IMG/VR virus record: IMGVR_UViG_3300021255_002694
Strand: one strand, 5' to 3'
Source of the DNA: a virus
Taxonomy: Duplodnaviria > Caudoviricetes
Length of the DNA stretch: 64,000 nt
Shown: in pieces, positions 1-64,000 of the stretch
How the letters are laid out: the number at the start of each line of letters is the position of its first letter
Numbering within the stretch: the stretch's first letter is position 1
Translations under genes and position numbers: made by a program
Notes under the pieces: model-generated
Databases searched by the model: none
Told to the model about the DNA's origin: nothing
What the model saw: the letters and a program-made list of their open reading frames with translations, nothing else

Positions 1-58
1 TCTTATTCCGGCTATTACTTCGTTTGGTCCTGCGTTTGACGGTAGTGAGAATTGCGTT

Positions 59-2275
59 ATGACAATGGATGACGTTTCTGATTTTAACCGTAAGTGTGGT
101 TACACCGCAGCAGAGTTTAATCCATTTGAAGCTAATCGTGCCGGAACTGGTTTACCAGAAGATAGATCAAGAGATTATGCAAAAGAATTGATGAAGCGTG
201 GTTCACTTGTATCTGTTGTAAGAGTCAATACAGGTGGAAGCACAGCAGAATTTGATGTTGGTGGAACTTCAACATCTGCACAGCCAAGAGTTCCGAGCAT
301 CTATGCTGTACCAAATTCTGTACTTCCTACAATAGCTGACGATGACATGGAAACAGCACAGATTTCTGGAACAACTACTGGAACAACAACAGTAACACTT
401 AGTATTGGTGCTGGTCAGACAAGTCAAGTTGTTCCTGGCACAGTCTTATTTACAATGGATTCAAAAGAATACTGCGATACTGGAAATCGTGTCACAGTTT
501 CATCAACAGCTTCTAAGTGTGATATAGTTGAAAAGGAATCCGGAAAAATTGTCGGTTCTATTGAATATTCAAATAATGGTTCTAACAATGGAACAATAAC
601 ATTTAAGGATTCTACTATTGTAGCCGGAAAAACCGCAACTGGTAGCTATAAAACCTTAAAATCTGGTTCTGCATGGAAATATACATTTGCTCCGCAGATA
701 AGCGCAATACAGGCAAAATATTTCGGTTCATTCGGAAACTGCTTGTTTGTATCAATATCAAATATAACATCTGCAAATGTTGCAGAAGCCTATCAGTATG
801 CAAACATTTCTGTTTACTATGTTGACAGAGATATAAACTACGGATGGGACAGCACTGCACAGAAAGCATATATTAAGAGTCAGGTTGTTAAAAATGTAAC
901 TAGACTTGAAACAAAGAGAGTTTCAACTAATCCAAATGATCCATTCTACTTTGAAGATGTTGACTTTGATTTCATTAAAATCGTGCCAACAGATAAAGCG
1001 CGTGACGAACTTTCTATTGTTTGGAGCAATATAAATGGTAGTCCGGAGTCAAGTCAACAGTATTCAGGATTCCCAGTAATTCCTCTTAAATATGTTGATT
1101 CCGCTGGTTACTCCACTTATAATTACAATAGTGCTTTATCTGGTGGTTCTGACTTTGCATACAGTCCAGAAGTTCTTGAAAAGAGAAAAGCTGGATTTAA
1201 GGGTTACACTAAGGGTGATACATGGGGAGATGCAGACGTAGTTGCAAATATAAAAGATGTGTATGGTGATCAAACCAAAGCCGGAATAATCGCAACAGTA
1301 TACAGTAACATCATACAGATGTATAAATCCTTTACTGATCCTTACATCTACGATTTTGATTTTATTACATCTGGTGGTTTTACATACGAAAAGTATTCAA
1401 CGTCTTACGGTGATGGAACATATACTATTAGAATTGAATCACCAACAACTGATACACTTCACGGAAATGCATCAATATATAAGTCTGTTACACCTGTTCA
1501 TGAAGCCATGAAAGATTTGGTTGAACAGCGTCAAGACTGTATTGCACTATTCGATCTACCGCCTGAGTATGCTCCTGATAGCATTACAGAATATTCCAGA
1601 ATGTTGAATACATCTTATGGAACAATGCACTTCCCGTGGGGATATGTTCAGGACCCAGAGATTTCAAATCACCTTATACTCATGTCTCCATCTTTCATCT
1701 TCTTGTATACATTCTTGTCAAATCTTGATAATAATGTCGATGCTCAAAAGTGGTTCCCACCAGCCGGAGTTGCTAGAGCAACTGCAAGAGTTGTAAAGAA
1801 ACCATACTTTGAGATTGATTCTGTTCTACTTAATAAGTGGCAGAATGACACAACTGCAAGAGTTAATCCGATCATGCGCTTGAAGCAGTATGGATATGTT
1901 ATTTACGGTCAGTACACCACACTTGAAGCTATTGATTTGTATACACACTCTGCTCTTGAAAGTCTTAATGTTAGACTTATTTCCAATGTTGTTAAGAAGA
2001 AGATTTTTGATGTATGTCTGAATCTTGCTTTTGAACCTAATACAGAAACACTTTGGAATAAATTTTACGCACAAATGGATGAGTTCTTGCGGTATATGAA
2101 GTACAATGACGGTGTATATGATTATAGAATTGTTATGGATGAATCAACCGTTACTACGGATGATATTAACCATCTCAGATGTCCTGGAAAGGTTTATATT
2201 GCACCTACTAGAACAGCAGAGTTCTTTGACATTGATTTCATTATTACCGAGGCTGGCGCACAATTTAATAACTAA
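59..2275 (+). CDS. Contractile tail sheath protein (probably 5'-truncated by the window edge)
   Basis: The C-terminal sheath motifs are present (WFPPAG..R, RVNPI, YGQYT, LNVRLI, FEPN, YRIVMDES, PTRTAEFFDIDF). The frame is open to the window start. Confidence 0.92.
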   Translation: MTMDDVSDFNRKCGYTAAEFNPFEANRAGTGLPEDRSRDYAKELMKRGSLVSVVRVNTGGSTAEFDVGGTSTSAQPRVPSIYAVPNSVLPTIADDDMETAQISGTTTGTTTVTLSIGAGQTSQVVPGTVLFTMDSKEYCDTGNRVTVSSTASKCDIVEKESGKIVGSIEYSNNGSNNGTITFKDSTIVAGKTATGSYKTLKSGSAWKYTFAPQISAIQAKYFGSFGNCLFVSISNITSANVAEAYQYANISVYYVDRDINYGWDSTAQKAYIKSQVVKNVTRLETKRVSTNPNDPFYFEDVDFDFIKIVPTDKARDELSIVWSNINGSPESSQQYSGFPVIPLKYVDSAGYSTYNYNSALSGGSDFAYSPEVLEKRKAGFKGYTKGDTWGDADVVANIKDVYGDQTKAGIIATVYSNIIQMYKSFTDPYIYDFDFITSGGFTYEKYSTSYGDGTYTIRIESPTTDTLHGNASIYKSVTPVHEAMKDLVEQRQDCIALFDLPPEYAPDSITEYSRMLNTSYGTMHFPWGYVQDPEISNHLILMSPSFIFLYTFLSNLDNNVDAQKWFPPAGVARATARVVKKPYFEIDSVLLNKWQNDTTARVNPIMRLKQYGYVIYGQYTTLEAIDLYTHSALESLNVRLISNVVKKKIFDVCLNLAFEPNTETLWNKFYAQMDEFLRYMKYNDGVYDYRIVMDESTVTTDDINHLRCPGKVYIAPTRTAEFFDIDFIITEAGAQFNN

Positions 2276-2293
2276 TAAGAAAGGGTGAGTGTT

Positions 2294-2842
2294 ATGCCAT
2301 TGAAACTTGGTTTTTATCACGGTATAGGTCAGGATGATTGGGAACCACAGCGTACTAATAACTTTGAGATTCAGTTCCCAAATCTAGGTCAACTGTTTAC
2401 GATTGATCAGGGACTAGCACTTCCAGGAAATGCAAGTGATCTTCTCACACTTTCTGTTAAGTCTGTTTCTTATCCGTCTACAAACATTGATAAGCTGACA
2501 ATTAGTTATGGAAACAACTCTGTCAATTTCGCCGGAAGACCTAACTATGGTGATGTTGAAATTGTTGTAAATGATTTCATCGGAATCCAGAGTGAGAGAA
2601 TCCTTATGGGTTGGAGCGGTCTTGTTTACAATCCAAAGACAGAGGTTATCGGTTGGGCTTCACAGTATAAGCGTGACGGATATCTCCTAGAGTTTGCACC
2701 TGATGGTACATGTGTTCGTAGAACACAGCTTAGAGGTTGTTTCCCTGGCACAGTAGCACCAGGAAACTTCTCTAACGATGATAACTCACTTAGAGAGATT
2801 TCAGTTACATTCTATTGTGATGTGGCTATTCCACTTGACTAA
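2294..2842 (+). CDS. Tail tube protein (T4 gp19-like)
   Basis: Follows the sheath gene. It has RTNNFEIQF, YKRDG.L and L.GCFP..V...F.CD motifs typical of myovirus tube proteins. Confidence 0.85.
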   Translation: MPLKLGFYHGIGQDDWEPQRTNNFEIQFPNLGQLFTIDQGLALPGNASDLLTLSVKSVSYPSTNIDKLTISYGNNSVNFAGRPNYGDVEIVVNDFIGIQSERILMGWSGLVYNPKTEVIGWASQYKRDGYLLEFAPDGTCVRRTQLRGCFPGTVAPGNFSNDDNSLREISVTFYCDVAIPLD

Positions 2843-2855
2843 TTTAATTTCTACG

Positions 2856-2893
2856 AAGTGCCTGATATACAAAAAATATCAGGCACTTTTTAT
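2856..2893 (+). terminator. Intrinsic terminator after the tube gene
   Basis: AAGTGCCTGATAT/ATATCAGGCACTT stem followed by a T tract. Confidence 0.8.
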
Positions 2894-2979
2894 TAAAAAT
2901 AAGGAAAAAATCAACTATAATCCTATAAGTTTGTTGCTATGCAACATTTGCCGGATTATGTAATTTGGAGGATTTTACT

Positions 2980-3762
2980 ATGGCGAGAAATTTAATCACA
3001 GAAACGCTTGTTCTACCAAGTGCCGCAACTCATCTGTACGGAGATCAGTTTGACGGGCATCTTACATTGAGAGCCATGACAACAGATGAGGAAAGAATGC
3101 GCCTTAGTGGACAATCTTTTTATCAAACAATGTCAGCAATAGTGAATGAATGTATTGTTGACAATAAAAATCCAGATGGAACATATAAACTTGACTGTGT
3201 AGCATTTACAGATTTTGATTTCTTTGCTGTATGTGTTAAGTTAAGAATCATGTCATATGGTCCGAAGTATAGAACTATTGCAACATGTCCTAAGTGCGGT
3301 AGAAAATTTCAGACTTCTGTAAATCTTGCTGATCTTGCATATAATCTTGTTCCAGAAGATTTCACAGAACCTTATACTGTAGGACCTCTGCCTTTAAGCG
3401 GTGATACACTTGGATGTAGATTCCTTAGAATAAAAGATAGAATTGATATTGAAAAACAGCGTGATATTATTCTCGCTAACAATCCAAAGTATCAAGGTGA
3501 TCCTACTTTTAATCTTGAAATGGAACGCAGAATCATGGAAGTAAATGGTAAGCCGCTTGATTATATAACAGCCGGAGATTATATTCGTGATATGGTTGCC
3601 GGAGATAGTGTTGTGTATCATGAAGAAGTTGACAAGAGTAAAGATTTCGGAGTAATTCTGTTTAATCTACTTGATCATTGTGAAGATGAAGATTGTGACG
3701 GTCAACCTTTCTGGATTCTAAGAGCAGATAGAGAGTTTTTTCGACCATGCCTCGATAGTTAA
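2980..3762 (+). CDS. Tail assembly chaperone / baseplate hub assembly protein (gp26-like, Zn ribbon)
   Basis: Lies between tube and tape measure genes. Motifs LRAMTT.EE, KLRIMSYG, CPKCG and a C-terminal EFFRP are present, with a GGAGG RBS before the ATG at 2980. Confidence 0.7.
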   Translation: MARNLITETLVLPSAATHLYGDQFDGHLTLRAMTTDEERMRLSGQSFYQTMSAIVNECIVDNKNPDGTYKLDCVAFTDFDFFAVCVKLRIMSYGPKYRTIATCPKCGRKFQTSVNLADLAYNLVPEDFTEPYTVGPLPLSGDTLGCRFLRIKDRIDIEKQRDIILANNPKYQGDPTFNLEMERRIMEVNGKPLDYITAGDYIRDMVAGDSVVYHEEVDKSKDFGVILFNLLDHCEDEDCDGQPFWILRADREFFRPCLDS

Positions 3763-3994
3763 TGGAAGACCTTACAGTGCATATAAGTATGAACAAGTAT
3801 TAAAGGAACAACTGCTTATAGCATATCTATCTAAAGGGGCAGTAACATTATCAGAGACAAGAGACTTACCTATAAATGATAGGAAAATTCTGTTGACAAC
3901 ACTAAGACAAGTTGAAGAAGAAAAGAAGAAAAAAATACAGGAGATAAAAGATTCTCGTAAATATGACGGTATCCGCAATAGGGGCAAGAAATAA
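3722..3994 (+). CDS. Start-less +1-frame ORF (gp51-like / chaperone extension), probably expressed by frameshift
   Basis: A 90-codon open frame (...FDHASIVNGRPYSAYKYEQVLKEQLLIAYLSKGAVTLSETRDLPINDRKILL...RGKK*) fills the gap before the tape measure gene. It has no ATG or GTG and overlaps GAG TTT TTT CGA of the upstream gene. Confidence 0.7.
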   Translation, partial: EQIESFFDHASIVNGRPYSAYKYEQVLKEQLLIAYLSKGAVTLSETRDLPINDRKILLTTLRQVEEEKKKKIQEIKDSRKYDGIRNRGKK

Positions 3995-4020
3995 AAGAAA
4001 GTGAGAGGGGTTGACATTGT

Positions 4021-7000
4021 ATGCCGGAAGATTTAGGTAATCCTACACGTATGCCACAGCAGAATGATGATTTCGCTGCAAATGTTACCAATCAAATACT
4101 TGCTGGATTTAGTGGCTTGCAACGTGAACTATCCGAAATGAGAAAACTTCTCTCACAATCTCAGAAAGCGGATAGCAAGTATAAATTTGCAACAAGTGAT
4201 TTCGATGATCTTCTATCTGATATACGAAGTTCATCAAAATCGTCTAAAAACACAGCAAAAGATATTGAGGGACTTATAAAGGATTTCAAGAGAGATGTAA
4301 CTTATGCAAAAAGTTCTGCAACTACAAAAAGAGAATCCTTAAATAGACAAATATCATATTCAGGTGAATATGGAATTAACAAAATATACTCAGCTAGAGT
4401 TGCAAAATCTACTGCTGATATTGAAGCTAAACTTGAAAAATTATATGAAGCCGCAGATAATAGTTTTTCTAATCTATCAGCACATCTTGGAAATCTTGAA
4501 GCCAAGAAAGCGCGTGAAACAGAAGCATCGTCTAAGATGCAACGAAAGATAGATGAACTAGATGGAAAAATAGGTCTATCTAAAGATAGAGATGAAATAG
4601 ATGCTCTTACTGTTTTACGTGATCAGATATTAGAAGCTAAATCTAAGACTGATAGTAGTATTGAAAGTACAACAGCTAAAATTGAAAGCGTAAAAAAGGA
4701 TATAGAGACAGACTTATCAAGCAGATCAAAAGAATATCAGACTTTAGTAAGAAGTTTAAGAGATACAGAGGATTTAATACATAGAGAACTTTCAAGTGTA
4801 TTGAAAGCTGTAGATGATGCAAAGAGTGGTACTGATTCTCTGAGAGGTATGTCTGCATACCTGAATGAGAATGTAAAACGTCCAGAAGATGTTGAAACAG
4901 AACTAGATAAACTAGCCCGTGCCGTAGAAAAACAGAAAGATATTATACATTCTGCAATTCTAGCAATAAATAAAAAACTAGAAGATAAAACACTAGATGA
5001 ACAGGAACGTAAAAATCTTGAATATCAGAGACAGCTACTTGTTAAAGAGTATGATGCACTGAATAAGTGGAATCCTAAACAGGAAATGTTCTCAAAAGCA
5101 GTAAAAACATTTGCAGATGCCGGAAAGAGTATTTTAGGTGCAATAGGAAATACTGCAATAAAGAGACTAGAAGATTACTACTTAAATTCATACAAGGAAT
5201 CTTTCAATAAAGTTTATGATTCTATTGAAAACACAAGAAATACTGTTTCTGCTAGATTGAAATTAGATCAAGGCGGTTTTTCTGATCTACAGGCAGATAT
5301 TCAAAATGAAATAGAGGCACTTGGTATTGAAGCATCTGTTACTCAATCAGATGTAAATGATGCTCTTGTTTCATTACAAGCTGCCGGAGTTACTGATCCT
5401 GAAATGTTGAAGTCACTTGCTATAGAGCAAGCAAAATTGATTGCAAGCGGAAGTTCATTGAATCTTGGAAATGAAGAAATGATACAAAACTTGCGTCAAG
5501 TATATCAACAGCAAATTCAATCTGGTGCAAGTCAGCAAGAGGCACTAGATGGAATAACGAACCTATTAGATGATATCGGCACATACCAATCAATGACCGG
5601 AACTACTGGATGGGATTCATCTCTAGTAAACGGCGGTATTGACAGAATTGTTAATAATATGTTAAAGCTAGGTATCACAGGGCAGAAGAATATAGATCAA
5701 ATGTCTAGTGATATTGGAGCATATATTCAGGCAAGTGAATCATATTACAGCAGAGGTCTTGATCCAGATCAACTCTATCAATATATAAATGATATTGCAA
5801 ATAAAAGTATAGATGAAAATTCAACATTTGAGCAGATACTACAGCAATATGGTATTAACAGACAAGCAGTCTTAACTAAGGGAATGGATGAGCTTCTGCG
5901 AGAAATTGATGATGCATCAAGAAATATATTACAAGAAACATCTAAGGGCGATGATAGATATATTTCTCAAATCTCAAATGCATATGAACTAGGTCTTGAA
6001 GGACTAGAAGCCATAAGACAAAGAGACAGTGATGCATTACCGGAAGCGTGGACAGAAGAACAGAAAGCACAGGCAAAGCGAGATTCTATATCTAACATGC
6101 AACAAGGCACATTCATTTCCGAAACAAGAAAACATCAAAATAAAACTGAAAATTCTATGGCAGAACTTGCTATAGATGCAGAAAAGATGTATAAAGGAAA
6201 TGATCTTGTCAATGCCGGATTTGATATGGTTGAGACTGGTCTTAGTGCAATTAAGAATGTTGCATCAGAAATACTGCATACAATGTTTGTACAATCCGCT
6301 TTTGGCAAACAACTAAGTTCCGAAGGTGCTTCTATTACATCTGCTGGAAACTTTTTAACTGGTGGTGCTAATTTTGGCGCTCCGTTAAACGGTAAGATTT
6401 CAAATGGAAGTGCCGCAGGTAAACTTGGAAAAGGTCTGACTGTAGCCGCCGGTGTTGGTCAAATGGGATATGCCATTATTGATACCATAAAAGAACATGA
6501 TTCAGGAGATTCATCACTTGATACCGCAATAAATTTATTCGATGAACCTGAATTGTGGAGCGGAATGGGTACAGCAATCGGCGGCGCTTTAGGAGGACCA
6601 GTTGCAGGAGCAGTTGTTGGTGGCTTAATGGGTGCTGGTGGCAAGTTTGGAAACTATCTTGCAGAGCGTATTGAGAATAAACTTGATCCATTTGAAGAAG
6701 CTGTAAATGATTTCAAGGAATCAACTGCAAAACAGCTTAGTGATGATGAATCACAATTAAATTCAACACTTTCAACACTTTCAAAATATGAAAGTGTTAT
6801 GAAAAAGAATGATAAGAACCAGATGAAGATGCTTCTAATGGAAGAAGCAAATTTGTCTGCAAAAGACCTACAAAATATAACAGATGAGAAGTTGCAAGAG
6901 TTATTTATGAATAACCTTGTAACACAACAAGAGAATCTAGCGCGAGAGAAAGAACAGCAAGTTTCACTTGATAGAATACTGAATGATAATGCACAGGTAA

Positions 7001-7947
7001 CAAAAGAACTTGAACAGGATTTTACAGGAACAGCTTTAACTCAATACGGAACAGCATTTGAAGCAATGTCAAGTGCAGACAAGAACCAATATATAAAATC
7101 AAATATAAATCAGTTTGTTGGTCAAAGCAAAGACATTATTGCTGATGTTGGAAGTCAGATAAGTAGTATGTCTGATTCAGATATTGATGCATACTTAATA
7201 AGAAGCGGCGTTGGTTCAGATGAACTGAAAAAAATGAAACCTGATAAAAAGCTAGAGGAAGTTCGTAAGAAAGTTGTTAAGGAGTATTCTGAAAAAGCTA
7301 ACTTTACAGAAGAAACAGCAGCATTGTTTGAGAGAGCAATGAGTGATTATGAAGAAAGACGTAAAACATATGTATCATCCGAAGAGAAGTTCCAAAAACA
7401 GTGGAAAACCGCAAAAGAGTTGACAGGTATGACAAAACCAAGCGCATCTGATATAATGATTGCATACATGGATAAATACCACAACGGCGGATCATGGGGA
7501 GACAATGTAAAGGATATTATTGTTAATTCAGATGGAACTGCAACTCTTGATCCTGGAAATCTGTATAGAAGTGCTTATGCATTTGCAACAGGTCTTACAG
7601 ATGTTCCGTATGACAACTATCCGGCAATTCTTCATAAGGGTGAGAGAATTCTTACAAGAGAAGAAGCAAAAGCATATAATGAAATGTCATCATTTGCTGT
7701 AAACAATCTAATGAATAACTTTAATGGCGGAGATACAGCATCTAATGTATTTTCTACTACAAGCTATGGAATTGATGTTGATAAATCAATAGAAGATCAA
7801 ACTGATATTCTATCAAGGAAATTAGATCAGGTTATTTCAGCAATTAACAATCTATCAATTAGGCTTGGTGGTGCTTCATCTCAAAGTGCTGCTCATAAAA
7901 ATGTGTTGCGTGGAAATTCAAACATAACACAGTTAAATACTCTATAA
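4021..7947 (+). CDS. Tape measure protein
   Basis: 1308 aa, helical/coiled-coil, with a Gly/Ala-rich segment and C-terminal FATG..VP.D..A.LH.GERIL motif. Position is consistent. Confidence 0.88.
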   Translation: MPEDLGNPTRMPQQNDDFAANVTNQILAGFSGLQRELSEMRKLLSQSQKADSKYKFATSDFDDLLSDIRSSSKSSKNTAKDIEGLIKDFKRDVTYAKSSATTKRESLNRQISYSGEYGINKIYSARVAKSTADIEAKLEKLYEAADNSFSNLSAHLGNLEAKKARETEASSKMQRKIDELDGKIGLSKDRDEIDALTVLRDQILEAKSKTDSSIESTTAKIESVKKDIETDLSSRSKEYQTLVRSLRDTEDLIHRELSSVLKAVDDAKSGTDSLRGMSAYLNENVKRPEDVETELDKLARAVEKQKDIIHSAILAINKKLEDKTLDEQERKNLEYQRQLLVKEYDALNKWNPKQEMFSKAVKTFADAGKSILGAIGNTAIKRLEDYYLNSYKESFNKVYDSIENTRNTVSARLKLDQGGFSDLQADIQNEIEALGIEASVTQSDVNDALVSLQAAGVTDPEMLKSLAIEQAKLIASGSSLNLGNEEMIQNLRQVYQQQIQSGASQQEALDGITNLLDDIGTYQSMTGTTGWDSSLVNGGIDRIVNNMLKLGITGQKNIDQMSSDIGAYIQASESYYSRGLDPDQLYQYINDIANKSIDENSTFEQILQQYGINRQAVLTKGMDELLREIDDASRNILQETSKGDDRYISQISNAYELGLEGLEAIRQRDSDALPEAWTEEQKAQAKRDSISNMQQGTFISETRKHQNKTENSMAELAIDAEKMYKGNDLVNAGFDMVETGLSAIKNVASEILHTMFVQSAFGKQLSSEGASITSAGNFLTGGANFGAPLNGKISNGSAAGKLGKGLTVAAGVGQMGYAIIDTIKEHDSGDSSLDTAINLFDEPELWSGMGTAIGGALGGPVAGAVVGGLMGAGGKFGNYLAERIENKLDPFEEAVNDFKESTAKQLSDDESQLNSTLSTLSKYESVMKKNDKNQMKMLLMEEANLSAKDLQNITDEKLQELFMNNLVTQQENLAREKEQQVSLDRILNDNAQVTKELEQDFTGTALTQYGTAFEAMSSADKNQYIKSNINQFVGQSKDIIADVGSQISSMSDSDIDAYLIRSGVGSDELKKMKPDKKLEEVRKKVVKEYSEKANFTEETAALFERAMSDYEERRKTYVSSEEKFQKQWKTAKELTGMTKPSASDIMIAYMDKYHNGGSWGDNVKDIIVNSDGTATLDPGNLYRSAYAFATGLTDVPYDNYPAILHKGERILTREEAKAYNEMSSFAVNNLMNNFNGGDTASNVFSTTSYGIDVDKSIEDQTDILSRKLDQVISAINNLSIRLGGASSQSAAHKNVLRGNSNITQLNTL

Positions 7948-7952
7948 AATAG

Positions 7953-8804
7953 GTGGTGGATACATTGAACAAGAAATTTGGCACATATAAGGATAAAAAC
8001 ATAGTTATTCAGTATATCCAAAAATTACTATATGAGACATATAATGCTAATGTTTTGATAAATGCTGAATACTATACTGTAAATGATAATAATTATGGTT
8101 TGCCACACTTTATATCGAAGTATCTTGATTATATGTATCCACCTCTTGATGAAGCAACAAAGCAAGCATATGAAGATGCAAAGAATTCAAACAATCTAGG
8201 TCTTAGAAGCACATCTGAGCCGATATCAATATCAAATTATTATCTATGCAGTAATGATTCAAGAAAATTGTACTATGGAAGCTCAGATTATATGAACATA
8301 TATAGCAGTAAGATGTTGCTCAATACTAATGTTAGTGAAACACAGCATGATGGTTTCTTTGCATCTGACTATTTTAATAAAAATGATATGCCACTTTTTA
8401 TTTACAAAATTAGTGAAAATCCAGATAAATATGATATAAGAAACAATACTATATATCAAATTGATACTTGGTTAAAAGATAAAGATGTCTGTGAATTAGA
8501 TGATCTTGTTACATCTTTCTTACTTGGTAGAGTTATAGGAAACAGATCAAGCAGAGAAGATATTGCATATGTTCAGCGATTACTAATACGGAACAGATCA
8601 ATAACAGAACAGGAACTTGGTCAATGGAAAATGGGTAATGATCCGACATTTGACATGACACAGACAATCATAAATTATCAGAAATCAATAGCATCCAAAT
8701 CAATGGTTCCAAATGTTTTTGTGACTGGATATTTTGATCCATTTACAGAAGCCTATGCTTTAAGAGAGTTTGGTGAAGAACACAATGGAATACTTGGATT
8801 ATAA
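7953..8804 (+). CDS. Tail/baseplate-region protein with a possible C-terminal peptidoglycan-binding-like domain
   Basis: DIAYVQRLL...IINYQK...VTGYFDPFT resembles PG_binding_1. Confidence 0.45.
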   Translation: MVDTLNKKFGTYKDKNIVIQYIQKLLYETYNANVLINAEYYTVNDNNYGLPHFISKYLDYMYPPLDEATKQAYEDAKNSNNLGLRSTSEPISISNYYLCSNDSRKLYYGSSDYMNIYSSKMLLNTNVSETQHDGFFASDYFNKNDMPLFIYKISENPDKYDIRNNTIYQIDTWLKDKDVCELDDLVTSFLLGRVIGNRSSREDIAYVQRLLIRNRSITEQELGQWKMGNDPTFDMTQTIINYQKSIASKSMVPNVFVTGYFDPFTEAYALREFGEEHNGILGL

Positions 8805-9516
8805 GTTTAAACCTACAGATACATTTGAAGATACGGCAGCTTTTTTTGGAACAACTGTAACAGAACTTTTAAGAATAAATAATCTTCAATCACCTCCACC
8901 AACATACATTGCAGAGACAGGCATAAAGTCAATAGTTATTCCTGTTACTGATAGTAAGTATGTTCATGACGGAGTAGATACTACACAATCAAACATATCT
9001 AACATGAGATTGATAAATGATCGTGGTGGTCTTGGAAGAATTATTGGTTTTGCATCACAGAATAAATGTTTCTTACAAGTTGAGGGCATTGGAACTGCTG
9101 TATTTCCTGGCTATCCTGAAAGTTATTCAGACTCGCATCAAGCAAGTGTATCACAACAAACTCCACTCGGAAGATCAGAGCCGTTCCAAATTTATCAAAA
9201 TAGCGGACCGAGAACAGTTAGTGTTTCTTTTAGAATGGATAGAGAAATGACTAGGACAACTGAAATTGGAGATATTGTTGGAATTGTTCAATCAGCATGT
9301 TATCCAGTACAGATGAATGCAACAATTATACCTAGATGCACTTTAGTTATAGGAAACAACTGCTCTATAACTGGAATAATAACAAGCGTAAATACTAATT
9401 GGTCAGAAACAATAATAGAAGATCGTTACATGGTTGTAACGCTTGATTTTTCAATACAGGAATGTACAGGAACTCCAAAATTAGCTAGAACTGTTAGAGG
9501 TTTGAGAGGTGTGTAA
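8785..9516 (+). CDS. LysM-domain tail tube initiator / baseplate protein
   Basis: N-terminal LysM (YKFKPTDTF..TA..FGTTV.ELLRINNL) and a C-terminal tube-like domain (GRSEP..Y..SGPR..S..F). Confidence 0.7.
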   Translation: MEYLDYKFKPTDTFEDTAAFFGTTVTELLRINNLQSPPPTYIAETGIKSIVIPVTDSKYVHDGVDTTQSNISNMRLINDRGGLGRIIGFASQNKCFLQVEGIGTAVFPGYPESYSDSHQASVSQQTPLGRSEPFQIYQNSGPRTVSVSFRMDREMTRTTEIGDIVGIVQSACYPVQMNATIIPRCTLVIGNNCSITGIITSVNTNWSETIIEDRYMVVTLDFSIQECTGTPKLARTVRGLRGV

Positions 9517-9518
9517 TA

Positions 9519-9851
9519 ATGAGATATGCCGCTCCAAGAAAATATGGTTATCCGTCAAGATACGGAATATATCGTCAAATCGTAGATGATAAAGATACAT
9601 ACACAGAGACAGTAAATAAAACTATTATTGCAGAAAAAGATTCTGATATTTACCATGAAGTTCAAATGCATGAAGAAAATAGACTGGATATTATATCTAA
9701 TAAATATTACAAGACACCTGATATGTGGTGGGTAATAGCACAGGCAAATGATATGGTTGATCCATTTGTATTAAAATCTGGAACGATACTCAGAATACCT
9801 GATTTTAGATCACTTTATGACGTTGACGCTCCGTTCTATGGTAAAGCATAA
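9519..9851 (+). CDS. Baseplate wedge LysM-like protein (gp53/gpX-like)
   Basis: RLDIISNKYY.TPD.WWVIA.AN...P...GTILRIP motif. Confidence 0.8.
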   Translation: MRYAAPRKYGYPSRYGIYRQIVDDKDTYTETVNKTIIAEKDSDIYHEVQMHEENRLDIISNKYYKTPDMWWVIAQANDMVDPFVLKSGTILRIPDFRSLYDVDAPFYGKA

Positions 9852-9876
9852 ATTATGTGGTTGGTGGTGAATACTA

Positions 9877-11334
9877 TTGAATGATATATTAAATAGAGGG
9901 TTTGTAAGACCTTATGTTGAATTTAATTTTGCAAATGGTTCAATAGATACTCCGATGCCAAAGTATTTTGTAAGTTTTCATCAAGATAGAAGCGTTGAAG
10001 AATCTGCATCTTTTGAACTTACATTAACATATGTTCCAGGAATGTACAATGAACAAGATGCACTTGATATGCATAAAATGATACTAGCATCTGTCAATCA
10101 GCCTGTAACATACACTTACGGATATGTAACTCCTGACGGTGGATTACAGTTACAGGAAACTTATTATAAAGGAATATTTACTAAATACACAGAAGATTTG
10201 AATGATGGATACTTAACATATAAGATAATAGGAGTTGGAAGTTCTGTTGAGAATATTACTCCGGAATGTAATATAGAGACATTCTTATCAGGTGTTAGAA
10301 AAGCATCATCCAAAGCAAAACCAAGTGAACTTGTTTCATCTGCAATTAGAAGTGTTATCGGTATAAAAGAACTTTTCGAGGGTTTTGATATAACTGATAT
10401 AGACCACACTGATGAAGAAGTTGATACTTCAACGATTCAAATAAAGAATGGAACTGTTAGAGATGTTTTTTCAGGTTCATATAATGCTGATGGAACACAA
10501 AGCCCAACTGGATTTGCATACTACAGTTATAGAAATTTTACACCAGAACAAGCGCTTGCATCCGGTATGTTATCAAAAAATGTGGCAAGAGATAATTCAG
10601 CATACAATATTGTTAATGCATATGCATCATCTAGTTTAACTGATGGTCTTGTTGAAGCACATAAAACATATGAAATGACAAGAAAAATGCCATTTGTGTG
10701 TTATTTTGATAACTGCGTAGACAGTAAAGGTTCTCCAATGAAAGGTTCTTTTCATTATAAAGAGAAGTTCACAAGACAGGTAACAAATACATATTACTAC
10801 AATGTTGGAAACAGTTTTATAGATAGTGATGTATTAAGTTTCAGTGTATCTGTAGATGATACAGTTGCTATGGCTACAGTATCAGGTCTTAATGGTGTGA
10901 GTACAGATATTGATTATACTGGTGATCTTATTGGATCATCATTCAATCACGTTCAAACTACTGGATGGCATAAGAATACATATAATACAGTTTCAGGATT
11001 TAATGAGGGTGCGTGGATGACTTCAACTGTTGTTGCAGATGCTCTAAATTTTCCATTTGAAGCAACTATGACAGTTATAGGTCAAACAAAATTGAATAAA
11101 CTTCTTGACAAAGTTCACGTTGTTGTGATGCTTAACGGTGCAGAACATCCAGGACTTACAGGAGATTATGTTATTCTTGGAATAGAAGATGATGTATCTG
11201 AAAGCGGATATACAACAACATTTAGACTGCTTAGAGATAATGGTACATTTGAATCTCCGCAAGATTATTTAACTTCTGCAAGTGATGAGGTTGCACAGCA
11301 AGTTCAAGAAACACTTAAAAACGATTGGAAGTGA
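9877..11334 (+). CDS. Baseplate hub protein (gp27/gpD-like)
   Basis: Position, plus C-terminal A.MTVIG...G.Y.I..I.D.VS..GYTT.F.L.R motif. Confidence 0.65.
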   Translation: MNDILNRGFVRPYVEFNFANGSIDTPMPKYFVSFHQDRSVEESASFELTLTYVPGMYNEQDALDMHKMILASVNQPVTYTYGYVTPDGGLQLQETYYKGIFTKYTEDLNDGYLTYKIIGVGSSVENITPECNIETFLSGVRKASSKAKPSELVSSAIRSVIGIKELFEGFDITDIDHTDEEVDTSTIQIKNGTVRDVFSGSYNADGTQSPTGFAYYSYRNFTPEQALASGMLSKNVARDNSAYNIVNAYASSSLTDGLVEAHKTYEMTRKMPFVCYFDNCVDSKGSPMKGSFHYKEKFTRQVTNTYYYNVGNSFIDSDVLSFSVSVDDTVAMATVSGLNGVSTDIDYTGDLIGSSFNHVQTTGWHKNTYNTVSGFNEGAWMTSTVVADALNFPFEATMTVIGQTKLNKLLDKVHVVVMLNGAEHPGLTGDYVILGIEDDVSESGYTTTFRLLRDNGTFESPQDYLTSASDEVAQQVQETLKNDWK

Positions 11335-11338
11335 TTTG

Positions 11339-11707
11339 ATGTTGGGTAAGATAGGCGGACTTATGGTCGGAGTTGTTATTGATGTTAATGATCCGGCTGG
11401 ATATAATAGAATAAGAGTTCGTATTCCGGCACTACATGGTTCTATTACTGATGAAGTTTATGCAAACGATAACAGCGGTAGATCAGAAATAAGTAATAGT
11501 GCTTATATAAACAGAACAATAGATAGTTCAATACCGTGGGCGCAAGTTGCTTTTCCATTCGGAAGTGATGTACCGCCTGAACTAAATCAAGTTGTTGTTG
11601 TTGGATTTATAAACGGCGATCAAAATTATCCAGTTGTTTTAGGGTGGCTTGGATATGAGTATACAAACGAGGAAAGAGCAATTCCAAAATATAATGGTAA
11701 TAGTTGA
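11339..11707 (+). CDS. Baseplate spike N-terminal OB-fold protein (gp5/gpV-like)
   Basis: GVV.DVNDP...RIRVRIP..H...PWA...P.LNQ.V.V.F.NGD.NYPV.LG motif. Confidence 0.85.
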   Translation: MLGKIGGLMVGVVIDVNDPAGYNRIRVRIPALHGSITDEVYANDNSGRSEISNSAYINRTIDSSIPWAQVAFPFGSDVPPELNQVVVVGFINGDQNYPVVLGWLGYEYTNEERAIPKYNGNS

Positions 11708-11718
11708 GGTGTAAGAGT

Positions 11719-12126
11719 ATGCTGTATACGAAATCTATAAAATATCCAAATCCATTTAGCCTTCAATCCGGTAAAACAGAAGTTAGTGATGGAGTCAAAT
11801 CAATAAATGAATGTATAGGTCTTATTCTTACAACAGCAAAAGGTGAATTGTTAGGTGATCCTGATTTTGGATGCACTTTATATGAAATACTATTTGAACA
11901 ATATTCATTGAATACGGAAGCATTGATTAAAAAAGAGATTGCTGAAAGTATCAATACTTATGAACATCGTGTTACTGTTTCTGAACAAGATGTTAATATT
12001 GAAGAAAGTATAGATGATATTGGACATAAAAACAGATACAAAATAACAATATCATATATGATAAATAACACATCAAAGATAAACACAACATCTGTGATTG
12101 TGGAGGGGCGTGATTTCTATGGCTAA
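11719..12126 (+). CDS. Baseplate wedge / sheath initiator (gp25/GPW-like)
   Basis: LILTT.KGE..GDPDFG..L...LFE...I..YE.RV motif. Confidence 0.88.
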   Translation: MLYTKSIKYPNPFSLQSGKTEVSDGVKSINECIGLILTTAKGELLGDPDFGCTLYEILFEQYSLNTEALIKKEIAESINTYEHRVTVSEQDVNIEESIDDIGHKNRYKITISYMINNTSKINTTSVIVEGRDFYG

Positions 12127-14467
12127 CGATATTCTAAAATACACGAGTAAAGATTATAAATCAATATCATCTGATTTGATTGATGCAATTCCGGCGTTGA
12201 CAGATACATGGACTAGCCGTGAAGACGGTGATCCTGGCATTGTTCTGATTAAGGAAATGTCTGCAATCGGCGATATGCTATCATATAATCTTGATAAACA
12301 AGTTCTTGAATTTTACGGACCTACTGTGACACAGAGAAAGAATGCCGCAAAACTATTTGAACTTATTGGCTATAACATGCATTGGTACAGATCAGCAATG
12401 ACAACTGTAACAATGACATACACTCCGAGAGGTTTTGGATATATTGATATTTTCAGACGAGCATCAATGGCAGATGATTCATCAATAAATGATATATACT
12501 ATGAATACAGACTTAATTATTCAAATGATTATTACATGAGAAGCGGTGATCACTTTGGATGTGTGCAGATTCCACCTGTTTCATCTTTGCCTAGTTGGTT
12601 AAATGAATTTTCATATATAGATGTGCGTGGGGAAGGAGAATGGTGTGGAACACCAAAAGAAGCTGCTGATAATCATAAAGATTTTGAACAGATAAAAAAT
12701 ACAGTTGCATTCAAAGATAATGCTAAAAAATTTAGAGGATATTCAAAAACTATCTATACTGCATGTTGTAATGATAGTTCAAATTTATTGAATCTTCATA
12801 CGTACATAGAAGATTCACAGAAACAGCTTGACATACATCCAGACGATTACAGCGGTCTTTCGTATTCAATAATACCGAGTATTAGTTCAAGGTATGTTGA
12901 TGATAGTGGAAATTACTTACCAACTATTGCGCTAAAACCATTTGAACCAACACAGATTAAAGCTATACAAGGAAATCTAAAGTCAATTACTTTTTCTGCA
13001 ACACAGCTTCAGAACAATAAATATTATTTACCTGAATCTGAACTAGATGAAGAAAATATATTTGTGTCATACAAAACAGACGCAACAAATAGATTACAAA
13101 ATTCATCTATATTTTTACAGAGAACAGATAATCTTTTGACAGAAACATATATAAGTGAAAGCAGTAAAGAAATTGAGGACTATGAATCTTCAAATGGTTT
13201 GTACGTATATTTTCAATTCAGAGTTGATGACTTTGATTACCCTTATATTGAATTGTCAAGTTACTGGAATACAGTAATTCCGGAAACCGCTCAGTTTACA
13301 ATTTATTATTTTAAGACAAGCGGTAAATATGGAAATATCACAAAGAATTTCTTAAAGCGGTATGGTCAGTACGGTTCAACAACACTATCAATAGAGAACT
13401 ATGATACAAACACATCTCAGTATGATAATAATGGTTATCTACTTAGTTATTGTGGAAAGAACCCTGAAACCGCACGAGAGGGATACATAAACTCACTTAA
13501 CTACGTAACAACATTTAACTCACTTGTTACAATTTTTGATTTTGAAAGATTTACTACTAGATTAGAGGGAATGACAAATTCTCTGGCTGTAGATAAACAG
13601 AGAATGATTGATCTTAATAAAAAGATATACAATGAATGTAGAAGTTATGATATTGATAAATTGAAATCAATTCTTGGAAAAGTTAGTGATGATGATACGG
13701 TAGAAACGCTCATAAAGAAATTATATGAGATACGTAAAGTTGTTCAAATTGATCCTAACAATATCAATCCAACTGTATTTCCGTCAGATATTCAATCAGG
13801 AAGTTCAATAGATTTTACGGATTCAGAGTTCAAGAGTTATACACTGAATATGTATCCTGTATATGGTAATTTTAGAATTACAGACGATGAAGAAAATAGC
13901 GTTGCAGAGTATATAACTCAGCGTGATAGTGATAGCAGATCATTACCATACGCATTGTATGGATTGCTTGTCAATAGAGATGAAGATGCATCTAAAGTGT
14001 GGACTTTTATTGATCGTGAATATGCAGATGTTCATATAGCAAGTGTTGAACCAAAACCAACATATGCTAGAGTATTTGATTGGTACTGTTGCGGAATAAT
14101 CCATCTTACAAAATCTGTAAGTGAAGCAGATGCAGAAAATATATTATCAAACGTAAAAAGACATTTGGCTGACGTTTTTTCTGCAAGAAATGTGAAGTTC
14201 GGTAAAAAGATCACACAGATGGAAGTAATACAGACGGTAATGGAAGCCGATCCTAGAATAAGATATTTTGATGCTGGTATAGGAGATAAAAAGGTAATTG
14301 TCTATAGCGCTCAACTAGGAGAATCTGCACCAGACTTTTTCAATATTGATGCATATTTTAATCCGGAGAGTATTATGCGATATGTTCAAAATACAGATAG
14401 TTCAAATAATTTACTCATTATTGATAGTTCATATATTCAGACAGCTAGTAATTATGTTCAGGGGTGA
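12119..14467 (+). CDS. Baseplate wedge subunit (gp6/gpJ-like)
   Basis: YTSKDY..I...W.....DPG..L......D.LSY..D motif at the N-terminus and LVT..DFE motif. Confidence 0.8.
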   Translation: MANDILKYTSKDYKSISSDLIDAIPALTDTWTSREDGDPGIVLIKEMSAIGDMLSYNLDKQVLEFYGPTVTQRKNAAKLFELIGYNMHWYRSAMTTVTMTYTPRGFGYIDIFRRASMADDSSINDIYYEYRLNYSNDYYMRSGDHFGCVQIPPVSSLPSWLNEFSYIDVRGEGEWCGTPKEAADNHKDFEQIKNTVAFKDNAKKFRGYSKTIYTACCNDSSNLLNLHTYIEDSQKQLDIHPDDYSGLSYSIIPSISSRYVDDSGNYLPTIALKPFEPTQIKAIQGNLKSITFSATQLQNNKYYLPESELDEENIFVSYKTDATNRLQNSSIFLQRTDNLLTETYISESSKEIEDYESSNGLYVYFQFRVDDFDYPYIELSSYWNTVIPETAQFTIYYFKTSGKYGNITKNFLKRYGQYGSTTLSIENYDTNTSQYDNNGYLLSYCGKNPETAREGYINSLNYVTTFNSLVTIFDFERFTTRLEGMTNSLAVDKQRMIDLNKKIYNECRSYDIDKLKSILGKVSDDDTVETLIKKLYEIRKVVQIDPNNINPTVFPSDIQSGSSIDFTDSEFKSYTLNMYPVYGNFRITDDEENSVAEYITQRDSDSRSLPYALYGLLVNRDEDASKVWTFIDREYADVHIASVEPKPTYARVFDWYCCGIIHLTKSVSEADAENILSNVKRHLADVFSARNVKFGKKITQMEVIQTVMEADPRIRYFDAGIGDKKVIVYSAQLGESAPDFFNIDAYFNPESIMRYVQNTDSSNNLLIIDSSYIQTASNYVQG

Positions 14468-14472
14468 TTTAA

Positions 14473-15165
14473 GTGTTACTGCATACAAATAAATATATCC
14501 CACAAGTATATAGAAAAAGCAGAGATATTCAAGTGTTTACGTGGCTACTAGATATACTTATGACAGACTGTAAACACGATATTGATTCTATATATTATAT
14601 ATACGATGCCATGAAGTGCAAAGAGCAGTTTTTACCATTACTTGCAAACACTCTGAACTATAAATATGATTACACAGTAACAACATTACTTAACAGACGT
14701 ATAGTTGATGCATTTATCACAATGGAAAAGTATAAAGGTTCTGCTATAGGAATGAAAGTTGCTACAGCACTTTGTCTGATCTCTGCAAAGCTATCTCAGA
14801 ATAATCTTGAACTTGTTGTTGACTATCTAAATGATGCAGTGTATGCAGAAGCATTATCAAAGCTCAGTATAAGGTTTGATTATGAAAACGCAATAATAAG
14901 AATAGACTATCCAAATATCTTTATAAAGGCAACAAACTTGATTGACTACGTAAGACCAGTTGGAATGTGTGTTATTGAAAGATCATATGAACCAATGGAC
15001 TTAAACTCAGATGTTATGTTGCTTTATGCAGATGCAAGCATTGAAGTTCATAAATACAATCCGGTAGTTGATTCCGGTGTTGATAAAACATACGTAAACT
15101 TCTCAACTGTTGGAGATTCAAAATTATTTAGTGATCTGAATGATGAATTGAACTTTAATGAATAA
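14473..15165 (+). CDS. Baseplate protein (gp7/P2 gpI-like)
   Basis: FLPLLA..L.Y...KYKGS..G and .RPVG motifs; follows gp6/J. Confidence 0.65.
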   Translation: MLLHTNKYIPQVYRKSRDIQVFTWLLDILMTDCKHDIDSIYYIYDAMKCKEQFLPLLANTLNYKYDYTVTTLLNRRIVDAFITMEKYKGSAIGMKVATALCLISAKLSQNNLELVVDYLNDAVYAEALSKLSIRFDYENAIIRIDYPNIFIKATNLIDYVRPVGMCVIERSYEPMDLNSDVMLLYADASIEVHKYNPVVDSGVDKTYVNFSTVGDSKLFSDLNDELNFNE

Positions 15166-16870
15166 GGCGGTGATTTCATTGGAATTTGGCATTATAAATA
15201 ATGTTGAAATAAGTGTAATGAATAAATATACACACGTTATAAAGAAAACAGTTAGAACACATAATAAAGCAACACGAAACATGGTTGAAGGCATTATGAG
15301 ATTTTTAATGGGACACTTTAATGCAACAAGTCTCAATGATAAACCACAGTATTCAGATGATATAGAGAAGAAATATATACCAAGATACATAGGATTCGGT
15401 AACGGTGGAGTTGTTGATGTTGAAAATACAAGATCATATTACTACGGTTCTAATGTACCAGTTTTATCACCATCATGGAATTCATATGTTCCTTATAACT
15501 CATCTAAGTTGCAACGTGAAATTTTTGATGGTAAAAAATTTGAAGTTAATTTAATAACTGACACATTTGCAGATACAGAAGAAGATAAGTACAGCACACC
15601 GGAAATAGTAAAACGATCTGAAATGGATTCAATGATGTTTTTCGTTGAAATTTTACCGGATGATATACCAAGAGTAGCTTCGAGCGACCGTGTAAAATCA
15701 TTTTTTATAACAGAAGTTGGATTGTATTCATCCGATGATAGTTCCGGAAAACTTTTAGCACATGTTAAACTCAATAATCACATAGATCACTCTAGTGGTG
15801 ATTTTTTAGAAAATATAACTCAGGAAGATTTGAAGTGTAATAGTGGAATTGTAACATTCAATGTTCCGAATAATTCTGAAATTCCTTCTAGTGACTATCT
15901 TGAAAGAACCGCGATTGTAGTAAACGGAATAAAGGGTGGAACATTTGAGGTAACTATTGATGGTTCTGTATATAGAGATAAAGAAGAAACTCCTGGAAAG
16001 TTGTATCTCATGACTAAGGACGGGTATTCACAGAATATAAGTGGAATAGTTGACTATGATTCAGGTATATTGAGAATATATGATCTTCCAGAGTCAAAAA
16101 CAAAAGCAACCGTCAAGTACACTGTAAATCAAAATATGACAATGAATACAGATGCATTATATGTTGGTGAAAATGATTCTATAGTTGTTAGATGGGTTAT
16201 AACATTTGCGGCAATAGGAAAAGATAACGTATTCAGACTTGTAACAACTGAAAACGGAGAATCTGTAGATCATGATGTTATTGAAATTCCTAATCTTGCA
16301 GATGTACCTGTTATTCCACTTGAAAACTTGCCACAGGAAAATACAGAACCATTGATAACAATAGATCGTTCTTCAACTCGTTATGATGATAATGATCCGG
16401 TTGAGATTGAAAATCATAATATCACAGGAACGCTTTTATATGGTATACCAGAGGCACATCACCCATCTTACTGGTTCTCAGTGTATAATCTTGATGATTG
16501 GAGTTCAGTGTATCAACCTAACGGAAGCCTAATTGTAACCGGATACGCACTATACATAGATATCACGTTCCCTTATCTCGGCATTGGAAGTAACAGTTTT
16601 CCGGCATTACAAGATGGAACAGAGTTACTTTGTGTGTGCAAAGTTGATGGAACTGTAAAACATCGAAAGAGTGATGCAAGTATTGAAACTGTGAATCTTA
16701 ATGCTGGTTACTTCTCAAATACATCTGTCTGGAAAGGTGTTATAGATACAGTGCTTGTAATACCAGAAAATGCAACAACACTAACATTAACCACATATAA
16801 AGCAGATACATTAGAGATCATTAGAAATGATATATATAATCTAAACTTTACATATGAACCTCATTCATAA
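15158..16870 (+). CDS. Tail fibre/collar attachment protein, paralog 1
   Basis: ITEVGLY...LLAHV and IVVRWVITF motifs typical of tail-collar domains; paralogous to the next gene. Confidence 0.55.
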   Translation: MNKAVISLEFGIINNVEISVMNKYTHVIKKTVRTHNKATRNMVEGIMRFLMGHFNATSLNDKPQYSDDIEKKYIPRYIGFGNGGVVDVENTRSYYYGSNVPVLSPSWNSYVPYNSSKLQREIFDGKKFEVNLITDTFADTEEDKYSTPEIVKRSEMDSMMFFVEILPDDIPRVASSDRVKSFFITEVGLYSSDDSSGKLLAHVKLNNHIDHSSGDFLENITQEDLKCNSGIVTFNVPNNSEIPSSDYLERTAIVVNGIKGGTFEVTIDGSVYRDKEETPGKLYLMTKDGYSQNISGIVDYDSGILRIYDLPESKTKATVKYTVNQNMTMNTDALYVGENDSIVVRWVITFAAIGKDNVFRLVTTENGESVDHDVIEIPNLADVPVIPLENLPQENTEPLITIDRSSTRYDDNDPVEIENHNITGTLLYGIPEAHHPSYWFSVYNLDDWSSVYQPNGSLIVTGYALYIDITFPYLGIGSNSFPALQDGTELLCVCKVDGTVKHRKSDASIETVNLNAGYFSNTSVWKGVIDTVLVIPENATTLTLTTYKADTLEIIRNDIYNLNFTYEPHS

Positions 16871-16894
16871 ATTATATTTTAGGTGGTGTGTTTC

Positions 16895-18040
16895 ATGAAA
16901 TTTGATATTTTCAATAATGTAGAAATAAACATACTTGATGCTGAAACTAGAGATATTAAAAAATCATTTTCAACTCATAATAAAGCAACTAGAAATATGG
17001 TTAAGGGTATTATCAGCTTTCTCAGTGGAAATTTTACATATGCACATGTAGTTGAACCTGACGAAACAGACGCAAGAAAATTTATACCGTGTTTTATTGG
17101 ATTTGGCAGCGGCGGTTTTAATGGATATGATTCTGATGGAGTTCCGATAATTGATGAAAATTGGAACGGATTTGTTGACTATAATTCAACAAAATTAGTT
17201 AAAGAGATTCCAAATTCAAGATCAAGGATTCGTAAGATAGATAATACGTTTGTCGATAGTAATACAGGCAAAAAACTTAATAGTGCCGGAGATATGGATT
17301 CAATAATACTACATTGTGAAATCAGTCCAGATGTTCTGAATGCTAAATATCAAGATGAACCTGTATATGTTTCTGAAATAGGTCTTTTCCCAAATTCCGT
17401 TGGAGACAATATGCTTGCATGTGTTAGAACTGATGATTTTAGTATGACACAAGAATATACTGTTACGCATGTATACCCTGGTTCTGAATACGGAGTAGAT
17501 AGATCAATTACGAACAGTCAGTTTATGGTCGGTCTATTTAGACCTACAAATATAATATATAGTATGATTGGTAATATAACATTAAAAAGCGAGTATTCTT
17601 TTTATAGTCCACGAGTTAGATTCCACTTAGATAAAAATAATGATTTAATATCAGAAAACGCATCATCTTGGAGTTCATATAACTCTATACCAGATATTGT
17701 TATAGGACATTTAGACAGATACATAGTGACTATAGATATGGATAAGTTTAGAGAGGCATCACAATTTCCATATGTATTAAAAACAGAAGGAAACTTCAAC
17801 GGGGGTATTATACAAGCTGGCGTATCACAAGAAACAAAGGTGATAACAATACCAGCCCTAATACTTCAACCGAATGATGTTATGTCAATAAAGTGGACAA
17901 TTACAATAGCATCCATCGGACATAACTCTACAATATTTGAAAATAAGGATATAAGAGATGAAACTGGTGATACTATTGATAACAATGTTGATGGCAACAG
18001 TTCACAAATCTCAAAAATTGTTGTGATTGATGATCATTAA
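16895..18040 (+). CDS. Tail fibre/collar attachment protein, paralog 2
   Basis: Shares NNVEI...THNKATRNMV.GI..FL.G.F, EIGLF and IKWTITIA with the previous gene. Confidence 0.55.
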   Translation: MKFDIFNNVEINILDAETRDIKKSFSTHNKATRNMVKGIISFLSGNFTYAHVVEPDETDARKFIPCFIGFGSGGFNGYDSDGVPIIDENWNGFVDYNSTKLVKEIPNSRSRIRKIDNTFVDSNTGKKLNSAGDMDSIILHCEISPDVLNAKYQDEPVYVSEIGLFPNSVGDNMLACVRTDDFSMTQEYTVTHVYPGSEYGVDRSITNSQFMVGLFRPTNIIYSMIGNITLKSEYSFYSPRVRFHLDKNNDLISENASSWSSYNSIPDIVIGHLDRYIVTIDMDKFREASQFPYVLKTEGNFNGGIIQAGVSQETKVITIPALILQPNDVMSIKWTITIASIGHNSTIFENKDIRDETGDTIDNNVDGNSSQISKIVVIDDH

Positions 18041-18062
18041 ACCTTATAAGGGGGAATTTTGA

Positions 18063-21000
18063 ATGTTTCAAGATTTAAGTAACACAAGTTTGACGAAAAT
18101 ATCTCCTGAAAGAACAAAAGCAAGTCCGTCTGTTCGTTCTGAAAATGATGGCTCTTTTAATTCAGAAGAAAATTTACGTTGGATTTCAAGAAAGATCACA
18201 TCAAAACCGTACATTGTTGGAAAAGATACAGCCGAGGTTAATAATTCTCTGAAACCTAGCGTATCCGCATTCGGAATGTACATAGGCAAGGGAATGTTTG
18301 ATATTGATGGATATTTGTTCAAAGTTGAGGGTGGAAATGAACAAATTTCATATGATGCTGACAGTAGTAATGCCGCTCCATTTGTTCTTGATACACAGTA
18401 TGTTCAACGCTTTGTTGGTGACATGATAAGATACGGAGATCAGAATAAAGAAATTCGTTGTGAATATTCTGATTTTTGTTTCAGTGAATACGATCCAGGA
18501 AATCAAAACAATGATACGTCTGATGTGAAAGATTTGTGGGAAACAGCGCTTGCAGAACATAATGTTATTGGATTTGTTCGTATTGTCTACAGCAGTGAGT
18601 ATCTATCACAACTTGATAACAGCGGACATGGTACGATATGGTATAAAGATTCAAATGGTAATATTATTGGAAGTCTTGCTGTTAGAAATTCAATAAGTTC
18701 ATCGTACATGACACCCGATGAAATTAGAACAAGCATTTTTAATGATGGTGTTGATCAGTATACATCAATATGTAATGAATTTAATAATGAATTGCATACA
18801 TATTATCCAGTATATGTTGAAACAGATGATAATGATTCAGCCGTTATTGTGTTTACAGATGTATTTGGATTTACATGGCAACATGCCGTGAGAAAATTTA
18901 GCACAAGCACATACCCGAGTACAGTTTCAAATCTAATTGATATGGATGCATCATCTGTTGGCGCTCAGAATCCGTTTAATGGTGTATCACAATTTCAGTG
19001 TAAATTGGACACATATCCAAATAATAGATATATGTATAATATGCTATATGATTCAGGAAGTTCATACATCAGAAAAACAAGCGGAGTAAGTGGATCAATA
19101 CAATCAATCATGCGTACATTTTCACATGTTCAAAAGTTTAGAATAAGTGATCTTCATTTGTCTGTTTCAGATCAAATAATTCCATCTATCGAGAACAATC
19201 TTTCTTATTATTGCATTACAAACATACCTGATGAAATGAAACTAACAAATGGTGTATATACAAGACCTGTTGCATTATTTACATCAGAGGGAAGTTTATG
19301 TACTGATGGACTAATTACAGGACTTAGTACAAATTATGCATATGATGGAACAGGTAGTTCTATTGAATCATATGTACACTTTATTAAACGTCAGTATTTG
19401 AATGAAACACAGGGACAGTGGAGTGAAGATGCCATAAAAGGCGTAACAAGAGAACAAGTAGTTAATTGGAATGGATTTTCTACTTTTTACAATACATACA
19501 TTGCTCCTGCAATGTCTGAATATCTTAATCTGTGTTATTATTCACTGATGGAGAATGTATTTTACGGAACAGCATCAACTGATTCTAAAAATATAAAGAT
19601 GCATAATTCCGGAAAGTATATACAGAATATCACAGGAGCAACCGCAAACGAATTTTCAACTGATTATACATTTAACGCAACAAAACATAGAAATGGAAGT
19701 GCTACTCCGGAACAGGTACAGAAAACACTTCGTTTTGAATCAGATACAACATCTGATAAATACAAAACAAGATTGTTTGTCGATAGAAATTCTGGAAGTG
19801 TACCACTTCTTAATGGATTAACATACTACAGACAGTATGCATTTGATTCTGAAAACTCTGATATGCAGTTAATGCTAGAGGACCCACTCCTATTTTTGAG
19901 ACATTGCGTTGGAAGTGCGTTCGGTGTATCAAACATGAATTTACTACTTCCGGACAACAGCGTAGCTACTATAGGCGGAAATGTTCAAGTTGATGATTAT
20001 TTTGCACCAAAGAGACAGACTATTGACGATACATGCTTTGAACTATCAACATACAATTCAATTCTAAGATCAAACGGTACAATAACAAGTTCTGTTGCAT
20101 CATCACTTAGTTACAGTTTTTATAGAAACACATGGGAAATGCGTATCCCTACAACTATATCAATAAATAAAGAAAGTCTTAACTATTTGTGCGGCAGAGA
20201 TTATGATGATCCGACTAAGTATGATGGTTTTACATTTGGATTTAAGATGCCACATGAAGTCAAAGATTCTGAATTATATGTTTTTGATACACTTATATCC
20301 ACATGTAGACAGGGTGAATCTTACGATGTTGAGCAATCAAGTAGATTGCCGTTCTATGCATCTGAAAAAATACGCATAAAGAGAGAAGCCTTTATTCACA
20401 CAAGCAAGATTTATGGTGACGATAACAAGGATTTCAATAATACTGTAAAAGGAATTGCAAATGATCTAATATCTGAATCTCTTGATGGATACGATCTATC
20501 CGATTTTCCAAAGACTGAGGATGCCTTAATAGATCATATTGATTACGGACCAAAAAATCAGATTCAAATTGTTGGAAATCCGAACATGCCGTGTGCATTA
20601 AATACTCAGTATAAACCAAATACAAATTCAAATGTTGTATTTAGATATTACAGAGATAGTTCAACATATCCATATGTTGATAAAATACAAGTATACCTTG
20701 ACTCTGGAACAGTTGCAACAGCCACATCTGAATTTATATTTAAGTTTTATTGTTCAGGCGGAGAATTGAGACTTGTTGGTTGTCCGTCAGGTGGAAGTGT
20801 AAATACGTTTTACGCAGCAATAATGAATCAACCAACAACTGCTAATGTCATTACAGATACAGGTAGTAGCGAGAACGTAGTTACGAGAATACTAACTCCA
20901 AAAGAAATGTACTATGGAATAACAGTAAAAGCTGGATGTGAAGTTCCATCGGATACCGGATTACTGTTTGTTCCAATGCTTTGTTCTGATAAAGCATATG

Positions 21001-22454
21001 CTTTGACAAATAAACATGTTGCATACACAGACAGCGTAGCATCTCTCAAAAACGATATTGATGCGATAGATGACTACATTGATTCGATGGATAAAACGCT
21101 GATAAGTACAATAAATAGACCAGCAAAGAACTTCTTGTGCAGATACAATGGAACAGATCAAGGATACATGCTTATAAAAACACGAGAACCACTTGATAAA
21201 AATGATGGTTATGTTATACATTTTGACAATCTTGAAACAGATGACAGCCAATCAACAATCGGATATGCCTTATATAATGAGAACATGGAAATATTACGCT
21301 ATGGATCATTTAGCAAGTCATCACAGAATAAAACCATAGTGTTAAATGAAAATACTATATTTAATGAACTTGCAAACCCACAAACAGTCTCATATGTTCG
21401 AGTTGGTAATGGTTGGTCTAGTACATATACTCCAATCAGTTCTGTTACTGTTACAAATGCTATGATGTGCAAATTATCTGAGTGGGATATTACAAATAAG
21501 TATGTTGAAGGAATTGGCGATATTACTGATAGCCTGATATCTCTATGCGATAGATGTACAAAGAACCTGATTACATCAACATCATTCCCATCTTTCTCAT
21601 ATTCATATGAACCTGTTGTTGATATTAGAACAGAGGGTATTTTACCTATTGATGACTATGTTCTATCTTTCGGATATGCTTCATTTAGTGGAAGTATATG
21701 CCTTGTAGATTCATATGGAAATGAATCTGCTGAATGTTCACATGCATTAGATCAAGAACGTAATACTGTTATATATTTCAACAAGGATTCTCTTGTCAGT
21801 GAAAATCTTACTAATATTAGATATGTGAGATTTAAGTTTACAAGTACACCAACATCATCATCATTTTCACGTTGTATGCTATGTAAAAAATCAGATTGGA
21901 TAATATCGGAACAGTTTGAACAAAGTGTTTCTGGATTATCGCTTGAAAGATATCTGGCTGAGATGGAAAAATTAAATAGTACACTGGCACTGATGATAGA
22001 TTCATCAAGTAAAAATCTGTATAGCGGAACTGATATTGATGAAACAAATGTAAATTACGTTGAAATAGACATAACAGAGGTTACAGAGTCCGTGAGCGCT
22101 ATATCTACACCATTCGTACTGAGCATTGGAAACATATCATCAAGTGAATCTGGAAATGCATTTAACTATTACATTGACTATACTCCGCAAGTTGGAGATA
22201 GTTATACAGATGGTCCATTTTCACTTATCCGTGATGATTCCGGTCATGCTTCATCTATATTTACAATAAGTTCAAGTAACGTACAAGCAAAGATCAGACT
22301 ATATTTAAGCGAAAATGAAGAAGCAGTTGGTGATATATCTTGTACAAATATAATGATATGTTACGATAAATATTATAACATATCTAGTCAATATGTTACA
22401 TATTCACCATCTAACGCAAAACTGTATAAAATGATACAAGAGTTAAATCCGTAA
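18063..22454 (+). CDS. Large tail fibre / receptor-binding protein with repeated C-terminal beta modules
   Basis: 1463 aa, last gene of the tail module. About four C-terminal modules each begin with KN and end with (P/C)M(L/I)C...Y, linked by short coiled coils. Confidence 0.6.
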   Translation: MFQDLSNTSLTKISPERTKASPSVRSENDGSFNSEENLRWISRKITSKPYIVGKDTAEVNNSLKPSVSAFGMYIGKGMFDIDGYLFKVEGGNEQISYDADSSNAAPFVLDTQYVQRFVGDMIRYGDQNKEIRCEYSDFCFSEYDPGNQNNDTSDVKDLWETALAEHNVIGFVRIVYSSEYLSQLDNSGHGTIWYKDSNGNIIGSLAVRNSISSSYMTPDEIRTSIFNDGVDQYTSICNEFNNELHTYYPVYVETDDNDSAVIVFTDVFGFTWQHAVRKFSTSTYPSTVSNLIDMDASSVGAQNPFNGVSQFQCKLDTYPNNRYMYNMLYDSGSSYIRKTSGVSGSIQSIMRTFSHVQKFRISDLHLSVSDQIIPSIENNLSYYCITNIPDEMKLTNGVYTRPVALFTSEGSLCTDGLITGLSTNYAYDGTGSSIESYVHFIKRQYLNETQGQWSEDAIKGVTREQVVNWNGFSTFYNTYIAPAMSEYLNLCYYSLMENVFYGTASTDSKNIKMHNSGKYIQNITGATANEFSTDYTFNATKHRNGSATPEQVQKTLRFESDTTSDKYKTRLFVDRNSGSVPLLNGLTYYRQYAFDSENSDMQLMLEDPLLFLRHCVGSAFGVSNMNLLLPDNSVATIGGNVQVDDYFAPKRQTIDDTCFELSTYNSILRSNGTITSSVASSLSYSFYRNTWEMRIPTTISINKESLNYLCGRDYDDPTKYDGFTFGFKMPHEVKDSELYVFDTLISTCRQGESYDVEQSSRLPFYASEKIRIKREAFIHTSKIYGDDNKDFNNTVKGIANDLISESLDGYDLSDFPKTEDALIDHIDYGPKNQIQIVGNPNMPCALNTQYKPNTNSNVVFRYYRDSSTYPYVDKIQVYLDSGTVATATSEFIFKFYCSGGELRLVGCPSGGSVNTFYAAIMNQPTTANVITDTGSSENVVTRILTPKEMYYGITVKAGCEVPSDTGLLFVPMLCSDKAYALTNKHVAYTDSVASLKNDIDAIDDYIDSMDKTLISTINRPAKNFLCRYNGTDQGYMLIKTREPLDKNDGYVIHFDNLETDDSQSTIGYALYNENMEILRYGSFSKSSQNKTIVLNENTIFNELANPQTVSYVRVGNGWSSTYTPISSVTVTNAMMCKLSEWDITNKYVEGIGDITDSLISLCDRCTKNLITSTSFPSFSYSYEPVVDIRTEGILPIDDYVLSFGYASFSGSICLVDSYGNESAECSHALDQERNTVIYFNKDSLVSENLTNIRYVRFKFTSTPTSSSFSRCMLCKKSDWIISEQFEQSVSGLSLERYLAEMEKLNSTLALMIDSSSKNLYSGTDIDETNVNYVEIDITEVTESVSAISTPFVLSIGNISSSESGNAFNYYIDYTPQVGDSYTDGPFSLIRDDSGHASSIFTISSSNVQAKIRLYLSENEEAVGDISCTNIMICYDKYYNISSQYVTYSPSNAKLYKMIQELNP

Positions 22455-22463
22455 TATCTACCT

Positions 22464-22700
22464 AATAGGGTTACAAAATGAGACATTAGTGTTAAATTTT
22501 GTAACCCTATTTCTTATCGAAAAACGATAAATCCCGTGTTACAAAATGTAACTTTAATATATTATATATATATTATTCTTATATTTTTATTATATAATAC
22601 ATAGTATATTATAATATAATAAATACTAAATGTAATATAAATATAAGATATTGTATAATATATACAAATTATAGTATTTTCTAATATTGGATTTTTTACT
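22464..22700. other. Candidate replication origin (iteron-like GTTACAAAAT repeats plus AT-rich tract); the inverted repeat may also terminate the tail operon
   Basis: 16-bp perfect inverted repeat at 22464-22479/22496-22511, a third GTTACAAAAT at 22538, and a nearly pure A/T stretch at 22553-22700. Confidence 0.5.
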
Positions 22701-22720
22701 GAAAAAATTTTCAAAACTAC

Positions 22721-22749
22721 TTGACATATTAGCCCGAATGTGTTATACT
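22721..22749 (+). promoter_or_regulatory. sigmaA-type promoter
   Basis: TTGACA-17-TATACT with TG extension and an A-rich UP element. Confidence 0.85.
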
Positions 22750-22798
22750 ATATTTACAAGATCAACCGAACCATATACTTGAAAGTGAGGTAAATAGT

Positions 22799-23692
22799 AT
22801 GCGACAAGCAACGTGGGTAAACATTGGAACTGATGTCAGAGATTGTGAGAATGATATTTCGAGAGTTCTTACAAAATCTGGCTTGGATTACACAGTATCT
22901 AAGTCCGATATTCTTCTTCCTGATGGTAAAATCATTCCTGATAAGGTTGCAACGGTAAAAGACGATGGAACATATATCGGAGTAGTATCACCGTCATATG
23001 AACTCTATCAGAATAGAGAAGCCTTTGAATTTGTTGCCGATATTCCGGATATTCAGATCGTAAAAGCCGGAGAAACGCACAATGGTCTTGTTTACATGAT
23101 CGGTAAACTTCCGGAAACCAAGGTTCTTGATGATACGTTTGAGCCTTATGTAATCATTCAAACATCTCACAACGGAATGTTTAATGTCAAAGCTACAATT
23201 TCTCCGCTGAGATTTGTGTGTCAGAATCAGTTTGCATGGACTTTTAAGCATATCCGAAATACTGTTAATATCAGGCATAGCCGTGTTCTTCCTAACAAGA
23301 TCGCACAAGCACAAACGCTTATCCGTGATACAGCAATTTATATGGAAGGATTTACAAACACAGCAGAAGAACTTGCACTTCTGAAAATCGACGGCAAGAA
23401 AACTATTTATGAAATCATGGATGCTTTCTTTGAATCAACGAAGAAGATCACAGAAAGACAGCAGAAAGCACTTGCTATCAACAAACAGTTTTTCATGGAG
23501 TGCTATGATGCTGATGATAATTCTGATTATCGTGGCACTGTTTGGGGACTTGCGAATGCAATGACAGATTACATTACACACAAGAAACATAAGAATACTA
23601 CTCATGCAAATGACAACGCTTTCATGCGTGTTACATTCGATACAGAAGCACTTAACCGTTTTATTGAAGTTGCAACAGCGTTTGCACGATAA
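22799..23692 (+). CDS. DUF932 family phage/plasmid protein
   Basis: GLDY.V.K, GVVS..Y...QN.EAF.F, SHNG, R.VC.NQ, IRH and GT.WGL.NA.TDY..H motifs. Confidence 0.85.
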   Translation: MRQATWVNIGTDVRDCENDISRVLTKSGLDYTVSKSDILLPDGKIIPDKVATVKDDGTYIGVVSPSYELYQNREAFEFVADIPDIQIVKAGETHNGLVYMIGKLPETKVLDDTFEPYVIIQTSHNGMFNVKATISPLRFVCQNQFAWTFKHIRNTVNIRHSRVLPNKIAQAQTLIRDTAIYMEGFTNTAEELALLKIDGKKTIYEIMDAFFESTKKITERQQKALAINKQFFMECYDADDNSDYRGTVWGLANAMTDYITHKKHKNTTHANDNAFMRVTFDTEALNRFIEVATAFAR

Positions 23693-23698
23693 TTTAAT

Positions 23699-23740
23699 TG
23701 CTCTTTCCGGTTAAGTTAAATCGGAAAGAGCATATTTAAT
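23699..23740 (+). terminator. Hairpin / terminator
   Basis: TGCTCTTTCCG/CGGAAAGAGCA stem followed by an AT-rich tail. Confidence 0.6.
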
Positions 23741-23772
23741 TTGTAAATATATAAAATTAAATCGAAAAATAC

Positions 23773-23801
23773 TTGACTTTTCTCTCTGTTTGTGTTATAC
23801 T
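23773..23801 (+). promoter_or_regulatory. sigmaA-type promoter
   Basis: TTGACT-17-TATACT with TG extension. Confidence 0.8.
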
Positions 23802-23855
23802 ATGTTTAGAAAATAGAACATCTATATACATGATTTTACAGAGAGGTGTTAAGAT

Positions 23856-25658
23856 TTGGTAGACATACATATAAAAAACGGAGAAATATTTGTAAAATCA
23901 GAATATGATCGTAACATCGTCACTTTTATGAGAAGTAGACCAAAAAGATTCTGGAATACAACAACAAGAGAGTGGAAACTTCCTGAATCTGATCTTGATT
24001 TACTTATTGCATCATTAAGTGATTATGAATATAATATACGTTACGATGATGATAGTAATAGTTTGAATCATGATTCAAAAAATAATACAAATATTTCAAA
24101 TAGTATACCGGATTGGTATGAATTTAAGACAAAACCATTTCAGCATCAAATTGATGGCGTTAATTATGGGCTACAGCATCCAAAGTTTTTGTTGGCTGAT
24201 GAACAGGGACTTGGAAAATCGAAAACCATGCTTGATTTATCACAAATTCTAAAGAAAGAATCAAATATCAAGCATACACTTATAATCGCGTGTGTAAACA
24301 GTTTGAAATATAACTGGCAAGCAGAGGTTGAAAAACATACAAATGATAAAGGATATATATTAGGAACAAGATTCTTAAAGAATGGTAGAGAGATTATAGG
24401 TAGTAATGAAGATCGTTTATCTGATATAAAAGACATCGGCAGTGGCGGACAAATAGACGATTATTATTATATAATCACAAATATAGAAACATTACGATAC
24501 AATAAGTCAATTAAAGTTCCTATGAAAACAAAGAAAAATGGTGTTCAGAGGTTCAAGAAACAGACTGTTTTTCCTATTGTTGAAGCCTTGCAAGAACAAA
24601 TTGATGCAGGAAACATCAATATGATTATTGCTGATGAAATTCATAAATGTAAATCGGAGAACAGCTTACAGGGAAGGGCATTACTTGCACTTGACTGTGA
24701 TTATAAAGCAGCCCTAACAGGAACACCTGTCATGAATCAGCCTATTGATCTCTATACAGTATTGAATTGGCTTGGATTTGAAGAACATAGTGCATTTGCA
24801 TTTAAGAAACATTACTGTATAATGGGTGGATTTGGACAACATCAAATTGTCGGATATAAAAATTTACCAGAGTTACAGTCGATATTAGATAAGTGTATGT
24901 TACGGAGACTTAAATCAGATGTTCTTGATCTACCAGAAAAAATATACATAAATGATTATGTTGAAATGACCAAAGCGCAGATAAAACTATACGATGAAGT
25001 CAGAAATAATCTTATTGAAAATATAGATAAGATAAAACTAAGTCCGAATCCTCTTGTTCAACTCATTCGATTGCGACAAGTTACAGGAAATCCAAGTATT
25101 CTATCATCATCCATAAATGACAACCCAAAGTTCAGTAGAATGTGTGAGATTATAGAAGATGCAATAGAAAATGGTGGAAAGGTTTTGGTTTTTAGTAACT
25201 GGACAGATGTTATTGAACCAGCATACGAACTTGTAAAGTCAATGAAGTATAAGAAAGACGGAAAAGATAAACGATACAATCCGGCAATATATACTGGACA
25301 GAATAAAGATGTTAGAGAACAAGAAAAAGATCGGTTTATGACTGATCCAGATTGCAAAGTTCTTCTTGGAACAATGGGTGCGATGGGAACAGGACTTACT
25401 CTAACAGCAGCAAATACTGTTATCTTCTTAGATGAACCTTGGAATCGTGCAATAAAAGATCAATGTGAGGACAGAGTTCACAGAATAGGTACAAAAGAAT
25501 CACCAAACATAATAACAATTATGTGCAAAGGAACCATAGATGAGAGAATAAATGATCTCGTTTATAAGAAAGGAAAGATGTCAGATGTTTTAATTGACAA
25601 GGAAGAAGATATGACACGAAATCCTAAGATAGTGAATTATCTACTATCATTAGACTAA
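23856..25658 (+). CDS. SNF2/SWI2-family helicase with a HARP-like N-terminus
   Basis: LLADEQGLGKS, DEIH, LTGTP.N, G.GL.LT.A and Q.EDR.HRIG motifs. Confidence 0.92.
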   Translation: MVDIHIKNGEIFVKSEYDRNIVTFMRSRPKRFWNTTTREWKLPESDLDLLIASLSDYEYNIRYDDDSNSLNHDSKNNTNISNSIPDWYEFKTKPFQHQIDGVNYGLQHPKFLLADEQGLGKSKTMLDLSQILKKESNIKHTLIIACVNSLKYNWQAEVEKHTNDKGYILGTRFLKNGREIIGSNEDRLSDIKDIGSGGQIDDYYYIITNIETLRYNKSIKVPMKTKKNGVQRFKKQTVFPIVEALQEQIDAGNINMIIADEIHKCKSENSLQGRALLALDCDYKAALTGTPVMNQPIDLYTVLNWLGFEEHSAFAFKKHYCIMGGFGQHQIVGYKNLPELQSILDKCMLRRLKSDVLDLPEKIYINDYVEMTKAQIKLYDEVRNNLIENIDKIKLSPNPLVQLIRLRQVTGNPSILSSSINDNPKFSRMCEIIEDAIENGGKVLVFSNWTDVIEPAYELVKSMKYKKDGKDKRYNPAIYTGQNKDVREQEKDRFMTDPDCKVLLGTMGAMGTGLTLTAANTVIFLDEPWNRAIKDQCEDRVHRIGTKESPNIITIMCKGTIDERINDLVYKKGKMSDVLIDKEEDMTRNPKIVNYLLSLD

Positions 25659-25686
25659 AATATAATAAGTACGGGGGTAAACTATC

Positions 25687-26001
25687 ATGAAAACAAGCAA
25701 AGTTAATCCAAATTATTTGTCAGCTAGTAAGGTGGCAAATATCCTAGATGTGTCTGTTAAGACACTAACAAATTGGTATAAGTGGTACTATGATGATACG
25801 ATTGAGAAGGACTATGATTTTCCAAAGTTGCCTGATTATATTCAGGAGTACACAAATGGTCCTAGATATTGGACACTTTCGGATATTCCGATGCTAAAGA
25901 AATTTCAGGAGTGGGTTCCGAGAGGTCGAAATGGTGTAATGGGTAAAATTTCAGAAAAATATACATCTAAATATTGGAAGGATAAAAAAGAAAATGAGTA
26001 A
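25687..26001 (+). CDS. HTH (MerR-like) DNA-binding protein
   Basis: LSASKVANILDVSVKTLTNW...G.RYWT..DI motif. Confidence 0.7.
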   Translation: MKTSKVNPNYLSASKVANILDVSVKTLTNWYKWYYDDTIEKDYDFPKLPDYIQEYTNGPRYWTLSDIPMLKKFQEWVPRGRNGVMGKISEKYTSKYWKDKKENE

Positions 26002-26419
26002 AACAGATCAAATTATTTTAACAGATGCAGAGAAAGTTCAGCTTGATGAATTGTCACGGCAGTATGCTGACGTTTGTGATCAGTTCAACGCAATCAAAGC
26101 TAAAAAGGATGCTTTGAACGGCGTTATTAAGAGTATGTTTGATTCGTATGGAATTAGTAAATATATTTCATCTGATGATGTATCTCTATCTGTAAGTGTC
26201 AAGCATAATGTATCATTTGATACAGATAAACTTCTGTCATTCTGTAAAGAACTTAATATTGACGGTCTTGTGAAAACACAGGAATATGTTGATATGGATG
26301 AACTTGAATCTGCTTTATACAGAGACAAAGAGCTAAAAGAGTCTGTTGGAAAACTAAAAATTGTAAAGCCGGATACGGTAACTTTGAGATGTACCAGAAA
26401 ACAGACTTTGAATGAGTGA
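25994..26419 (+). CDS. Hypothetical phage protein (coiled-coil N-terminus)
   Basis: ORF coupled to the previous gene; no motif recognised with confidence. Confidence 0.6.
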   Translation: MSKTDQIILTDAEKVQLDELSRQYADVCDQFNAIKAKKDALNGVIKSMFDSYGISKYISSDDVSLSVSVKHNVSFDTDKLLSFCKELNIDGLVKTQEYVDMDELESALYRDKELKESVGKLKIVKPDTVTLRCTRKQTLNE

Positions 26420-26463
26420 TTTTGTTAAATGACAAACAGATTTACAAAATTTCAAAAAACCTA

Positions 26464-26492
26464 TTGACTTTTCAATCCATTCTTGATATAAT
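26464..26492 (+). promoter_or_regulatory. sigmaA-type promoter of the replication operon
   Basis: TTGACT-17-TATAAT with TG extension. Confidence 0.85.
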
Positions 26493-26498
26493 GTAGGC

Positions 26499-26700
26499 AA
26501 GTTAAGAAAAACCACTTCACTTGCTGGAAAAGTTGATAGAGGTCATATAAATGGTTGAACATGGGCAATCGTCACCTACAATGTTACAAAATTATGTGTG
26601 TGCGGATGTGCATACTATGACGAATGTACCATATCAATAATATATTGAACTGTCGCTTGATAGAATTTCCAGCATTCTATTGAGCGGCAGTTCTTTATTT
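26499..26700 (+). promoter_or_regulatory. Structured 5' leader / attenuator with an intrinsic terminator
   Basis: Terminator GAACTGTCGCTTGATAGAA...TTCTATTGAGCGGCAGTTC-TTTATTT (26647-26700). Its loop TTTCCAGCA is complementary to TGCTGGAAA at 26522-26530. Confidence 0.65.
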
Positions 26701-26722
26701 AGTGAAAGAGAGGGAGATACAT

Positions 26723-27250
26723 ATGCCGCAAGGTATTTATGAAGAATTAAGACGTCAGCCCGTAGATGATGTTAAAAAGAAATGGATGGAATCATATATT
26801 GCAGAGGAAGAAGCACGGCAAGCTGAGATCATTCGTCAGCTAAAGATAGGCGGATCAGAAGAATATAATAATAAGATTTCTTTATTTCCACTTGGTCTGA
26901 TTCCAAGTCCTGTACGTATTCCGGCATGGATGTTTAGAAAATATCCTCACAATCCGGATTTTGAACTAGATGATATTGAAAAGGTAGCTATGGCACATGT
27001 TATTCATTTTACTAACTGTGCGAATCCTACCGGATATATTGAGTGTAGCGGAAATATTGAAAATTGGTGTAAGTGTTCTGTAGAGGAAGCACATAATGCG
27101 CTAAAGAGACTTGTAAAAAAGAATCTTATAACACAACATGTGCTTGATCCACAATATTGTGACGGACATAAAAGAAATCTTGGTTATTTCGTAAATATTG
27201 ATTATGTGCATACGATTTTAAACCTTTACAAGATGGATATTTGGACATAA
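26723..27250 (+). CDS. Winged-HTH protein
   Basis: C-terminal helix-turn-helix-like IENWCKCSVEEAHNALKRLVKKNLI; strong RBS. Confidence 0.55.
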   Translation: MPQGIYEELRRQPVDDVKKKWMESYIAEEEARQAEIIRQLKIGGSEEYNNKISLFPLGLIPSPVRIPAWMFRKYPHNPDFELDDIEKVAMAHVIHFTNCANPTGYIECSGNIENWCKCSVEEAHNALKRLVKKNLITQHVLDPQYCDGHKRNLGYFVNIDYVHTILNLYKMDIWT

Positions 27251-27283
27251 CAAGCACTATAATTATTCCGGAGGTGATGCACC

Positions 27284-28936
27284 GTGGCATCAAAAGATTT
27301 ATCTCATATCAATTCTGTGCCGAATATAGTCATGTGGTCGTGGATGCGAACTGTATTAAGACTGTGTGGCTCTGAATTACTTATATTCTCGTATATATTT
27401 TCACAGACATTTGATTCTTCACACAGATGTTATGCGTGTCTAGTTGATATGGAAGATTGGTTTGGTGTTACACGGCAAACTATTTCCAGAAATATTGATC
27501 GCCTTGTTGAAAAGGGTTTTGTGTTAAAGGAATGCAAACAGGACTTAATAAATCCTATAATCAAGCACAACAGCTATATGGTAAATATACCAAATGTAAC
27601 AGAGTTGTGTGAAAATGCAGATAAAGACAGCTATCAGAATTTTTTAGATTCATATAGATCATTGCTTAAACAAAAGTTTCCAGAAGATGATACAAAGATT
27701 GACGATTATCTGAATGAACTTATGACATGGCATGAGAATAAAAATTTAGAGGTCTGTGTAAAATTAAATGACCTTGCGGCTCTTATTTACAGAACATCTG
27801 AGGATAATAAACCGATAACGGATGTACTTGAATCTGTTAGAAAAACTAACAAGAAGTTAAAAGCATCACCTGAAAAATCATATATTGATAAATCTGGCGC
27901 TGATGTACTGAATCCGAAACAGAAAAAATCTGTTTCAGACGATGGACAAACGGAACTATTCAGCACCAAACCAAAGAGGAAGTCTAAGAAAGCTATTCGT
28001 GCTGAATGGGATGCAGACAAGAGAGCAATGAATACTGATTTTGTGTATATCAGGATCGGTGGAAACGAAAAACTGCTTGAACTGTTAAACAAGTTCTTAG
28101 ATACAGACAACGGTCAGAGTTATACACCTAATCAGTGGGAAGAACAGCTTGAAACATTGTATACATATGGAAGAACGCCTGAAAGAATGATAGAGGGTGT
28201 TCGCATTTCATACATGAATAACTATCGGCAACTCTACATTGTAGATAAGTCAGAAGTTGATATGGATAAGAAACTGAATGCAATCGACAAGTATGTTGAA
28301 GAATTTGCTGATAATAACGATGAATTGAGATCACTGTTATGTTCATATGTGACAGAAGTACCAAAAGGTAAATCTTTTACAGAAAGTCAGTTTAAGCTAC
28401 AACTGAAAACTCTAACAAGTCTATGCAAGACAACAGAGGATAAAATAGCAAGTGTTGAAATTGCGTATGCTAGATCATATCAATCTCTCGCATATCCTAG
28501 TAATTCTATGGGTAATGGTAACTCATCCACATCTGTTGATGAAGATAAGAAGATTGAAAAGGTAAGATCATTTATTAAGGCAGGTTACTATCAGTTATGT
28601 GATGGTCTTGAAGATGCTCTAATTACATACGTAAAAGAAACGGATGTTGGTCGCAAAATGAGTTATAATGCATTTTGCAATATTCTTGACAACCTAAGAC
28701 TTTATTGCCTTGATGATGTTGACAAGGTTGGAAAGGTAAAACTGGCAATTCAGAATAATTCATCTAAATTCGCAACAGAGGACTACGATGAAACAAGGAG
28801 ACTCAGGAACAAACTTGTAACGCGAGAATCCAAAGCACAGAGTTTGGACAGATCACGACAACAGAAAGTGATCATGGCAAAAATGAAAAATCCAAATGAT
28901 CCAAGACTTGTAGATGTTCCAAAAGTAAAATTTTAA
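27284..28936 (+). CDS. Phage replication initiator (N-terminal wHTH, repeated C-terminal helical domains)
   Basis: ELLIFSYI.S...WFGVTRQTISRNIDRLVEKG wHTH; directly upstream of DnaC-like and DnaB genes. Confidence 0.7.
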   Translation: MASKDLSHINSVPNIVMWSWMRTVLRLCGSELLIFSYIFSQTFDSSHRCYACLVDMEDWFGVTRQTISRNIDRLVEKGFVLKECKQDLINPIIKHNSYMVNIPNVTELCENADKDSYQNFLDSYRSLLKQKFPEDDTKIDDYLNELMTWHENKNLEVCVKLNDLAALIYRTSEDNKPITDVLESVRKTNKKLKASPEKSYIDKSGADVLNPKQKKSVSDDGQTELFSTKPKRKSKKAIRAEWDADKRAMNTDFVYIRIGGNEKLLELLNKFLDTDNGQSYTPNQWEEQLETLYTYGRTPERMIEGVRISYMNNYRQLYIVDKSEVDMDKKLNAIDKYVEEFADNNDELRSLLCSYVTEVPKGKSFTESQFKLQLKTLTSLCKTTEDKIASVEIAYARSYQSLAYPSNSMGNGNSSTSVDEDKKIEKVRSFIKAGYYQLCDGLEDALITYVKETDVGRKMSYNAFCNILDNLRLYCLDDVDKVGKVKLAIQNNSSKFATEDYDETRRLRNKLVTRESKAQSLDRSRQQKVIMAKMKNPNDPRLVDVPKVKF

Positions 28937-28951
28937 GCGAGGTGTTATTTC

Positions 28952-29710
28952 TTGCTAGATGATGTATATGAGCGTAATACGAATGTAAATAAGTGTTGGT
29001 ATAAGAACATTTGTGATAAGTTCGGTACAGACGCTTGCGAGTTTACATGTAAACGGTTCACACAAACTGATTATCTATTTCAGTTATCAGGATTACCTAA
29101 GTCAAAGTGGAAACCGATAAATCTGTCATCTGATTTTCTTGAACCGGATGTTAGCGAGGTACTTAATACAATTATAGCTGATTGTGAGTATTTTGTTAAA
29201 AAAGGATTCAATTTGTATCTTTGGGGAAAAACAGGCTGCGGTAAAACATCATGGGCTGTTAAGATCATGAACGGATATTTTGCATATGTAGCAGAATCGA
29301 GTGCGTTTACTCCGAGAGGAAGATATGTAAGTGTTCCGTCATTTCTCCGTGATGCAAAAATGTATCTAGCATCAAAGTCCCCTGAATTTTTAGAACTTAT
29401 AAAGATATTGCAAACATGTGATATTGTTATATGGGATGATGTTGGTCAGACCGATGCAACAAATTTTGAATCACAGTGGTTATATTCTTTTATAAATGAA
29501 AGACTTTTTGCTAATAAGTGCAATATATTTACAAGCAACCTCTCTCCGGACGATCTTGAACGATCTAATGAGCGGTTAGCATCAAGAATATGTGTTGGTT
29601 CAGATTGCTTAAATATTACAGGACCAGATATGCGATTTAAGAACACGTACACATTCTTCATGAATAGTGAGGAGGTTGATTCATATGGCTGCGAAAACGG
29701 GAATAGTTGA
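28952..29710 (+). CDS. DnaC/IstB-like helicase loader ATPase
   Basis: Walker A GKTGCGKT, Walker B IWDDVG, and INER...IFTSNL...SRI. Confidence 0.88.
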   Translation: MLDDVYERNTNVNKCWYKNICDKFGTDACEFTCKRFTQTDYLFQLSGLPKSKWKPINLSSDFLEPDVSEVLNTIIADCEYFVKKGFNLYLWGKTGCGKTSWAVKIMNGYFAYVAESSAFTPRGRYVSVPSFLRDAKMYLASKSPEFLELIKILQTCDIVIWDDVGQTDATNFESQWLYSFINERLFANKCNIFTSNLSPDDLERSNERLASRICVGSDCLNITGPDMRFKNTYTFFMNSEEVDSYGCENGNS

Positions 29711-31025
29711 GATTCAAGCTATCAACAGGATTCTAAGATCACAGTCTGTTGATATGGTTCTTGACAACGAATTAACAGAGAAGCATTTTCATCTATATAC
29801 AGATGAGTTTAACTTCATTATGGATCATTACAGACAGTATGGCAATGTTCCAGATGTTGAAACATTTGTAGATGAATTTCAAGAATTTGACATACTTGAA
29901 GTGTCTGAATCAGAAGAATATCTAGTTGATAAGTTAAACGAGGAATTTATGTATCGGGAGTTAATTCCGATTACATCCAAGTTTAACGAAATGGCTACAT
30001 CAGGAAACGCTAGAGAAGCGCGTGATTATCTTTTAACAGCACTTTCGGAAGTTGAGCAATCATATTCTAATATTGGAATAAGTATTGTTCACGAGGGCGC
30101 TGAAATGCGCCTAGAGGAATATCGTAAGAAAAAAGATGCCACAGAACCGTGGATGCGTCCAACAGGTTTTAAGGAACTTGATGATGAAATAGGTGGTCTG
30201 TCGCCAGGAGAAGAATTTTTAGTAATTGTTGCTAGAACAAATAACGGTAAATCATGGGTTCTTGCAAAGATACTAGAACATAATTGGCGACTAGGTTTCA
30301 GAGTTGGATATATTTCTCCTGAAATGAGTGCTAATCAGATCGGATATAGATTTGATACTTTGAATGAACATTTTTCAAATTTTGCTCTGTATGCTGGCAG
30401 AGATACAGAAGATGATTACGAGAAATACATTGAAAATCTGAAAAACAATTCAAAGGGAGATTTTATTGTTGCAACTCCACTTGATTTTAACAAGAAAATT
30501 ACAATTTCAAAGCTAAGAAAGTTTTGTTTGAAAAATAAATTAGATGTTCTAGGAATTGACGGCATTACATATATCACAGACGAGAGATACAAAAAAGGTG
30601 ATAATAAAACGACGTCACTTACAAACATATCCGAAGATTTAATGAGCCTTAGTTGCGAATTGAAAATTCCGATCATTGCGGTTGTTCAGGCTAATAGATC
30701 AGGTGTTGATGAGGATGGTGGAGTTCCATCACTTGAAAGTATTAGAGATTCTGACGGTATTTCGCATAATGCTTCAAAGGTTCTTTCAATTCGTCAACAT
30801 AATAATAAACTTAAAATGGAGATCACAAAAGCTAGAAACTGTAAGGTCGGAACTAAGCTAGTATATGACTGGCAAATTGATGTTGGTAGATTTGAGTTCA
30901 ATCCAAGCGGTGATGATGATTATAGTTCTGACGATCTTGAATCACGTAGACCAAGCAGACATGAGCCTGTTGAAAATAAGCAACCGCTTGTTAATCGTAG
31001 AGGGAGTTCTCAAAATCCATTTTAA
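29685..31025 (+). CDS. DnaB-like replicative helicase
   Basis: ARTNNGKS, SPEMS, IDG..I, QANR and S.GI...A motifs. Confidence 0.9.
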   Translation: MAAKTGIVEIQAINRILRSQSVDMVLDNELTEKHFHLYTDEFNFIMDHYRQYGNVPDVETFVDEFQEFDILEVSESEEYLVDKLNEEFMYRELIPITSKFNEMATSGNAREARDYLLTALSEVEQSYSNIGISIVHEGAEMRLEEYRKKKDATEPWMRPTGFKELDDEIGGLSPGEEFLVIVARTNNGKSWVLAKILEHNWRLGFRVGYISPEMSANQIGYRFDTLNEHFSNFALYAGRDTEDDYEKYIENLKNNSKGDFIVATPLDFNKKITISKLRKFCLKNKLDVLGIDGITYITDERYKKGDNKTTSLTNISEDLMSLSCELKIPIIAVVQANRSGVDEDGGVPSLESIRDSDGISHNASKVLSIRQHNNKLKMEITKARNCKVGTKLVYDWQIDVGRFEFNPSGDDDYSSDDLESRRPSRHEPVENKQPLVNRRGSSQNPF

Positions 31026-31051
31026 CCTAGTATTTTTATAGGTGATTAAAT

Positions 31052-31333
31052 ATGAAAGAGATTTCAATAGAATTAAAAAAGTACACAAAAGATTACCTGT
31101 CAAAAAATCCAGATAAGGTTTTCCAGAATCGTGAACTTATTGTAGAGGTCGATAACTCTGTTCCGGATGATCCTGTATATCGTTTTAAGTTGGGCGATGG
31201 TGTATCTCCGTATAAAGAGTTGAAATATATATCATCTTTATACTCATTATATCCTTCATTTTGCATATGCAACAAGTCATATACAAATAAGATAAATCTT
31301 AGTCTTGGCGGTGATGATTATGTTCACAGCTAA
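31052..31333 (+). CDS. Small protein resembling the Mtd/hyaluronidase N-terminal fibre domain
   Basis: E..VEVD....RFKLGDGVSPYKEL.Y resembles the GE..ETDT.KFK.GDG...W..L.Y motif. Confidence 0.45.
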   Translation: MKEISIELKKYTKDYLSKNPDKVFQNRELIVEVDNSVPDDPVYRFKLGDGVSPYKELKYISSLYSLYPSFCICNKSYTNKINLSLGGDDYVHS

Positions 31334-32339
31334 CGGTACACCAATCCTTGCTGATGAAGTCGAAGTTCTTGTAGAACTTAGAGATCAGCTTGCTCTAAAT
31401 GGGCTTGATCTATTGAGAGATATACGAAGAATAGATAATCATATACAGATAACGTGTCCATTTCACAAAGATGGTCATGAGTCAAAGCCGTCATGCGGAA
31501 TAACAACAAATGATATAAAATATGGAGACAAACTTGTTAAGTCTGGAACAGTGCATTGTTTTACATGTGGATATGTTTCATCACTTGAAGAAATGATTTC
31601 CAGACTATTCGGACGGAATGATATGGGTACGTTCGGTATTGAGTGGCTGAAAAAGAACTTCATGACAATTCAGTATGAACAGCGTGAATCACTTATAGAT
31701 TTGGGATCAAAGGATAAAGTTCAAAAAGAAGATATTAAATATGTATCTGAGGAAGAACTTGATTCATACAGATATATTCATCCATATGCATACAAGCGCA
31801 GACTTACGGACGAGATAATTGAGCAATTTGATGTTGGATACGATGATCATTTTATATTAACGAGTAAAGACGGCAGAGAGTTTAAGTTACGATGTCTTAC
31901 ATTTCCTGTTCGTGATGAAACAGGTGGTACATTATTTATAGCAAGACGATCTGTCGATACGAAGCTATTTCATTATCCGTCAGGTGTTGATAAACCTGTA
32001 TATGGTGTATATGAATTATCTCTTATTGATCCATACCCAAATGAAGTTATAATATGTGAATCAATATTAAATTGTCTTACATGTTGGGTATACGGAAAAT
32101 ATGCAGTTGCTTTGAATGGAACTGGAACAAAACAGCAGCTAGAACAACTGCGTAGAATGCCATGTAAAAAGTTTATATTAGGTCTTGATCCAGATGATGC
32201 CGGAAATAGAGGACGTCAGAAAATAAAAAATTATTTGAAAAATGATAAGTTTCTAAGTGAATACATAATACCAAAAGGAAAAGATATAAACGATCTAACA
32301 AAAGAACAGTTTGATTCGTTACAAGAGGTATTTTGTTAA
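31320..32339 (+). CDS. DNA primase (CHC2 zinc finger plus Toprim)
   Basis: CPFH...PSC...HCFTCG; ICES..N, LD.DDAG and KDIND motifs. Confidence 0.92.
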   Translation: MFTANGTPILADEVEVLVELRDQLALNGLDLLRDIRRIDNHIQITCPFHKDGHESKPSCGITTNDIKYGDKLVKSGTVHCFTCGYVSSLEEMISRLFGRNDMGTFGIEWLKKNFMTIQYEQRESLIDLGSKDKVQKEDIKYVSEEELDSYRYIHPYAYKRRLTDEIIEQFDVGYDDHFILTSKDGREFKLRCLTFPVRDETGGTLFIARRSVDTKLFHYPSGVDKPVYGVYELSLIDPYPNEVIICESILNCLTCWVYGKYAVALNGTGTKQQLEQLRRMPCKKFILGLDPDDAGNRGRQKIKNYLKNDKFLSEYIIPKGKDINDLTKEQFDSLQEVFC

Positions 32340-32364
32340 GTGATAATAATAATTCAAAAATACC

Positions 32365-32393
32365 TTGACATTCTTTTCCATTCATGCTATGAT
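32365..32393 (+). promoter_or_regulatory. sigmaA-type promoter
   Basis: TTGACA-17-TATGAT with TG extension. Confidence 0.75.
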
Positions 32394-32399
32394 AAGATC

Positions 32400-32696
32400 A
32401 GAAAGATGAAAAACACGTAAAAACATAAGAGTATAAGAGAGCAGGAGGAATCCACATGATACGATTTAACACTTCATGATAAATATATTATGTTTTTTAA
32501 CAATATAGTATAACTCAAATAAACATGTTTATTGCTGCAACGTGCGATTTTAGTTATACGTATTGGTAATTGCATTTTATATTATTTTCTACCAGTCAGG
32601 ATGGTAGATTCGGTGATACTAGAATGTGTTAAATTGTTGAACGTGGCGCTCTGTTATACAAGTCCGCCAACTGACATTGGTGGACTTTTTTGTTTT
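32400..32696 (+). promoter_or_regulatory. Structured leader with a uORF and terminator, upstream of ssb/polA
   Basis: AGGAGG plus a 7-codon uORF (32456-32479), several stems, and terminator AAGTCCGCCAA-CTGACA-TTGGTGGACTT-T tract (32660-32696). Confidence 0.6.
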
Positions 32697-32788
32697 TACG
32701 CTGTTTGACATTTTTCTGTTCAAAACCAGATTTATGCATCTGGTTTAATATTATAAATTTTTTATACATATTGAAAGGAAGTAAGATT

Positions 32789-33469
32789 ATGAAATTCAAT
32801 GCAAATGAGATTGACAACTATGTACAGGAAACAACAGGTTATTTTTCACTAAAGGATGATGGTGATTCCGCACGAGTCAGAGTTCTTTATGAGGGTGTTT
32901 CCGATGTTGAGGGATTCTGCGTTCATCAGATTCAGATGAGAGATCGTAGTTTCAGATATGTTGACTGTATCAGAGACTACAATGATCCGATTGATGCTTG
33001 TCCGCTCTGTGCTTGCAAGAATGACGATAACAAGAAACTTCGTACAAAGATTTGGGTTCCACTCTACAATGTAGATACAAATGAGACTGTTATGTGGGAG
33101 CGTGGAAATCAGTTCTGGAAAAAGGTTCTCTATCCCCTGATGGTTGAAAAGGGTGAGCCATTCTGCGGACATATCTTTGAAATTGTCAGACATGGTGCTG
33201 CCGGAGATACAAACACAACATATGAGTTTGTTGATCTTGGTGTTGATGATACCACTCTTGATGATTTTGATGAAATTCCAAATCCACTTGGAACAATGAT
33301 CCTTAATAAGAATTTTGAAGAATTGACAACATTTGTAAAGACTGGTTCATTTGATGCTGATGAAGATGATATTCCGGATGTTCCTGTAAGACGCCGTGGT
33401 GCTTCAGCAGATAATGCTCCGGATGTTACAAGACGTAGAGGTACTACAAGACCTAACACCGATATCTGA
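32789..33469 (+). CDS. Single-stranded DNA-binding protein (gp32-like)
   Basis: FSLKDDG..ARVR.L, H...C.....CPLC, I.RHG..GDT.TTY and an acidic tail. Confidence 0.8.
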   Translation: MKFNANEIDNYVQETTGYFSLKDDGDSARVRVLYEGVSDVEGFCVHQIQMRDRSFRYVDCIRDYNDPIDACPLCACKNDDNKKLRTKIWVPLYNVDTNETVMWERGNQFWKKVLYPLMVEKGEPFCGHIFEIVRHGAAGDTNTTYEFVDLGVDDTTLDDFDEIPNPLGTMILNKNFEELTTFVKTGSFDADEDDIPDVPVRRRGASADNAPDVTRRRGTTRPNTDI

Positions 33470-33483
33470 GGACGGTGATTTAA

Positions 33484-36400
33484 GTGGCTGGGTTTTTCAA
33501 CTTACCTAGTGCGGAGTGTACAAAGAAGAAAGACCAGCAACTTCTAAAAAAGGCATCTAGTCCTGTTAAGTCAGTATCTACAACTGCCGTTACATTGAAA
33601 GGTTCTACAAAACTAATTGATAGAATCAATGCAATTACAACAGTTGTTAAATCAAAGTTCGCCGGAAAGGAAGATGAACTTGAACTAATTACAACAGAAG
33701 ATCATCTTATTAAATATATTGATAAGTGTATCGAAAATAATGTAATTAGTATTGATACGGAGACTACAGGACTTGATCCTTTTTTAGATAATATTGTTGG
33801 TATTTGTATTTATACACCAGAATTAAAATCAGCTTATATACCAATAAATCATATAAGTTATATTACAGAACAAAAGTGTGCTAACCAGTTACCTATTGAT
33901 TTTTTGCATGATCAGTTTCAGCGATTAGTTGATGCAAATGTAAAAACAATCTGGTTCAATGCACCTTTCGATATTAGATTCTTACAGAATAAAATAAATG
34001 TAAGATTCACTCCATATTTTGATACATCTGTAGCTGCAATGTGTCTAAACAGTGATGAACCAAAAGGTTCAGGAACTTTGAAAGCATTACATAAAAAGTA
34101 TTGTTGGGGAGATCGCGGAGAAGCATTAACATTCGGAAAGTTGTTTGATAATCTTCCGTTTAATCTAATTCCAATAGATGTTGCTTATTTATATGCTGCA
34201 AGTGATGCTATTTATACATATGAATTGTATGAGTTTCAAGCACAATATCTTGAACCAACAGGTCAGTATTATCAGTCACACCATATGGAAGGTGTATCAA
34301 ATGTTTTCTTTAACATTGAAATGAAGTCAATGCCGACATTTATTGATATGGAACAAATAGGTGTTGAAATTGACTATGATCATGCTAAAGAGATTTATGA
34401 TCGCTACCATGAACTTGCAAATAAGATGAAACAAAACCTTGAAGATGTATGCAAACCGTATCAGCAATTATTTGATGATTATAGACGTAAGCATCCGATG
34501 TGCAAGCTAACTGATCCAATTAACTATGATTCTCCAACACAGCTTGCAATCATTATATATGATATTCTAGGTCTAACATCACCGGATAAACGTAAGCCGA
34601 GAGGCACTGGTGCAAATATACTAAAACAGTTAGATCATCCAATCGTTAAAGCTGTTCTTGATAACAGATCGTTTAATAAGGTTTTATCAGCATTCATTGA
34701 TACACTTCCAGAAAAAGCAAAGTTATATCCAGATAAGCGGATTCACTGTAGCTTTAAACAGTACGGTGCAGCTTGTGTTGTAGGAGATACATCAATCTTA
34801 ACACCAAACGGAAGTATGCCAATATCATCTATTTTTAATGGTGATGAAGAATCTGGTATATCCTATGATACAGATTTAACTATTATAAATAGGAATATTG
34901 AACCTGAAAAAGCATCTCACAGAATTGTATACAGAAATGTTGATACGATTAGGATTACTTTGCGCGGTGGGTATAAGATTGAGGGTACTCCGAATCATCC
35001 AGTAGTTTGCTCGATGCTTACAAAAGATGATATTCTTAGGAATAAGAGTTCAAAACAGATTTCAAGGCTTCCTGAAAATGCTGATTTTAGGATGCTTTCA
35101 GACATAAAAATAGGCGACATTGTAGAAATACCGTATGGTTATAATATATTTCCAACAGAGTATGTGAAAGCATGTGAAAATGATTTTAATATTGATTTCA
35201 TTGATGAGGATTTTGCAGAATTCCTTGGGATGTATCATGCAGATGGTTACATTAAAACATCAAGTGGTGGAATGACAATTTGTTTGTGTAATGATGATCA
35301 GGAAGTTATTGAAAGATATTCAGAACTGTGCTTAAAGTTGTTCGGTATTAAGTGCAAAACATATGTTTATAAGAATAATAGTGTTGTTACATATTGCACA
35401 TGTTATAGGTTGAGATCAATTAAAAGGTATTTATCTTTTGGGGCAAGAAATAAAACAATGCCTGTTGAGATAATGAGATCGCCAAAATCAGTAATATGCT
35501 CTTATATAAGAGGTATGACACTTGACAGCGGTTTTGATAGTTCTCGACAGAGATTGTATATGACATGTGTCGATAAATCAACCTATAATTTCATAGAGCA
35601 GTTCTTATTGAATATTGGAATTTTTACATGCACACGGTTTGGAAAGTATCAAAGTAAAAATAATCATAGTGGTGAACTATGTGATGAAAAGGAAACATAC
35701 CGTATTGGTGTTTCAGGAGAAATGTATAAAAGATTTCTTGATGAAATCGGTTTCATAGAATCATGCAAAGTATATAATACTGATTCTTATAATCATAGTT
35801 GGTATTTAACTTGTGATAATAGATACTATGCATATGTTAAGAAAGTTGAGTATAGAAAAGCTGATGTATATGATCTTACAGTTCCAGAAACACATAGTTT
35901 CATCTCTAACGGAATGATAAGCCATAATACAGGTAGAGTTTCGTGCAAATCGCCAAATCTGCAACAAATTCCAAGCCGTCCTTTTGTGCTAAGTGATGGA
36001 ACTGAAATTGATTCCGGTCATGATGTAAGACAGCTATTCATGGCAACGCCAGGATATATGCTATTATCATGTGACTATTCAGGACAGGAAGTAAGAGTTA
36101 CGGCAGATTTGAGTCAAGATGAAAAACTTATTCAAGCATACAGAGAGGGTAAGGACCCTTATTGTGAAATTGCATCTCTTGCATTTGGTGTTCCTTATGA
36201 AGAATGTACTGAGTATAGAGCCGATGGTACATTTAATCCTGACGGAAAGAAACGTCGCGGAGAAGCAAAAAAAATTGTTTTGGGCGTGTTATATGGTAGA
36301 GGAATACCATCTATTGCAGAACAACTTGGTAAGACAGTAAAAGAAGCACAAAATATTTATGACAGCGTTCTTGCAAAGTTTGAGGGACTTGCAAAGTTCC

Positions 36401-36741
36401 TTGAAGCATCAGAAGATATGGCAAGAAAATATGGATATACCATAACGAAGTGGGGTAGACGCAGACAACTAAAGGACATGCAACTGCCATACTATGAGTT
36501 CGGGTATAAAAATGGTTTTACCCCTGACTTTGATCCACTATCAGATGATTCTTCTGATGTTTCAACAGAAGTTCCTATTGAAATAGTTGAAGTATTAACA
36601 AATAAACTATTGAATTGTTGGGGATATAAGAAACGAGAAGAATTAAAGGAACGAATCAGACAAAAGGGATATACAATTAAGGACAACACGACATACATAA
36701 AACGTGCGCAGAGACAATGTGTCAACAGCAGAGTCCAGGGT
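33484..36741 (+). CDS. polA: DNA polymerase family A, exon 1 (contains an intein)
   Basis: 3'-5' exonuclease DTETTG / YAASDA, TGR.S..SPNLQQIP after intein removal, motif A DYSGQE.R, motif B R..AK...GVLYG; ends at NSRVQG. Confidence 0.93.
34774..35928 (+). mobile_element. Intein (385 aa) with a LAGLIDADG homing-endonuclease domain in PolA
   Basis: Starts CVVGDT, block B GTPNHP, FLGMYHADG, ends VYDLTV..THSF.SNG.ISHN followed by +1 Thr. Removal restores QYGAA-TGRVS. Confidence 0.93.
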
Positions 36742-37774
36742 AGACATATAACTGCCCATTTACATTGAACCTTATTACTCAGGGGTGTGTGGTTATTAAA
36801 CCATGCTAACGGTATCAGTTGAATAAGACCGACTATGCAAACCTTACAAGGAGATCATAGTTATATTAAGGACGAAGTAGCTGACTAAGAGAGCCTAATG
36901 TCCAGAAATGGATAGATGGTAATACCGTGCTAACTCACAGCTTGTATATATATATATATGAAAGGTGGTGATTTAATTGAAAGACATATATGTAATAACT
37001 AATAAAGTGAATGGCAAACAGTATGTAGGTCAGACAAAAGTTGGGTATATTAAGAGATTCAGAGGTCATTGTTATTCATATAAGCGTGGAGTTCGGACAC
37101 TTATAAGTTGCGCTATACATGAGTTTGGCAGAGAAAATTTTTCTGTTTCGCTTATAAAATCTGTTCCGGATAAAGATGCAGACTTTTGGGAAATGTTCTA
37201 TATATGGTGTTATAAAACACACATATCTTGTGGTGGTTACAACATCACATATGGCGGAAAATCAAATCCAATGGATATCAAATATGCATGTGATAGACAT
37301 GATAGGGCTTGTCATTCAGATGAATTTATCGAAAAGCAGAGAAAGGCAAATACAGGAAAAAGAATGTCTGACGAGTCAAAAGAAAAGTGCAGACAAGCAA
37401 CGCTGAAAAATCTTGATATTTGCATAGCTGGATTTAGAGAGTATAACGAAAGTAGAAAGATACGAGTTGGAATGATTGACGATAGCGGAAATATTGTCAT
37501 GGAATTTGACAGCCTTTCAGATGCATGTAGATATCTCGGAGTAACAAAAAAATCATATACTGCATCAATAAAAAGATATGCAGATAAGTATAACAAGAAC
37601 GGTAAGCGTTCAAAATTCCTTGGTTATTCTTGGACATTGCTGTGAGAAGTCTATCGACTATCCTATTTAGGAGTAGGGCAGAGGATGAGTTACTGTCCGA
37701 AGTGTATGTAAACTGCATATATATATATGCAGTAAGATATAGTCAGTCCTTGTAGAAATACAAAGGGTACAACG
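36742..37774 (+). mobile_element. Group I intron in polA
   Basis: Exon 1 ends in U (CAG GGT). P1 is GGGUAG/CUGCCC with a U.G pair, and AACU/AGUU forms P10. The P7 elements GACTAT (~37656) and AAGATATAGTC (37734-37744) are present, and the intron ends in G. Splicing restores VQG-SSADLTK. Confidence 0.9.
36977..37645 (+). CDS. Intron-encoded GIY-YIG homing endonuclease (NUMOD3/NUMOD1-like C-terminus)
   Basis: IYVITNKVNGKQYVGQT..R..H, E..I, GYNI..GG; F.SLSDA.R.L motif. Confidence 0.9.
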   Translation: MKDIYVITNKVNGKQYVGQTKVGYIKRFRGHCYSYKRGVRTLISCAIHEFGRENFSVSLIKSVPDKDADFWEMFYIWCYKTHISCGGYNITYGGKSNPMDIKYACDRHDRACHSDEFIEKQRKANTGKRMSDESKEKCRQATLKNLDICIAGFREYNESRKIRVGMIDDSGNIVMEFDSLSDACRYLGVTKKSYTASIKRYADKYNKNGKRSKFLGYSWTLL

Positions 37775-38071
37775 AGTTCTGCTGATTTGACAAAACTTGC
37801 GCAAATAGAACTTTACAACAATGAGGAACTTAAAAAATTAGGTTTTAGAATGCTGATTCCGGTGCATGATGAAATTATAGCAGAGTGTCCGGAAGAAAAT
37901 GTAAAGCGTTGTTCTGAACTAATGAGCAAGTGTATGTTAGATGCCGGAAAAGACTTATGTGTTCCACTAAGTTGTGACGTAGCAGTATTTAAGAGTTGGT
38001 ATGGAAAAGAACTTGATCCTGATGCATATGATGATATGGATGAGGACGAGGATGAAGAAGAAAATTATTAA
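37775..38071 (+). CDS. polA: DNA polymerase family A, exon 2
   Basis: SSADLTKLA...motif C VHDEI...VPL.CD; acidic tail. Confidence 0.92.
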   Translation, partial: SSADLTKLAQIELYNNEELKKLGFRMLIPVHDEIIAECPEENVKRCSELMSKCMLDAGKDLCVPLSCDVAVFKSWYGKELDPDAYDDMDEDEDEEENY

Positions 38072-38089
38072 ACAAAGGAGAGTATTATA

Positions 38090-39181
38090 ATGGGTTCATT
38101 TTCTATTGAAACTGGTACATTGAAGTCTATGGTAACAAAGGCTTCAAAGGGTGCATCAAACAATAAGTTTAGTGCAATTACAAGTTTGATGAATGTTGTT
38201 GTTTCTTGCGGAAAGATTCATATTACAACAACTGATTCAAACAACTATCTTACTATTACAGATAGTGTTATGTCTGGTGATGATCTTTCATTTACTGTAA
38301 ATGTCGATATGTTTAGCAAACTTGTTGCTAAAACAAGCGTTGATGTTATTAAGATCACAGCAGATGATGATAAGATTTCATTCTCTGGTAACGGAACATA
38401 CAAGATTCCAATTCAGCTTGATGTTGATGGTTCTCCTATCAGATATCCTAATCATGATATTAACAATCCTGAAACATCTGGAACAGTTAAAGCATCTGTT
38501 ATTAAGAGTGTTATTTTCCATAATAAGCCATCATTGGCTCTTACAATGGAAGCACCGTATCTAACTGGTTATCTTTGTATGCCTGATTGTGTTATCTCTG
38601 CGGATTCATATAACATCTGTCTTAGTGAGTATGACATGTTTGATCGTGGTGTTCTTCTTCCGCCTGTAGTTCTTGAACTTCTTAGCATGTCAGCAGAGGA
38701 AGATATTTCCTACAAGATTTACGGTAACAACATTATGTTTGAAACTAACAGCATGAAATTGTTTGCTGTTATGATGGATGGATTTGACGATTATCCGGAA
38801 CAGACAATCAGAGGTATTTGTAACGCAGAATATCCGTCAAGTTGCACACTGCCAAAGAATGCAATCATTAGTGTAATTGATAGACTTTCTCTGTTCATTA
38901 AGGATAACGATGTTAATGGTGTGTACATGACATTCACAAAGAATGGTGTTACATTTGAATCAATCAATGGAAACGGTATTGAGACAATTCCATATCAGGG
39001 CAGCAATGGATTTACTGATTACACATGCTGTATTGGTGTTGATTCATTTAGAAAGCAGATCGCGGCACATTCAGGTGAATCAATCAATATTTATTACGGA
39101 AATGAAAATTCTGTTTCTATTATTGATGATAACATTACACAGGTTGTATCTCTAATGGATGATCCTAGACAGTCAGAGTAA
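38090..39181 (+). CDS. dnaN: DNA polymerase III beta sliding clamp
   Basis: 363 aa with a three-domain beta-clamp pattern (TTDS, L.G.., D.Y, G.YP, RLSL). Confidence 0.75.
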   Translation: MGSFSIETGTLKSMVTKASKGASNNKFSAITSLMNVVVSCGKIHITTTDSNNYLTITDSVMSGDDLSFTVNVDMFSKLVAKTSVDVIKITADDDKISFSGNGTYKIPIQLDVDGSPIRYPNHDINNPETSGTVKASVIKSVIFHNKPSLALTMEAPYLTGYLCMPDCVISADSYNICLSEYDMFDRGVLLPPVVLELLSMSAEEDISYKIYGNNIMFETNSMKLFAVMMDGFDDYPEQTIRGICNAEYPSSCTLPKNAIISVIDRLSLFIKDNDVNGVYMTFTKNGVTFESINGNGIETIPYQGSNGFTDYTCCIGVDSFRKQIAAHSGESINIYYGNENSVSIIDDNITQVVSLMDDPRQSE

Positions 39182-39196
39182 TTTACCGTTTTGTGC

Positions 39197-39229
39197 TATG
39201 CGCCATAGAATCTTTTTCTGTGGCGCATA
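39197..39229 (+). other. Intergenic hairpin without a U tract (processing or stabilising stem)
   Basis: TATGCGCCATAGAA/TTCTGTGGCGCATA. Confidence 0.5.
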
Positions 39230-39254
39230 TGTGCAAAGAGATTGGAGTTTTATA

Positions 39255-40247
39255 ATGTCAAAAGTATTGTTTACTGCTTGTCCAAAGGGAATTGGAAATC
39301 TTCTTGCAGATGATAATGTTGTTTCAGATGAAGTAATGTTCATGCAAGATTTTGATTTCACATCAAGACAGATGAACAAACATGAACCAAGATACTATTT
39401 TAAGGAAGTCACAAAAGAATCGAACCCAGAATATTTTGATTCATCTTCTAATATGATTAACGTGGTTGTATTGGATAACCTTCCAGATGAATGCAAACCA
39501 GAACATGTATATGAGACAAATCATCTTCTGTATCATACAAATGATCAAAAGTATTATATTGGAAAATACTATGACGGTAAGCCATCAAGACGATATAAGC
39601 CGTCAAGCATGAACTGTCTAAGATCAATGTATTATCAAATAATTGGAGCAGATTTGGATAAGCAATCACAGAAATCAAGTGATTTCTACGGAATATGTGA
39701 GAGTGGAACAGATAGACATAAGCGAATACAGTATACAATCACAAAAATGAAAGATTATGGTATTGACTGTGAGTATATGGATGTTGAAACATACATAAAA
39801 GAGAACAATATCGAAAATCTTATTGTAGAGGGCAAGGAAGAATTTGAAACAAAGGTATATGACTCTAAAAGAAATATAGTATTCCTGTGCGACGGTCTTT
39901 TAAGATATAGAGGAAAGTTATATGTTCTTGAAATTAAAACAGAGTCATCATATAAGTGGCTTGATCGAAGTCATGTAGATGATAAGCATTTGTATCAAGC
40001 ATATACATATTCACTTGAACTTGGTGTCGATGATGTTTTATTCTTCTATGAAAATCGTGATGTTTGCACAAAGAAACCTTATATTTTACACGTTACCGAT
40101 GAAAACAGAAGGTTTATTGAAGATCGTGTATCGTCATGTGATTCTTATGTGAAGCAGTCTATTGTTCCGCCTATTGAAGATACAGTATCTAACAGAATTT
40201 GTCAGTATTGTGATTATAGAACAAGGTGTAAGGTGGATAATAAATGA
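39255..40247 (+). CDS. Cas4-like PD-(D/E)XK exonuclease with Fe-S cysteines
   Basis: PSSMNC.R..Y, GT.RH, DG...LEIKT, Q...Y and C-terminal C..C.Y...C. Confidence 0.8.
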   Translation: MSKVLFTACPKGIGNLLADDNVVSDEVMFMQDFDFTSRQMNKHEPRYYFKEVTKESNPEYFDSSSNMINVVVLDNLPDECKPEHVYETNHLLYHTNDQKYYIGKYYDGKPSRRYKPSSMNCLRSMYYQIIGADLDKQSQKSSDFYGICESGTDRHKRIQYTITKMKDYGIDCEYMDVETYIKENNIENLIVEGKEEFETKVYDSKRNIVFLCDGLLRYRGKLYVLEIKTESSYKWLDRSHVDDKHLYQAYTYSLELGVDDVLFFYENRDVCTKKPYILHVTDENRRFIEDRVSSCDSYVKQSIVPPIEDTVSNRICQYCDYRTRCKVDNK

Positions 40248-40753
40248 GAAAACAGAACAGAGGTAAGGATTTTGAGGAACAGATACGCCTAAGTCTCGAA
40301 TCGTTACCTAACGTATCATTTGACAGACTTCCTGATCCTATGGCTGGATATTCAGGAATACGAAATATATGCGACTTTTCAATGTATCATTATCCAAATA
40401 TGTTTTTCCTTGAATGCAAATCACTCTACGGTAATACGCTTAATTTTAAGTCAGATATTACTGAAAATCAGTGGAACGGGCTTCTTGAAAAGAGTAAGTT
40501 ATATGGATGTATTGCCGGAATATGTGTTTGGTATATTGACTATGATCTAACAGTTTTTGTCAAGATTCAGGATTTGGAAAAACATAAGCAGAGTGGAAAA
40601 AAGTCATTAAATATAAATGAGATAACAGGTGAAAACTCTGTTGATCATTTTATAATTGATGGCGTTAAGAAGCGAGTTAAATTTAGTTATTTTGGTGACA
40701 AATTCTTAAAAAATTTGCACTTATTGGCAGATAAAGAATGGGGTGATGCTTGA
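40244..40753 (+). CDS. recU: Holliday junction resolvase RecU-like
   Basis: NRGKDFEEQI, CDF, LECKS and I.ENQ..GL motifs. Confidence 0.8.
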   Translation: MRKQNRGKDFEEQIRLSLESLPNVSFDRLPDPMAGYSGIRNICDFSMYHYPNMFFLECKSLYGNTLNFKSDITENQWNGLLEKSKLYGCIAGICVWYIDYDLTVFVKIQDLEKHKQSGKKSLNINEITGENSVDHFIIDGVKKRVKFSYFGDKFLKNLHLLADKEWGDA

Positions 40754-41271
40754 TGAAGATGCAAATGGTTGAAGAATTCATGTCAACTGTTGATCAAGAT
40801 TCTGAGTATATTCAATCTTTAGTTGATGATCTTGTTAAATCGTGTTGTGAAACACTAGACGAGTATGTAAAGTGGGTATCATCTTTATTGGCAGATTCGA
40901 GTATTCACGTAACAAATGAGCAACTTGATGATATTATAATGACGATACCAACACTTTTATACTTTGTTGGAACACAGCAAGAAAGATATGGTATTAAAAG
41001 AGATGTTTCCAAAGCATCTAAATCAACACTGTATAATAAGATTTACCGTGAGACTATTGGTATTGCGTCTGTTAAGAAAGCTGCCGCAGAGGACGCAACA
41101 TTTAATGAGAATCTTGTAACAACTGTTTTTTCAAGTGCATATGACACAATTAAAACAAAGATGGAATATGCAACAGAACTTTTGCAGAGTGCGAAAAAGG
41201 TTGTTTCAAGACGTATGACTGAATCAGATTTAACACGCTTTACACCAAATATTGAACGTGAAAAAAGGTGA
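40750..41271 (+). CDS. Helical protein upstream of recA (possible recombination mediator)
   Basis: All-helical; the function is inferred from position only. Confidence 0.5.
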   Translation: MMKMQMVEEFMSTVDQDSEYIQSLVDDLVKSCCETLDEYVKWVSSLLADSSIHVTNEQLDDIIMTIPTLLYFVGTQQERYGIKRDVSKASKSTLYNKIYRETIGIASVKKAAAEDATFNENLVTTVFSSAYDTIKTKMEYATELLQSAKKVVSRRMTESDLTRFTPNIEREKR

Positions 41272-41277
41272 TTATTT

Positions 41278-42432
41278 ATGTCAGAGATAGAGTCATTATT
41301 CAAAGAATTTAATAAAAAGTATAAATCAGAACTTTTTACTATTGGAACAGTTGTGCATAACTGTTCAAGAATACCATTTAGTTCACCTAGAGCAAATTAT
41401 ATGCTATACGGCGGCATTCCAAGAGGACGTATTACAGAGTTCGCCGGAGAAGAAGGTTCTGGAAAGACAACAACCGCTCTTGATATTACAGCAAATGCAC
41501 AAAAGCTGTTTAAGGAAGAATGGGAAGATCAGATTCGTGATCTGGAATCACGCGAAAAATTAACTAAGGAACAGACCGCATATCTTGTAAAACTTAGACA
41601 GGACGGACCTAAGAAAGCACTTTGGATTGATTGTGAAAATACGTTTGATGATGAGTGGTCTACAAAACTAGGTGTTGTTGTAGATGAGTTGTGTGTCATG
41701 TCACCTGAATCTCAGAGTGCAGAAGAAATATTTGATATGGTTACACAGATTGTTCAAACAGGTGAAATTGGGCTTGTTGTTATTGATAGTTTAGGTATGA
41801 TGGTTTCTCAGCAAGAAATGGAGAAAGATATTGAGGAATCTACATATGGCGGAATTTCAAGAGCATTGACCAAATTTTCAAAGAAGATTGAACTTGTTTG
41901 TGCAAAAACTAATTGCGCATTGATCGGAATTAACCAAGTTAGAGATAATCTGAATGCCGGATACGGCGGTCCAGCATATACTACTCCTGGTGGTAAGTGT
42001 TGGAAGCATGTATGTTCTGTTCGTCTTATGTTTAGACAGGGTACTCCATTTGATGATAAGTTTAAGGATGTTAAGAAATCGTGTGAGAATCCCTATGGTC
42101 ACAGAGTTCTTATTTCAGTTCAAAAGACAAAGGTTTGTAAGCCTGACAGAAAAACAGGTTTTTATACGCTTACATATGATAATGGAATTGAACCGTTTGT
42201 TGACATTATTGATATTGCTATCAACCGAGATATTATTCATCAAGCCGGAGCATGGTTTACATTCATTGATATTGATAATGATGGTGAAGTTGTATGCCGC
42301 GAAGATGAAGATGGCAATATGTCAGAAGTTAAAGTCCAAGGTCAGGCTAGCCTGATCCCATTTTTACAAGATGAAGCAAATAAGGATATTTGTGACATGG
42401 TTAAGAAATATGTAAATAGATTTGTGTCATGA
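41278..42432 (+). CDS. recA: RecA recombinase
   Basis: GGIPRGRITE..G.EGSGKTT, ID.E, VIDSL, INQ.R, TPGG and AGAWF motifs. Confidence 0.95.
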   Translation: MSEIESLFKEFNKKYKSELFTIGTVVHNCSRIPFSSPRANYMLYGGIPRGRITEFAGEEGSGKTTTALDITANAQKLFKEEWEDQIRDLESREKLTKEQTAYLVKLRQDGPKKALWIDCENTFDDEWSTKLGVVVDELCVMSPESQSAEEIFDMVTQIVQTGEIGLVVIDSLGMMVSQQEMEKDIEESTYGGISRALTKFSKKIELVCAKTNCALIGINQVRDNLNAGYGGPAYTTPGGKCWKHVCSVRLMFRQGTPFDDKFKDVKKSCENPYGHRVLISVQKTKVCKPDRKTGFYTLTYDNGIEPFVDIIDIAINRDIIHQAGAWFTFIDIDNDGEVVCREDEDGNMSEVKVQGQASLIPFLQDEANKDICDMVKKYVNRFVS

Positions 42433-42442
42433 GGTAATTAAA

Positions 42443-44155
42443 ATGGAACTTAGTAAACAGCAGAGAGAAATTGTTGATTCCAAAAGTAAGAAAATAATTG
42501 TTGATGCTGGTTCTGGTTCTGGTAAAACACGAGTTCTAACAGAGAGAGTTAGAAAGTTACTCAGCAGCGGAGTAAACCCATACTCCGTTGTTGTGATAAC
42601 TTTCACAAACATGGCAGCTAATGAGTTGTATGACAGATTGTCAGATGTTAAAAACTCGGATAAATGCTTTATTGGAACAATACATGCATATGCTCACAAG
42701 CTATTAAAGAAATCAGGATATGATTTTGATATATTTTCTGAATACTATCAGACTTTATACATGACAGAGTTGTTAAAGAAATATGGATACTATGCAACCG
42801 TTGATGACTATAATTTATTCTTAAAATATGATAAAATGATTGCATCAGGAAAAATGCAAAAATCTGATCTAAGAAACAAATTCACTGATTACAAAGTATA
42901 TGATGAACTAATGGCACTTCTCGGCAGAGTAAAGCGATCATCATATAAAGAAACGGTTGTTACAATGTGCAAAGAAAACAATGTAATAACTTTTGATGAA
43001 CTAATTGATTTAGCAACAAAGTATTTTAAGGACAGTAACACGAAATTAGAATATCTTTTTGTTGATGAACTTCAAGATATTGGTTATCTTGAATATAACT
43101 TCTTGCTTAGTTTGAATGCTGAAAACTACTTCTTTATCGGTGACGATTATCAATGTCAACCAGCCGGAACAAAGGTGAATATTGTTTGTCATCCAAATAC
43201 AGACATATCCGAAGTAAAGGTTGGAGATTGGATTCAGTCAGCAGAAAGAACATCTGATGGCAAGTTTTGTCATACAAATCTAATGAAGAGAGTTATCAAT
43301 GTTCAAAAGAGCATTTCACCAGAGATATATACTGTCAAAACTATTGACGGTAGAACATCATCATATACACCAAATCATAGATGTGTTGTTGGTGTATTTG
43401 ATAAAGAAACATGCAATATCCATATTGAAGAAGTGCTTGCAAAGAATCTGAATAAGTATATGTACGCTATTGTTATAAAGAATGATAGGTACATGTTTGA
43501 TCGGATTGTAAGTATAGATCATGTTGAAAAAGATACTGATGTTTACTGCCTAGAGGTTGATGATGGATTATATTTTGCAGACGGTATGCTTACACACAAC
43601 AGCATCTTTTCATTTAAAGGTGGAGATGTAAATATTTTCCTATCTTTAATGCATAATGAAGAGTGGCAACCATATTTTCTTACTGAGAACTACAGAACAG
43701 CAAGATCAATTTTAATGTATGCAAATTCCATTGTTCAGAATGCAGATGATATAATTAAAAAAGATGTTGAGTTCAAGAATGAAAATGTTGGAAGCCTTGA
43801 ATTTAACACAAAGTCACAGCTTGAAAAATTCTTATCTGACCTGAATCCAAATGATGATTGGTTTATTCTAACACGATCAAATAAGGAAATGAGCGCGATT
43901 GATTTAATTTTAAAGAAGTTGAATAAAGAACACTACTGCTTTAAGCAATCTACAACAGCACCTAAAAAGATCAATGAGATATTATCGAAGCCGTGTATAA
44001 AGGTTATGACAATACATGCATCTAAAGGTCTTGAATGTGATAATGTTGCACTGTATGGAAAACTGCCTGTAAAGGGAAAAGGTCAATCGGAAGAACTAAA
44101 AGTTTATTATGTCGGTATAACAAGATCAAAAGATAGATGTGTTATTTTTGTGTGA
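42443..44155 (+). CDS. UvrD/PcrA-family helicase containing a mini-intein
   Basis: AGSGSGKT, ITFTN.AA, VDELQD, IGDDYQ|SIFSF.G, LTENYR, MTIHASKGLE and YVGITR motifs. Confidence 0.92.
   Translation: MELSKQQREIVDSKSKKIIVDAGSGSGKTRVLTERVRKLLSSGVNPYSVVVITFTNMAANELYDRLSDVKNSDKCFIGTIHAYAHKLLKKSGYDFDIFSEYYQTLYMTELLKKYGYYATVDDYNLFLKYDKMIASGKMQKSDLRNKFTDYKVYDELMALLGRVKRSSYKETVVTMCKENNVITFDELIDLATKYFKDSNTKLEYLFVDELQDIGYLEYNFLLSLNAENYFFIGDDYQCQPAGTKVNIVCHPNTDISEVKVGDWIQSAERTSDGKFCHTNLMKRVINVQKSISPEIYTVKTIDGRTSSYTPNHRCVVGVFDKETCNIHIEEVLAKNLNKYMYAIVIKNDRYMFDRIVSIDHVEKDTDVYCLEVDDGLYFADGMLTHNSIFSFKGGDVNIFLSLMHNEEWQPYFLTENYRTARSILMYANSIVQNADDIIKKDVEFKNENVGSLEFNTKSQLEKFLSDLNPNDDWFILTRSNKEMSAIDLILKKLNKEHYCFKQSTTAPKKINEILSKPCIKVMTIHASKGLECDNVALYGKLPVKGKGQSEELKVYYVGITRSKDRCVIFV
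43154..43600 (+). mobile_element. Mini-intein (149 aa, no endonuclease) in UvrD
   Basis: Starts CQPAGT, block B TPNH, ends VYCLEV....YFADGMLTHN followed by +1 Ser; it splits helicase motif III GD..QSI. Confidence 0.92.
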
Positions 44156-44165
44156 GGTATTTAAT

Positions 44166-44897
44166 ATGAGTGATTATGAATTTGATTTTGCAGGGTATGC
44201 AAATAGTGGATCAGAACAAACATCTAAAGATTTGGAAGAATTTGCAAAGGATGTTTTCGGAGAAGATGATCCAACAAAATCGCCTAAAGATAGATTTATT
44301 TTAATATACAAAAACAACATTAAACGCGAGGGATCAAGTGATCTTCTAGCATATCTTGAACAAAACGGTTTCTTTCATGCTCCGGCAAGTACAAAATATC
44401 ACGGTGCTTTTAAGGGTGGTTTGTGTCTACATTCTGTGAATGTATACCTCAATCTTCATGATGAATTACGTCAAATTTATGGTTCAGATTATAGAAAAGT
44501 ATACTCAGATGAAACAATCGCTATTGTATCTCTACTTCACGATGTTTGTAAGATTGATAAGTATATTGAAGTTGAGAAAAATGTTAAGAATAATGAAACA
44601 GGTCAATGGGAACTTACAAAGTGTTTTGAATACAATAAAGATCAGCCCAGACTTGGACATGGTTCATCTTCTGTTTACATGATTCTTGATCATATGAAAC
44701 TAACACTTGAAGAAAAACAAGCAATTCACTGGCATATGGGACCATTTGATCTATCTACATATGAATCAACATATGACATGGGTGATACATTCAATAAAAA
44801 TACTCTTGCATTTGCACTTCATATTGCAGACATGACAGCGACATATATTGACGAAAATGAATATTTTAAGCCGATAGAGGATGATTGTGATGGTTGA
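44166..44897 (+). CDS. HD-domain hydrolase
   Basis: APAS..YH....GGL..HS, LLHD.CK, GHG, WHMG and LH.AD motifs. Confidence 0.88.
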   Translation: MSDYEFDFAGYANSGSEQTSKDLEEFAKDVFGEDDPTKSPKDRFILIYKNNIKREGSSDLLAYLEQNGFFHAPASTKYHGAFKGGLCLHSVNVYLNLHDELRQIYGSDYRKVYSDETIAIVSLLHDVCKIDKYIEVEKNVKNNETGQWELTKCFEYNKDQPRLGHGSSSVYMILDHMKLTLEEKQAIHWHMGPFDLSTYESTYDMGDTFNKNTLAFALHIADMTATYIDENEYFKPIEDDCDG

Positions 44898-45222
44898 TAG
44901 TGATAAATTCAATTTCAGAGAACCTGAAACATTTTCATACGATAATGTGAATATTGGAATTGAACTTGAAGCAACAACATTAAATCCATCAGATGATGAA
45001 GTTATCGTTGTTCAATATCCGGATGTCTGTGTTTCAAGGAATGAAATTATGCATATTGCAGATGCACTCAGAAAATCTTTGAAACAAAGTTTTCCTAATA
45101 ATGACATCATATTCATTCCAAATGATATAAATGTTGATTCTTTTAATAGCAGAGAAGTGATTGATCGTCTTAGATCACTTGCTGATAAACTAGAGAAAGA
45201 ACATAGCGAAAATAATAATTGA
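44890..45222 (+). CDS. Hypothetical protein
   Basis: ORF coupled to the HD gene. Confidence 0.55.
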   Translation: MVDSDKFNFREPETFSYDNVNIGIELEATTLNPSDDEVIVVQYPDVCVSRNEIMHIADALRKSLKQSFPNNDIIFIPNDINVDSFNSREVIDRLRSLADKLEKEHSENNN

Positions 45223-45375
45223 TATAATATAAAAATTAAACATTATCATACCATATGAAGTACGCCTTTAATGGTGCTTTGGATAATTGAAATTGTGGCA
45301 GTTGTCTTTGGACTAAGCCTAAGTGCGGATGGATGCGTCTGTCCGCACTTTCAATTCAAAGGAGTGTGACTTTAT

Positions 45376-45618
45376 ATGGTAATGGTTGTCTCCATACTCG
45401 GTGCTTTATGTAGTCTTGGTGGAAATATTTTAATTATGCTGAAAAAGAAATCCGGTTGGATTGTATGGGTTCTCGGCAACTTATTTTGGATCATTTACAA
45501 TTTTATGTCAAAACCTAATTTACCGATGATAGTAATGTACCTAGTCTACATTGTTATAAATATACTCGGATATTGTAAATGGTGTGATAAAGAAGATAAG
45601 ACAAAGATTGAAATGTAA
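45376..45618 (+). CDS. Small 3-TM membrane protein, PnuC/SemiSWEET-like
   Basis: Three hydrophobic segments; GW..W...N..W and Y...N..GY..W patterns resemble half of PnuC. Confidence 0.6.
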   Translation: MVMVVSILGALCSLGGNILIMLKKKSGWIVWVLGNLFWIIYNFMSKPNLPMIVMYLVYIVINILGYCKWCDKEDKTKIEM

Positions 45619-45670
45619 ATATTGCACAAATTTCTGCATAATATGTGTTCTTATTTTTACTGAAAAATGC

Positions 45671-45699
45671 TTGACAAATCTAAAATAATGTGGTATACT
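45671..45699 (+). promoter_or_regulatory. sigmaA-type promoter
   Basis: TTGACA-17-TATACT with TG extension. Confidence 0.85.
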
Positions 45700-45725
45700 A
45701 TATTTGTAAACGAGAGGTGATATAT

Positions 45726-46010
45726 GTGAAAGAAGTAGAGAAAGAAATTGAAACTCTGATCGTAAGTAAATCACAGATCATCGTAACACTTAAAAGTGTT
45801 CTTATCAACGGTGAGTTCGGAACTGTCACATTTCGTAAATATAGCACTGCTTCGTTAGGAATGACATCTTTCGGTCTTTTACCGTTTGAGAGATACTTTA
45901 TAATTGCCGAAACATCAAACGATAAAGTAACTTTTGAATGCACTAAAGAGGAAGGAAATTCTCTTTATAAATATGTAAAGGATAAAAGAGAGTTCAATTT
46001 TGATGAATAA
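45726..46010 (+). CDS. Hypothetical protein
   Basis: GAGGTGA RBS before the GTG at 45726. Confidence 0.6.
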   Translation: MKEVEKEIETLIVSKSQIIVTLKSVLINGEFGTVTFRKYSTASLGMTSFGLLPFERYFIIAETSNDKVTFECTKEEGNSLYKYVKDKREFNFDE

Positions 46011-46041
46011 TATCTTTGTTGCAAGATAGGTTGATATAACT

Positions 46042-46335
46042 ATGTGGATGGATTTTTGTGATATCATAGAAACTATTATTGATGTAATAAAAGAGCATAT
46101 CAAACTCTTTATATTCATTGTTGTAGTGTTTATATGTCTATTTGTAGTTATTCCGAATCAGCGAATGAATGACATCAAATCTAGTAAATCTATACGTGTT
46201 GATGGAGTTACTTACAGCACATCACAAATAGAGTCTTTTGACATAATTTATCACAGATACGGCAAAGATGAATATGTAATCGTCTTAAAGGATGGAACAA
46301 AAATATATTTCAACGAATACACTTTAATAAACTGA
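46042..46335 (+). CDS. Membrane-anchored hypothetical protein
   Basis: One TM helix (LFIFIVVVFICLFVVI). Confidence 0.6.
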   Translation: MWMDFCDIIETIIDVIKEHIKLFIFIVVVFICLFVVIPNQRMNDIKSSKSIRVDGVTYSTSQIESFDIIYHRYGKDEYVIVLKDGTKIYFNEYTLIN

Positions 46336-46381
46336 GTGATTACTATATTGATTAGTAAACATAAAACTATGAGGTAAATTT

Positions 46382-46822
46382 ATGAGAAAGAATTGCAAGA
46401 CGTTTGAACAGTGGGCGGATTCACAATATAGTGAATATATAGGAGTTCGGGATAAGGAGTCCAGTCGCCTTAGAGATCATCTTACAGTTTCAGATGATAA
46501 GTTTGTAGAGGTTGCTATTTACAGCACAAGGACAAAGAAAATCGGAATTGCAAGGTGTCATGAGGATACATCTCAGATTTATATTGGCTATGCTGTTGCA
46601 TGGGCAAGATATAAGGGAGAGGCTATTCCTGAAATCCCAAACTACGAAGCTGTAAAGAATCTTGCAAATGGCGATCGGTTTGAATATCTTGGAAAAATGT
46701 ATGTTGCGGATTCTCAGTGTGATTTTAACAGCAACCTTAGATATTGTCTTGCAGTAAGAAAAAGTGATGAGAAACGAAAGATAACCACATTCGACAAAAA
46801 TTTGATTGTTGTGAAGCTGTAA
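46382..46822 (+). CDS. Hypothetical protein with a G.A.C..D....G..VA..R motif
   Basis: GAGGT RBS; motif shared with 51340-51756. Confidence 0.6.
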   Translation: MRKNCKTFEQWADSQYSEYIGVRDKESSRLRDHLTVSDDKFVEVAIYSTRTKKIGIARCHEDTSQIYIGYAVAWARYKGEAIPEIPNYEAVKNLANGDRFEYLGKMYVADSQCDFNSNLRYCLAVRKSDEKRKITTFDKNLIVVKL

Positions 46823-46838
46823 AAATTAAAAAAAAAAT

Positions 46839-46909
46839 AGGAAGTTAGTTAAGTGGTAGAACGGCAGTCTCCAAAACTGCATACAGAGGTTCGATTCCTC
46901 TACTTCCTG
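46839..46909 (+). tRNA. tRNA-Trp(CCA)
   Basis: AGGAAGT/ACTTCCT acceptor, GCAGT-CTCCAAA-ACTGC anticodon arm, TTCGATT T loop. Confidence 0.9.
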
Positions 46910-46916
46910 TTCATAC

Positions 46917-46989
46917 GTGCCTGTAGCTCAGTTGGTAGAGCAACGCCCTTTTAAGGCGAAGGTCATGGATTCGAGTTCCATCAGGCACA
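46917..46989 (+). tRNA. tRNA-Lys(TTT)
   Basis: GTGCCTG/CAGGCAC acceptor; CGCC-CTTTTAA-GGCG anticodon arm. Confidence 0.9.
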
Positions 46990-47048
46990 CTCATTGACAT
47001 TTATATAGGTAAGACACTTTAATGAACTGACAAAAGCATTTTAATTAT

Positions 47049-47136
47049 TTGACATTTTCTAACCTCACTTTCTATAAAGAACCAAATCCTGATCAGGTTC
47101 TAGTCGAAATAGTTTTCGATTTGTTTGAGATCAGGA
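47049..47136 (+). ncRNA. Antisense-segment + scaffold RNA, copy A
   Basis: TTGACATTTTCTAACCTCACTTTC, then AAAGAACC / stem TCCTGATC / AGGTTCT / hairpin / TGTTTGA / GATCAGGA. Confidence 0.65.
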
Positions 47137-47173
47137 ATCATAGATTTTATGAAAAAAAAATTCAAAAAACCAC

Positions 47174-47202
47174 TTGACAAAATTAAAAAATTGTGATATA
47201 CT
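47174..47202 (+). promoter_or_regulatory. sigmaA-type promoter driving the ncRNA/tRNA cluster
   Basis: TTGACA-17-TATACT with TG extension and an A-tract UP element. Confidence 0.88.
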
Positions 47203-47208
47203 ATATAT

Positions 47209-47295
47209 GTAATTGACATAGAATTACTCCTATTGGCAAAAAACCATTACAGCTAGGTTTCAATAAGTGCAAGTTATTGTTTTTGAAGCTGTTAA
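47209..47295 (+). ncRNA. Antisense-segment + scaffold RNA, copy B
   Basis: TTGACATAGAATTACTCCT, then CAAAAAACC / ACAGCT / AGGTTT / CAATAA..TTATTG / TTTTTGA / AGCTGT. Confidence 0.65.
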
Positions 47296-47404
47296 GCATT
47301 TAGTGAATTACACTACCAAAAACGGAAAGTATTGTTAGTGATTCAAAAAAAAACCAAAGCAACTAGGTTTCAGATAATTTCACATTCTGTTTTTGAAGTT
47401 GCTT
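47296..47404 (+). ncRNA. Scaffold RNA, copy C (variable 5' segment has no clear anti-SD)
   Basis: CAAAAAAAAACC / AAGCAACT / AGGTTT / CAGA..TCTG / TTTTTGA / AGTTGCTT. Confidence 0.6.
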
Positions 47405-47604
47405 ATATTCGAGTGCTTGAAACAGGAGTGGGGTAATCCATTTAAGGCATATGGCATGTACAGTAACCATTAGAGTTCTAGGAAACTCTTTTGGAGCTGA
47501 TTGCATGTATCGTCACAGGAGATGACTCAGATGTGTTTGATTTCCTAGAATCACACATACCACGATTCAAGTAGTGGCACTCCTGTTTCAAACACTTGAG
47601 TATA
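47404..47604 (+). ncRNA. tRNA-like kissing-loop RNA 1
   Basis: ~27-bp closing stem, a T-arm-like CCAC-GATTCAAGTA-GTGG, and complementary hairpin loops CTAGGA (47478) and TCCTAG (47543). Confidence 0.65.
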
Positions 47605-47605
47605 T

Positions 47606-47677
47606 TCCCCTATAGTTCAGTTGGTAGAATGTGGGACTGTTAATCCTAAGACACTGGTTCAAGTCCAGTTGGGGGAG
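47606..47677 (+). tRNA. tRNA-Asn(GTT)
   Basis: Cloverleaf; anticodon loop CTGTTAA. Confidence 0.9.
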
Positions 47678-47685
47678 TTCATTAT

Positions 47686-47759
47686 GGTTCGGTAGTTCAG
47701 TTGGTTAGAATGCTTGCCTGTCACGCAAGAGGTCGTGGGTTCGATCCCCATCCGAATCG
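47686..47759 (+). tRNA. tRNA-Asp(GTC)
   Basis: Cloverleaf; CTTGC-CTGTCAC-GCAAG. Confidence 0.92.
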
Positions 47760-47765
47760 CTCAAA

Positions 47766-47923
47766 TCACATGGCAGCAAAAATCTTGGTTGAAACAAATG
47801 AATGAGTGGCTATAGGTGATAATATGTAGATGAAAATGCTCACACCTTACCATATGCACCATAGAACCGATTGAGAATAGGGTGTAAAAGCCTTGACTAA
47901 AAGTTTAATGCTCATTGTGTGAT
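47766..47923 (+). ncRNA. Unknown structured RNA
   Basis: ATCACAT/GTGTGAT closing stem, CTATAGGTG/CACCATAG stem, ACACCT/GGGTGT pseudoknot. Confidence 0.45.
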
Positions 47924-47963
47924 CGCCTAAATAAAGCTGGGAATAGGGCGAAATTAAAAAAAT

Positions 47964-48110
47964 CACCTAGTTTCGGTGCAACACTTATCACGGTGCATCG
48001 TTGGTAAGTGTCAAGTGGTATCCGAATATACAAACCGGATGATATTACAGAGGAATGCACTTCTTTGTAGTATTTGAAAGTCGTTGAGGGTTCGATTCCC
48101 TCCTAGGTGT
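47964..48110 (+). ncRNA. tRNA-like kissing-loop RNA 2
   Basis: Perfect 7-bp acceptor CACCTAG/CTAGGTG, canonical T arm GAGGG-TTCGATT-CCCTC, and complementary loops GTGCAT (47993) and ATGCAC (48055). Confidence 0.7.
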
Positions 48111-48207
48111 TTAAAATAAAAGGGAGTTAAGTCGTGGCGGCTTGAGCCTGTTTTAAGGTTCGGGGTGTACCGTACCACGCTAGCCCAAAGTCCATAAACA
48201 CCCATAT

Positions 48208-48294
48208 GCTGGTGTGGTGAAATTGGAAGACACAGCGTGCTTAAACCGCGCTTCCGGATGCGGAGTATGGGTTCAAGTCCCATCACCAGTACCA
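48208..48294 (+). tRNA. tRNA-Leu(TAA)
   Basis: Long variable arm, loop CTTAAAC, encoded CCA. Confidence 0.88.
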
Positions 48295-48320
48295 ATATAT
48301 TAAAGCAAAATTTATTTAAT

Positions 48321-48410
48321 GGCAGCGTGGCAGAGTCCGGCTTAATGCACCAGTCTTGAAAACTGGCGTTCCGAAAGGGACCGTTGGTCCGAATCCAACC
48401 GCTGTCGCCA
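48321..48410 (+). tRNA. tRNA-Ser(TGA)
   Basis: CCAGT-CTTGAAA-ACTGG, long variable arm, encoded CCA; the T loop is TCCGAAT. Confidence 0.9.
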
Positions 48411-48412
48411 AT

Positions 48413-48485
48413 GCTGATATAACTCAACTGGCAGAGTAGTGGTTTTGTAAACCACAAGTTGTGGGTTCAAGTCCCTCTATCAGCT
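48413..48485 (+). tRNA. tRNA-Thr(TGT)
   Basis: GTGGT-TTTGTAA-ACCAC. Confidence 0.9.
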
Positions 48486-48506
48486 TCAAAAATTTACAGT
48501 AAAGGC

Positions 48507-48535
48507 TTGACAAAAACAGAATTTTATGCTATAAT
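48507..48535 (+). promoter_or_regulatory. sigmaA-type promoter
   Basis: TTGACA-17-TATAAT with TG extension (perfect consensus). Confidence 0.9.
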
Positions 48536-48541
48536 ATTTGT

Positions 48542-48630
48542 ATGACATACTTTATCAACTCTTTTGAATCAAAAAACATGCAGTGATGTTTCTATGGATA
48601 TGATTTATGTCTATAGTTTTAGTAACTACA
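48542..48630 (+). ncRNA. Antisense-segment + scaffold RNA, copy D (divergent)
   Basis: ATGACATACTTTATCAACTCTTT, then CAAAAAACAT / GCAGT / ATGTTT / CTATGGA..TCTATAG / TTTTAG / ACTAC. Confidence 0.55.
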
Positions 48631-48637
48631 AAATTAA

Positions 48638-48711
48638 CGGAGTGTGGCTCAGTTTGGTAGATCGCCTGGTTTGGGACCAGGATGCCGCAGGTTCAAGTCC
48701 TGTCACTCCGA
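48638..48711 (+). tRNA. tRNA-Pro(TGG)
   Basis: CCTGG-TTTGGGA-CCAGG. Confidence 0.92.
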
Positions 48712-48718
48712 TTTAACT

Positions 48719-48794
48719 GGAAGGGTAGCTCAGACGGTTAGCAAGCAGCGGTCTTATAAACCGCAGGTCGTGGGTTCGAGTCCCACCTCTTCCA
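48719..48794 (+). tRNA. tRNA-Ile(TAT)
   Basis: GCGGT-CTTATAA-ACCGC anticodon arm, G1-C72, A73. Confidence 0.85.
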
Positions 48795-48888
48795 TTCATG
48801 CTCTACGGAGCGTAATTGATCTTCTGCTATACTGATCAAATCTAATACATCATCACGAAGGCAGAGTAGTGGTGATGTAATTATGAAT
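48794..48888 (+). ncRNA. Small kissing-loop RNA 3
   Basis: Three hairpins inside an ATTCAT/ATGAAT stem; loops TTCTGCT and GGCAGAG are complementary. Confidence 0.55.
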
Positions 48889-48928
48889 AACATTATACTT
48901 GCTTTAATTGTAAGTAAATCATGTTTTT

Positions 48929-49015
<87 letters not shown>

Positions 49016-49019
49016 GTTT

Positions 49020-49168
49020 AGTCATAGGACCGTTGGAGGCTACGATTTACCGATGCAGTCCAGTCAAGGTAATCCCCTAAATCTACACAGGGAACAGAGG
49101 GTATGCAAACGGTGTGTTACTCTAGCAGTAGAAAACATAGCACCGTGACTGATAGGAGAGACTATCAC
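49020..49168 (+). ncRNA. Unknown pseudoknotted RNA
   Basis: AGTCA/TGACT closing stem; ACCGTT/AACGGT, TTACC/GGTAA and TCTAC/GTAGA crossing pairings. Confidence 0.45.
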
Positions 49169-49176
49169 TTATATAT

Positions 49177-49314
49177 GCAGGAATCGTCTAAATGTGGTTG
49201 CGACCAAAAAGAAAGAGTTTGCATTATTCCTAGGTAAGTGATGTGAACTTTAGTAATCCGTAGGACACGAACTGATCATTCGGATGTAGGAGTAGCGACC
49301 TGCTTCCTGCACCA
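49177..49314 (+). tRNA. Remodelled tRNA-Ile(GAT)-like RNA with a ~65-nt D-loop insertion
   Basis: GCAGGAA/TTCCTGC-ACCA acceptor, CGAA-CTGATCA-TTCG anticodon arm, non-canonical T loop AGTAGCGA, and two hairpins inserted in the D loop. Confidence 0.65.
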
Positions 49315-49318
49315 ATAT

Positions 49319-49390
49319 GGCTCTTTCGTCAAGTGGTTAAGACCTCTGTCCGCAAAGCAGATGTCGCTGGTTCAAATCCGGCAAGAGCCT
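49319..49390 (+). tRNA. tRNA-Cys(GCA), with C at position 33
   Basis: TCTGT-CCGCAAA-GCAGA; U73. Confidence 0.85.
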
Positions 49391-49395
49391 TATAT

Positions 49396-49660
49396 GCCCA
49401 AGCACCAGTCCTGAAAAGCACGGTTTGTGTAGCACACAAATGTCAGATGCATAAAGTCAGGTTAAAGTTGAAATTCGCTTGTGCAAAGAATACGGAACTT
49501 CACCGTAGGAGAACAGGTAGACGTACCCAAGAGTAAGTTGCAAGGGCTTAGAACTCTTAGCACGTAGCGTCAACGGAGTCCGGAATCAGGTTAGGATGGT
49601 TTCTTTGAAATATATGCACCGATAAATGTGGTGTCCTGATGAATGACGTAAAAAACCATT
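49396..49660 (+). ncRNA. One or two unknown highly paired RNAs
   Basis: GCCC/GGGC, CCTGA/TCAGG, TACGG/CCGTA and AAGAGT/ACTCTT; then CGTCA/TGACG, ATCAGG/CCTGAT and ATGGTTT/AAACCAT. Confidence 0.5.
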
Positions 49661-49662
49661 TT

Positions 49663-49737
49663 GCAGATGTAGTTTAATGGCTAGAACCTGTGACTTCCAC
49701 TCACAAGACGGGGGTTCGATTCCCCTCATCTGCTCCA
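49663..49737 (+). tRNA. tRNA-Gly(TCC)
   Basis: TGTGA-CTTCCAC-TCACA; TCCA end. Confidence 0.92.
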
Positions 49738-49743
49738 TTATTT

Positions 49744-49815
49744 GCCCCATTAGTTCATCGGACAGAATAAATCCCTTCTAAGGATCAGAGCGCGGTTCAA
49801 TTCCGTGATGGGGTG
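49744..49815 (+). tRNA. tRNA-Arg(TCT)
   Basis: ATCC-CTTCTAA-GGAT anticodon arm. Confidence 0.88.
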
Positions 49816-49978
49816 TCAAAACGCATCGAAATATCTGAATACCATAGCAACATGGAAACAGATAGACAAAATTTTATTTTTGTTCGTTCCCCGATTAGAT
49901 GTGTTTCAATTAAATAGGGAAAACTGCACATATAAGTTGCATTATACATGAAAGTGCAGATATATAAAGGAGATAAAC

Positions 49979-50317
49979 ATGAAATCAGTGCTTATTGTGA
50001 TCATAGCAATGTATCTTGTTTTTGCTATAACTGATGTAATTTGTTGTCCGATTCTATATCAGAAAGTGTTTTATAGAGTATGCAAGGATTCATTCAATGA
50101 TGATCAAGATGCATCGGTGGTTTCAAGAAAACTTGCTAGAGAATTTACATTTCGTTTTGCTTTTGTTCCACTTGCAAATATAGCAATTTTCATATTTTCA
50201 TTTTTAGACAATGATATTTTATGTGAACTTGAAATGTTTACATATAATATGTTTATGGAAGATGAAGATGCTAAATATGCACTTGCAGAGGAATTGAAAG
50301 AAATTAAGAAAGATTAA
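49979..50317 (+). CDS. Hypothetical membrane protein inside the tRNA cluster
   Basis: AAGGAG RBS; two hydrophobic segments. Confidence 0.65.
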   Translation: MKSVLIVIIAMYLVFAITDVICCPILYQKVFYRVCKDSFNDDQDASVVSRKLAREFTFRFAFVPLANIAIFIFSFLDNDILCELEMFTYNMFMEDEDAKYALAEELKEIKKD

Positions 50318-50321
50318 ATAC

Positions 50322-50403
50322 GGGAGTGTCGCCTAGTGGCAATGGCATCTGACTGTAAATCAGACGGTTTTATCCTTCGTTGGTTCAAGTCCAACCACTC
50401 CCA
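50322..50403 (+). tRNA. tRNA-Tyr(GTA)
   Basis: TCTGA-CTGTAAA-TCAGA; long variable arm. Confidence 0.92.
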
Positions 50404-50413
50404 TTATCTATAA

Positions 50414-50497
50414 TGCCGTGTCGCCAAGTGGAAAGGCAGCGGACTTTGACTCCGCCAGCATTTATGCTTTACGTTGGTTCAAATCCAGCCACGGCAA
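50414..50497 (+). tRNA. tRNA-Gln(TTG) with a long variable arm
   Basis: U1-A72, GCGGA-CTTTGAC-TCCGC, extra arm AGCAT-TT-ATGCT. Confidence 0.85.
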
Positions 50498-50504
50498 TTC
50501 AATA

Positions 50505-50579
50505 GGTCCTATCGTCTAGTCTGGTCTAGGACGAGAGATTTTCATTCTCTAAACATCGGTTCAAATCCGGTTAGGATCA
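50505..50579 (+). tRNA. tRNA-Glu(TTC)
   Basis: AGAGA-TTTTCAT-TCTCT. Confidence 0.9.
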
Positions 50580-50584
50580 TCTAA

Positions 50585-50824
50585 GACCACATGCTAATAT
50601 TCTTTGCGTGTTATACTTATGGCATGTTTCCTTTATTTAGAAATCCTGTGTCTTTTATTCATTTTTGCACAGGTCGGGTTGTCCATATGTCCGTACCTCC
50701 TTTGCGGTTTTTTACTCATACCTAAAGTAAACACGCTGCCGGAACAACACCTATGGTGAATGGTACGAAATGACCAGTCTATCTCTCTGCCATACGGGTA
50801 AAGACAGAGAGATAGATTCCGGAA
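50585..50824 (+). ncRNA. Multi-hairpin sRNA with an exposed anti-SD loop, followed by a cloverleaf
   Basis: CCGTA-CCTCCTT-TGCGG hairpin and GCGTGTT/AACACGC long-range pairing; CCGGAA/TTCCGG-closed cloverleaf at 50739-50822. Confidence 0.5.
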
Positions 50825-50857
50825 ACAATAAAAAAAAAAGAAATGTGTGGTGATTTC

Positions 50858-51343
50858 ATGAACAATGAGGGACTGATAAAATGTTTAGAGGGACTTCAGC
50901 AAGCACAGGATACAATAGATTCATTAAGCACTGAAATTGAAGAACTGAAAAACTCTAAAAAATGTCAATCATTACTATCATATATTCAGGGAAGTATATA
51001 CAGACCTGTTAAAGTTTTTTCTAAACAACCTAAATGTGGAAAATGTAATTCAAACGGCATGATCCCAGTAAAAGATGAATTCTTTACAAGATACGTTGAT
51101 TGCGATTGTCAAAAATTAAAATTTGAATATCAAGTTCAAAAATTAGATGTTGTATCAACGTCATATATTGATGATACTGATGATATTACATATGATTGTG
51201 TTGTTGGTAATGATCTAATTTCAGTTGCAGAAAAGTATCTGTACGATAGATTTGATAATAAGCATCTTGCATTAGACAGCAAGAATGTTTTTTATAAGAA
51301 TGAAGAAGATTGTAAAAAATTTGTGGAGGAAAAAAACAAATGA
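50858..51343 (+). CDS. Hypothetical protein with a Zn-finger-like C..C...C.C
   Basis: KCGKCNSNG...DCDC. Confidence 0.6.
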   Translation: MNNEGLIKCLEGLQQAQDTIDSLSTEIEELKNSKKCQSLLSYIQGSIYRPVKVFSKQPKCGKCNSNGMIPVKDEFFTRYVDCDCQKLKFEYQVQKLDVVSTSYIDDTDDITYDCVVGNDLISVAEKYLYDRFDNKHLALDSKNVFYKNEEDCKKFVEEKNK

Positions 51344-51756
51344 AAGTTAAAGGTGTACCGCTATTCGTGACATATAAGCATATTGATTATGTCAACGATA
51401 AAACAGGTGAAGAAGTGCATAGAACAGTTGCGCGATCTATTGTAGATTACTACAATTTGCCTAAAATTATCGCAACTACATTTATGGACATGTTTGCTAA
51501 TACTTCTGATATGTTTGGTGATCGCGCTGTAGAACTTGTTGCAGAAACAGCCTGTAAGGGCGGAGACACATACAATGAAACAACAGGTGAGAAGATCGCT
51601 CGTAAGAAGATCATGAAGAAATATATGTCTCTTGTTTCACAGGCATCTGCAAAGAAGATCGCTGATAATAATAAGGAGATTGAACTTCTTAATGACCTTG
51701 AACACAGTGCAGTACGATGTGAGTCAGATATTATTGATTATCTGAGAAAACAGTAA
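51340..51756 (+). CDS. Hypothetical protein with an A.C...DTYN..TG..IAR.K motif
   Basis: Common phage motif, shared with 46382-46822. Confidence 0.65.
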   Translation: MKVKGVPLFVTYKHIDYVNDKTGEEVHRTVARSIVDYYNLPKIIATTFMDMFANTSDMFGDRAVELVAETACKGGDTYNETTGEKIARKKIMKKYMSLVSQASAKKIADNNKEIELLNDLEHSAVRCESDIIDYLRKQ

Positions 51757-51818
51757 TTCTGCAAATACTAAATCGCTTTTTAGTCTATTCCATTCACGCT
51801 CCTTTATAATATATGCTC

Positions 51819-51849
51819 TAGCCTAGTTTTACAACTAGGCTACTTTTTT
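51819..51849 (+). terminator. Intrinsic terminator
   Basis: TAGCCTAGTT/AACTAGGCTA followed by a T tract. Confidence 0.8.
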
Positions 51850-51941
51850 GTTTCTTTATAGATTATATCACAGAAAAAACTGAATTTACAAGAATATTCA
51901 AACACTATAAGTATGATATTTTGTTGTTTTGGGGTGATAGT

Positions 51942-52934
51942 ATGTCAGTTCCGTACATTATTGATGGTGTTGTTGGTGACGGCACAGAACAAAATCCATA
52001 TCAAGTTACAACAATGGATCAAATGTTCTCATGTTGTGCTGTTGTAGATGCATATGTGTGTCTTATGAATGATATACACTGTGAATTAGATCAGAAATAT
52101 AAAGATTTTGTTACAAATACTCTTGTTATTGATTGTGCAAAACTGTATTCAGAAGGCACACGTAAAATCATATATAACTGGAATTGCAGACCAAAACTGA
52201 TAAATTCATCCATTCCGGATGTAACATTATCTACACGCTGTTGCATAAGAAATGAGTCTGCCGGAACATTGATAGATAATATATCTTTTGAGGGTTGTGT
52301 GTTTAGACAAACATATTATAATCAAAGTACGTTAAGCTGGTCATGCCTACTTTATTTTTCAGATACAACTAAGATAACAAATTCTAATTTCTCTTTCTTT
52401 ATGGATTTCTCTAAATCAATAACAGGTGATAATCAAAGTGGTGACATATATCATTATATACAGGGCGGAAGATTTTATAAAAGTTCCATTCATTTTAGTG
52501 GAAATCAGATTCAGTTCTTATTCAAATCAGGTTATTACCCACATATGGCACTGTTTTCTCCAACTAGATTTGATTGTGGTGAATTGTTTGCAACAAATCT
52601 TTACTTTAATCAATCAGGTTCAATAGCGGTATCAGATTACCCGTATATAAAGAATGTGACAAGGAGTCTTGTTGTAATTGAGAATGGTTATTTTGACAAT
52701 GATCACGGAAATGTGTATACTTACGTACTTACAAACTCATGTAGATATAATATAATATATTTTACTGGAAAACTGCGTAGATCGCCAGGTACTTGGTATC
52801 CATTCACAACAGATTGTGAATATCCTAATCTTATATATAGTGATCTGTTATCTTCAAAGGATGGTGCAGTTGTTGTACGTGATCCTAGCTTATTATCAAA
52901 TATAGATTATATACATTCATTAGGAATATTTTAA
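51942..52934 (+). CDS. Beta-helix / adhesin-like protein, paralog 1
   Basis: N-terminal GDGTEQNPYQV...Y..L.NDI motif typical of GLUG/M26-associated beta-helical proteins. Confidence 0.55.
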   Translation: MSVPYIIDGVVGDGTEQNPYQVTTMDQMFSCCAVVDAYVCLMNDIHCELDQKYKDFVTNTLVIDCAKLYSEGTRKIIYNWNCRPKLINSSIPDVTLSTRCCIRNESAGTLIDNISFEGCVFRQTYYNQSTLSWSCLLYFSDTTKITNSNFSFFMDFSKSITGDNQSGDIYHYIQGGRFYKSSIHFSGNQIQFLFKSGYYPHMALFSPTRFDCGELFATNLYFNQSGSIAVSDYPYIKNVTRSLVVIENGYFDNDHGNVYTYVLTNSCRYNIIYFTGKLRRSPGTWYPFTTDCEYPNLIYSDLLSSKDGAVVVRDPSLLSNIDYIHSLGIF

Positions 52935-52951
52935 TGCAGAGGTGATTATAT

Positions 52952-55900
52952 ATGTCAGTACCATATCAAATAGACGGGATTTCCGGTGATGGAACAGAAT
53001 CAAGCCCATACCTAGTTCACAATATAGATGAAATATTGTCATGTATAGCTGTCACTGATGCATATGTCAAGCTAGTATCGGATATTTATTGTAAAAATGA
53101 TAAAAAGTATAAAAATACAGTTGCATTTAAGTTTGATGTTCAATGTAAAAAATTTTATGCTGATGAGGCAAAATACATATATGGTTTGAAAATATCTGGT
53201 GGATCATTGAAGTATGGTGCATTTATGTCGGCGGTAGCTAATAGTGAAATAGAAAACATACATTTTATTGGTACAATATTTTATAGACAGTATATAGATA
53301 CAGAAACACAGGCTGGATACAATGATTATGATTTTATGTTTGATGATACAACTACAGTTAGGAATTGTACGTTTCAACTGAATGTTTTTCCACACGCATA
53401 CTGTAGAGCTACCGGATTGATAAAAGGTGGAATCGTAGAAAGATGTGCCTTTGTATATAAGTATACAGACTATGTTAAAACATATAATTCTTATCGTTCA
53501 AGTGTGCTGAACGTAACAGGTAATGGTATAAATCCTAAAAAGGCTTCCTATTGTTATTTTTATATTGATGGATATACTTTCAGGTGGCGTGAGGGATATT
53601 CAATGTTCAAGCGTGTTGATCATAGTGCAATATATGTAAACAACATGCATATAATAGAACTGCATAATACAACAAGTGAATCAATATATGGTAATGATAC
53701 AAGTGATTCATCGAACCTGATATTTTGGAATATTTCATATTTTGCTCCTATTGGTATGACACAGTACGAAAATGCAACTTTATATTTCGGAGCTTCGTCA
53801 AAATCTCTTGTGGACATATCATTTGATGATTTTGCATACAGAAACAGAATACATGAATCTATAAGCAAACCATGTGTAAGATCAACAATTTCAGATATGA
53901 GAAATCCATCTTATCTATCTACACAAAGCATGATTAGTTCATATACTTTAGTTGAAAATGGATTTGATTCAGATGTATGGTATTTCAGAGATAACTTCAT
54001 AATGCCTATACCAGTTGGTGTATTATATGTTGAACCAACATATGAGTATGCCTATGAAGATTTTACAACTATCGGTAAAGCAACGTGCGGATTCTATGCA
54101 CCGATAGATACAATAAGACCAATGGGAGCATTTGCACAATCACAAGTAGAAAGTATATCAATACCAATATATACAACAGAACTTGGTAGATTTACATTTT
54201 ATGGATCAAGTCTCAACAATGTGAGAATATCTCCTGATTGTTATTGGTATGATCAAACTTTCCCTGATGATGTTGAATTTGATTTCTATTATAGCGTAAT
54301 ACTGTTACCACAGACAACATATGAGTTTAATATTTCTGATAATGCTGTATTACCTGATGCGGATCAGATAGAAATAGAAGTGACTGACGGCAATAGCGTA
54401 ATTAGAAGTCTTAGTAATTTTGAATATCAAAATTTTTACACAGACATACCTGTTAGAAATAGCACAGGAAGTGTCTACTACTATTTCAACAATAGACAAA
54501 ATAGTATACACACAGATTTCATATATACTGTGTATGGTGATAATTTATTTAGTGGTTCATTTCAACAAGGGTTAATTGATCAAAGTGGTAACATTCAAAG
54601 TGACTATAAAACAATAACATCTGATAAATGTCGTGTAGGTTCTGGAAATTATTTTTGTAGTGTACTTCCGAGAACATCTGAACTTCAAGTACATAAGTAT
54701 ATTCCACCGATTACACAAATTGCATCTACAGCATCGGTTGTTCCGTCAAGTATGTCTGTATCAACTGCAACACAGCATGAAACAGGACAATTACCACTAT
54801 CAATTCTAACTGATAATGAAACAATAGATGATTATACTGTGTATGGAAATGTTAATGCTTCAAGTCTTGATGTATCACCTGAATCACCAGCAACACTGTC
54901 ATATCTATCTAGGAATATTGTAAATGTGTTCCCAAGTTCACCAAAGCAGAATACTACATCTAACGGAATAACATTTGAAAGTAATGGTTTTGGTGGATAT
55001 CATATAGTAGGTAAGGCAACATCATCTGTTCAGTTTGTAGCAAATTTATCCGGTTCTGTAACATTTCCAAAATCAATAAATAACGGCGGAACAGGATGTC
55101 TATATTTTGGAAATACAACATCTGTTGGTGGTATAACAGTAAGATTTATGAATGGATCATCATCGCAGGATTATTGGAACTCTGGCTATATAACAGGTAT
55201 TCCGCATGTAACACAAAATTATGGAACACTAGCAAATAAAACAGTAAACAGACTTAGATTTGAAATCAGTTCTGGATCAACATGCGATATTTGGTTCTAT
55301 ATAATGCTTACAACAGACGGTATTGGAACAAGTGCGAAAAGAGATTTTGCAGTATATGGAAGTAAATTTACAATGAATAGAATAACATCATCAGGAGTAA
55401 ATACATATATACCAACAAATGATTGTGAGATGCTAAAAATACCAAATCACAATATTTCAGATAGTTTAACATATACTGAAAATCAGGTGAGATCAAACGT
55501 AGGAAAATTGGTTTTGACAGGTTCAGATAATATAAACTGGACTGCTGATCAAAATTATTTCTACTGTTCAATATCTGATATAGGTGCAAAGAGTAATTCA
55601 TCAATTTTCTGTACACATTTACTCGAAGTTCAATCTATTTCTGATATGCAGTATGGTAAATGTATGTGTACAGATATACTGATGCTAGGTCTTGTATCAC
55701 AAGATATACAAACCGTAGCTGATCTAAATTCATATCTGCAACAACAGTATACAAACGGTACACCAGTTGTTATACTGTATGAAAAATCACAACAAGAGGT
55801 TTATCAGCAGACCTTTCCGGAGTTTGTTATAACAAAAGAGAAATATTTAGGCTCTGTAAACGGAGATTTTGCAAATACTCCAATTCAATTTAATCTTGAT

Positions 55901-55993
55901 TCTGAGTATAATATAAGATTCTGTATACGTGATAAATCCGGCGATGATATTTCTCCACAAGATATAAGTAACTTCGGATACTACAGACTATAA
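52952..55993 (+). CDS. Large multi-domain adhesin/fibre-like protein, paralog 2
   Basis: Same N-terminal motif; a short BspA-like LRR (GAFAQSQVESISIP...GRFTFYGSSL..V.I); carbohydrate-binding-like modules; L.SYL......GTPV..LY fibre motif. Confidence 0.55.
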   Translation: MSVPYQIDGISGDGTESSPYLVHNIDEILSCIAVTDAYVKLVSDIYCKNDKKYKNTVAFKFDVQCKKFYADEAKYIYGLKISGGSLKYGAFMSAVANSEIENIHFIGTIFYRQYIDTETQAGYNDYDFMFDDTTTVRNCTFQLNVFPHAYCRATGLIKGGIVERCAFVYKYTDYVKTYNSYRSSVLNVTGNGINPKKASYCYFYIDGYTFRWREGYSMFKRVDHSAIYVNNMHIIELHNTTSESIYGNDTSDSSNLIFWNISYFAPIGMTQYENATLYFGASSKSLVDISFDDFAYRNRIHESISKPCVRSTISDMRNPSYLSTQSMISSYTLVENGFDSDVWYFRDNFIMPIPVGVLYVEPTYEYAYEDFTTIGKATCGFYAPIDTIRPMGAFAQSQVESISIPIYTTELGRFTFYGSSLNNVRISPDCYWYDQTFPDDVEFDFYYSVILLPQTTYEFNISDNAVLPDADQIEIEVTDGNSVIRSLSNFEYQNFYTDIPVRNSTGSVYYYFNNRQNSIHTDFIYTVYGDNLFSGSFQQGLIDQSGNIQSDYKTITSDKCRVGSGNYFCSVLPRTSELQVHKYIPPITQIASTASVVPSSMSVSTATQHETGQLPLSILTDNETIDDYTVYGNVNASSLDVSPESPATLSYLSRNIVNVFPSSPKQNTTSNGITFESNGFGGYHIVGKATSSVQFVANLSGSVTFPKSINNGGTGCLYFGNTTSVGGITVRFMNGSSSQDYWNSGYITGIPHVTQNYGTLANKTVNRLRFEISSGSTCDIWFYIMLTTDGIGTSAKRDFAVYGSKFTMNRITSSGVNTYIPTNDCEMLKIPNHNISDSLTYTENQVRSNVGKLVLTGSDNINWTADQNYFYCSISDIGAKSNSSIFCTHLLEVQSISDMQYGKCMCTDILMLGLVSQDIQTVADLNSYLQQQYTNGTPVVILYEKSQQEVYQQTFPEFVITKEKYLGSVNGDFANTPIQFNLDSEYNIRFCIRDKSGDDISPQDISNFGYYRL

Positions 55994-55999
55994 TTTGAT

Positions 56000-56039
56000 A
56001 ATAGTGCTATAGGTTAATTTTACTATAGCACTATTTTTT
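56000..56039 (+). terminator. Intrinsic terminator
   Basis: AATAGTGCTATAG/CTATAGCACTATT followed by a T tract. Confidence 0.82.
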
Positions 56040-56072
56040 ATTATCATTTAACATTAAAATTTCAAAAATTAC

Positions 56073-56101
56073 TTGACTTTTCTTGTCAGATGTGATATAC
56101 T
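56073..56101 (+). promoter_or_regulatory. sigmaA-type promoter
   Basis: TTGACT-17-TATACT with TG extension. Confidence 0.85.
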
Positions 56102-56155
56102 ATATATGTAAAGTTTTACTTTAATTTTGATATTTTTTGTAATGGAGTTGATATT

Positions 56156-56488
56156 TTGAAAAAACCAACACGTTATTATAGCGATAAACATGAAAAGCGT
56201 ACAGCAAAGAATCTTGGAGCAAAGGTTCAAACAAGTAGTGGATCAAGTTCATTCCTTAAAGGTGATGTAATTTCAAATTCATGTTTGATTGAGTGCAAGA
56301 CTGCTACATCTGAGAAGAAATCGTTTTCAATCAAGAAAGAATGGCTTGATAAGATTGATGAACAATGTTTTGAAATGGGTAAGAAATATCCAATTCTGGC
56401 ATTTGATTTCGGTGATGGTGATAATTACTACATCCTTAATGAACTTGTGATGAAGAAGTTTGTTGAGTTTCTGGACAGTCAGGAGTGA
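56156..56488 (+). CDS. Hjc-like PD-(D/E)XK resolvase/nuclease
   Basis: HE...A..L.....SGS....KGDV.....LIECKT motif. Confidence 0.75.
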   Translation: MKKPTRYYSDKHEKRTAKNLGAKVQTSSGSSSFLKGDVISNSCLIECKTATSEKKSFSIKKEWLDKIDEQCFEMGKKYPILAFDFGDGDNYYILNELVMKKFVEFLDSQE

Positions 56489-56688
56489 TCACATTGAATG
56501 GAGAGTCAAATTCAAGATGGATTCTAAATCAGAATATATGTGATTTACTTGTCAAAATTCAAAAAGATGGGTGTGGATGCATTTTGAAAGCACTTGATAC
56601 AAGAAAACATGCCGCCGAACGGTGTGCTATTTATGACGGCGACTGCGATAAATGCATCAGAACATGGATAAATGAGCCGAGAAAGTGA
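56485..56688 (+). CDS. Small Cys-rich hypothetical protein
   Basis: C.....C..CI..W motif. Confidence 0.55.
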   Translation: MITLNGESNSRWILNQNICDLLVKIQKDGCGCILKALDTRKHAAERCAIYDGDCDKCIRTWINEPRK

Positions 56689-56703
56689 GGATTTTATATA
56701 ATC

Positions 56704-57729
56704 ATGTCAACATTAGCTGTTAAATACAGACCTCAAACATTTGATGATGTTGTTGAGCAGAATGTTATTAAAGCTATTTTAACAAATCAGATTTCTAGCG
56801 GAAATGTTAAGAATTGTTATTTATTCTGCGGTCCAGCCGGATGCGGAAAAACGACGTCTGCGAGGTTATTTGCAAAGAAGTTAAATGGTTCTAAGGATAA
56901 TATTATTGAACTTGATGCCGCTTCACACAGCGGAGTTGATAATTTCCGTGAACTACTAGAACAATCAAAACTGAAACCTATTGGAACACCTTATAGAATA
57001 TTTATCATAGATGAGTGTCACTCGTTAAGTTCTGCTGCATGGGAAGCGGCTTTGAAGAATTTTGAAGAACCAACTCCAACAAGTATTTTTATTCTATGTA
57101 CAACTGATCCACAAAAGATCAAAGGAACAATTCTTTCAAGATCACAGCGTTATGATTTTCAAAGAATTTCACATGCTGGTATTGTGAATAGGTTAAAGCA
57201 TATTATCGAATGTGAAAATAGCGAAGGATGTAATTATACATATGATGATGACGGACTTGATTATATTGCAAAACTAGCTGATGGCGGAATGCGAGATGCA
57301 ATAACAAGACTAGAAAAAGTTTTAGGTTTTTCGAGTCATGCTGATATTGAATCTGTATCAAAAGCACTTGGATGTGCTGATTATCAAACAATGTTTGAAT
57401 TGACTGAGGCTGTATGTAAAATGGATAAAAAATCCGTTATTCAGATAATTGAAACAGCATATGGTAATGGAGTTGATCTGAAACAGTTTATCAAGGATTA
57501 CAATAATTTTATTCTTGATTTAACTGTTTATGATATAACAAATACATTTGATTATATAAAAATTCCAAAGACTTATGATAAGGCAGTAAAATCTTTTAGC
57601 CGTCAAGATTTTGATTATTTCACAACACTATTAAACGAGATGATCAATCTTAATTCTGCTATTAAGTGGGAAACAATGCCGAAACCTGTTATCATCTCAA
57701 CATTTATACTTCTATGCACGGAGGCTTAA
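56704..57729 (+). CDS. dnaX: Clamp loader gamma/tau subunit
   Basis: LAVKYRPQTFDDVV.Q, GPAGCGKTT, ELDAAS, IIDECH, TILSR and GGMRDA motifs. Confidence 0.95.
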   Translation: MSTLAVKYRPQTFDDVVEQNVIKAILTNQISSGNVKNCYLFCGPAGCGKTTSARLFAKKLNGSKDNIIELDAASHSGVDNFRELLEQSKLKPIGTPYRIFIIDECHSLSSAAWEAALKNFEEPTPTSIFILCTTDPQKIKGTILSRSQRYDFQRISHAGIVNRLKHIIECENSEGCNYTYDDDGLDYIAKLADGGMRDAITRLEKVLGFSSHADIESVSKALGCADYQTMFELTEAVCKMDKKSVIQIIETAYGNGVDLKQFIKDYNNFILDLTVYDITNTFDYIKIPKTYDKAVKSFSRQDFDYFTTLLNEMINLNSAIKWETMPKPVIISTFILLCTEA

Positions 57730-57730
57730 A

Positions 57731-58582
57731 ATGTATATCTGTGGTCAGAAAAAATTATTATCAGAGGTAGATAATTTAATTGATAATAAAAAATTTCCAA
57801 GATTTTCAATAATTGTTGGTGGATATGGTTTTGGTAAGAAACTGATCTCTGACTACATTGCTCGTAGAATAGGTGCAAACTTTGTACCATGTGGAACAAA
57901 GGCAGAAGAAGTTAGAGATGTTATATATAATTCGTATACTTCAACAGAAAAGATATTATATGCATTTTTTGACTGTGATGATATATCTGCAACATCTAAA
58001 AACGCTTTGCTGAAAGTAACGGAAGAACCGCCGAACGATGCATACTTTATAATGACAGTTCAAGATACATCAAATGTACTTGGAACTATTATAAGCAGAG
58101 CAAGTGTTTTCTACATGAATCCATACACAGTTGATGATATAGCTGAATACACAAAGCATTCCGGAATTTCATTTGATGATGATGTGTCTAGGGTTGTGAA
58201 TCAAATATGTATCTGTCCTAATGATGTTCGGATTGCAAGTTCATCGGATATTAAAGCCGTTTATGATACAGCGGATAAATTTATTCAATATATCGGTGCT
58301 GTAAATCTTGCAAATGAACTTAAAATACCTCAGTCACTAGACATTAAAATGGATAACAGCGAAAAAATTAACACAGTAATGTTTATGCGTTGTATTCTTT
58401 TATGCTGTGCTGACATGATCTCACAAGAAATATCAAAAGATGATGTTTGCGTGTTCAGCAAGATTATAAGTGAGACAAGTAAAGCACTACATGAATATCA
58501 ATCTAAAGGAAGTAATAAGCAAGCTGTTATTGATAACTGGATTGTCAAAACGCACATGTCTGTATCTGGGGGTGTTTTCTAA
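57731..58582 (+). CDS. holB: Clamp loader delta-prime subunit
   Basis: ICGQ, degenerate Walker A G..G.GK, NALLKVTEEPP and L.TI.SR motifs. Confidence 0.85.
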   Translation: MYICGQKKLLSEVDNLIDNKKFPRFSIIVGGYGFGKKLISDYIARRIGANFVPCGTKAEEVRDVIYNSYTSTEKILYAFFDCDDISATSKNALLKVTEEPPNDAYFIMTVQDTSNVLGTIISRASVFYMNPYTVDDIAEYTKHSGISFDDDVSRVVNQICICPNDVRIASSSDIKAVYDTADKFIQYIGAVNLANELKIPQSLDIKMDNSEKINTVMFMRCILLCCADMISQEISKDDVCVFSKIISETSKALHEYQSKGSNKQAVIDNWIVKTHMSVSGGVF

Positions 58583-59530
58583 TTGAATATTGTTGAATTG
58601 AAAAAATCTCTTGATTCAGGCAAAGTGGAAAATCTCTATATACTGACCGGAGATGAATACACAATATTGAATATTTATATTGATAAGATTTGTAGGTTAT
58701 CCGACGCTGATAGAAAGAAATCAGATAATGTTCTATCTGTATATAAAGGTTTAGGCTCTCGATCACTTCTATCAACGGATAAACAAGTATATGTTGTCCG
58801 TGATGATAAGGAATTTTTGTCAAGTGAGTCATTGTGGTCTGATATTGAAAAGAAACTTGCAGTCAGGGGTGCAATACTTGTACTTAAATACAGTTCTATT
58901 GATACTAGATCAAAATTCTATAAGAAGTTTTCAGATCATATAACTGTGTTTGATAGACTGTCAGACAATGTTCTTCTAAAGTATATCTTCAATGACATAA
59001 ATCTATCTAAAGATAATGCCCAATATTTAATTGATATATGCAATAAGGACTATGGTAGAATATTACTTGAAATTGATAAATTGAATAATTTGTCAAAGCA
59101 TTATAATATATCTCCAAACGATGCTTTTAAGATGTGTTTGAGCGCAAATGCAATATACATTGAACCAGATGGTCAAGTATTTGATCTTGTTGATGCTATA
59201 TTAACAAGAAATTATCGTGCTGTATACCCCAAACTAAGTGAGTCACGTAGGCGCGGCGATAATGAACTTTATATACTCTCTGTTTTACATAATAACGTAA
59301 AAAACATTCTTCAAATTCAGACATTCGGGAACTCAGATAATAAGAAACTAATGCAAGCAACAGGACTAACACAATTTCAGATAAACACATGTTCAAAATA
59401 CTTAAATAGATATACGTGCGAAGAACTTGTAAGATTTATGAAGTATATAAGATATTGCGATAAATCAGTAAAAGATGGAACAATGCAACCGGATTTTGCG
59501 GTTGACTATCTGCTTGTTAATGTTTTGTGA
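58583..59530 (+). CDS. holA: Clamp loader delta subunit
   Basis: LYILTGDEY, EIDKL, VFDLVDAI and D..VK.G motifs. Confidence 0.85.
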   Translation: MNIVELKKSLDSGKVENLYILTGDEYTILNIYIDKICRLSDADRKKSDNVLSVYKGLGSRSLLSTDKQVYVVRDDKEFLSSESLWSDIEKKLAVRGAILVLKYSSIDTRSKFYKKFSDHITVFDRLSDNVLLKYIFNDINLSKDNAQYLIDICNKDYGRILLEIDKLNNLSKHYNISPNDAFKMCLSANAIYIEPDGQVFDLVDAILTRNYRAVYPKLSESRRRGDNELYILSVLHNNVKNILQIQTFGNSDNKKLMQATGLTQFQINTCSKYLNRYTCEELVRFMKYIRYCDKSVKDGTMQPDFAVDYLLVNVL

Positions 59531-59539
59531 GGTGTTTTT

Positions 59540-59728
59540 ATGAGTAAACCTGAAATACTTGATAACGAGAATGAGCGAATATTTTGCAATAGATGTGGGC
59601 GACCACTGAAAGGCAAGCGTAGCCGTGAACTTGGATATGGACCTAGTTGTTATGTGCTATGGAAAAAAGAACGCTCCCAACAGAAGAACCTATTAGACGG
59701 TGATGGTGATAAGGAGTGTTCAAAATGA
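59540..59728 (+). CDS. DUF6011-like zinc-finger protein
   Basis: C.RCGRPL....S...GYGP.C motif. Confidence 0.75.
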   Translation: MSKPEILDNENERIFCNRCGRPLKGKRSRELGYGPSCYVLWKKERSQQKNLLDGDGDKECSK

Positions 59729-60459
59729 CAGGAGAGACAAAATCAACAAGAAATAAGTCAATCCTAGAAATGGAAGATAGACTAAACTATCTTGTGAAGA
59801 ACGATATTCAAAATGAAGAAATATATGTTATACTAAAAAACATGGCAAATATCTACATAAACCAGAATAAGTTTTTCTGTGGATACTACGGAGTAGAGGA
59901 AGTTTGTCATGATGTAGCGGCTGATCTTTGGATTCGTGTTATAAATGGTGCAACTGTAAATTCATGGATGTACTACATCGGAAAGATGATTAAGCTATCC
60001 TATGTTACAAACCAGAAAAATATTGAACACGAAGTAATAGATGTTCAGGATGATCCTGAATTGAGTGAAAGTATAAAACGAATGTGTGCTTCAAGTTCTC
60101 TATCAAATGTGAAAGATTTTGATGATATGGAACGAAACTTAATGCTTGATAATATTCCAAGTATGATCAGAGATGTAATGAATCATACTAAATTCAAGCC
60201 AAAGACAAAAGAGTTTGTAGCTGTATACAATAATGTATGTTTCAATCTGTATAATGACTTAAATAACAAAGACTATAAATACTTTAGAATTCCGGATGTT
60301 TTACATCCATACGTAAGCATTATAATAGAGCAGTTCAAAAAGGAATTTAGAAACTCTGGTTTCACTGATTCTATTTCAGATAATGTTGAAAATGATCTTG
60401 AGATGCAACTTGTAACAAACGAAGTCTTTATGAAAGAGAACAGCAAAAATAAGGCATAA
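59725..60459 (+). CDS. Possible sigma-factor-like protein
   Basis: EEVCHDVAADLW.....SW.YYI..M resembles sigma region 2; the match is weak. Confidence 0.35.
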   Translation: MTGETKSTRNKSILEMEDRLNYLVKNDIQNEEIYVILKNMANIYINQNKFFCGYYGVEEVCHDVAADLWIRVINGATVNSWMYYIGKMIKLSYVTNQKNIEHEVIDVQDDPELSESIKRMCASSSLSNVKDFDDMERNLMLDNIPSMIRDVMNHTKFKPKTKEFVAVYNNVCFNLYNDLNNKDYKYFRIPDVLHPYVSIIIEQFKKEFRNSGFTDSISDNVENDLEMQLVTNEVFMKENSKNKA

Positions 60460-60474
60460 GCGAGGTAGATTTCT

Positions 60475-60858
60475 GTGGCAGATAATTTTAACGATATAGT
60501 TTCAAATTTGAATAAACAGGATGTTTTTTCAATACTGTGTAGTTTTCTGTATGATCTGAAAGAAGTTCCTGAATACTCAACTCTATCAGAACTTTGTTAT
60601 GTTCTTGATGTTGAATCGTTCATGCACCTTATAAATTACTTTGCCGGAAGAACGATAAAGATTCCGGATAAAAAAGAACTTGCTGATCTAGTTCAGGTAT
60701 TACTTCTTTTCCAGTATTACGAAATCGAAAAAAGACCGTGGAAAGATGCTGTCCTGTTAGCCGGATTTCCACCATCAAAGGGAAAGTTTGCAAAAAATCA
60801 ATTAGGCAGACTGAAAGAGACACTTAAAAAGTATAATTTTGGTAATAGAACATACTAA
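60475..60858 (+). CDS. Mor-like transcription activator
   Basis: LINYFAGRTIKIP resembles the Mor fGG..iYiP motif. Confidence 0.5.
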   Translation: MADNFNDIVSNLNKQDVFSILCSFLYDLKEVPEYSTLSELCYVLDVESFMHLINYFAGRTIKIPDKKELADLVQVLLLFQYYEIEKRPWKDAVLLAGFPPSKGKFAKNQLGRLKETLKKYNFGNRTY

Positions 60859-60872
60859 AGGGGTGTATTCGA

Positions 60873-61142
60873 TTGAGTGCTATTATTGACGGTTGTATTG
60901 ATATATTAAAAGTTGTAAACGATACACGAACACCTGAACAGATATTTGATGATTATGCGAAAGAGAAGATGATGAAAGTTTATTATTCAGAGGATTCTGA
61001 ATATAACTCACTATTATCAAAACTTGAGGCAAATATAAATTCACTTGAATATAATCAAGTAAAGGTATGTATCACAAAGATACTTAGACTACTTAACAGA
61101 AATGGACAAATCCTACTCCATAATTTAGAAAGGTTAGGTTGA
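60873..61142 (+). CDS. Hypothetical protein
   Basis: ORF in operon. Confidence 0.55.
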   Translation: MSAIIDGCIDILKVVNDTRTPEQIFDDYAKEKMMKVYYSEDSEYNSLLSKLEANINSLEYNQVKVCITKILRLLNRNGQILLHNLERLG

Positions 61143-61149
61143 TTGATTT

Positions 61150-61587
61150 ATGGCAAGATCAAAAAGAAGTTTATCTTCATCCGAAGCCAAAGAAATTGCA
61201 AAGGAAATGCAACTACTGTTTGATACAAAGTACAGAGATAACTTAAATTTTATGCGATTGCTTGAAATGTTACTTATTCAGAGAGTTGTTGAACAAACAT
61301 GTGATTTTGATGAGGACACACCGATATACTCAATGGCAACAAGCATTGAAATACCGCTTATTGGTGACTTGAAGATTATTCCAAGTATCTTTCATGAAGT
61401 ACACGGAACAACGAAGAAACCTTCATATCATTTTTCATTTGAGTTCACACCAAGTTCATCATTTAAGACTGATCTAATTCAAGCATATACTACAAAAGAT
61501 TCAGATATTCCAGAATATTTTTCATCTATGTATGGTGAACAACTTAAAAAGATATACAATGATATGAGGGGCGGTGAGGACAGATGA
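61150..61587 (+). CDS. HU/IHF-like DNA-binding protein
   Basis: IEIP.IG.L.I...F.F.PSSSFK..L resembles the HU beta-arm and C-terminal helix. Confidence 0.45.
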   Translation: MARSKRSLSSSEAKEIAKEMQLLFDTKYRDNLNFMRLLEMLLIQRVVEQTCDFDEDTPIYSMATSIEIPLIGDLKIIPSIFHEVHGTTKKPSYHFSFEFTPSSSFKTDLIQAYTTKDSDIPEYFSSMYGEQLKKIYNDMRGGEDR

Positions 61588-62114
61588 GCGAGACTACAGA
61601 TACTAAAAAAGAGTTGAAATTAGGTGATTCTCAATCATCGAACTACGCCTTAATGAAATTGCTTGCAGACAATGACAGTACATCACCAATAGAAGTTGAC
61701 AGCAATGAAATGATGAATAAGACAAAGATGTTTCTCGTTGTATTTGCAAGAAATCAGCTAAATAGAATTATATATTTAACTAATTTTTTAGAGAGACTTG
61801 AATCTAAATTCATAGAGAGTGTTGATGAAGTTCTTGATACTGAACAAGATGCAATTCGTAAGATTGCAATGATCTCACAGGCAATGGAAACATTGTCAAA
61901 ATGTGTTGATAATGCAAATTCAACTGTTTTTCAGGTATTGAAAGATGATAAATTTAACAACATTACAATAAATACAACCAATATTATTACTCCTGATGGA
62001 AATTCTGCAACTATAATTGATGCAGATTCTCGTGATGAGGTTAGAAACCTTGCCGCAAGTCTGCTCGAACAGCTTTCAAAGATGGCTGTTGCAGAAAACG
62101 ATAAACAGGAGTGA
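61584..62114 (+). CDS. Helical protein, possibly a terminase small subunit
   Basis: Coiled coil followed by an NNITINTTNII beta-tail; weak inference. Confidence 0.35.
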   Translation: MSETTDTKKELKLGDSQSSNYALMKLLADNDSTSPIEVDSNEMMNKTKMFLVVFARNQLNRIIYLTNFLERLESKFIESVDEVLDTEQDAIRKIAMISQAMETLSKCVDNANSTVFQVLKDDKFNNITINTTNIITPDGNSATIIDADSRDEVRNLAASLLEQLSKMAVAENDKQE

Positions 62115-62120
62115 TAATAA

Positions 62121-62645
62121 ATGTTCGATGTATTCAATAAATTACATGATAATCGACAAAGTGACAGCGTACCGTATTTTTCATTCTATGATCTTGATGA
62201 TAACTTATTGCTTGGAAATATAAGTGTATCAATAGATGATAATGGTCAGTTTGATGCAATTACTGTAACTGATCCTGAAAGCGGTGAAGTAACAACATTT
62301 AGTAAAGATCAGTACACATACACAACCGAATGCTTGTATGTTTTAGGAATTGGGTTCTTACTTCCTGGCGACATTGTTAAATTGCATATAACAGATGACA
62401 AGGAATATGAGTTGCATTTTGGATGGCATACAAACATATCATCACAGACAATTTATTCATGGTATCTTGTAAGACATGATATTCAGGATTACTTCTATAA
62501 TGAAAGAAACGGTATTTTTCAATCAGTTGATCTTGTTGAAATGAATATGGAAAATAATGAAATTTTAACATTTTATAAGGAATTTCTTGAAACTATAGAA
62601 GTAGTGCAGTTTAGGAAAGATAGAGTGTCTTTTAACAAGATTTAA
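62121..62645 (+). CDS. Hypothetical protein
   Basis: GGAGTG RBS; no motif recognised. Confidence 0.6.
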   Translation: MFDVFNKLHDNRQSDSVPYFSFYDLDDNLLLGNISVSIDDNGQFDAITVTDPESGEVTTFSKDQYTYTTECLYVLGIGFLLPGDIVKLHITDDKEYELHFGWHTNISSQTIYSWYLVRHDIQDYFYNERNGIFQSVDLVEMNMENNEILTFYKEFLETIEVVQFRKDRVSFNKI

Positions 62646-62659
62646 CGGCGGTGATAATA

Positions 62660-64000
62660 TTGGCGAAACAAAGAACAAAGCCCATTGTTATACCTGATAG
62701 CATTCCAGATGATTTGAAAGAAGCAATACTTGGTAGTAAATATCCACATGTTGCTAGAGTTGCTGATCCACTATTGGTTAGAGTTGATCAGTTATCTCTT
62801 ATGGTTGCTGATGTAGTTTATCATGCTAGAATTAAACTAGGTCTTGGCGGCAAGGGCTTTTACATATATGCATCCGGACTTGGTACGGCAATATATGAAA
62901 ACATGTTTATGCATGATAAGAATGACGTAAAATTTAACGCTGAGTTTGGTGTTAGTTCTAATGACACAGATGAAAGTATACTATCAAAGATTGCAGAAAA
63001 AGCAGAAGATTGGTTAGACGCACTAGAAGTTGCAATAGCATCTAAACAGAGTGATAATCCGATAAAGAAAGCAATAGATCGTATGTGTTGGCAACTTCAT
63101 TATGATATAACAGAGTCACATGCTAATTTCCCTGTAATGTTTAAGTCAGACGATTTCTCAGATGTTAAAATTGACAGATATCCATTAGAAACCGAGTGGT
63201 GGGATGGTTGCACTTTAAAATCATCTATAAGCAATATTGCAGGAGTTACGTACAGGGATGATACAGTAACCGATCCTACAACGCATGAAACCATACATAA
63301 AATAGTTGTAGATAATAAAGGATATCTGAATGATTCAGCACAAAACTTGAAAAAATTGGATGATCACCTAAATGCTGGTGCATATAGTGATACAGAAGGT
63401 TCTATAAAGAAACTTGATGATCATTTTAACAACTCACAGACTGGCTCTATTACAAAAATGACATCTGCAATAGGAACATTTGACACTAATGCAACAACTA
63501 AGTTAGGAAGTATTGCAACTAAACTTGTTCCAGACGGTAACGATTATTATTCTATATCAGAATGTCTTAGAGATAAGCAAGCAATTAACGGAAAAACGAC
63601 ATTCTCTATTGCAAGATCACTTAGAGAGGGTAGTGAAGATTCCGTATCACAGGCTACATATGATCAAACACAACTTGAATCTCAGCGGTTCACGAACATT
63701 GATAATACACTTGGAACTCCAAGTGATTCAACAGCAAGTACAATATTTGGCTCTATAAGTTCAAATTCTTCTACTATAAATGGTAATATTTCTGATGCAC
63801 AGACAGCACTATCCGGAGATATTTCCGGTGCTGAAAGCAGTATAAATGGTAATATATCTGGTGTAAACGACACAGTAGGAGACATAAATAGAAACCTAGG
63901 AACAAAAGTTCTTGGTGATATTGGAGGAAATGTAAGCACAAAGACAGCTATGGATGTTTTAGCAGATATGCACTCTGCGCTGTTTGGTCATGAGTGTAAT
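62660..64000 (+). CDS. Partial fibrous/structural protein running off the window end (not in the ORF track)
   Basis: TTG start after GGTGA; the frame is open to the end (MAKQRTKPIVIPDSIPDDLKEAIL...), with KKLDDH and SINGNIS repeats. Confidence 0.7.
   Translation, partial: MAKQRTKPIVIPDSIPDDLKEAILGSKYPHVARVADPLLVRVDQLSLMVADVVYHARIKLGLGGKGFYIYASGLGTAIYENMFMHDKNDVKFNAEFGVSSNDTDESILSKIAEKAEDWLDALEVAIASKQSDNPIKKAIDRMCWQLHYDITESHANFPVMFKSDDFSDVKIDRYPLETEWWDGCTLKSSISNIAGVTYRDDTVTDPTTHETIHKIVVDNKGYLNDSAQNLKKLDDHLNAGAYSDTEGSIKKLDDHFNNSQTGSITKMTSAIGTFDTNATTKLGSIATKLVPDGNDYYSISECLRDKQAINGKTTFSIARSLREGSEDSVSQATYDQTQLESQRFTNIDNTLGTPSDSTASTIFGSISSNSSTINGNISDAQTALSGDISGAESSINGNISGVNDTVGDINRNLGTKVLGDIGGNVSTKTAMDVLADMHSALFGHECN

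Follow-up and report, generated by a model that had tools for sequence, protein, structure and literature searches.

A covariation-supported RNA pseudoknot recurring in the tRNA operons of rumen jumbo phages, with a possible role at the 3' end of leader RNAs

Background

The DNA analysed here (the window: one stretch of 64,000 nt from the caudoviricete IMG/VR virus record IMGVR_UViG_3300021255_002694) contains a cluster of 16 tRNA genes, and within this cluster lie four copies, A to D, of a ~60-nt module, all of them on the transcribed strand only. Downstream of tRNA-Trp (46838-46910) and tRNA-Lys (46917..46990, + strand), a leader segment (leader A, 47049..47078, +) runs into module A (47078..47136, +). 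A strong sigma70-type promoter follows (47174..47202, +; TTGACA-17-TATACT, TG-extended, 11/12), which drives leader B (47209..47240, +), module B (47241..47292, +) and module C (47351..47404, +). In this genome a 200-nt structured insert separates module C from tRNA-Asn (47605..47678, +); in one relative, copy C ends 6 nt (ATGTTT) before this tRNA. A second, consensus promoter of the sigma70 type (48507..48535, +; TTGACA-17-TATAAT, TG-extended, 12/12) drives leader D (48542..48573, +), module D (48574..48629, +) and tRNA-Pro (48638..48711, +), the latter starting 8 nt downstream of the module.

An earlier note on this DNA had described these elements as a modular family of antisense RNAs, in which a variable 5' guide directed against ribosome-binding sites and start codons is fused to a conserved, covarying scaffold; the tRNA cluster around them had been overlooked. 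Arrays of tRNA genes are common in large phages, and their long non-tRNA spacers go unannotated; what we describe here is a covariation-supported RNA fold recurring in such spacers. In addition, we offer the testable idea that tRNAs may serve as processing signals freeing capped leader RNAs.

Results

All four copies of the module proved to be real, and together with the homologues found in relatives they make up 10 distinct instances. Copies A, B and C share the described order of A-tract, stem 1, AGGTTYY, hairpin, U-run with GA and stem 1'. Of the earlier layout, stem 1 (S1) stands, with compensatory changes; the pairing of the A-tract with the first U-rich strand (helix P1) had been missed. 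Module A consists of P1a (AGAACC, 47078-83), L1 (47084-86), S1a (TCCTGATC, 47087-94), P1b (GGTTCT, 47096-101), hairpin S2 (~47102-47121), U-strand 2 (TGTTTGA, 47122-28) and S1b (GATCAGGA, 47129-36). Module B is built from an A-tract (47238-45, with P1a AAACC at 47241-45), S1a (ACAGCT, 47249-54), P1b (GGTTT, 47256-60), S2 (47261-79), U-strand 2 (TTTTTGA, 47280-86) and S1b (AGCTGT, 47287-92), and module C likewise from an A-tract (47345-55, with P1a AAACC at 47351-55), S1a (AAGCAACT, 47357-64), P1b (GGTTT, 47366-70), S2 (~47372-89), U-strand 2 (~47389-96) and S1b (AGTTGCTT, 47397-404). The four copies score 52 (A), 55.6 (B), 62 (C) and 40 bits (D) against the model.

Copy D is divergent. It retains the A-tract (48571-78, with P1a AAACA at 48574-78), P1b (TGTTT, 48587-91), the hairpin S2 (48592-48616) and GTTTTAG, with U-strand 2 at 48617-24, and its stem 1, GCAGT (S1a, 48580-84) with ACTAC (S1b, 48625-29), contains a C.A mismatch. 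Because C48581T in relatives' contigs restores a perfect stem 1 (GTAGT:ACTAC), copy D is a true member. Relatives show further differences in stems: T48612C turns a G.U into a G-C pair in S2 of module D, A47287G turns a U-A into a U.G pair in S1 of module B, and the variant of copy A in locus L051 carries a compensatory S2 change (TCGAAA/TTTCGA to TTGAAA/TTTCAA). Among the differences listed between near relatives and the window, those inside modules fall in stems (repairing or wobble-compatible), in loops or in L1, and none fall in the A-tract or the U-strands.

Judged from these comparisons, the ~52-60 nt of the module fold on themselves into an H-type RNA pseudoknot, since its two conserved helices interleave: the A-tract pairs with the first U-rich strand (P1), and the loop of the P1 hairpin (S1a) pairs with the 3' tail (S1b) to form S1, with the variable hairpin S2 and the conserved U-run+GA strand lying between the S1a/P1b side and S1b. 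The order P1a < S1a < P1b < S1b, by which an H-type pseudoknot is recognised, is found in every instance. Both helices are kept by compensatory changes across the 10 distinct instances; in a structure-anchored parse 60 of 61 S1 cells and 49 of 49 P1 cells are canonical, a level reached by none of 2000 partner shuffles, and this covariation signal would be identical for a pseudoknot and for two mutually exclusive helices. Counted on an imperfect MAFFT alignment, 83.9% of cells are paired versus 70.3% with shuffled partners (0 of 500 shuffles as high), and 10 of 14 pairs show changes on both sides (S1 8/8, P1 2/6); slid-register controls give only 28-48% paired. The P1 junction pair occurs as C-G, U-A and A-U, and another P1 pair as A-U or G-C. 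L1 is mostly 1-3 nt long, with 0 or 5 nt in certain parses, and spans an S1 of 5-8 bp, with a junction of 0-2 nt, lengths judged fit for coaxial stacking by rule-of-thumb geometry only.

Invariant nucleotides gather at the junction and the stems are variable. In all copies the strands GGTTT(C/T) and T4-6-G/A-A between S1 and S2 form a U-rich internal loop, and U-strand 2, which runs parallel to the A-tract, may add U.A-U triples; Hoogsteen pairs are invisible to covariation, and the strand polarity permits such triples. In copy A, a single lineage, three changes coincide: the A-tract has a G, U-strand 1 a C and U-strand 2 a G. For some copies a Watson-Crick three-way junction, joining the A-tract with both U-strands, would fit equally well.

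That the elements match no recognised small RNA family and do not resemble CRISPR, as had been claimed, agrees with our searches. Rfam 15 holds no family for the module (cmscan of 44000-54000, both strands, E up to 1); the same scan returned only the 16 tRNAs and two weak unrelated matches outside the modules. The copies differ in both stems and spacing, so that within the window the near-identical units of a CRISPR repeat or of an RNA anti-CRISPR mimic were not found. Scanning the window revealed no terminator-like site, whether intrinsic terminator or attenuator, at or just 3' of the modules; the S2 stems are A/U-rich (e.g. AAUAA/UUAUU) and S1b comes after the U-run, unlike in a terminator. 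In copy A, AGGTTCTAG recalls the core of a preQ1-I riboswitch; this candidate was dropped, as the other copies lack it and Rfam gave no match.

A model built from eight copies found a copy outside its training set in L023 (34 bits, E 0.004 in 189 kb) as well as the variant of copy A in L051 (46 bits). Two models (R1 and R2) gave no comparable match outside the tRNA-region copies in three whole relatives and 259 kb of loci. Exact consensus pattern scans of IMG/VR yielded 21 and at least 119 matches, all without stem-1 pairing or plainly terminator-like, and exact-pattern scanning thus does not pick up this family; a generic pseudoknot descriptor (Python) was discarded as far too permissive. Relatives were sought via the adjacent 146-aa ORF and the recombinase, by which few loci were obtained. 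All instances belong to one narrow clade of rumen jumbo phages (recombinase identity at least 67% where measurable), and the independent evolutionary events are consequently few. In the phage GenBank collection DNA similarity reached only tRNA genes and the replication protein query was unmatched, indicating that there is no close cultured relative. A Pfam scan of the flanking ORFs was uninformative and recognised neither RNA-binding nor nuclease domains. In relatives, the module region often shows insertions and deletions. Among sequencing runs the stretch was present only in its source sample, and a single RNA run (metatranscriptome, Logan contigs) covered it at a depth of 2-3, possibly from DNA.

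The modules are confined to leaders and spacers of tRNA operons, where they lie either 32-64 nt past a strong sigma70-type promoter or after a tRNA, and they usually abut a tRNA: the gap between module end and tRNA is 8 nt for copy D, 5 nt for L022, 3 nt for L023_1, 5 nt for L024, 4 nt for L023_2 and 9 nt for L053. Modules A and B have no following tRNA, and the module of L027 lies 28 nt from one. TG-extended consensus promoters precede the module at ~32-64 nt in B, D, L022, L023_1/L024, L027 and L053; C and L023_2 have no nearby promoter. None of four strong TG-extended mRNA promoters in the window is followed by a module, and most tRNAs of the cluster have none in front. In L029, a more distant relative, a consensus promoter stands directly before the tRNA with neither leader nor module, so leader plus module looks like an added unit rather than a requirement for tRNA expression.

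The segments upstream of A, B and D have reverse complements that do read as Shine-Dalgarno (SD), spacer and ATG, a pattern that is rare on the minus strand of the window (0.38 per kb; P = 0.009 per 30-nt window). As the earlier note had it, the corresponding minus-strand ORFs are trivial: that of A reads MSNN*, that of B has 39 aa and crosses the promoter, and that of D has ~20 aa. Real minus-strand genes were ruled out, these ORFs of 4, 39 and ~20 aa entering promoters or, in L023, running antisense to a tRNA. Leader A contains CAT-N8-CCTC and, apart from T47060C, is unchanged in L051 and in relatives' contigs. Leaders B and D start at the predicted +1 of their promoters, also as previously read. 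Leader B begins with a 5'-terminal hairpin (GTAATT/AATTAC) followed by a single-stranded CTCCT (predicted mean P(unpaired) 0.69), and in one relative it carries an 8-nt duplication, GACATAGA; in leader D the anti-SD (CTCTT) is weak. Whether TGACAT is in fact a -35 box had been named as a point that could overturn the guide reading, and TTGACAT, found at 46994, 47049 and 47213, resembles the -35 box of the phage's promoters. The objection applies to leader A, itself a promoter-like site (TTGACA-18-TATAAA, without TG extension); in B and D no -10 element comes after the TGACAT.

Homologues in related phages bear differing 5' segments before the conserved module. Across nine independent copies, CAT-N4-10-(CTCC/CCTC/TCCT) precedes four, compared to 0.8-1.7% of background 40-nt windows, and it precedes two of the six copies outside the set that had defined the pattern (binomial p ~0.004). 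The motif is missing before C, L022, L027 (no CAT) and L053, and D has a loose pattern only; in the leaders of L022, L053 and C, purine-rich, SD-like runs stand in place of an anti-SD. At the sequence level the expected enrichment of the 5' segments in anti-SD and CAT is real (4/9 versus ~1-2%), but it is not universal. Structure prediction leaves the anti-SD single-stranded in B, D, L027 and L023_2 (in the last of these, P(unpaired) is 1.0 and the motif sits in a hairpin loop); that of L023_1 is predicted to base-pair inside the leader itself.

The guides had been expected to match start codons in candidate hosts; in the genomes searched, such matches stayed at chance level. Within the 64-kb window (~20% of the phage genome), complements to the guides reach at most 10-12 nt, no longer than shuffled guides give, and the best of those checked (at 62036) is internal to an ORF. 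In relative G002 (198 kb) both L023 guides, and in relative G003 (93 kb) the shared guide, match only themselves at up to 3 mismatches in 18 nt. A 19-mer of guide A has 8 exact matches in GTDB genomes versus ~9 expected by a rough estimate; these include the start site of whiA in three Blautia species and one Erysipelothrix gene start, and were set aside given the chance-level total. Guide B gave 17 matches with up to 3 mismatches in 401 Lachnospiraceae genomes versus ~12 for a reversed control; a match to the start of a DAK2-like gene in one of the whiA-matching Blautia genomes (3 mismatches, 2 of them wobble-compatible) was likewise treated as chance. Guide D had zero matches in the host-genome search. 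Of the proposed modular guide-plus-scaffold family, the covarying scaffold, the varying 5' segments and the motif enrichment hold, and no target beyond chance emerged from the window, the two relatives or the bacterial genomes searched.

Discussion

Our preferred explanation, to which we assign a probability of roughly 40%, is that RNase P, by cutting at the neighbouring tRNA, sets free a leader RNA with a pseudoknot-capped 3' end. Transcription would begin at a strong early-type promoter, or read through from an upstream tRNA, and RNase P would cut the 5' end of the next tRNA, 3-9 nt past the module, thereby freeing a leader RNA of ~85-130 nt with the pseudoknot as its 3' end. The pseudoknot would shield this RNA from 3' exonucleases in place of a terminator and would prevent mispairing of the leader with the tRNA. 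As no terminator-like site occurs at the modules, downstream processing is the obvious route to a 3' end. The fold of the module, its conservation and its position come directly out of the comparisons above; from them we infer the release by RNase P, the 3' capping and any activity in trans. Since modules A and B have no tRNA after them and that of L027 is 28 nt away from one, release by RNase P alone cannot account for all units. The variable 5' part carries, in roughly half of them, an often-exposed CAU...CUCC segment that could base-pair with ribosome-binding sites, and a trans antisense role of the leader RNA would be plausible. If the leaders are stable and active against SD sequences, they would represent a new route of phage small-RNA biogenesis and a compact scaffold for engineered antisense RNAs.

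Known systems offer partial parallels. The 3' ends of MALAT1 and MEN-beta carry an ENE triple helix and a tRNA-like mascRNA that is cut by RNase P. Like MALAT1, the module combines a stem-loop bearing a U-rich internal loop with a genomically encoded A-rich tract, and it is a structured element immediately 5' of a tRNA(-like) RNase P substrate, so that by analogy the 3' end of the upstream RNA would come from RNase P and not from a terminator. In MALAT1, however, the A-rich tract is 3'-terminal, whereas that of the module lies 5' of the stem-loop and internal to the transcript, and the fold is therefore an H-type pseudoknot; moreover, the A-tract finds its Watson-Crick partner in the 5' U-strand, through no more than 3-5 A-U pairs, Hoogsteen triples are putative, and the module resides in a phage of bacteria beside a real tRNA. 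The E. coli 3'ETS-leuZ sponge and the stable 'species 1/2' RNAs of the phage T4 tRNA cluster are likewise non-tRNA RNAs encoded in tRNA operons, freed there by the tRNA-processing machinery, and T4 is an earlier case of a phage whose tRNA cluster contains additional stable RNAs. We know of no sequence or structure similarity between the module and these RNAs, and the module is a repeated pseudoknot 5' of tRNAs, not a 3' trailer or tRNA-like RNA.

It is possible, on balance doubtful, that the module acts only in cis on untranslated operons, by pausing, by put-like or rrn-leader-like antitermination, or as a pre-tRNA folding insulator or processing aid, the leader being degraded. Its occurrence behind promoters of tRNA or non-coding transcripts and not behind the four TG-extended mRNA promoters, its promoter-proximal position in six instances and its abutting of tRNAs in six to seven would all fit, as would the differing stems of copies within one transcript, expected if cross-pairing must be avoided. 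On the other hand, the distance to the promoter varies from 32 to 64 nt, C and L023_2 have no nearby promoter, the tRNA of L029 is driven directly by its promoter without a module, most tRNAs of the cluster are not preceded by one, and the anti-SD enrichment would be left unexplained. Even if only a folding insulator, the module would still be a useful annotation feature for jumbo-phage tRNA operons.

The broader antisense model, in which every unit is a trans-acting RNA whose hypervariable guide blocks the SD or AUG of chosen host or phage mRNAs and whose module is a scaffold for stability and/or a protein handle, seems unlikely. Motif enrichment, the exposed anti-SD of four copies, the promoter-driven B and D with their 5'-terminal hairpins, the own promoters of L022, L023_1/L024, L027 and L053 and the dismissal of minus-strand genes speak for it; against it stand the four copies without the motif, the lack of an own promoter for C and L023_2, the sequestered anti-SD of L023_1, the overlap of guide A with a promoter-like site and the target searches, which gave shuffled-level complements in the window, self matches in relatives and chance-level matches genome-wide. 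In phages P1/P7 the C4 antisense RNA, which needs RNase P for its maturation, likewise acts by blocking a ribosome-binding region. Its target is known and lies in the phage itself (icd/ant), and its fold is tRNA-like; for the module, a pseudoknot beside a bona fide tRNA, the searches above found no target, and the C4 Rfam model gave no match in the cmscan of 44000-54000. Firmicute small RNAs such as RsaE/RoxS and RNAIII have exposed C/U-rich anti-SD seeds, C-rich loops and terminator ends. The leaders share with them exposed pyrimidine-rich motifs complementary to SD sequences; unlike in those RNAs, a CAU accompanies the motif at the spacing of a start site, and half of the units lack the motif.

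Quite unlikely is the most far-reaching combination of these ideas, namely terminator-less small RNAs, 'punctuated' by tRNAs, that would be driven by a strong promoter, cut at the 3' end by RNase P, sealed by an ENE-like A.U triplex pseudoknot and equipped with exchangeable 5' segments antisense to the SD-AUG of specific host mRNAs, together a modular, retargetable form of translation silencing. Should the A-tract and U-strands indeed make a triplex, the range of triple helices that stabilise RNA would widen from lncRNAs and eukaryotic viruses to include bacteriophages, and ENE-like triplex capping, if true, would have no earlier example among bacterial viruses.

We regard it as very unlikely that the pseudoknot is a riboswitch-type ligand aptamer, or that an RNA-binding protein or nuclease of phage or host uses it as a handle. 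Its size, H-type topology and conserved A-rich and U-rich strands are like those of triplex-containing riboswitch pseudoknots (PMC7583470), and invariant nucleotides at a junction of variable stems would suit such a site. The telomerase RNA, SAM-II and preQ1-II pseudoknots, which contain U.A-U major-groove triples, are similarly H-type, with A/U-rich conserved strands and ~50-60 nt, and in these loop 1 is the U-rich strand and occupies the groove of stem 2 (PMC7583470); in the module, by contrast, the U-rich strand belongs to loop 3, which also contains an inserted hairpin. The Rfam search (E up to 1) matched no riboswitch, an expression platform is missing (neither terminator nor start site downstream), and in the neighbouring ORFs neither RNA-binding nor nuclease domains were recognised.

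Finally, a DNA-level or coincidental origin, as promoter or operator pieces or a small mobile repeat with no RNA function, is highly improbable: the recurring, -35-like TTGACAT boxes and the frequent indels in relatives would fit it, but the TGACAT of B and D is followed by no -10 element, the copies occur on the transcribed strand only, and the compensatory changes, seen in three helices, speak for selection acting on a single strand in its folded state.

Module architecture and pseudoknot fold

The tRNA cluster of the window (46838-50579; 16 tRNA genes) contains four copies of an RNA module of ~55 nt, named A (47078-47136), B (47241-47292), C (47351-47404) and D (48574-48629). Direct sequence reading bears out the layout proposed for A, B and C in the earlier note, with an A-tract, stem 1, AGGTTYY, a hairpin, a U-run ending in GA and stem 1' in this order. 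Module D keeps all of these parts except a clean stem 1 (GCAGT:ACTAC, one C.A mismatch), which is made perfect by C48581T in close-relative contigs from two other metagenomes. In these contigs, T48612C also converts a G.U into a G-C pair in the module D hairpin and A47287G a U-A into a U.G pair in stem 1 of module B, and L051, an assembly variant of module A, shows a double change in the hairpin (TCGAAA/TTTCGA to TTGAAA/TTTCAA).

A further helix, P1, was overlooked in the earlier note and is formed by the 3' end of the A-tract and the first U-rich strand. This pairing covaries, being AGAACC:GGTTCT in module A, AAACC:GGTTT in B and C, AAACA:TGTTT in D and in L023_2 (the second of two instances in the related locus L023), AAAACCT:AGGTTTT in L022 and TAAAACT:AGTTTTA in L023_1 and L024. 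Since the strands follow each other as P1a, S1a, P1b and S1b, so that P1 and stem 1 interleave, the module is predicted to be an H-type pseudoknot, a pair of mutually exclusive folds being less likely. When 11 sequences were aligned by plain MAFFT, 83.9% of the cells in both helices were paired compared to 70.3% with shuffled partners (a level reached by none of 500 shuffles), 10 of the 14 pairs were changed on both sides, and control registers slid by 1-3 columns gave 28-48% paired cells. A structure-anchored count gave 60/61 and 49/49 canonical cells for the two helices, values that are optimistic because the structure was fitted sequence by sequence. The third loop of the pseudoknot holds the hairpin, which is variable, and the U-run, which is conserved. 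The U-run is parallel to the A-tract, the polarity required for a putative U.A-U triple helix; some copies would be explained as well by a three-way junction, with the A-tract paired to the two U-strands.

The earlier note recognised no known sRNA family in the module, and likewise no Rfam family matches it. That it constitutes a new, small RNA family with a pseudoknot fold is a firm result. Other tRNA-operon-derived RNAs, 3'ETS-leuZ and T4 species 1/2, show some likeness, as does C4 of P1/P7, an RNase P-processed anti-RBS RNA; no model matches. Functionally closest is the MALAT1 3' end, with a U-rich internal loop and an encoded A-tract just upstream of an RNase P substrate, although the module lacks the 3'-terminal A-tract that defines the MALAT1 family. 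The topology is shared with triplex-bearing H-type pseudoknots (PMC7583470), but the module has no ligand platform.

Association with tRNA operons

The recombinase gene retrieved IMG/VR contigs L022-L024 (72-75% identity) and metagenome contig L027 (67%), and the ORF adjoining the tRNA cluster retrieved L051 and L053, related loci that together contribute seven further module instances. Those of L022, L023_1, L024, L027 and L053 lie ~39-64 nt downstream of a TTGACA-17-TATAAT/TATACT promoter with TG extension, and L023_2, detected by a model not trained on it, lies between tRNA-Lys and tRNA-Met. The distance from module end to tRNA is 3-9 nt in six cases (D, 8; L022, 5; L023_1, 3; L024, 5; L023_2, 4; L053, 9) and 28 nt to tRNA-Gln in L027; module C is 6 nt before tRNA-Asn in one relative without the structured 200-nt insert at 47405-47607, and modules A and B adjoin no tRNA. 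Whole-record searches of three IMG/VR relatives revealed no copies outside tRNA leaders, and none follows the four strong TG-extended protein-gene promoters of the window (22721, 26464, 32365, 45671). A second firm result is this strict association: the module belongs to the leaders and spacers of tRNA operons, in most cases immediately next to a tRNA. No terminator-like site is present at the modules.

In the more distant L029 (59% recombinase identity), a consensus promoter directly precedes the tRNA, without leader or module. Since tRNAs can evidently be expressed without them, leader and module seem to form an additional RNA product and not something that tRNA synthesis requires. The model that uses all findings, to which we assign a probability of roughly 0.4, is that the module punctuates tRNA transcripts: RNase P cleavage at the tRNA would free the leader RNA, and the pseudoknot would become its 3' cap, substituting for a terminator, and would also insulate the tRNA from the leader. 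A purely cis role, either co-transcriptional or as a processing aid, is a less probable alternative.

Leader segments and candidate targets

The earlier note proposed that the leaders of A, B and D are antisense guides against translation starts, carried on the module as scaffold. Reverse complements of 47049-47077 and 47213-47236, and weakly of 48543-48566, indeed read as SD-spacer-ATG, a pattern that is rare on the window's minus strand (0.38 per kb; P = 0.009 for one in a stretch of 30 nt). Of 9 independent modules, 4 are preceded within 40 nt by CAT-N4-10-(CTCC/CCTC/TCCT) versus 0.8-1.7% of background windows, including 2 of the 6 modules unknown to the earlier note (L023_1 and L023_2; binomial p ~0.004). 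This enrichment is real and the best support for the proposal, but the motif is not general: the full pattern is missing before module C, L022, L053 and L027, the last of which has an anti-SD without CAT, and in D the anti-SD is CTCTT only. Purine-rich SD-like runs take its place in the leaders of L022, L053 and module C; ACGGAAAG is shared by the leaders of module C (47323-47330) and L053 (~598-612), ~30-40 nt upstream of the A-tract, and GGAGAGGGAAG is present in that of L022, so that some leaders have SD-like instead of anti-SD-like runs. The anti-SD of L023_1 is predicted to pair with an SD-like run in its own leader, and the leaders of B and L027 begin with a predicted 5'-terminal hairpin. 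The earlier note would count its proposal as refuted if TGACAT proved to be the -35 box of real promoters, which bears on guide A, as it coincides with TTGACA-18-TATAAA; this site has no TG extension, unlike the phage's strong promoters, and a start from it would delete P1a.

The start-codon hits that the earlier note anticipated for the guides did not exceed chance in the window, in two relatives or in the bacterial genomes covered. Inside the window (~20% of the phage genome) the longest complements were 10-12 nt, the same as for shuffled guides. Both guides of G002, a relative 86% complete, match only themselves, and the one shared with G003 has only its self-match there too. For guide A, a 19-nt core that admitted the A/G variant of relatives had 8 matches in 185,579 species genomes versus ~9 expected by our own estimate; among them, three fall on the whiA start site in Blautia species and one on a gene start in Erysipelothrix. 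Guide B matches a DAK2-like gene start, with 3 mismatches, in one of these Blautia genomes, but in 401 genomes from that family matches of this kind were no more frequent than with the reversed pattern (17 versus ~12); guide D had zero matches. These start sites were discounted as targets given their chance-level frequency, and because TIR-like queries land on start sites by nature. With the motif not universal and no target found in the genomes covered, the full guide-scaffold antisense system is rather improbable, slightly more so than a cis role. An aptamer or protein handle is a minor alternative with little probability, and a DNA-level or chance explanation is very improbable.

In the three Blautia species (L059 6737-6755, L061, L064), the whiA stretch from SD to second codon is an exact 19-20-nt complement of the G-variant of guide A, the form in the phage's relatives; at chance level by match counts, it would merit renewed attention should the host turn out to be Blautia or one of its relatives. 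From one sheep-gut metatranscriptome, 151-nt Logan contigs (depth 2-3) cover 47021-47283 and 47783-48107; one contig spans the promoter and may therefore be DNA or read-through, and the contigs are uninformative on RNA ends.

Genome context and neighbouring elements

The window derives from a large phage genome and has a GC content of ~33%; all its ORFs of at least 200 aa are on the plus strand, and it encodes a DnaB-like helicase, primase, UvsX-like recombinase and clamp loader. An identical stretch is carried by a 323.5-kb metagenome scaffold; the full stretch is present in only one sequencing run, labelled gut metagenome, and bovine and sheep gut are among the sources of runs with a partial stretch. 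No close relative is present in the phage GenBank collection.

Module C and tRNA-Asn are separated by a structured RNA of ~200 nt (47404-47604), flush with both and closed by 27-nt inverted-repeat arms; in a close-relative contig 47405 is joined to 47608 with only ATGTTT between, which marks the element as an insertion that some strains have and others lack. A tRNA-like RNA at 47964-48110, with a 7-bp acceptor-type stem (CACCTAG/CTAGGTG), a canonical T-arm GGTTCGATTCC and large inserts, escapes both ARAGORN and the Rfam tRNA model. In relatives, ~810 nt are inserted directly after module A (47141-47153), and in another assembly (L049 1433-2107) tRNA-Trp is followed by an ORF of 224 aa that matches HNH_3 weakly, which together suggest homing-endonuclease-type traffic within the tRNA cluster. 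The spacer after tRNA-Glu (50585-50737) holds a minus-strand SD-ATG-like pattern at 50699/50700 and a terminator-like hairpin (50691-50707). The UvrD-like helicase (42422-44155) may contain an intein, judging from weak Hint and Intein_splicing matches among precomputed Pfam hits. L023 encodes a tRNA with a CTA anticodon (15590-15662; called Pyl by ARAGORN, amber-suppressor type), whereas the tRNA at the matching position in L024 (16633-16705) is called Cys(ACA); stop codons may thus have been reassigned in this group of phages.

What the first reader, a model, noticed from the sequence alone, without database searches (positions are those of the whole stretch)
47076..47404. The scaffold looks like an ENE-type triple helix / pseudoknot with an upstream A-tract
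Seen: the A-tract covaries with the left strand of the internal loop (AGAACC:GGTTCT in A, AAACC:GGTTT in B and C, AAACAT:ATGTTT in D). The right strand is a second U run (TTTTTGA/TGTTTGA/TTTTAG). Known: a U-rich internal loop plus A-tract forms U.A-U triple helices in KSHV PAN and MALAT1 ENEs, where the A-tract is downstream. Inference: a bacterial-virus analogue with reversed topology that stabilises the RNA, blocks exonucleases or presents the guide.
Basis: partly seen in the sequence, partly recalled or inferred. Interest (0 to 1): 0.7.

Follow-up and report, generated by a model that had tools for sequence, protein, structure and literature searches.

The report
Conserved pseudoknot clamp in phage tRNA arrays
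A giant rumen-type phage and four relatives carry, between their tRNA genes, a small conserved RNA hairpin whose U-rich inner loop is locked by an upstream A-rich stretch into a pseudoknot; this much is supported by compensating mutations, while the proposed ENE-like triple helix is plausible but untested.

Summary
Observation confirmed. Units A-C lie at 47076-47404 and unit D lies outside the given range, at 48571-48627. All four have an A-rich tract complementary to the 5' strand of a U-rich internal loop.

The window alone gave weak evidence: one compensatory pair, and A and D at noise level with a model built from B and C. I then found six more units in syntenic tRNA arrays of four related IMG/VR jumbo-phage contigs. 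A model built only from foreign units picks C, B, D and A as its four best hits in the window.

Across all ten units:
- The five core pairs of the pseudoknot helix are Watson-Crick in 50 of 50 cells.
- One pair occurs as C-G, A-U and U-A; another as A-U and G-C.
- Combined shuffle p is about 1e-6.

So the pseudoknot is real (about 0.9).

The triple helix is plausible (about 0.4) but untested. The loop is symmetric, and the second U run sits level with every run of A-U pairs (34 of 36 levels) and never pairs canonically across the loop. That allows 3-5 U.A-U triples.

It is not an ENE by membership: the A tract is 5' and internal, and no Rfam family matches.

Five units end 5-13 nt before a tRNA gene and a sixth abuts a tRNA-like RNA, which suggests an RNase P-made 3' end capped by the knot.

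The parts
47076..47135 (+). Unit A. A tract AGAACC 47078-83; outer stem 47088-94 with 47129-35; loop 5' strand GGTTCT 47096-101; inner hairpin 47102-21; loop 3' strand TGTTTGA 47122-28.
   Evidence: Sequence; fold (z -3.6); parse (6-bp S1, shuffle p 0.007). It is the fourth-best window hit of the foreign-only model R2 (21.9 bits, E 0.08). It is the only unit with G-C at S1 pair +3.
47238..47292 (+). Unit B. A run 47238-43 plus CC 47244-45 (S1 5' strand AAACC 47241-45); outer stem 47249-54 with 47287-92; GGTTT 47256-60; inner hairpin 47261-79; TTTTTGA 47280-86.
   Evidence: R2 score 47.8 bits, E 2.7e-7. Compared with C, the stems differ by compensatory changes, while the A tract and both loop strands are identical.
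47345..47402 (+). Unit C. A run 47345-53 plus CC 47354-55 (S1 5' strand AAACC 47351-55); outer stem 47359-64 with 47397-402; GGTTT 47366-70; inner hairpin 47371-89; TTTTTGA 47390-96. It ends 1-2 nt before the 200-nt structured RNA at 47404-47604.
   Evidence: R2 score 50.6 bits, E 6.8e-8.
48571..48627 (+). Unit D. A run 48571-76 (S1 5' strand AAACAT 48574-79); weak outer stem 48582-84 with 48625-27; ATGTTT 48586-91; 11-bp inner hairpin 48592-616 with three G.U pairs; TTTTAGTA 48617-24. It ends 10 nt before tRNA-Pro (48638).
   Evidence: R2 score 29.1 bits, E 0.0024. The three G.U pairs would be A.C mismatches on the other strand, so the + strand is the RNA strand.
47174..47202 (+). Near-consensus sigma-A-type promoter with extended -10 (TTGACA-17-TATACT). 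It should start transcription about 30 nt before the A run of unit B.
   Evidence: 11 of 12 matches, TG present. The same layout is seen before foreign units in L163, L164 and L162.
48507..48535 (+). Consensus promoter (TTGACA-17-TATAAT with TG). It should start transcription about 30 nt before the A run of unit D.
   Evidence: 12 of 12 matches, TG present.
48638..48711 (+). tRNA-Pro(TGG), the tRNA that follows unit D. RNase P cleavage at its 5' end would leave unit D near the 3' end of the leader RNA.
   Evidence: The RNase P step is inferred from general tRNA biology and was not tested.

Best explanation
These are copies of a small, previously undescribed structured RNA module. It lives in the tRNA arrays of one clade of jumbo phages: this roughly 323-kb phage and four IMG/VR relatives.

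Each module is a hairpin with three parts:
- an outer stem of 5-7 bp (only 3 bp in unit D);
- a symmetric U-rich internal loop;
- a hypervariable inner hairpin.

An A-rich tract 2-6 nt upstream ends in C plus one variable base. It pairs by Watson-Crick with the 5' strand of the loop over 5-8 bp and so closes an H-type pseudoknot. This step is shown by covariation.

The 3' strand of the loop is a conserved run of 4-6 U (interrupted by one G in unit A), followed by purines and an invariant A. It runs parallel to the A tract and level with its A-U pairs. It most likely lies in the major groove and forms 3-5 U.A-U triples. That would make the core a circularly permuted, ENE-like clamp. This step is inferred, at about 0.4.

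The module usually sits at the 3' end of a 30-85 nt leader or spacer, often behind a consensus promoter, and 5-13 nt before a tRNA gene. RNase P cleavage of that tRNA would therefore release a roughly 100-nt RNA whose 3' end is capped by the knot. I propose that the knot replaces a terminator hairpin as a block to 3' exonucleases, and perhaps also serves as a protein platform. This step is inferred, at about 0.3.
For: **The family is real.**
- Model R1 (built from B and C) finds units in syntenic tRNA arrays of L162-L165.
- Model R2, built only from five foreign units, returns C, B, D and A as its top four hits over the 64-kb window: 50.6, 47.8, 29.1 and 21.9 bits, with the next hit at 18.7.

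**The stems are real.**
- On the 11-row alignment A10 (the ten units plus one borderline hit), all 9 modelled pairs of the outer and inner stems show changes on both sides.
- 93.5% of cells are paired, and 0 of 500 shuffles reach this.

**The pseudoknot is real.**
- Every unit has 5-8 contiguous Watson-Crick pairs between the tract and its own loop strand. Fisher's combined shuffle p over 8 independent units is 1e-6.
- Anchored table: core pairs -1 to +3 are Watson-Crick in 50 of 50 cells.
- Pair -1 is C-G in six units, A-U in two and U-A in two. Pair +3 is A-U in nine and G-C in one.
- Extension pairs appear only where both sides allow them.
- Slide controls reach at most 56%. Permuting the partners equals the observed value in 2 of 20000 trials.
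- Both strands are open in the nested ensemble, with an opening cost below 1 kcal/mol in A-C.

**Compatible with a triplex.**
- Loops measure 6x7 to 8x8.
- 34 of 36 levels with a tract-A to loop-U pair have U at the same level in the 3' strand, against 8 of 24 other levels.
- The U run lengthens with the A-U run (3, 4 or 5 pairs).
- The U levels of the two loop strands are always U opposite U, never a Watson-Crick pair, although the stems vary freely.
- The last base of the loop's 3' strand is A in 10 of 10 units.
- B and C keep the tract and both loop strands identical while the stems and loops diverge.

**Position.**
- Gaps to the next tRNA are 5, 5, 5, 6, 10 and 13 nt in six units, five of them independent; unit C abuts a tRNA-like RNA.
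- Consensus promoters lie upstream of several units.

**Precedent.** MALAT1 is cut by RNase P to give a 3' end protected by a triple helix (PMC13170383, abstract).
Against: - There are no structure-probing, expression or end-mapping data.
- The pseudoknot helix is short and thermodynamically marginal. Duplex energies are -2.1 to -6.3 kcal/mol, including the initiation term.
- The match between the two loop strands is equally explained by a U.U-zipped hairpin that alternates with the pseudoknot.
- In unit A the loop's 3' strand has G at the level of the G-C pair. That gives a poor G.G-C triple (PMC4836648), or else a C-G pair across the loop that competes with the knot.
- Only 3 triples are possible in most units, fewer than in ENEs.
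- The 3' end would not be buried in the triplex.
- Units A, B and L162a are not followed by a tRNA.
- In unit A, a TTGACA-18-TATAAA site (47049-47078) could start transcription inside the tract.
- Only five genomes of one clade carry the motif, so lineages are few.
Confidence: 0.45

Rival explanations
1. The pseudoknot forms but there is no triple helix. The module is a two-state or protein-binding element. The U-rich loop zips by U.U pairs in one state, and the A tract invades it in the other. Alternatively a phage or host RNA-binding protein reads the conserved single strands. The function would be scaffolding or switching, not passive stabilisation.
For: The U-opposite-U levels and the C-G opposition in unit A fit pairing across the loop. 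Isolated ENEs are reported to form U.U pairs before the triplex forms (PMC6633196). The pseudoknot helix is energetically marginal. Strict sequence conservation of three single strands is also typical of protein sites.
Against: If the loop's 3' strand were only a linker, it would not need to be U at 34 of 36 levels, nor match the loop's 5' strand in length. No candidate protein was identified. The neighbouring ORFs have no relevant Pfam domain.
Confidence: 0.3
2. The module acts in cis on the tRNA operon rather than as a released RNA. It might shape the 5' leader for RNase P, keep the leader from mispairing with the tRNA, or modify RNA polymerase for read-through of the highly structured array, in the manner of the put elements of phage HK022.
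For: Five units lie 5-13 nt upstream of a tRNA gene, and six lie 30-85 nt downstream of consensus promoters.
Against: Units A, B and L162a do not precede a tRNA. Units A, C, L164b and L162a are not promoter-proximal. No terminators were found that would need to be overcome. Nothing links this fold to RNase P or RNA polymerase.
Confidence: 0.15
3. The module is an RNase III-type processing hairpin, as in early transcripts of phages T7 and SP82. The rod of two stems plus internal loop would be the substrate, and the complementarity to the A tract would be secondary.
For: The shape fits: two stems around a symmetric internal loop, about 20-25 levels long, inside a polycistronic phage transcript. 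The comparison with T7 and SP82 rests on my own knowledge.
Against: This does not explain the covarying pseudoknot helix, which would break the rod. It also does not explain why the loop strands are sequence-conserved.
Confidence: 0.05
4. The module is a ligand-sensing pseudoknot aptamer, in the manner of SAM-II or preQ1-II, which also combine a pseudoknot with U.A-U triples.
For: The general architecture fits, and riboswitch pseudoknots use short U.A-U triplexes (PMC13541005).
Against: No Rfam riboswitch model matches even at E up to 10. There is no expression platform and no regulated ORF downstream. A single genome carries up to four copies.
Confidence: 0.04

Closest known systems
ENE plus A-rich tract triple helices (KSHV PAN; MALAT1 and MEN-beta/NEAT1 with their RNase P-processed tRNA-like mascRNA/menRNA)
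   Same: Both have a hairpin with a symmetric U-rich internal loop and an A-rich strand that pairs by Watson-Crick with one U strand and runs parallel to the other. The local strand polarity is the same as in an ENE. As in MALAT1, a tRNA-type RNase P site lies immediately downstream, so the mature 3' end would sit next to the clamp (PMC6633196; PMC13170383).
   Different: The A tract is 5' and internal rather than the 3' tail, so the 3' end cannot be buried. The roles of the loop strands are swapped relative to the closing stem, which makes this a circular permutation. Only 3-5 U levels are available. Two C-G pairs form part of the clamp. The host is a bacterial virus. There is no sequence or Rfam similarity. 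No triplex has been demonstrated.
H-type pseudoknots with short major-groove U.A-U triplexes (telomerase RNA; SAM-II, SAM-V and preQ1-II riboswitches)
   Same: Both have two crossing helices and about three U.A-U triples. preQ1-II likewise has a hairpin embedded in a pseudoknot loop (my own knowledge; list of classes in PMC13541005).
   Different: In those RNAs the U-rich third strand is loop 1, lying in the groove of stem 2. Here it is the 3' end of loop 3, lying along stem 1. There is no ligand context, no expression platform and no Rfam match.
Small RNAs made from tRNA-operon spacers (E. coli 3'ETS-leuZ) and the stable non-tRNA RNAs of the phage T4 tRNA cluster (species 1 and 2, rnaC and rnaD)
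   Same: All are non-tRNA RNAs encoded inside a tRNA transcription unit and presumably freed by tRNA-processing enzymes. These examples come from my own knowledge.
   Different: None of them is known to carry this pseudoknot module, and T4 RNAC and RNAD are tRNA-shaped. Release and function of the present RNAs have not been shown.

Membership tests
ENE (element for nuclear expression) triple-helix stability elements | Large U-rich internal loop in a stem-loop, with U runs on both strands | tested here: inconclusive
   The loop is symmetric, 6x7 to 8x8, with 3-5 U-opposite-U levels. The 5' strand has only 3 U in most units.
ENE (element for nuclear expression) triple-helix stability elements | The third strand is the transcript's 3' A-rich tail or poly(A), so the 3' end is sequestered in the triplex (PMC6633196) | tested here: not met
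   The tract lies 2-6 nt upstream of the outer stem and is internal to the RNA. No conserved A tract follows the hairpin.
ENE (element for nuclear expression) triple-helix stability elements | Major-groove U.A-U Hoogsteen triples actually form | not testable with these tools
   Only compatibility can be shown: strand polarity, register, and U at 34 of 36 levels.
ENE (element for nuclear expression) triple-helix stability elements | Similarity to a curated RNA family model | tested here: not met
   Rfam 15 scans at E up to 1 and up to 10 return only tRNAs and far-sub-threshold chance hits.
H-type RNA pseudoknot | Two helices whose strands interleave, each supported by covariation | tested here: met
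   Outer stem: 6 of 6 pairs with double changes. Pseudoknot helix: 50 of 50 core cells Watson-Crick, with three pair types at one position and two at another.
H-type RNA pseudoknot | Connecting loops long enough to span the helices | tested here: met
   Loop 1 is 2-6 nt across a 5-7 bp stem. The loop's 3' strand is 7-8 nt across a 5-8 bp helix. This is judged against general pseudoknot geometry from my own knowledge.
Pseudoknot riboswitches (SAM-II, SAM-V, preQ1-I/II/III) | Match to the family model, and position in the 5' UTR of a related gene | tested here: not met
   No Rfam match. The downstream neighbours are tRNAs, another unit or a promoter.
tRNA-operon spacer-derived small RNAs | Encoded in a leader or spacer of a tRNA transcription unit, next to a processing site | tested here: met
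   All ten units lie in tRNA arrays. Five are 5-13 nt before a tRNA and one abuts a tRNA-like RNA.
tRNA-operon spacer-derived small RNAs | Accumulates as a discrete processed RNA with a regulatory target | not testable with these tools
There are no expression data.

The most novel reading that the evidence does not exclude
This would be a bacterial-virus counterpart of the MALAT1/NEAT1 3'-end strategy. RNase P cleavage at the adjacent tRNA would create the 3' end of an abundant leader RNA. That end would be guarded by a circularly permuted ENE-like clamp: a pseudoknot plus 3-5 U.A-U triples. It would be the first triple-helix RNA stability element in a prokaryotic system, stabilising small RNAs whose 5' parts carry CU-rich, anti-Shine-Dalgarno-like segments.
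Probability: 0.2. Interest if true: 0.8.

Novelty: new variant of a known kind. Interest (0 to 1): 0.6.

Why it matters
If the fold is as proposed, phages independently arrived at the logic used by mammalian MALAT1 and NEAT1. In that logic a tRNA-processing cut makes the RNA end, and a U.A-U clamp beside it protects the RNA. The clamp would have a strand order not seen in known ENEs.

Even without the triplex, this is a new, compact, covariation-supported pseudoknot motif. It marks a class of leader and spacer RNAs in jumbo-phage tRNA arrays, regions usually annotated as tRNAs only. It offers a handle for asking what these abundant non-tRNA products do during infection.

The module is about 55 nt and modular: its inner hairpin is freely replaceable. 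That could make it useful as an RNA-stabilising part in Gram-positive hosts.

Tried and rejected
**Searches for relatives that found nothing useful**
- blastn of 46990-47610 against GenBank phages: no match.
- IMG/VR scans with the single neighbour proteins 46382-46822, 42422-44155 and 52952-55993: no relatives.
- Exact motif patterns in IMG/VR and GTDB contigs: only chance hits without an outer stem.
- Anchor patterns from the neighbouring RNA and from tRNA-Asn: chance hits or nothing.
- Metagenome scan with the alignment of the 146-aa protein: two distant loci without tRNAs or the motif. The record behind L025 is not held.
- GTDB contigs searched with the same alignment and with the helicase alignment: 12 loci, no motif.
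- Whole records G001-G005: no further copies.
- A loose descriptor scan of 81 sources: only the known units stood above shuffle noise.

**Tools unavailable**
- No whole genome is held for this window.

**Methods that failed**
- MAFFT alignments put the A tract out of register, so I counted the pseudoknot on an anchored table by script.
- A model containing only the pseudoknot helix (R3) was too insensitive.

**Ideas dropped**
- CRISPR-like repeats: the phage's system is type I-E according to earlier notes, and the units are about 58 nt and unlike each other in the stems.
- Minus-strand terminators: poor stems, the U run is not adjacent, and the G.U pairs favour the + strand.
- Minus-strand small ORFs behind the anti-RBS leaders: lengths of 4, 39 and 20 codons are inconsistent.
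- Targets for the leaders in this window: GGAG-N4-11-ATGTCA occurs only once elsewhere, inside an ORF.

Full report
**Context.** The window belongs to an uncultured jumbo phage. A neighbouring protein occurs on a contig of 323,500 bp. The promoters are Firmicutes-type. A 16-gene tRNA array spans 46838-50579. Earlier notes of this scan call it a rumen phage with its own type I-E CRISPR system; I did not test that. The finding concerns non-tRNA stretches inside the array.

**Observation.** Four units share one plan:
- an A-rich tract;
- 2-4 nt of spacer;
- the 5' strand of an outer stem;
- a loop strand, (A/G)(N)GUUU;
- an inner hairpin;
- a U-rich loop strand ending in A;
- the 3' strand of the outer stem.

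The tracts AGAACC, AAACC, AAACC and AAACAT are exact complements of GGTTCT, GGTTT, GGTTT and ATGTTT. The second loop strands are TGTTTGA, TTTTTGA, TTTTTGA and TTTTAGTA. Unit D, however, lies at 48571-48627, outside the stated range, and its outer stem is very weak.

**Evidence from the window alone is thin.**
- B and C are duplicates 110 nt apart. Their stems differ by compensatory changes, while the tract and both loop strands are identical.
- A model built from B and C scores D and A at 15.2 and 13.8 bits, among noise hits.
- On the four-unit alignment the pseudoknot helix is 100% paired but has only one compensatory pair, which 117 of 500 shuffles also reach.
- Shuffling each upstream 24-mer gives p values of 0.02-0.1 per unit.

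**Finding relatives.** Searches by DNA, by single proteins and by motif patterns all failed. The UvrD-type helicase 2.9 kb upstream has many homologues. An alignment of 25 of them pulled 80 IMG/VR loci. The four closest are L162-L165, on contigs of 93-207 kb with helicase identity of 54-64%. They carry tRNA arrays in the same place. L164 and L165 even have the MRKNCKTF... protein just upstream.

The B/C model finds six units there. A second model, built only from five foreign units, was run over the whole window with filters off. It returns C, B, D and A as its four best hits: 50.6, 47.8, 29.1 and 21.9 bits, with the next hit at 18.7. The family, and the membership of A and D, are therefore established independently of the window. 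No further copies occur in the five whole records, in the other 76 loci, or in 12 MAG loci. The motif is confined to this clade.

**Nested helices.** On the 11-row alignment, which includes one borderline extra hit, all nine modelled pairs of the outer and inner stems show changes on both sides. 93.5% of cells are paired, 0 of 500 shuffles reach this, and slide controls reach at most 39%. The inner hairpin is hypervariable in sequence and length (10-25 nt). It differs completely between the otherwise near-identical L164a and L165a.

**Pseudoknot.** MAFFT and the nested models put the tract out of register, so I anchored each unit on the universal C of AAAC and the G of GUUU and tabulated the pairs.
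- Pairs -1 to +3 are Watson-Crick in all ten units (50 of 50 cells).
- Pair -1 is C-G in six units, A-U in two (D, L164b) and U-A in two (L164a, L165a).
- Pair +3 is A-U in nine units and G-C in unit A.
- Extra pairs at -2, +4 and +5 appear only where both sides permit, including U-A in L162a and L165a.
- Sliding the partner strand drops pairing to 56% or less.
- Exchanging partners between units equals the observed count in 2 of 20000 permutations.
- Each unit has 5-8 contiguous pairs. Fisher's combined shuffle p over eight independent units is 1e-6 for any position in the 24 upstream bases.
- Both strands are free in the nested ensemble.

I take the pseudoknot as established at the level comparative analysis allows.

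**Triple helix.** The geometry is right. The loop's 3' strand runs parallel to the tract. It leaves one stem and rejoins the other exactly as the Hoogsteen strand of an ENE does, where U1 is the Hoogsteen strand and U2 the duplex strand (PMC6633196). The difference is that the closed and open ends of the hairpin are exchanged.

The sequence pattern fits:
- Loops are symmetric, 6x7 to 8x8.
- U stands at the same level as a tract-A to loop-U pair in 34 of 36 cases, against 8 of 24 at other levels.
- The U run grows with the A-U run (3, 4 or 5 pairs).
- The two loop strands are never Watson-Crick to each other at these levels, although a mutation to A would strengthen a plain hairpin.
- The last base of the strand is A in 10 of 10 units.

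A passive linker would not be so constrained.

Against the triplex:
- The same pattern fits a U.U-zipped hairpin that alternates with the knot.
- Most units allow only three triples.
- Unit A would need G.G-C, which is not among the triples reported with at least 30% of U.A-U stability in MALAT1 (PMC4836648), or it pairs C47100 with G47123 across the loop.
- Nothing here can detect Hoogsteen pairs.

I put the triplex at about 0.4.

**Where the units sit.** Consensus extended -10 promoters lie 30-85 nt upstream of B, D, L163, L164a, L165a and L162b. Units end 5, 5, 5, 6, 10 and 13 nt before tRNA-Lys (three units), tRNA-Met, tRNA-Pro and tRNA-Gln respectively. Unit C abuts a 200-nt structured RNA that itself abuts tRNA-Asn. 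Units A, B and L162a are not followed by a tRNA.

RNase P would thus release RNAs built as 5' leader, then module, then a short tail. Bacterial small RNAs normally end in a terminator hairpin, and these cannot, so a knotted 3' body is a reasonable substitute. The parallel with MALAT1 is close in logic: RNase P makes a 3' end protected by a triple helix (PMC13170383). [quoted passage not shown] This functional step is inference only.

**Comparison and novelty.** No Rfam 15 family matches. A 2026 review of RNA triple helices does not contain the word 'phage' at all (PMC13541005). The module is an H-type pseudoknot by test. It is not an ENE by membership, and it is not a known riboswitch. I class it as a new variant of a known kind.

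**Caveats.**
- Five genomes of one clade give few independent lineages.
- My anchoring of the tract was chosen with the helix in mind, although the permutation and slide controls use the same anchoring.
- In unit A, a TTGACA-18-TATAAA site (47049-47078) could start transcription inside the tract. The homologous TTGACAT in units B and D lies downstream of their real promoters, so I read it as part of the leader.

Noticed in passing
window 47049-47075, 47209-47237, 48542-48570; L162 13660-13690; L164 13165-13190 and 13330-13355: The leaders just upstream of the A tract carry a CU-rich element (CCTC, CTCC, CCTCCTTT, TCCTTTCTTTC) in about 8 of 10 units. L162b has CACCTCCTTT, which from my own knowledge resembles the 3' tail of 16S rRNA. 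In units A, B and D a TGACAT lies further 5', so the leader is antisense to GGAG-N-ATGTCA. Only one other such site occurs in the window, inside an ORF.
   Followed up: partly
window 47404-47604: A 200-nt RNA with a 27-bp closing stem and several internal hairpins (MFE -77.7 kcal/mol, z -6.7). It is wedged between unit C and tRNA-Asn and has no Rfam match.
   Followed up: partly
window 47100-47219, minus strand: A 39-codon minus-strand ORF (MSITYIVYHNFLILSSGFLNFFFIKS...) starts at the SD-plus-ATG that is antisense to unit B's leader and runs through unit A. It is hydrophobic like a type I toxin. The equivalent ORFs at units A and D are only 4 and 20 codons, so it is probably spurious.
   Followed up: partly
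window 42422-44155: The UvrD-type helicase contains an intein (Hint and Intein_splicing domains at residues ~242-393). Close homologues occur with an intein (570-710 aa) and without one (about 421 aa).
   Followed up: no
L164 14063-14135; L165 15106-15178: In a related phage array, ARAGORN calls a tRNA with anticodon CTA, which would read the amber stop codon. The sister contig has tRNA(ACA) at the matching place. This hints at stop-codon suppression or recoding in relatives.
   Followed up: no
window 45376-45618: An 80-aa ORF matches only the C-terminal part of the nicotinamide mononucleotide transporter family PF04973 (E 1.7e-8). It may be a fragment or a minimal version.
   Followed up: no
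window 47280-47294 and 47390-47401 versus 48478-48492: The TTTTTGAAGCTG and TTTTTGAAGTTG segments of units B and C are complementary to the 3' end and trailer of tRNA-Thr (CAGCTTCAAAAA), with 12-15 nt at 92-93%. This may be chance.
   Followed up: no

What the first reader, a model, noticed from the sequence alone, without database searches (positions are those of the whole stretch)
47404..48110. Two tRNA-mimic RNAs in which the anticodon region is replaced by kissing hairpins
Seen: RNA 1 (47404-47604) and RNA 2 (47964-48110) share a topology despite unrelated sequence: acceptor-like stem, hairpin A, small middle hairpin, hairpin B, T arm. The loops of A and B are exact 6-nt complements (CTAGGA:TCCTAG; GTGCAT:ATGCAC). 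RNA 2 has a textbook 7-bp acceptor and TTCGATT T loop, while RNA 1 has a ~27-bp extended stem. Neither has an anticodon arm or a tmRNA tag ORF. Inference: a new class of tRNA-processed RNAs, possibly decoys for anticodon nucleases/tRNA-sensing defences, or self-assembling scaffolds.
Basis: partly seen in the sequence, partly recalled or inferred. Interest (0 to 1): 0.75.

Follow-up and report, generated by a model that had tools for sequence, protein, structure and literature searches.

The report
Phage tRNA-like RNAs with kissing arms
In the tRNA gene cluster of a 323-kb sheep-rumen phage, one conserved 147-nt gene (and one strain-specific 201-nt insert) keeps the top half of a tRNA but replaces the rest with two long arms whose tips can pair, the same plan I find, backed by compensatory changes, in phage T4's "species 1" RNA, whose role is still unknown.

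Summary
Both RNAs fold well on the + strand, and each has two 6-nt hairpin loops that are exact complements.

**RNA 2 (47964-48110)** is a real, discrete, tRNA-gene-like cassette.
- It has a 7-bp acceptor stem and a canonical T arm.
- It is intact in 5 sister phages. In two of them it lies 7 nt from the next tRNA.
- 20 of 21 variable sites fall in stems, and 95-96% of pairs are kept.
- All loops and junctions are invariant.
- It is accessory: absent in 3 sisters and disrupted in 1.

**RNA 1 (47404-47604)** is a 196-nt insertion found only in this strain.
- All ten sister contigs that reach the site show the empty-site junction.
- It has no homolog and no canonical T arm, and it is closed by a 26-bp stem.
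- Its status rests on folding alone.

**Known families.** Neither RNA matches any Rfam family, tRNA or tmRNA model. The closest known thing is T4 rnaC (species 1 RNA), which has no Rfam family:
- It shows the same plan: an acceptor-like stem, a long arm, a second arm and a T arm.
- Its arm tips are complementary, with two independent compensatory changes among 9 T4-like phages.
- Covariance models detect no homology between RNA 2 and rnaC.

So this is a new variant of an old, unexplained kind, not a new class. The function (a tRNA top-half mimic or decoy) is inference only.

Other first-stage notes flagged this same stretch. The scan holds no look-alike in other genomes.

The parts
47174..47202 (+). 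sigma-70-type promoter-like site (TTGACA, 17 nt, TG-TATACT) upstream of RNA 1, tRNA-Asn, tRNA-Asp and RNA 2
   Evidence: 11 of 12 matches with an extended -10. A consensus match only.
47404..47604 (+). RNA 1, 201 nt: closing stem, long arm, small hairpin, second arm, T-like hairpin
47406..47601 (+). the 196-nt stretch missing from every sister phage (empty site GCTTA-ATG-TTCCCC)
47404..47430 (+). 5' strand of RNA 1's 26-bp closing stem
   Evidence: It has two G.U pairs on the + strand only.
47578..47604 (+). 3' strand of RNA 1's closing stem. It ends 1 nt before tRNA-Asn.
47478..47483 (+). RNA 1 loop CUAGGA at the tip of the long arm
47543..47548 (+). RNA 1 loop UCCUAG, the exact complement of 47478-47483
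47560..47577 (+). RNA 1 T-like hairpin (4-bp stem, 10-nt loop containing UUCAA), directly abutting the closing stem
   Evidence: Not a canonical T arm.
47605..47678 (+). tRNA-Asn(GUU). Its 5' end abuts the 3' end of RNA 1.
47964..48110 (+). RNA 2, 147 nt, a tRNA-like cassette
47964..47970 (+). RNA 2 acceptor stem, 5' strand (CACCUAG)
   Evidence: Invariant in 6 copies.
47981..48011 (+). RNA 2 arm A (12 bp plus a bulge) with loop GUGCAU at 47993-47998. One C-G to U-A compensatory change.
48020..48040 (+). linker, or a 5-bp 'middle hairpin' with an 11-nt loop (model-dependent). The loop sequence is invariant.
48041..48074 (+). RNA 2 arm B (14 bp) with loop AUGCAC at 48055-48060
48086..48102 (+). 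RNA 2 T arm (GAGGG, UUCGAUU, CCCUC)
48103..48110 (+). RNA 2 acceptor stem, 3' strand, plus discriminator U. No CCA is encoded.

Best explanation
**RNA 2** is a gene for a tRNA-derived small RNA.
- It keeps the coaxial acceptor/T-arm half of a tRNA.
- The D and anticodon regions are replaced by two long helical arms (about 20 bp and 14 bp). Their 6-nt apical loops can form a 6-bp kissing helix that would hold the arms side by side.

How it most likely works (inferred):
- It is transcribed with tRNA-Asn and tRNA-Asp from the promoter-like site at 47174.
- It is cut out by the tRNA-processing enzymes. By established knowledge, RNase P, RNase Z or exonucleases, and the CCA-adding enzyme need only the top half of a tRNA.
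- It then persists as a compact, stable RNA that cannot decode.

It is the same architectural kind as phage T4 species 1 RNA (rnaC).

**RNA 1** has the same inner plan, but it is a recent, strain-specific 196-nt insertion.
- It is closed by a 26-bp leader-trailer stem, which is more likely an RNase III target than an RNase P substrate.
- Its 3' end abuts tRNA-Asn.

**Most likely role (inferred, about 0.25-0.3):** a mimic of the tRNA top half. It would occupy or soak up a protein that recognises the acceptor end or elbow of tRNAs. A host defence toxin acting on tRNA 3' ends or elbows is one example. The RNA itself would be useless to the ribosome.
For: **Shown**
- Folding and strand bias.
- Canonical acceptor stem and T arm in RNA 2.
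- Cassette behaviour. RNA 2 is intact in L015, L024, L038, L109 and L110. In L024 and L110 it lies 7 nt before tRNA-Leu, and in L024 also 7 nt after tRNA-Asp. The flanking spacers 47770-47958 and 48118-48203 are missing in L024.
- 95-96% of pair cells are kept. 20 of 94 paired columns vary against 1 of 53 unpaired, p about 0.001. One C-G to U-A compensatory change occurs.
- After its own copies, the best hits of the RNA 2 model are class II tRNA-Ser genes.
- T4 rnaC lies 6 nt from rnaD, which lies 1 nt from tRNA-Arg.
- rnaC folds into an acceptor-like stem, a long arm, a 10-bp arm and a canonical T arm.
- Its tips UUGACG and CGUCAA pair in 9 of 9 T4-like phages. The changes are A-U to G-C (kv_tblp2, Marfa) and C-G to U-A (phiR1-RT), with no one-sided changes.
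- T4 RNAC is an expressed RNA of unknown role (PMC9697503, PMC3014915).

**Inferred**
- Co-transcription, from the promoter match.
- Processing, from what is known of RNase P and the CCA-adding enzyme.
- Function.
Against: - No expression or end-mapping data were available.
- The RNA 2 loops never vary in the six copies, so the kissing pair has no covariation of its own. A second copy of CGGUGCA at RNA 2 nt 11-17 could pair with loop B instead.
- A 6-nt loop-loop match is not rare genome-wide (2.3% of windows).
- RNA 2 is dispensable: absent in L033, L039 and L053, and disrupted by a 313-nt replacement in L047.
- RNA 1 has no homolog anywhere I could search, no canonical T arm, and a closing stem that should block RNase P.
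- There is no detectable homology between RNA 2 and rnaC (6 bits with filters off). The shared plan could be convergence or coincidence.
- A decoy for anticodon nucleases is unlikely, because there is no anticodon-loop mimic.
Confidence: 0.55

Rival explanations
1. Decaying tRNA genes or by-products of recombination. The array is churned by homing endonucleases and insertion elements. RNA 1 and RNA 2 would be tRNA remnants with captured inserts and no function of their own.
For: - Patchy distribution: RNA 2 is absent in 3 sisters and disrupted in 1, and RNA 1 occurs in one strain only.
- Sister arrays carry HNH, GIY-YIG, DUF559 and TnpB genes.
- In L015, a 69-nt insert splits the anticodon of tRNA-Ile(UAU).
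Against: - In RNA 2, substitutions avoid loops and junctions (p about 0.001) and preserve pairing, with one compensatory change. A pseudogene would not show this.
- The T4 counterpart is conserved, with 28 covarying pairs.
Confidence: 0.2
2. Self-assembling RNAs. The complementary loops pair between molecules, not within one, and build dimers or chains, as the kissing loops of the ROOL and GOLLD cages do.
For: - Both loop pairs have palindromic cores (CUAG, UGCA), so each loop can also pair with its own kind.
- A neighbouring tRNA-like RNA (hairpin loop at 49229) and a 151-nt tRNA-like RNA in a distant relative (L007 15698-15848) carry CCUAGG loops.
- ROOL and GOLLD lie near phage tRNA islands and use kissing loops (PMC12286853).
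Against: - There is no match to ROOL or GOLLD.
- Two loops on one small molecule beside a flexible 14-nt linker favour pairing within the molecule.
- There are no data on oligomers.
Confidence: 0.12
3. RNA 1 is a small DNA-level mobile element (MITE-like, with terminal inverted repeats), not an RNA gene.
For: - It is a precise 196-nt presence/absence difference, bounded by its own 26-bp inverted repeat.
- IS605-type TnpB genes sit in sister arrays.
Against: - There is no target-site duplication; instead ATG became ATA at the junction.
- No second copy occurs in the 64-kb window, the sister loci or the 207-kb relative.
- The two non-Watson-Crick positions of the repeat are G.U only on the + strand, and the + strand folds 13.6 kcal/mol better.
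- It shows no similarity to the TnpB flanks in L047.
Confidence: 0.13

Closest known systems
Phage T4 species 1 RNA (rnaC, NC_000866 70908-71046) and its homologs in T4-like phages
   Same: - It is encoded inside the phage tRNA cluster, a few nt from its neighbours.
- It has a similar size (139 nt against 147 nt).
- It has a 7-position acceptor-like stem directly followed by a canonical T arm.
- It has a long first arm, an A/U-rich linker and a shorter second arm.
- The 6-nt arm tips are complementary.
- Its role is unknown.
- The array also holds a homing endonuclease.
   Different: - There is no detectable sequence or covariance-model similarity.
- The T4 acceptor stem has two U.U mismatches.
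- In T4 one tip is partly inside a stem.
- In T4 only 1 nt separates the second arm from the T arm, against 11 nt in RNA 2.
- The host and phage lineage are unrelated.
- The T4 loop pairing has covariation; the RNA 2 loops are invariant.
Class II tRNAs (Ser, Leu)
   Same: - A 7-bp acceptor stem, a T arm with a UUCGAUU loop, U8, and an AAGUGGUA D-loop-like motif.
- The next-best hits of the RNA 2 model are tRNA-Ser genes.
   Different: - There is no 7-nt anticodon loop.
- ARAGORN and the Rfam tRNA model do not call it.
- ARAGORN's relaxed intron mode gives inconsistent identities.
tRNA-like domains of tmRNA and of bacterial Y RNA (YrlA)
   Same: A tRNA top half grafted onto a non-tRNA body. In YrlA a long stem is formed by the 5' and 3' ends, which resembles RNA 1 (PMC4201824).
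   Different: - No tag reading frame, no G3.U70, and no ARAGORN tmRNA call.
- No Rfam Y RNA hit.
- No rsr gene was seen among the window proteins I scanned; that scan was not exhaustive.
ROOL and GOLLD ornate RNAs
   Same: They are phage-borne, lie near tRNA islands, occur in rumen samples and use kissing loops (PMC12286853).
   Different: They are three to five times larger, and no covariance-model match was found at E<=10.

Membership tests
canonical tRNA | 7-bp acceptor stem directly followed by a 5-bp T stem with a UUCRANY loop | tested here: met
   RNA 2 meets it. RNA 1 does not: it has a 26-bp closing stem and a 4-bp stem with a 10-nt loop.
canonical tRNA | 5-bp anticodon stem with a 7-nt loop (U33, purine 37); called by ARAGORN or Rfam RF00005 | tested here: not met
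   The only candidate is a 5-bp stem with an 11-nt loop. ARAGORN's intron-mode calls are inconsistent.
tmRNA | tRNA-Ala-like end with G3.U70 plus a tag reading frame | tested here: not met
   ARAGORN finds no tmRNA. The acceptor stem has C3-G70. The only tmRNA-type Rfam match in the region (permuted tmRNA, 15 bits, 49707-49829) lies outside both RNAs and far below its threshold.
T4 species 1 RNA (rnaC) type | lies in a phage tRNA cluster a few nt from tRNA genes | tested here: met
   RNA 2 lies 7 nt from tRNA-Asp and from tRNA-Leu in L024, and 7 nt from tRNA-Leu in L110. RNA 1 abuts tRNA-Asn.
T4 species 1 RNA (rnaC) type | acceptor-like stem plus T arm, enclosing two arms with complementary apical hexamers | tested here: met
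   RNA 2. T4 family. RNA 1 meets it only partly, because its T hairpin is non-canonical.
T4 species 1 RNA (rnaC) type | sequence or covariance-model homology to rnaC | tested here: not met
   The rnaC model scores RNA 2 at 6.0 bits (E 0.14 in 951 nt, filters off). The RNA 2 model finds nothing but tRNAs in T4.
T4 species 1 RNA (rnaC) type | stable processed transcript during infection | not testable with these tools
bacterial Y RNA / YrlA | Ro-binding stem formed by the two ends, a tRNA-like module, and a neighbouring rsr gene | tested here: not met
   No Rfam Y RNA hit at E<=10. No TROVE-domain protein among 29 window proteins scanned. The rest of the 323-kb genome was not searched.
ROOL / GOLLD | match to the Rfam covariance model | tested here: not met
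MITE | several copies, terminal inverted repeats, and a target-site duplication | tested here: not met
   RNA 1 has inverted repeats only. There is no duplication at the junction and no second copy.

The most novel reading that the evidence does not exclude
Unrelated large phages, T4 included, repeatedly build 'kissing-arm tRNA mimics'. These are RNAs that tRNA-processing enzymes mature and CCA-tail, but whose lower half is locked by a loop-loop helix. They would serve as sponges for host factors that attack or sense the tRNA acceptor end or elbow. This would finally give a function to T4 species 1 RNA.
Probability: 0.15. Interest if true: 0.85.

Novelty: new variant of a known kind. Interest (0 to 1): 0.6.

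Why it matters
Small stable RNAs in phage tRNA clusters have been known in T4 for about fifty years without a function.

Two results make the question testable:
- A rumen jumbo phage carries an unrelated RNA with the same plan.
- The loop-loop helix of T4 rnaC covaries.

Together these define a concrete structural signature: a tRNA top half plus two kissing arms. That signature can be searched for in other phages. It can also be tested by loop and compensatory mutants in T4, a tractable system.

The work also documents how fast tRNA arrays of sister phages swap RNA cassettes.

Tried and rejected
**Family and model searches**
- Rfam at gathering thresholds and at E<=10 gave only tRNAs. T4 rnaC has no Rfam family either.
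- ARAGORN with introns allowed and lowered thresholds gave different identities in the window and in L015 (Ser or Tyr against Leu). I rejected these as noise.
- Cross-searching the RNA 2 and rnaC covariance models showed no homology.

**The split-tRNA idea**
- In L047 the shared ends of RNA 2 add up to about 75 nt. Joined sequences gave inconsistent ARAGORN calls, so I rejected the idea.

**Homologs of RNA 1**
- blastn against all fetched loci.
- The whole 207-kb relative.
- Exact patterns in IMG/VR and in GTDB genomes.
- The scan's own index.
- Only chance hits in coding DNA turned up.

**Homologs of RNA 2**
- Nothing in INPHARED phages, IMG/VR or GTDB.
- It was found only through sister contigs reached by neighbouring proteins.

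**Other**
- The covariation test on RNA 2 alone is uninformative with such close sequences.

Full report
**Setting.**
- The window comes from a 323.5-kb contig of a sheep-rumen metagenome. It is a myovirus-like jumbo phage with its own replication genes.
- Positions 46838-50579 hold 16 tRNA genes on the + strand, separated by unusually long non-coding gaps.
- Two near-perfect sigma-70-type promoter matches with extended -10 boxes lie at 47174-47202 and 48507-48535.
- RNA 1, tRNA-Asn, tRNA-Asp and RNA 2 all lie downstream of the first promoter match.

**The observation.**
- RNA 1 (47404-47604) folds at -76.9 kcal/mol, z -7.7. RNA 2 (47964-48110) folds at -48.5 kcal/mol, z -3.65.
- The reverse strands fold 13-14 kcal/mol worse.
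- The four loops are as described and are exact complements.
- RNA 2 has a perfect 7-bp acceptor stem, a GAGGG/CCCUC T stem and a UUCGAUU loop. A simple acceptor-plus-T-arm scan finds it alongside the real tRNAs.
- RNA 1 is closed by 26 bp with a single 1x1 mismatch. Without that stem, its inner part folds only moderately better than shuffles (z -2.4).
- RNA 1's 'T arm' is a 4-bp stem with a 10-nt loop containing UUCAA. It directly abuts the closing stem, but it is not canonical.
- As a chance control, I folded shuffles and the whole window. A loop-loop complement of at least 6 nt appears in 0.4-0.8% of shuffles and in 2.3% of 180-nt windows. The complementarity alone is therefore suggestive, not decisive.

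**Known families.**
- Rfam gives nothing but tRNAs, even at E<=10.
- ARAGORN calls no tmRNA.
- Relaxed intron-mode calls are mutually inconsistent.

**Sister phages.**
- I reached twelve related contigs that cover at least one of the two sites. The route was members of the 90%-identity protein clusters of two genes: one flanks the array and the other lies within it.
- They are 87-97% identical to the window over this region.

**RNA 1 in the sisters.**
- RNA 1 is absent from all ten sister contigs that reach the site: L015, L024, L033, L035, L038, L039, L047, L048, L053 and L054. L054 ends 63 nt beyond the junction.
- Window 47405 joins directly to 47602 in each.
- The empty site reads GCTTA-ATG-TTCCCC. 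The window reads GCTTA-[196 nt]-ATA-TTCCCC.
- RNA 1 is therefore a precise, strain-specific insertion bounded by its own inverted repeat. It has no target duplication and no second copy anywhere I could look.
- The two wobble positions of its stem pair only on the + strand, which argues for an RNA-level hairpin.
- With a single sequence, nothing more can be shown.

**RNA 2 in the sisters.**
- RNA 2 is intact in L015, L024, L038, L109 and L110.
- It is absent in L033, L039 and L053, where tRNA-Asp is followed directly by tRNA-Leu, or where a larger deletion occurs.
- In L047 its middle (about nt 39-110) is replaced by about 313 nt of A/T-rich DNA, while both ends remain.
- In L024 the spacers 47770-47958 and 48118-48203 are missing. 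RNA 2 then lies 7 nt after tRNA-Asp and 7 nt before tRNA-Leu(UAA). In L110 it also lies 7 nt before tRNA-Leu.
- RNA 2 thus behaves as a discrete, tRNA-gene-like, accessory cassette.
- Across six copies, 21 columns vary. 20 of 94 paired columns vary against 1 of 53 unpaired, Fisher p about 0.001.
- 95-96% of pair cells remain standard pairs. When the partners are slid, only about 40% remain standard pairs.
- One pair changes from C-G to U-A, with a C.A intermediate in L038.
- All loops, the 14-nt linker and the junctions are invariant. This is the signature of a functional structured RNA whose single-stranded parts matter.
- It gives no covariation for the kissing pair itself.

**Secondary structure of RNA 2.** Two models fit.
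- The MFE fold has five helices, including a 5-bp middle hairpin with an 11-nt loop at the anticodon position.
- The RNAalifold consensus is a four-way cloverleaf. It has the acceptor stem, one long arm at the D position (5+3+12 bp, loop GUGCAU), a 14-nt linker, a 14-bp arm (loop AUGCAC), 11 nt and the T arm.
- Three of six copies break the innermost pair of the middle hairpin, which mildly favours the cloverleaf.
- An AAGUGGUA motif matches the D loops of the phage's own tRNAs.
- After its own copies, the best hits of a covariance model of RNA 2 are class II tRNA-Ser genes at 20-24 bits.
- RNA 2 is therefore most simply a much-remodelled tRNA.
- A caveat: CGGUGCA occurs twice (nt 11-17 and 28-34), so loop B has an alternative partner.

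**The T4 parallel.**
- T4 encodes two small stable RNAs of unknown role in its tRNA cluster (PMC3014915, PMC9697503).
- rnaC (139 nt) lies 6 nt from rnaD, which lies 1 nt from tRNA-Arg. The cluster also holds the homing endonuclease segB.
- rnaC folds into an acceptor-like 7-position stem, a long arm, an A/U-rich linker, a 10-bp arm and a canonical T arm.
- Its arm tips, UUGACG (nt 43-48) and CGUCAA (nt 97-102), are exact complements.
- I aligned nine diverged homologs. The secondary structure shows 28 pairs with changes on both sides (0 of 500 shuffles reach this).
- The six-pair loop-loop helix is paired in 54 of 54 cells. There are two independent compensatory changes: A-U to G-C in Klebsiella phages kv_tblp2 and Marfa, and C-G to U-A in Yersinia phage phiR1-RT. 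There are no one-sided changes.
- I found no paper in the held library that describes this interaction, and Rfam has no family for rnaC.
- Covariance models give no evidence that RNA 2 and rnaC are homologous. The likeness is one of design.

**Mechanism.**
- Shown: the sequence-level anatomy, the cassette behaviour, the selection pattern in RNA 2, and the covarying kissing helix in T4 rnaC.
- Inferred from established knowledge of RNase P, RNase Z and the CCA-adding enzyme (all of which act on the acceptor/T-arm half): RNA 2 is excised and CCA-tailed like a tRNA.
- Inferred from geometry: the kissing helix clamps the two arms together and gives a compact, stable RNA that cannot decode.
- Speculative: a role as a mimic or sponge for a factor that binds the tRNA top half. 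An anticodon-nuclease decoy is unlikely, because nothing resembles an anticodon loop.
- RNA 1's 26-bp leader-trailer stem should hinder RNase P and suits RNase III. RNase P cleavage of tRNA-Asn would define its 3' end.

**Verdict.**
- RNA 2 is a real, conserved but accessory, tRNA-derived RNA gene of the T4 species 1 kind.
- RNA 1 is an orphan, strain-specific insert with a similar plan and unproven status.
- The 'new class' claim is replaced by 'new variant of an old, unexplained kind'. The added result is that this kind has a conserved kissing-arm architecture.

Noticed in passing
L015 2481-2549 (matches window 48755/48756, inside tRNA-Ile 48718-48795); probably also L024 8252-8396: In sister phages the tRNA-Ile(UAU) gene carries a 69-nt insert exactly between anticodon nt 34 and 35. 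The insert begins GATTCAA and ends TTGAATC-ACCA, so it has its own 7-bp stem followed by ACCA. The window's copy is intact.
   Followed up: partly
L055 1409-1547 (-), i.e. T4 NC_000866 70908-71046; alignment A8: T4 rnaC has a loop-loop helix (UUGACG with CGUCAA) with two compensatory changes among nine T4-like phages. I found no description of this in Rfam or in the held literature.
   Followed up: yes
L007 15698-15848: A more distant relative (207-kb IMG/VR contig) has a 151-nt tRNA-like RNA just upstream of tRNA-Asn. It has a 7-bp acceptor stem, a D arm, a 7-nt non-canonical 'anticodon' loop, a ~75-nt extra arm tipped by the palindrome CCUAGG, and a T arm.
   Followed up: partly
window 49170-49318: A third tRNA-like RNA. 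Its closing stem is followed by an encoded ACCA, and a 15-bp hairpin carries a CCUAGG-containing loop at 49229. That loop could pair with 5 nt of either RNA 1 loop. The region is 96% conserved in L015.
   Followed up: partly
window 47605-47683 against L015 1135-1402, L033 and L035: Some sisters carry a different tRNA-Asn allele (77-79% identical) followed by a structured 189-nt element before tRNA-Asp. The window, L024, L038 and L047 have the other allele with tRNA-Asp 5-7 nt downstream.
   Followed up: partly
L047 8606-9736; L109 3364-4614; L016 3276-3989; L003 1433-2107; L024 5572-6009; L038 8349-9038: Sister tRNA arrays hold TnpB (OrfB_IS605/Cas12f-like), GIY-YIG, HNH and DUF559 endonuclease genes, plus an S-AdoMet lyase gene. 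None of these is present in the window's array. The array is a hot spot for mobile DNA.
   Followed up: no
window 48796-48928: Two adjacent hairpins with 12-nt loops that share a 5-nt complement (UCUGC with GCAGA). The region is 93-97% conserved in sisters.
   Followed up: no
window 47230-47403 and around 47960: Repeated hairpin units contain CTAGGTTTCA, each preceded by an A-run. RNA 2's 5' end (A-run, then CACCTAGTTTCGG) resembles their start. CTAG occurs 17 times in about 4 kb of the array, against about 2 per kb in the whole window.
   Followed up: partly

Follow-up and report, generated by a model that had tools for sequence, protein, structure and literature searches.

The locus and its tRNA array

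The window (the whole stretch of 64,000 nt that was analysed, from IMG/VR record IMGVR_UViG_3300021255_002694) is AT-rich, with 33% GC, and every long ORF lies on the + strand. The ORFs include genes for a family-A DNA polymerase, a UvrD helicase, SNF2, RecA and a clamp loader, and on this gene content the window was taken to derive from a large uncultured phage. A Pfam scan of 29 window ORFs returned solely replication and recombination genes, and no gene for tRNA processing, RNA repair or Ro60 was seen near the array. An intein with a LAGLIDADG domain lies in the DNA polymerase A gene (33484-36768, +), and a Hint/intein domain is found in the UvrD-like helicase gene (42422-44155, +).

Sixteen tRNAs were located at 46838-50579 using ARAGORN and Rfam. 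The element described here sits among them, on the same strand, in a gap of 303 nt that separates tRNA-Leu(CAA) from tRNA-Cys(GCA), and its parts are given in Table 1. The probable promoter of the transcription unit has 12 of 12 consensus matches plus a TG extension, and the genes downstream of it are all on the + strand. No ORF longer than 44 aa overlaps the element. CCA is encoded by four of the tRNAs (Leu-UAA, Ser, Leu-CAA and Gly) and by the element. After seven of the 16 tRNAs (Trp, Lys, Asn, Asp, Thr, Ile and Glu), N73-TCA stands in place of CCA, and such ends would fit a host in which CCA-less precursors are processed by RNase Z.

Between tRNA-Leu(CAA) and the element lies a spacer of 161 nt (window 49016-49176, +) that is 96-98% identical in nine related contigs, and the modules adjoining it are 82-95% identical in the same comparison. 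It has no match in Rfam, and from these identities it appears to behave as an RNA module of its own, movable and under very strong constraint. The structured spacer of ~265 nt between tRNA-Cys and tRNA-Gly (window 49396-49660, +) is 89-95% conserved in nearly all related arrays and is kept even in arrays without the element and tRNA-Cys.

Table 1. Positions of the element, its parts and its flanking signals in the window
Feature	Position	Strand	Remarks
Probable promoter of the element's tRNA transcription unit	48507..48535	+	TTGACA-17-TGnTATAAT
Leader TATATAT	49170..49176	+	U(-1), A(-2) before the predicted RNase P cut
Element, 138 nt	49177..49314	+	tRNA-shaped RNA gene
Acceptor stem, 5' strand GCAGGAA	49177..49183	+	pairs with TTCCTGC, 49304-49310
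U8, N9, P2 5' strand GUCU (49186-49189), A14, A15	49184..49191	+	
P3 5' strand AUG.GGUUGC	49192..49201	+	prolongs the D-position stem; partner 49253-49261
A-rich bulge GACCAAAAAGAA, 12 nt	49202..49213	+	nearly invariant in both types
P4 hairpin, 15-bp stem	49214..49251	+	apical loop CCUAGGUA, 49229-49236
P3 3' strand (49253-49261), A, P2 3' strand (49263-49266)	49253..49266	+	
A26-like base, 4-bp CGAA/UUCG stem, loop CUGAUCA (49272-49278), GAU	49267..49285	+	
T-position arm, 5-bp stem GUAGG/CCUGC, 8-nt loop	49286..49303	+	
Acceptor stem, 3' strand TTCCTGC, discriminator A, encoded CCA	49304..49314	+	GCACCA invariant
Spacer ATAT (4 nt), then tRNA-Cys(GCA)	49315..49390	+	directly 3' of the element
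Terminator-like hairpin with T run, 3' of the unit's final tRNA	50691..50715	+	

Homologues, fold and covariation

Related contigs were reached through two neighbouring ORFs, exact-protein look-ups and one JGI pattern match. A covariance model (R1) was built from the first 11 copies of the element and finds 12 distinct full copies, with scores of 132-163 bits, and two truncated copies. The copies are of a short type of 138 nt (window, L024, L023, L019, L020/L021 and L005/L006) or a long type of ~168 nt (L002, L014/L015, L013, L004 and L027). The element is missing from five related arrays (L009-L012 and L026), all of which are also without tRNA-Cys; tRNA-Cys is found in every array carrying the element and in none lacking it. 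In most arrays the element is preceded by the 161-nt RNA, and in L019 and L014 directly by tRNA-Leu. The element is a movable module.

The related arrays differ in other respects. Modules, the element included, are shuffled among them, and they are interrupted at differing points by genes for TnpB-like (Cas12f1-like_TNB), GIY-YIG and HNH endonucleases (L005:1091-2221, L006:709-1839, L027:319-1626, L002:5714-6427 and L013:3093-3806). According to ARAGORN, the tRNA-Cys beside the element has the anticodon ACA, not GCA, in L005 (3880-3951), L006, L007 and L008. An interrupted tRNA-Ile(UAU), homologous to window 48718-48795, is present at L009:3920-4069 (+) and also in L010; the insert itself (L009:3955-4025) scores 32.2 bits on the Rfam tRNA model, for which the gathering score is 29, and looks like a low-GC tRNA-like unit nested within a tRNA.

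Searches of larger collections added one copy. Comparison of the spacer holding the element (49016-49318) with INPHARED phages using blastn gave no match, and neither did the neighbouring 1013-aa protein using tblastn. Pattern scans of IMG/VR gave a single chance 18-mer match, in L001, which is without tRNAs, and a related-locus search using the upstream ORF gave none. The scan of JGI metagenomes yielded one true homologue, L024. Pattern matches in the GTDB representative genomes numbered nine and were all due to chance (R1 negative), giving no prophage copy and no host clue. The element family is distinct and narrow, and it was found in one narrow phage group only. No description of the element's RNA was found in the literature.

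The + strand of the element folds to -39.9 kcal/mol (z = -2.5) and the - strand to -23.8 kcal/mol (z = +0.8). In the consensus, the acceptor stem is followed by U8 and N9, the 4-bp stem P2, an A-A/A internal loop, P3 (3 + 6 bp), the 12-nt A-rich bulge and P4 with its CCUAGGUA loop. Its 3' half consists of the A26-like base, the anticodon-position hairpin (4 bp, loop C[U/C]GAUCA), the trinucleotide GAU, the T-position hairpin (5 bp, 8-nt loop) and ACCA. P3, the A-rich bulge and P4 together form a rod in place of the D loop, which is replaced by ~73-75 nt in the short type and by ~103-105 nt in the long type.

Much of the earlier note's description of this RNA, as a tRNA-Ile(GAT)-like molecule with a large insertion in the D loop, is borne out. 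The acceptor stem with ACCA, the hairpin at the anticodon position and the arm at the T position are present where they had been placed, the T loop is non-canonical as described (8 nt, with no T-loop motif), and the 15-bp hairpin with the self-complementary loop CCTAGG at 49229-49234 was found again; the P4 cap in the DNA is CCTAGGTA. The insertion is also real, at ~75 nt, but the short hairpin proposed within it was not kept in the 168-nt relatives, where P3 is found instead. This small hairpin, GGTTGCGACC / GGUUGCGACC (GGUUGC with GACC), was dropped because its pairing fails in the long type. GGTTGC (49196-49201) pairs with GTAATC (49253-49258; GYAAUC in the consensus), which lengthens the D-position stem, and the minimum-energy folds of most homologues show P3 directly.

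In the alignment of 11 sequences, 98.4% of paired cells hold a base pair, against 29-56% in controls with partners slid by 1-3 columns. Ten of the 29 pairs are changed on both sides, and the covariation score was reached by none of 500 shuffles (11 sequences for both). Double-sided changes were found in four of the seven acceptor pairs (11 homologues), in one pair of P2 (4 bp, 100% paired), in two pairs of P3 (97% paired) and in two of the four pairs of the anticodon-position stem. The homologues fall into two sequence types, or deep lineages, and most compensatory changes trace to this one split, so that the independent covariation events are few. Within the short type, P4 varies in 11 of its 15 pairs and is still 97.8% paired, mainly through G-U wobble. 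The upkeep of P4 pairing, mostly through G-U, indicates that the + strand RNA is the selected object; the many G-U pairs and the fold energies likewise point to the + strand. Each of the 20 variable columns of the short type falls within a helix, and its 50 unpaired columns show no variation (Fisher P = 7e-5).

In the homologue alignment, conservation is higher in loops than in stems. All 12 homologues have the CCUAGGUAA loop unchanged although the P4 stem differs completely from one type to the other; in the long type, the CCUAGGUAA motif is carried in an enlarged loop beside an extra hairpin. The palindrome UGAUCA is found in the anticodon-position loop of 10 of the 12 copies and is reduced to GAUC in the other two (L013 and L004), while GAUCA is invariant across homologues and the 3-nt variable region is GAU. 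T8, A14 and A15 are invariant as well. The T-position loop reads AGTAGCGA in the window and RGUARCGW across homologues, without the TTCRA motif.

A palindromic loop has little weight by itself. With three loops of such size, one palindrome is expected by chance in ~12% of cases, and CCTAGG occurs three times in the window against 3.1 expected, with no enrichment. Two palindromic loops (6 nt) out of three correspond to P ~0.005 in what is a post-hoc test. It is the conservation and covariation, not one palindromic loop, that exceed chance. Judged by these comparisons, the element is almost certainly a real structured RNA gene.

Departures from tRNA and rival explanations

No call was made on the element by ARAGORN or by Rfam (E <= 10), and ARAGORN with the intron option or a relaxed threshold also gave no tRNA at this position. 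Conversely, true tRNAs aligned along the whole of the R1 model reach 15-26 bits (T4 tRNA-Thr 26.5, the neighbouring tRNA-Leu 15-19). The core of the element is tRNA-like. It shares with canonical tRNA (RF00005) the 7-bp acceptor stem, U8, A14, R15 (A15 in the element), the 4-bp D-position stem, the 7-nt anticodon-position loop, the 5-bp T-position stem, the discriminator and CCA. In its homologues, the one base that separates P2 from the anticodon-position stem is invariant, and so is the GAU that follows the latter. Three arms depart from the canonical form: the 4-bp D-position stem encloses 73 nt in the short type and 103 nt in the long type, with no G18G19, the anticodon-position stem has 4 bp with an invariant C37 and with C in place of U33 in L013 and L004, and the T-position loop has 8 nt where a 7-nt TTCRANY loop is expected. 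tRNAs reading ANN codons carry t6A37. The identity pairs of E. coli IleRS are C4-G69, U12-A23 and C29-G41, and the element is without all three. The GAT triplet named by the earlier note is present, but C37, the variable U33 and the lack of other IleRS identity pairs tell against the assignment to tRNA-Ile; with GAU and A73 as the sole Ile-like features and most tRNA hallmarks failing, the element was not filed as tRNA-Ile. The broader proposal, of a tRNA-related RNA that has moved beyond normal tRNA constraints, is supported by the homologues and by the failed tRNA hallmarks. The evidence thus supports a tRNA-derived or tRNA-shaped RNA that has departed from those constraints, and on sequence grounds the element is very likely not a decoder.

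Three rival explanations would leave the element a tRNA gene, past or present. A working tRNA-Ile(GAU) with an enlarged D arm, charged by IleRS and reading AUU and AUC for the AT-rich phage, would make sense of the GAU in a 7-nt loop, of A38, A73 and CCA, and of the conserved U8, A14 and A15; a canonical gene for it is absent from all arrays, which have G34 tRNAs for the NNY codons of Asn, Asp, Cys and Tyr. It is an improbable reading in view of the invariant C37, the loss of U33 in two loci, the 4-bp anticodon stem, the 3-nt variable region, the missing T-loop motif and G18G19, the absence of the other IleRS identity pairs and the negative ARAGORN and Rfam results, and of a rod of 75-105 nt that juts from the elbow, the site of ribosome and L1-stalk contacts. 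If the insert were intron-like and its removal gave a normal tRNA, there would be a precedent in the ~75-nt anticodon-loop insert of the L009 tRNA-Ile(UAU), by which interrupted tRNA genes are known to occur in this phage group. Yet ARAGORN called no tRNA in any of 504 insert-deletion versions of the element, nothing points to removal of the insert, and even after it three features, namely T loop, variable region and position 37, would remain non-canonical. The insert is also far below the size of a group I intron and matches no ribozyme family, and its loop and bulge are the most conserved parts, unlike those of an intron, so that this explanation is very improbable. Least probable of all is a decaying tRNA pseudogene, or a set of chance hairpins, without function. 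The silence of the gene finders and the absence of the element from L009-L012 and L026 would suit it, whereas pairs that survive 10 double changes, invariant unpaired segments and variation confined to helices do not. An unconserved pseudogene, which the earlier note had named as one outcome that would overturn its reading, is contradicted by the 12 homologues, the covariation and the helix-confined variation. Both the intron and the pseudogene are disfavoured because removal of the insert yields no normal tRNA and because the most conserved residues lie in the insert.

Two other rivals assign the RNA a role in trans. As a decoy or adaptor, it would resemble tRNA-Ile while staying uncharged permanently, and would titrate or trigger a host factor that recognises the anticodon and ACCA end of tRNA-Ile; candidates are IleRS, the leader of an Ile T-box and a defence nuclease directed at tRNAs. 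A T-box reads two elements of a tRNA, the anticodon loop and the discriminator/CCA end, and the invariant GAU loop, A73 and CCA of the element are both of these. Loops that are more conserved than stems would agree with such a role, and the promoter type and the seven N73-UCA tRNA ends may fit a Firmicute-like host with RNase Z. The elbow, which is required for docking of T-box stem I, is however non-canonical, and the invariance of the CCUAGGUAA loop and the A-rich bulge would be left unexplained; a decoy is held to be unlikely, if slightly less so than the other rivals. A trans-acting antisense RNA like C4 of phages P1 and P7, which RNase P would excise and whose loops would pair with phage or host mRNA, would account for the tRNA-like CCA end and the exposed invariant loops. 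Hartmann et al. 1995 (as cited in PMC4919922) reportedly found the C4 precursor to be an RNase P substrate, and its cleavage would serve as a precedent. This reading is about as improbable as the working tRNA-Ile, as a search of the window and the related loci (part of the phage genome) gave no conserved complementary site, matches do not exceed chance, and the Rfam C4 family was negative. Sequences able to pair with the two loops are no more frequent than expected by chance in the window and ~200 kb of related DNA, again part of the phage genome. Candidate target sites in the PolA gene, at 33502 and 33889/33908, were rejected as no better than chance.

Proposed maturation, loop pairing and comparison with known RNAs

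Taken as a whole, the reading of the element as a conserved non-decoding tRNA-shaped RNA, processed as a tRNA and with a topology like that of T4 RNAC, is considered reasonably probable. The element would be co-transcribed with the tRNAs from the promoter at 48507. Bacterial RNase P prefers U(-1), A(-2), a stack of acceptor and T stems (12 bp) and a 3' RCCA (PMC4919922). In the element, the two stems make up 7 + 5 contiguous bp and occur together with ACCA, U(-1) and A(-2), and a cut between 49176 and 49177 would be aided by these features, with the acceptor and T stems stacked. Since the T-position loop is not a T-loop, an elbow read by the specificity domain of RNase P is putative. tRNA-Cys starts 4 nt past the CCA of the element, so that its own RNase P cut and exonucleolytic trimming would finish the 3' end; cleavage at the 5' end of tRNA-Cys and trimming of AUAU would leave a 138-nt RNA ending in ACCA. 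From the sequence features listed, release by RNase P is likely.

A tRNA-like four-way junction is kept in this non-decoding RNA, with U8, A14, A15, the A26-like base and the G44/U48-like GAU conserved. The rod probably continues the stack of anticodon and D stems, coaxial stacking being a guess. If P3 and P4 are stacked on the D and anticodon stems in this way, the CCUAGGUA and CUGAUCA loops would, speculatively, be placed at opposite ends of the rod. The tRNA part would provide maturation, stability and perhaps access to tRNA-binding proteins, and the invariant loops and bulge would be the working contacts. As a best guess, the contacts would be made by loops pairing with loops, those of another copy of the RNA, since both loops are self-complementary, or those of a partner outside the DNA examined.

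The earlier note compared the CCTAGG loop to retroviral dimer-initiation loops and proposed that it pairs with itself or with another RNA of the array, RNA 1 (47404-47604, +). A self-complementary hexamer, CCUAGG, is exposed in the loop of all 12 copies. Nearest-neighbour energies of the self-duplexes are about -9.2 kcal/mol for CCUAGG and -5.2 kcal/mol for UGAUCA. Pairing of the element with itself through these loops is conceivable on sequence, though doubtful; the palindrome in the anticodon-position loop lends it a measure of indirect support. It is an improbable further step that the RNA is a self-assembling scaffold, in which rod ends bearing CCUAGG and UGAUCA might form head-to-head and tail-to-tail dimers and give rings or filaments displaying CCA arms; if true, this would be a phage-made RNA scaffold on a tRNA chassis. 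RNA 1 is ornate and bears mutually complementary loops, CUAGGA and UCCUAG. As proposed, TCCTAG of the element is complementary to the CTAGGA loop at ~47478, but RNA 1 was found in the window only and in no other array examined, and it was discarded as a conserved partner. Since the loop is invariant in relatives that all lack RNA 1, pairing with it is not a conserved role. In L002, L019 and L023, the homologous leader is joined directly to tRNA-Asn, and the CCUAGGUAA loop is unchanged.

Selection falls on the two exposed loops and the A-rich bulge, not on the stems. Genes of this kind, conserved and tRNA-shaped, escape tRNA finders and Rfam in phage arrays, and small phage RNAs may quite generally have their starting point in tRNA arrays.

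Several known RNAs offer partial parallels. HIV-1 DIS and phi29 pRNA expose loops able to pair intermolecularly. By analogy the loops of the element might do so too; they have 8 nt and 7 nt and are without the flanking purines of the HIV-1 DIS, and the loops of phi29 pRNA are complementary to each other and not palindromic, unlike those of the element. The C4 antisense RNA of P1 and P7 is matured by RNase P and has a tRNA-like CCA end and exposed loops, and the element has a similar end and similar loops. C4 RNA is ~77 nt long, and its known targets adjoin the C4 gene. The element differs in that no target was found and in having no match to the Rfam C4 family. YrlA and other bacterial Y RNAs and the tRNA-like domain of tmRNA are non-decoding and mimic part of a tRNA (PMC4201824). 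The element has no Rfam match to YrlA or tmRNA, no tmRNA gene was called by ARAGORN and a G3-U70 pair is lacking; for the comparison with YrlA, a Ro60 gene is absent among the ORFs scanned.

The closest parallel is with phage T4. That phage tRNA clusters hold stable RNAs other than tRNAs, T4 RNAC and RNAD, has been known since the 1970s, and the role of RNAC is still given as unknown in reviews and in an omics study of 2022 (PMC3014915, PMC9697503). T4 RNAC (species 1 RNA, rnaC) lies in the T4 tRNA cluster on the strand of the tRNAs, as the element does in its own array, and has 139 nt where the element has 138 nt. Its predicted topology matches that of the element, with an acceptor-like stem, a D-position arm of ~60 nt, an anticodon-position hairpin and a T arm. 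In RNAC the T loop is the canonical TTCGAAT and no CCA is encoded, whereas the element has a non-canonical T loop and an encoded ACCA and, unlike RNAC, a 7-nt anticodon-like loop and two palindromic loops. The score of R1 on T4 rnaC is 6.6 bits (E = 1.2), with no detectable homology. By this comparison the element is an apparent analogue of T4 RNAC in architecture and genomic setting and not a member of the RNAC family, and it gives a second, unrelated example beside T4 RNAC and RNAD, one that comes with comparative data.
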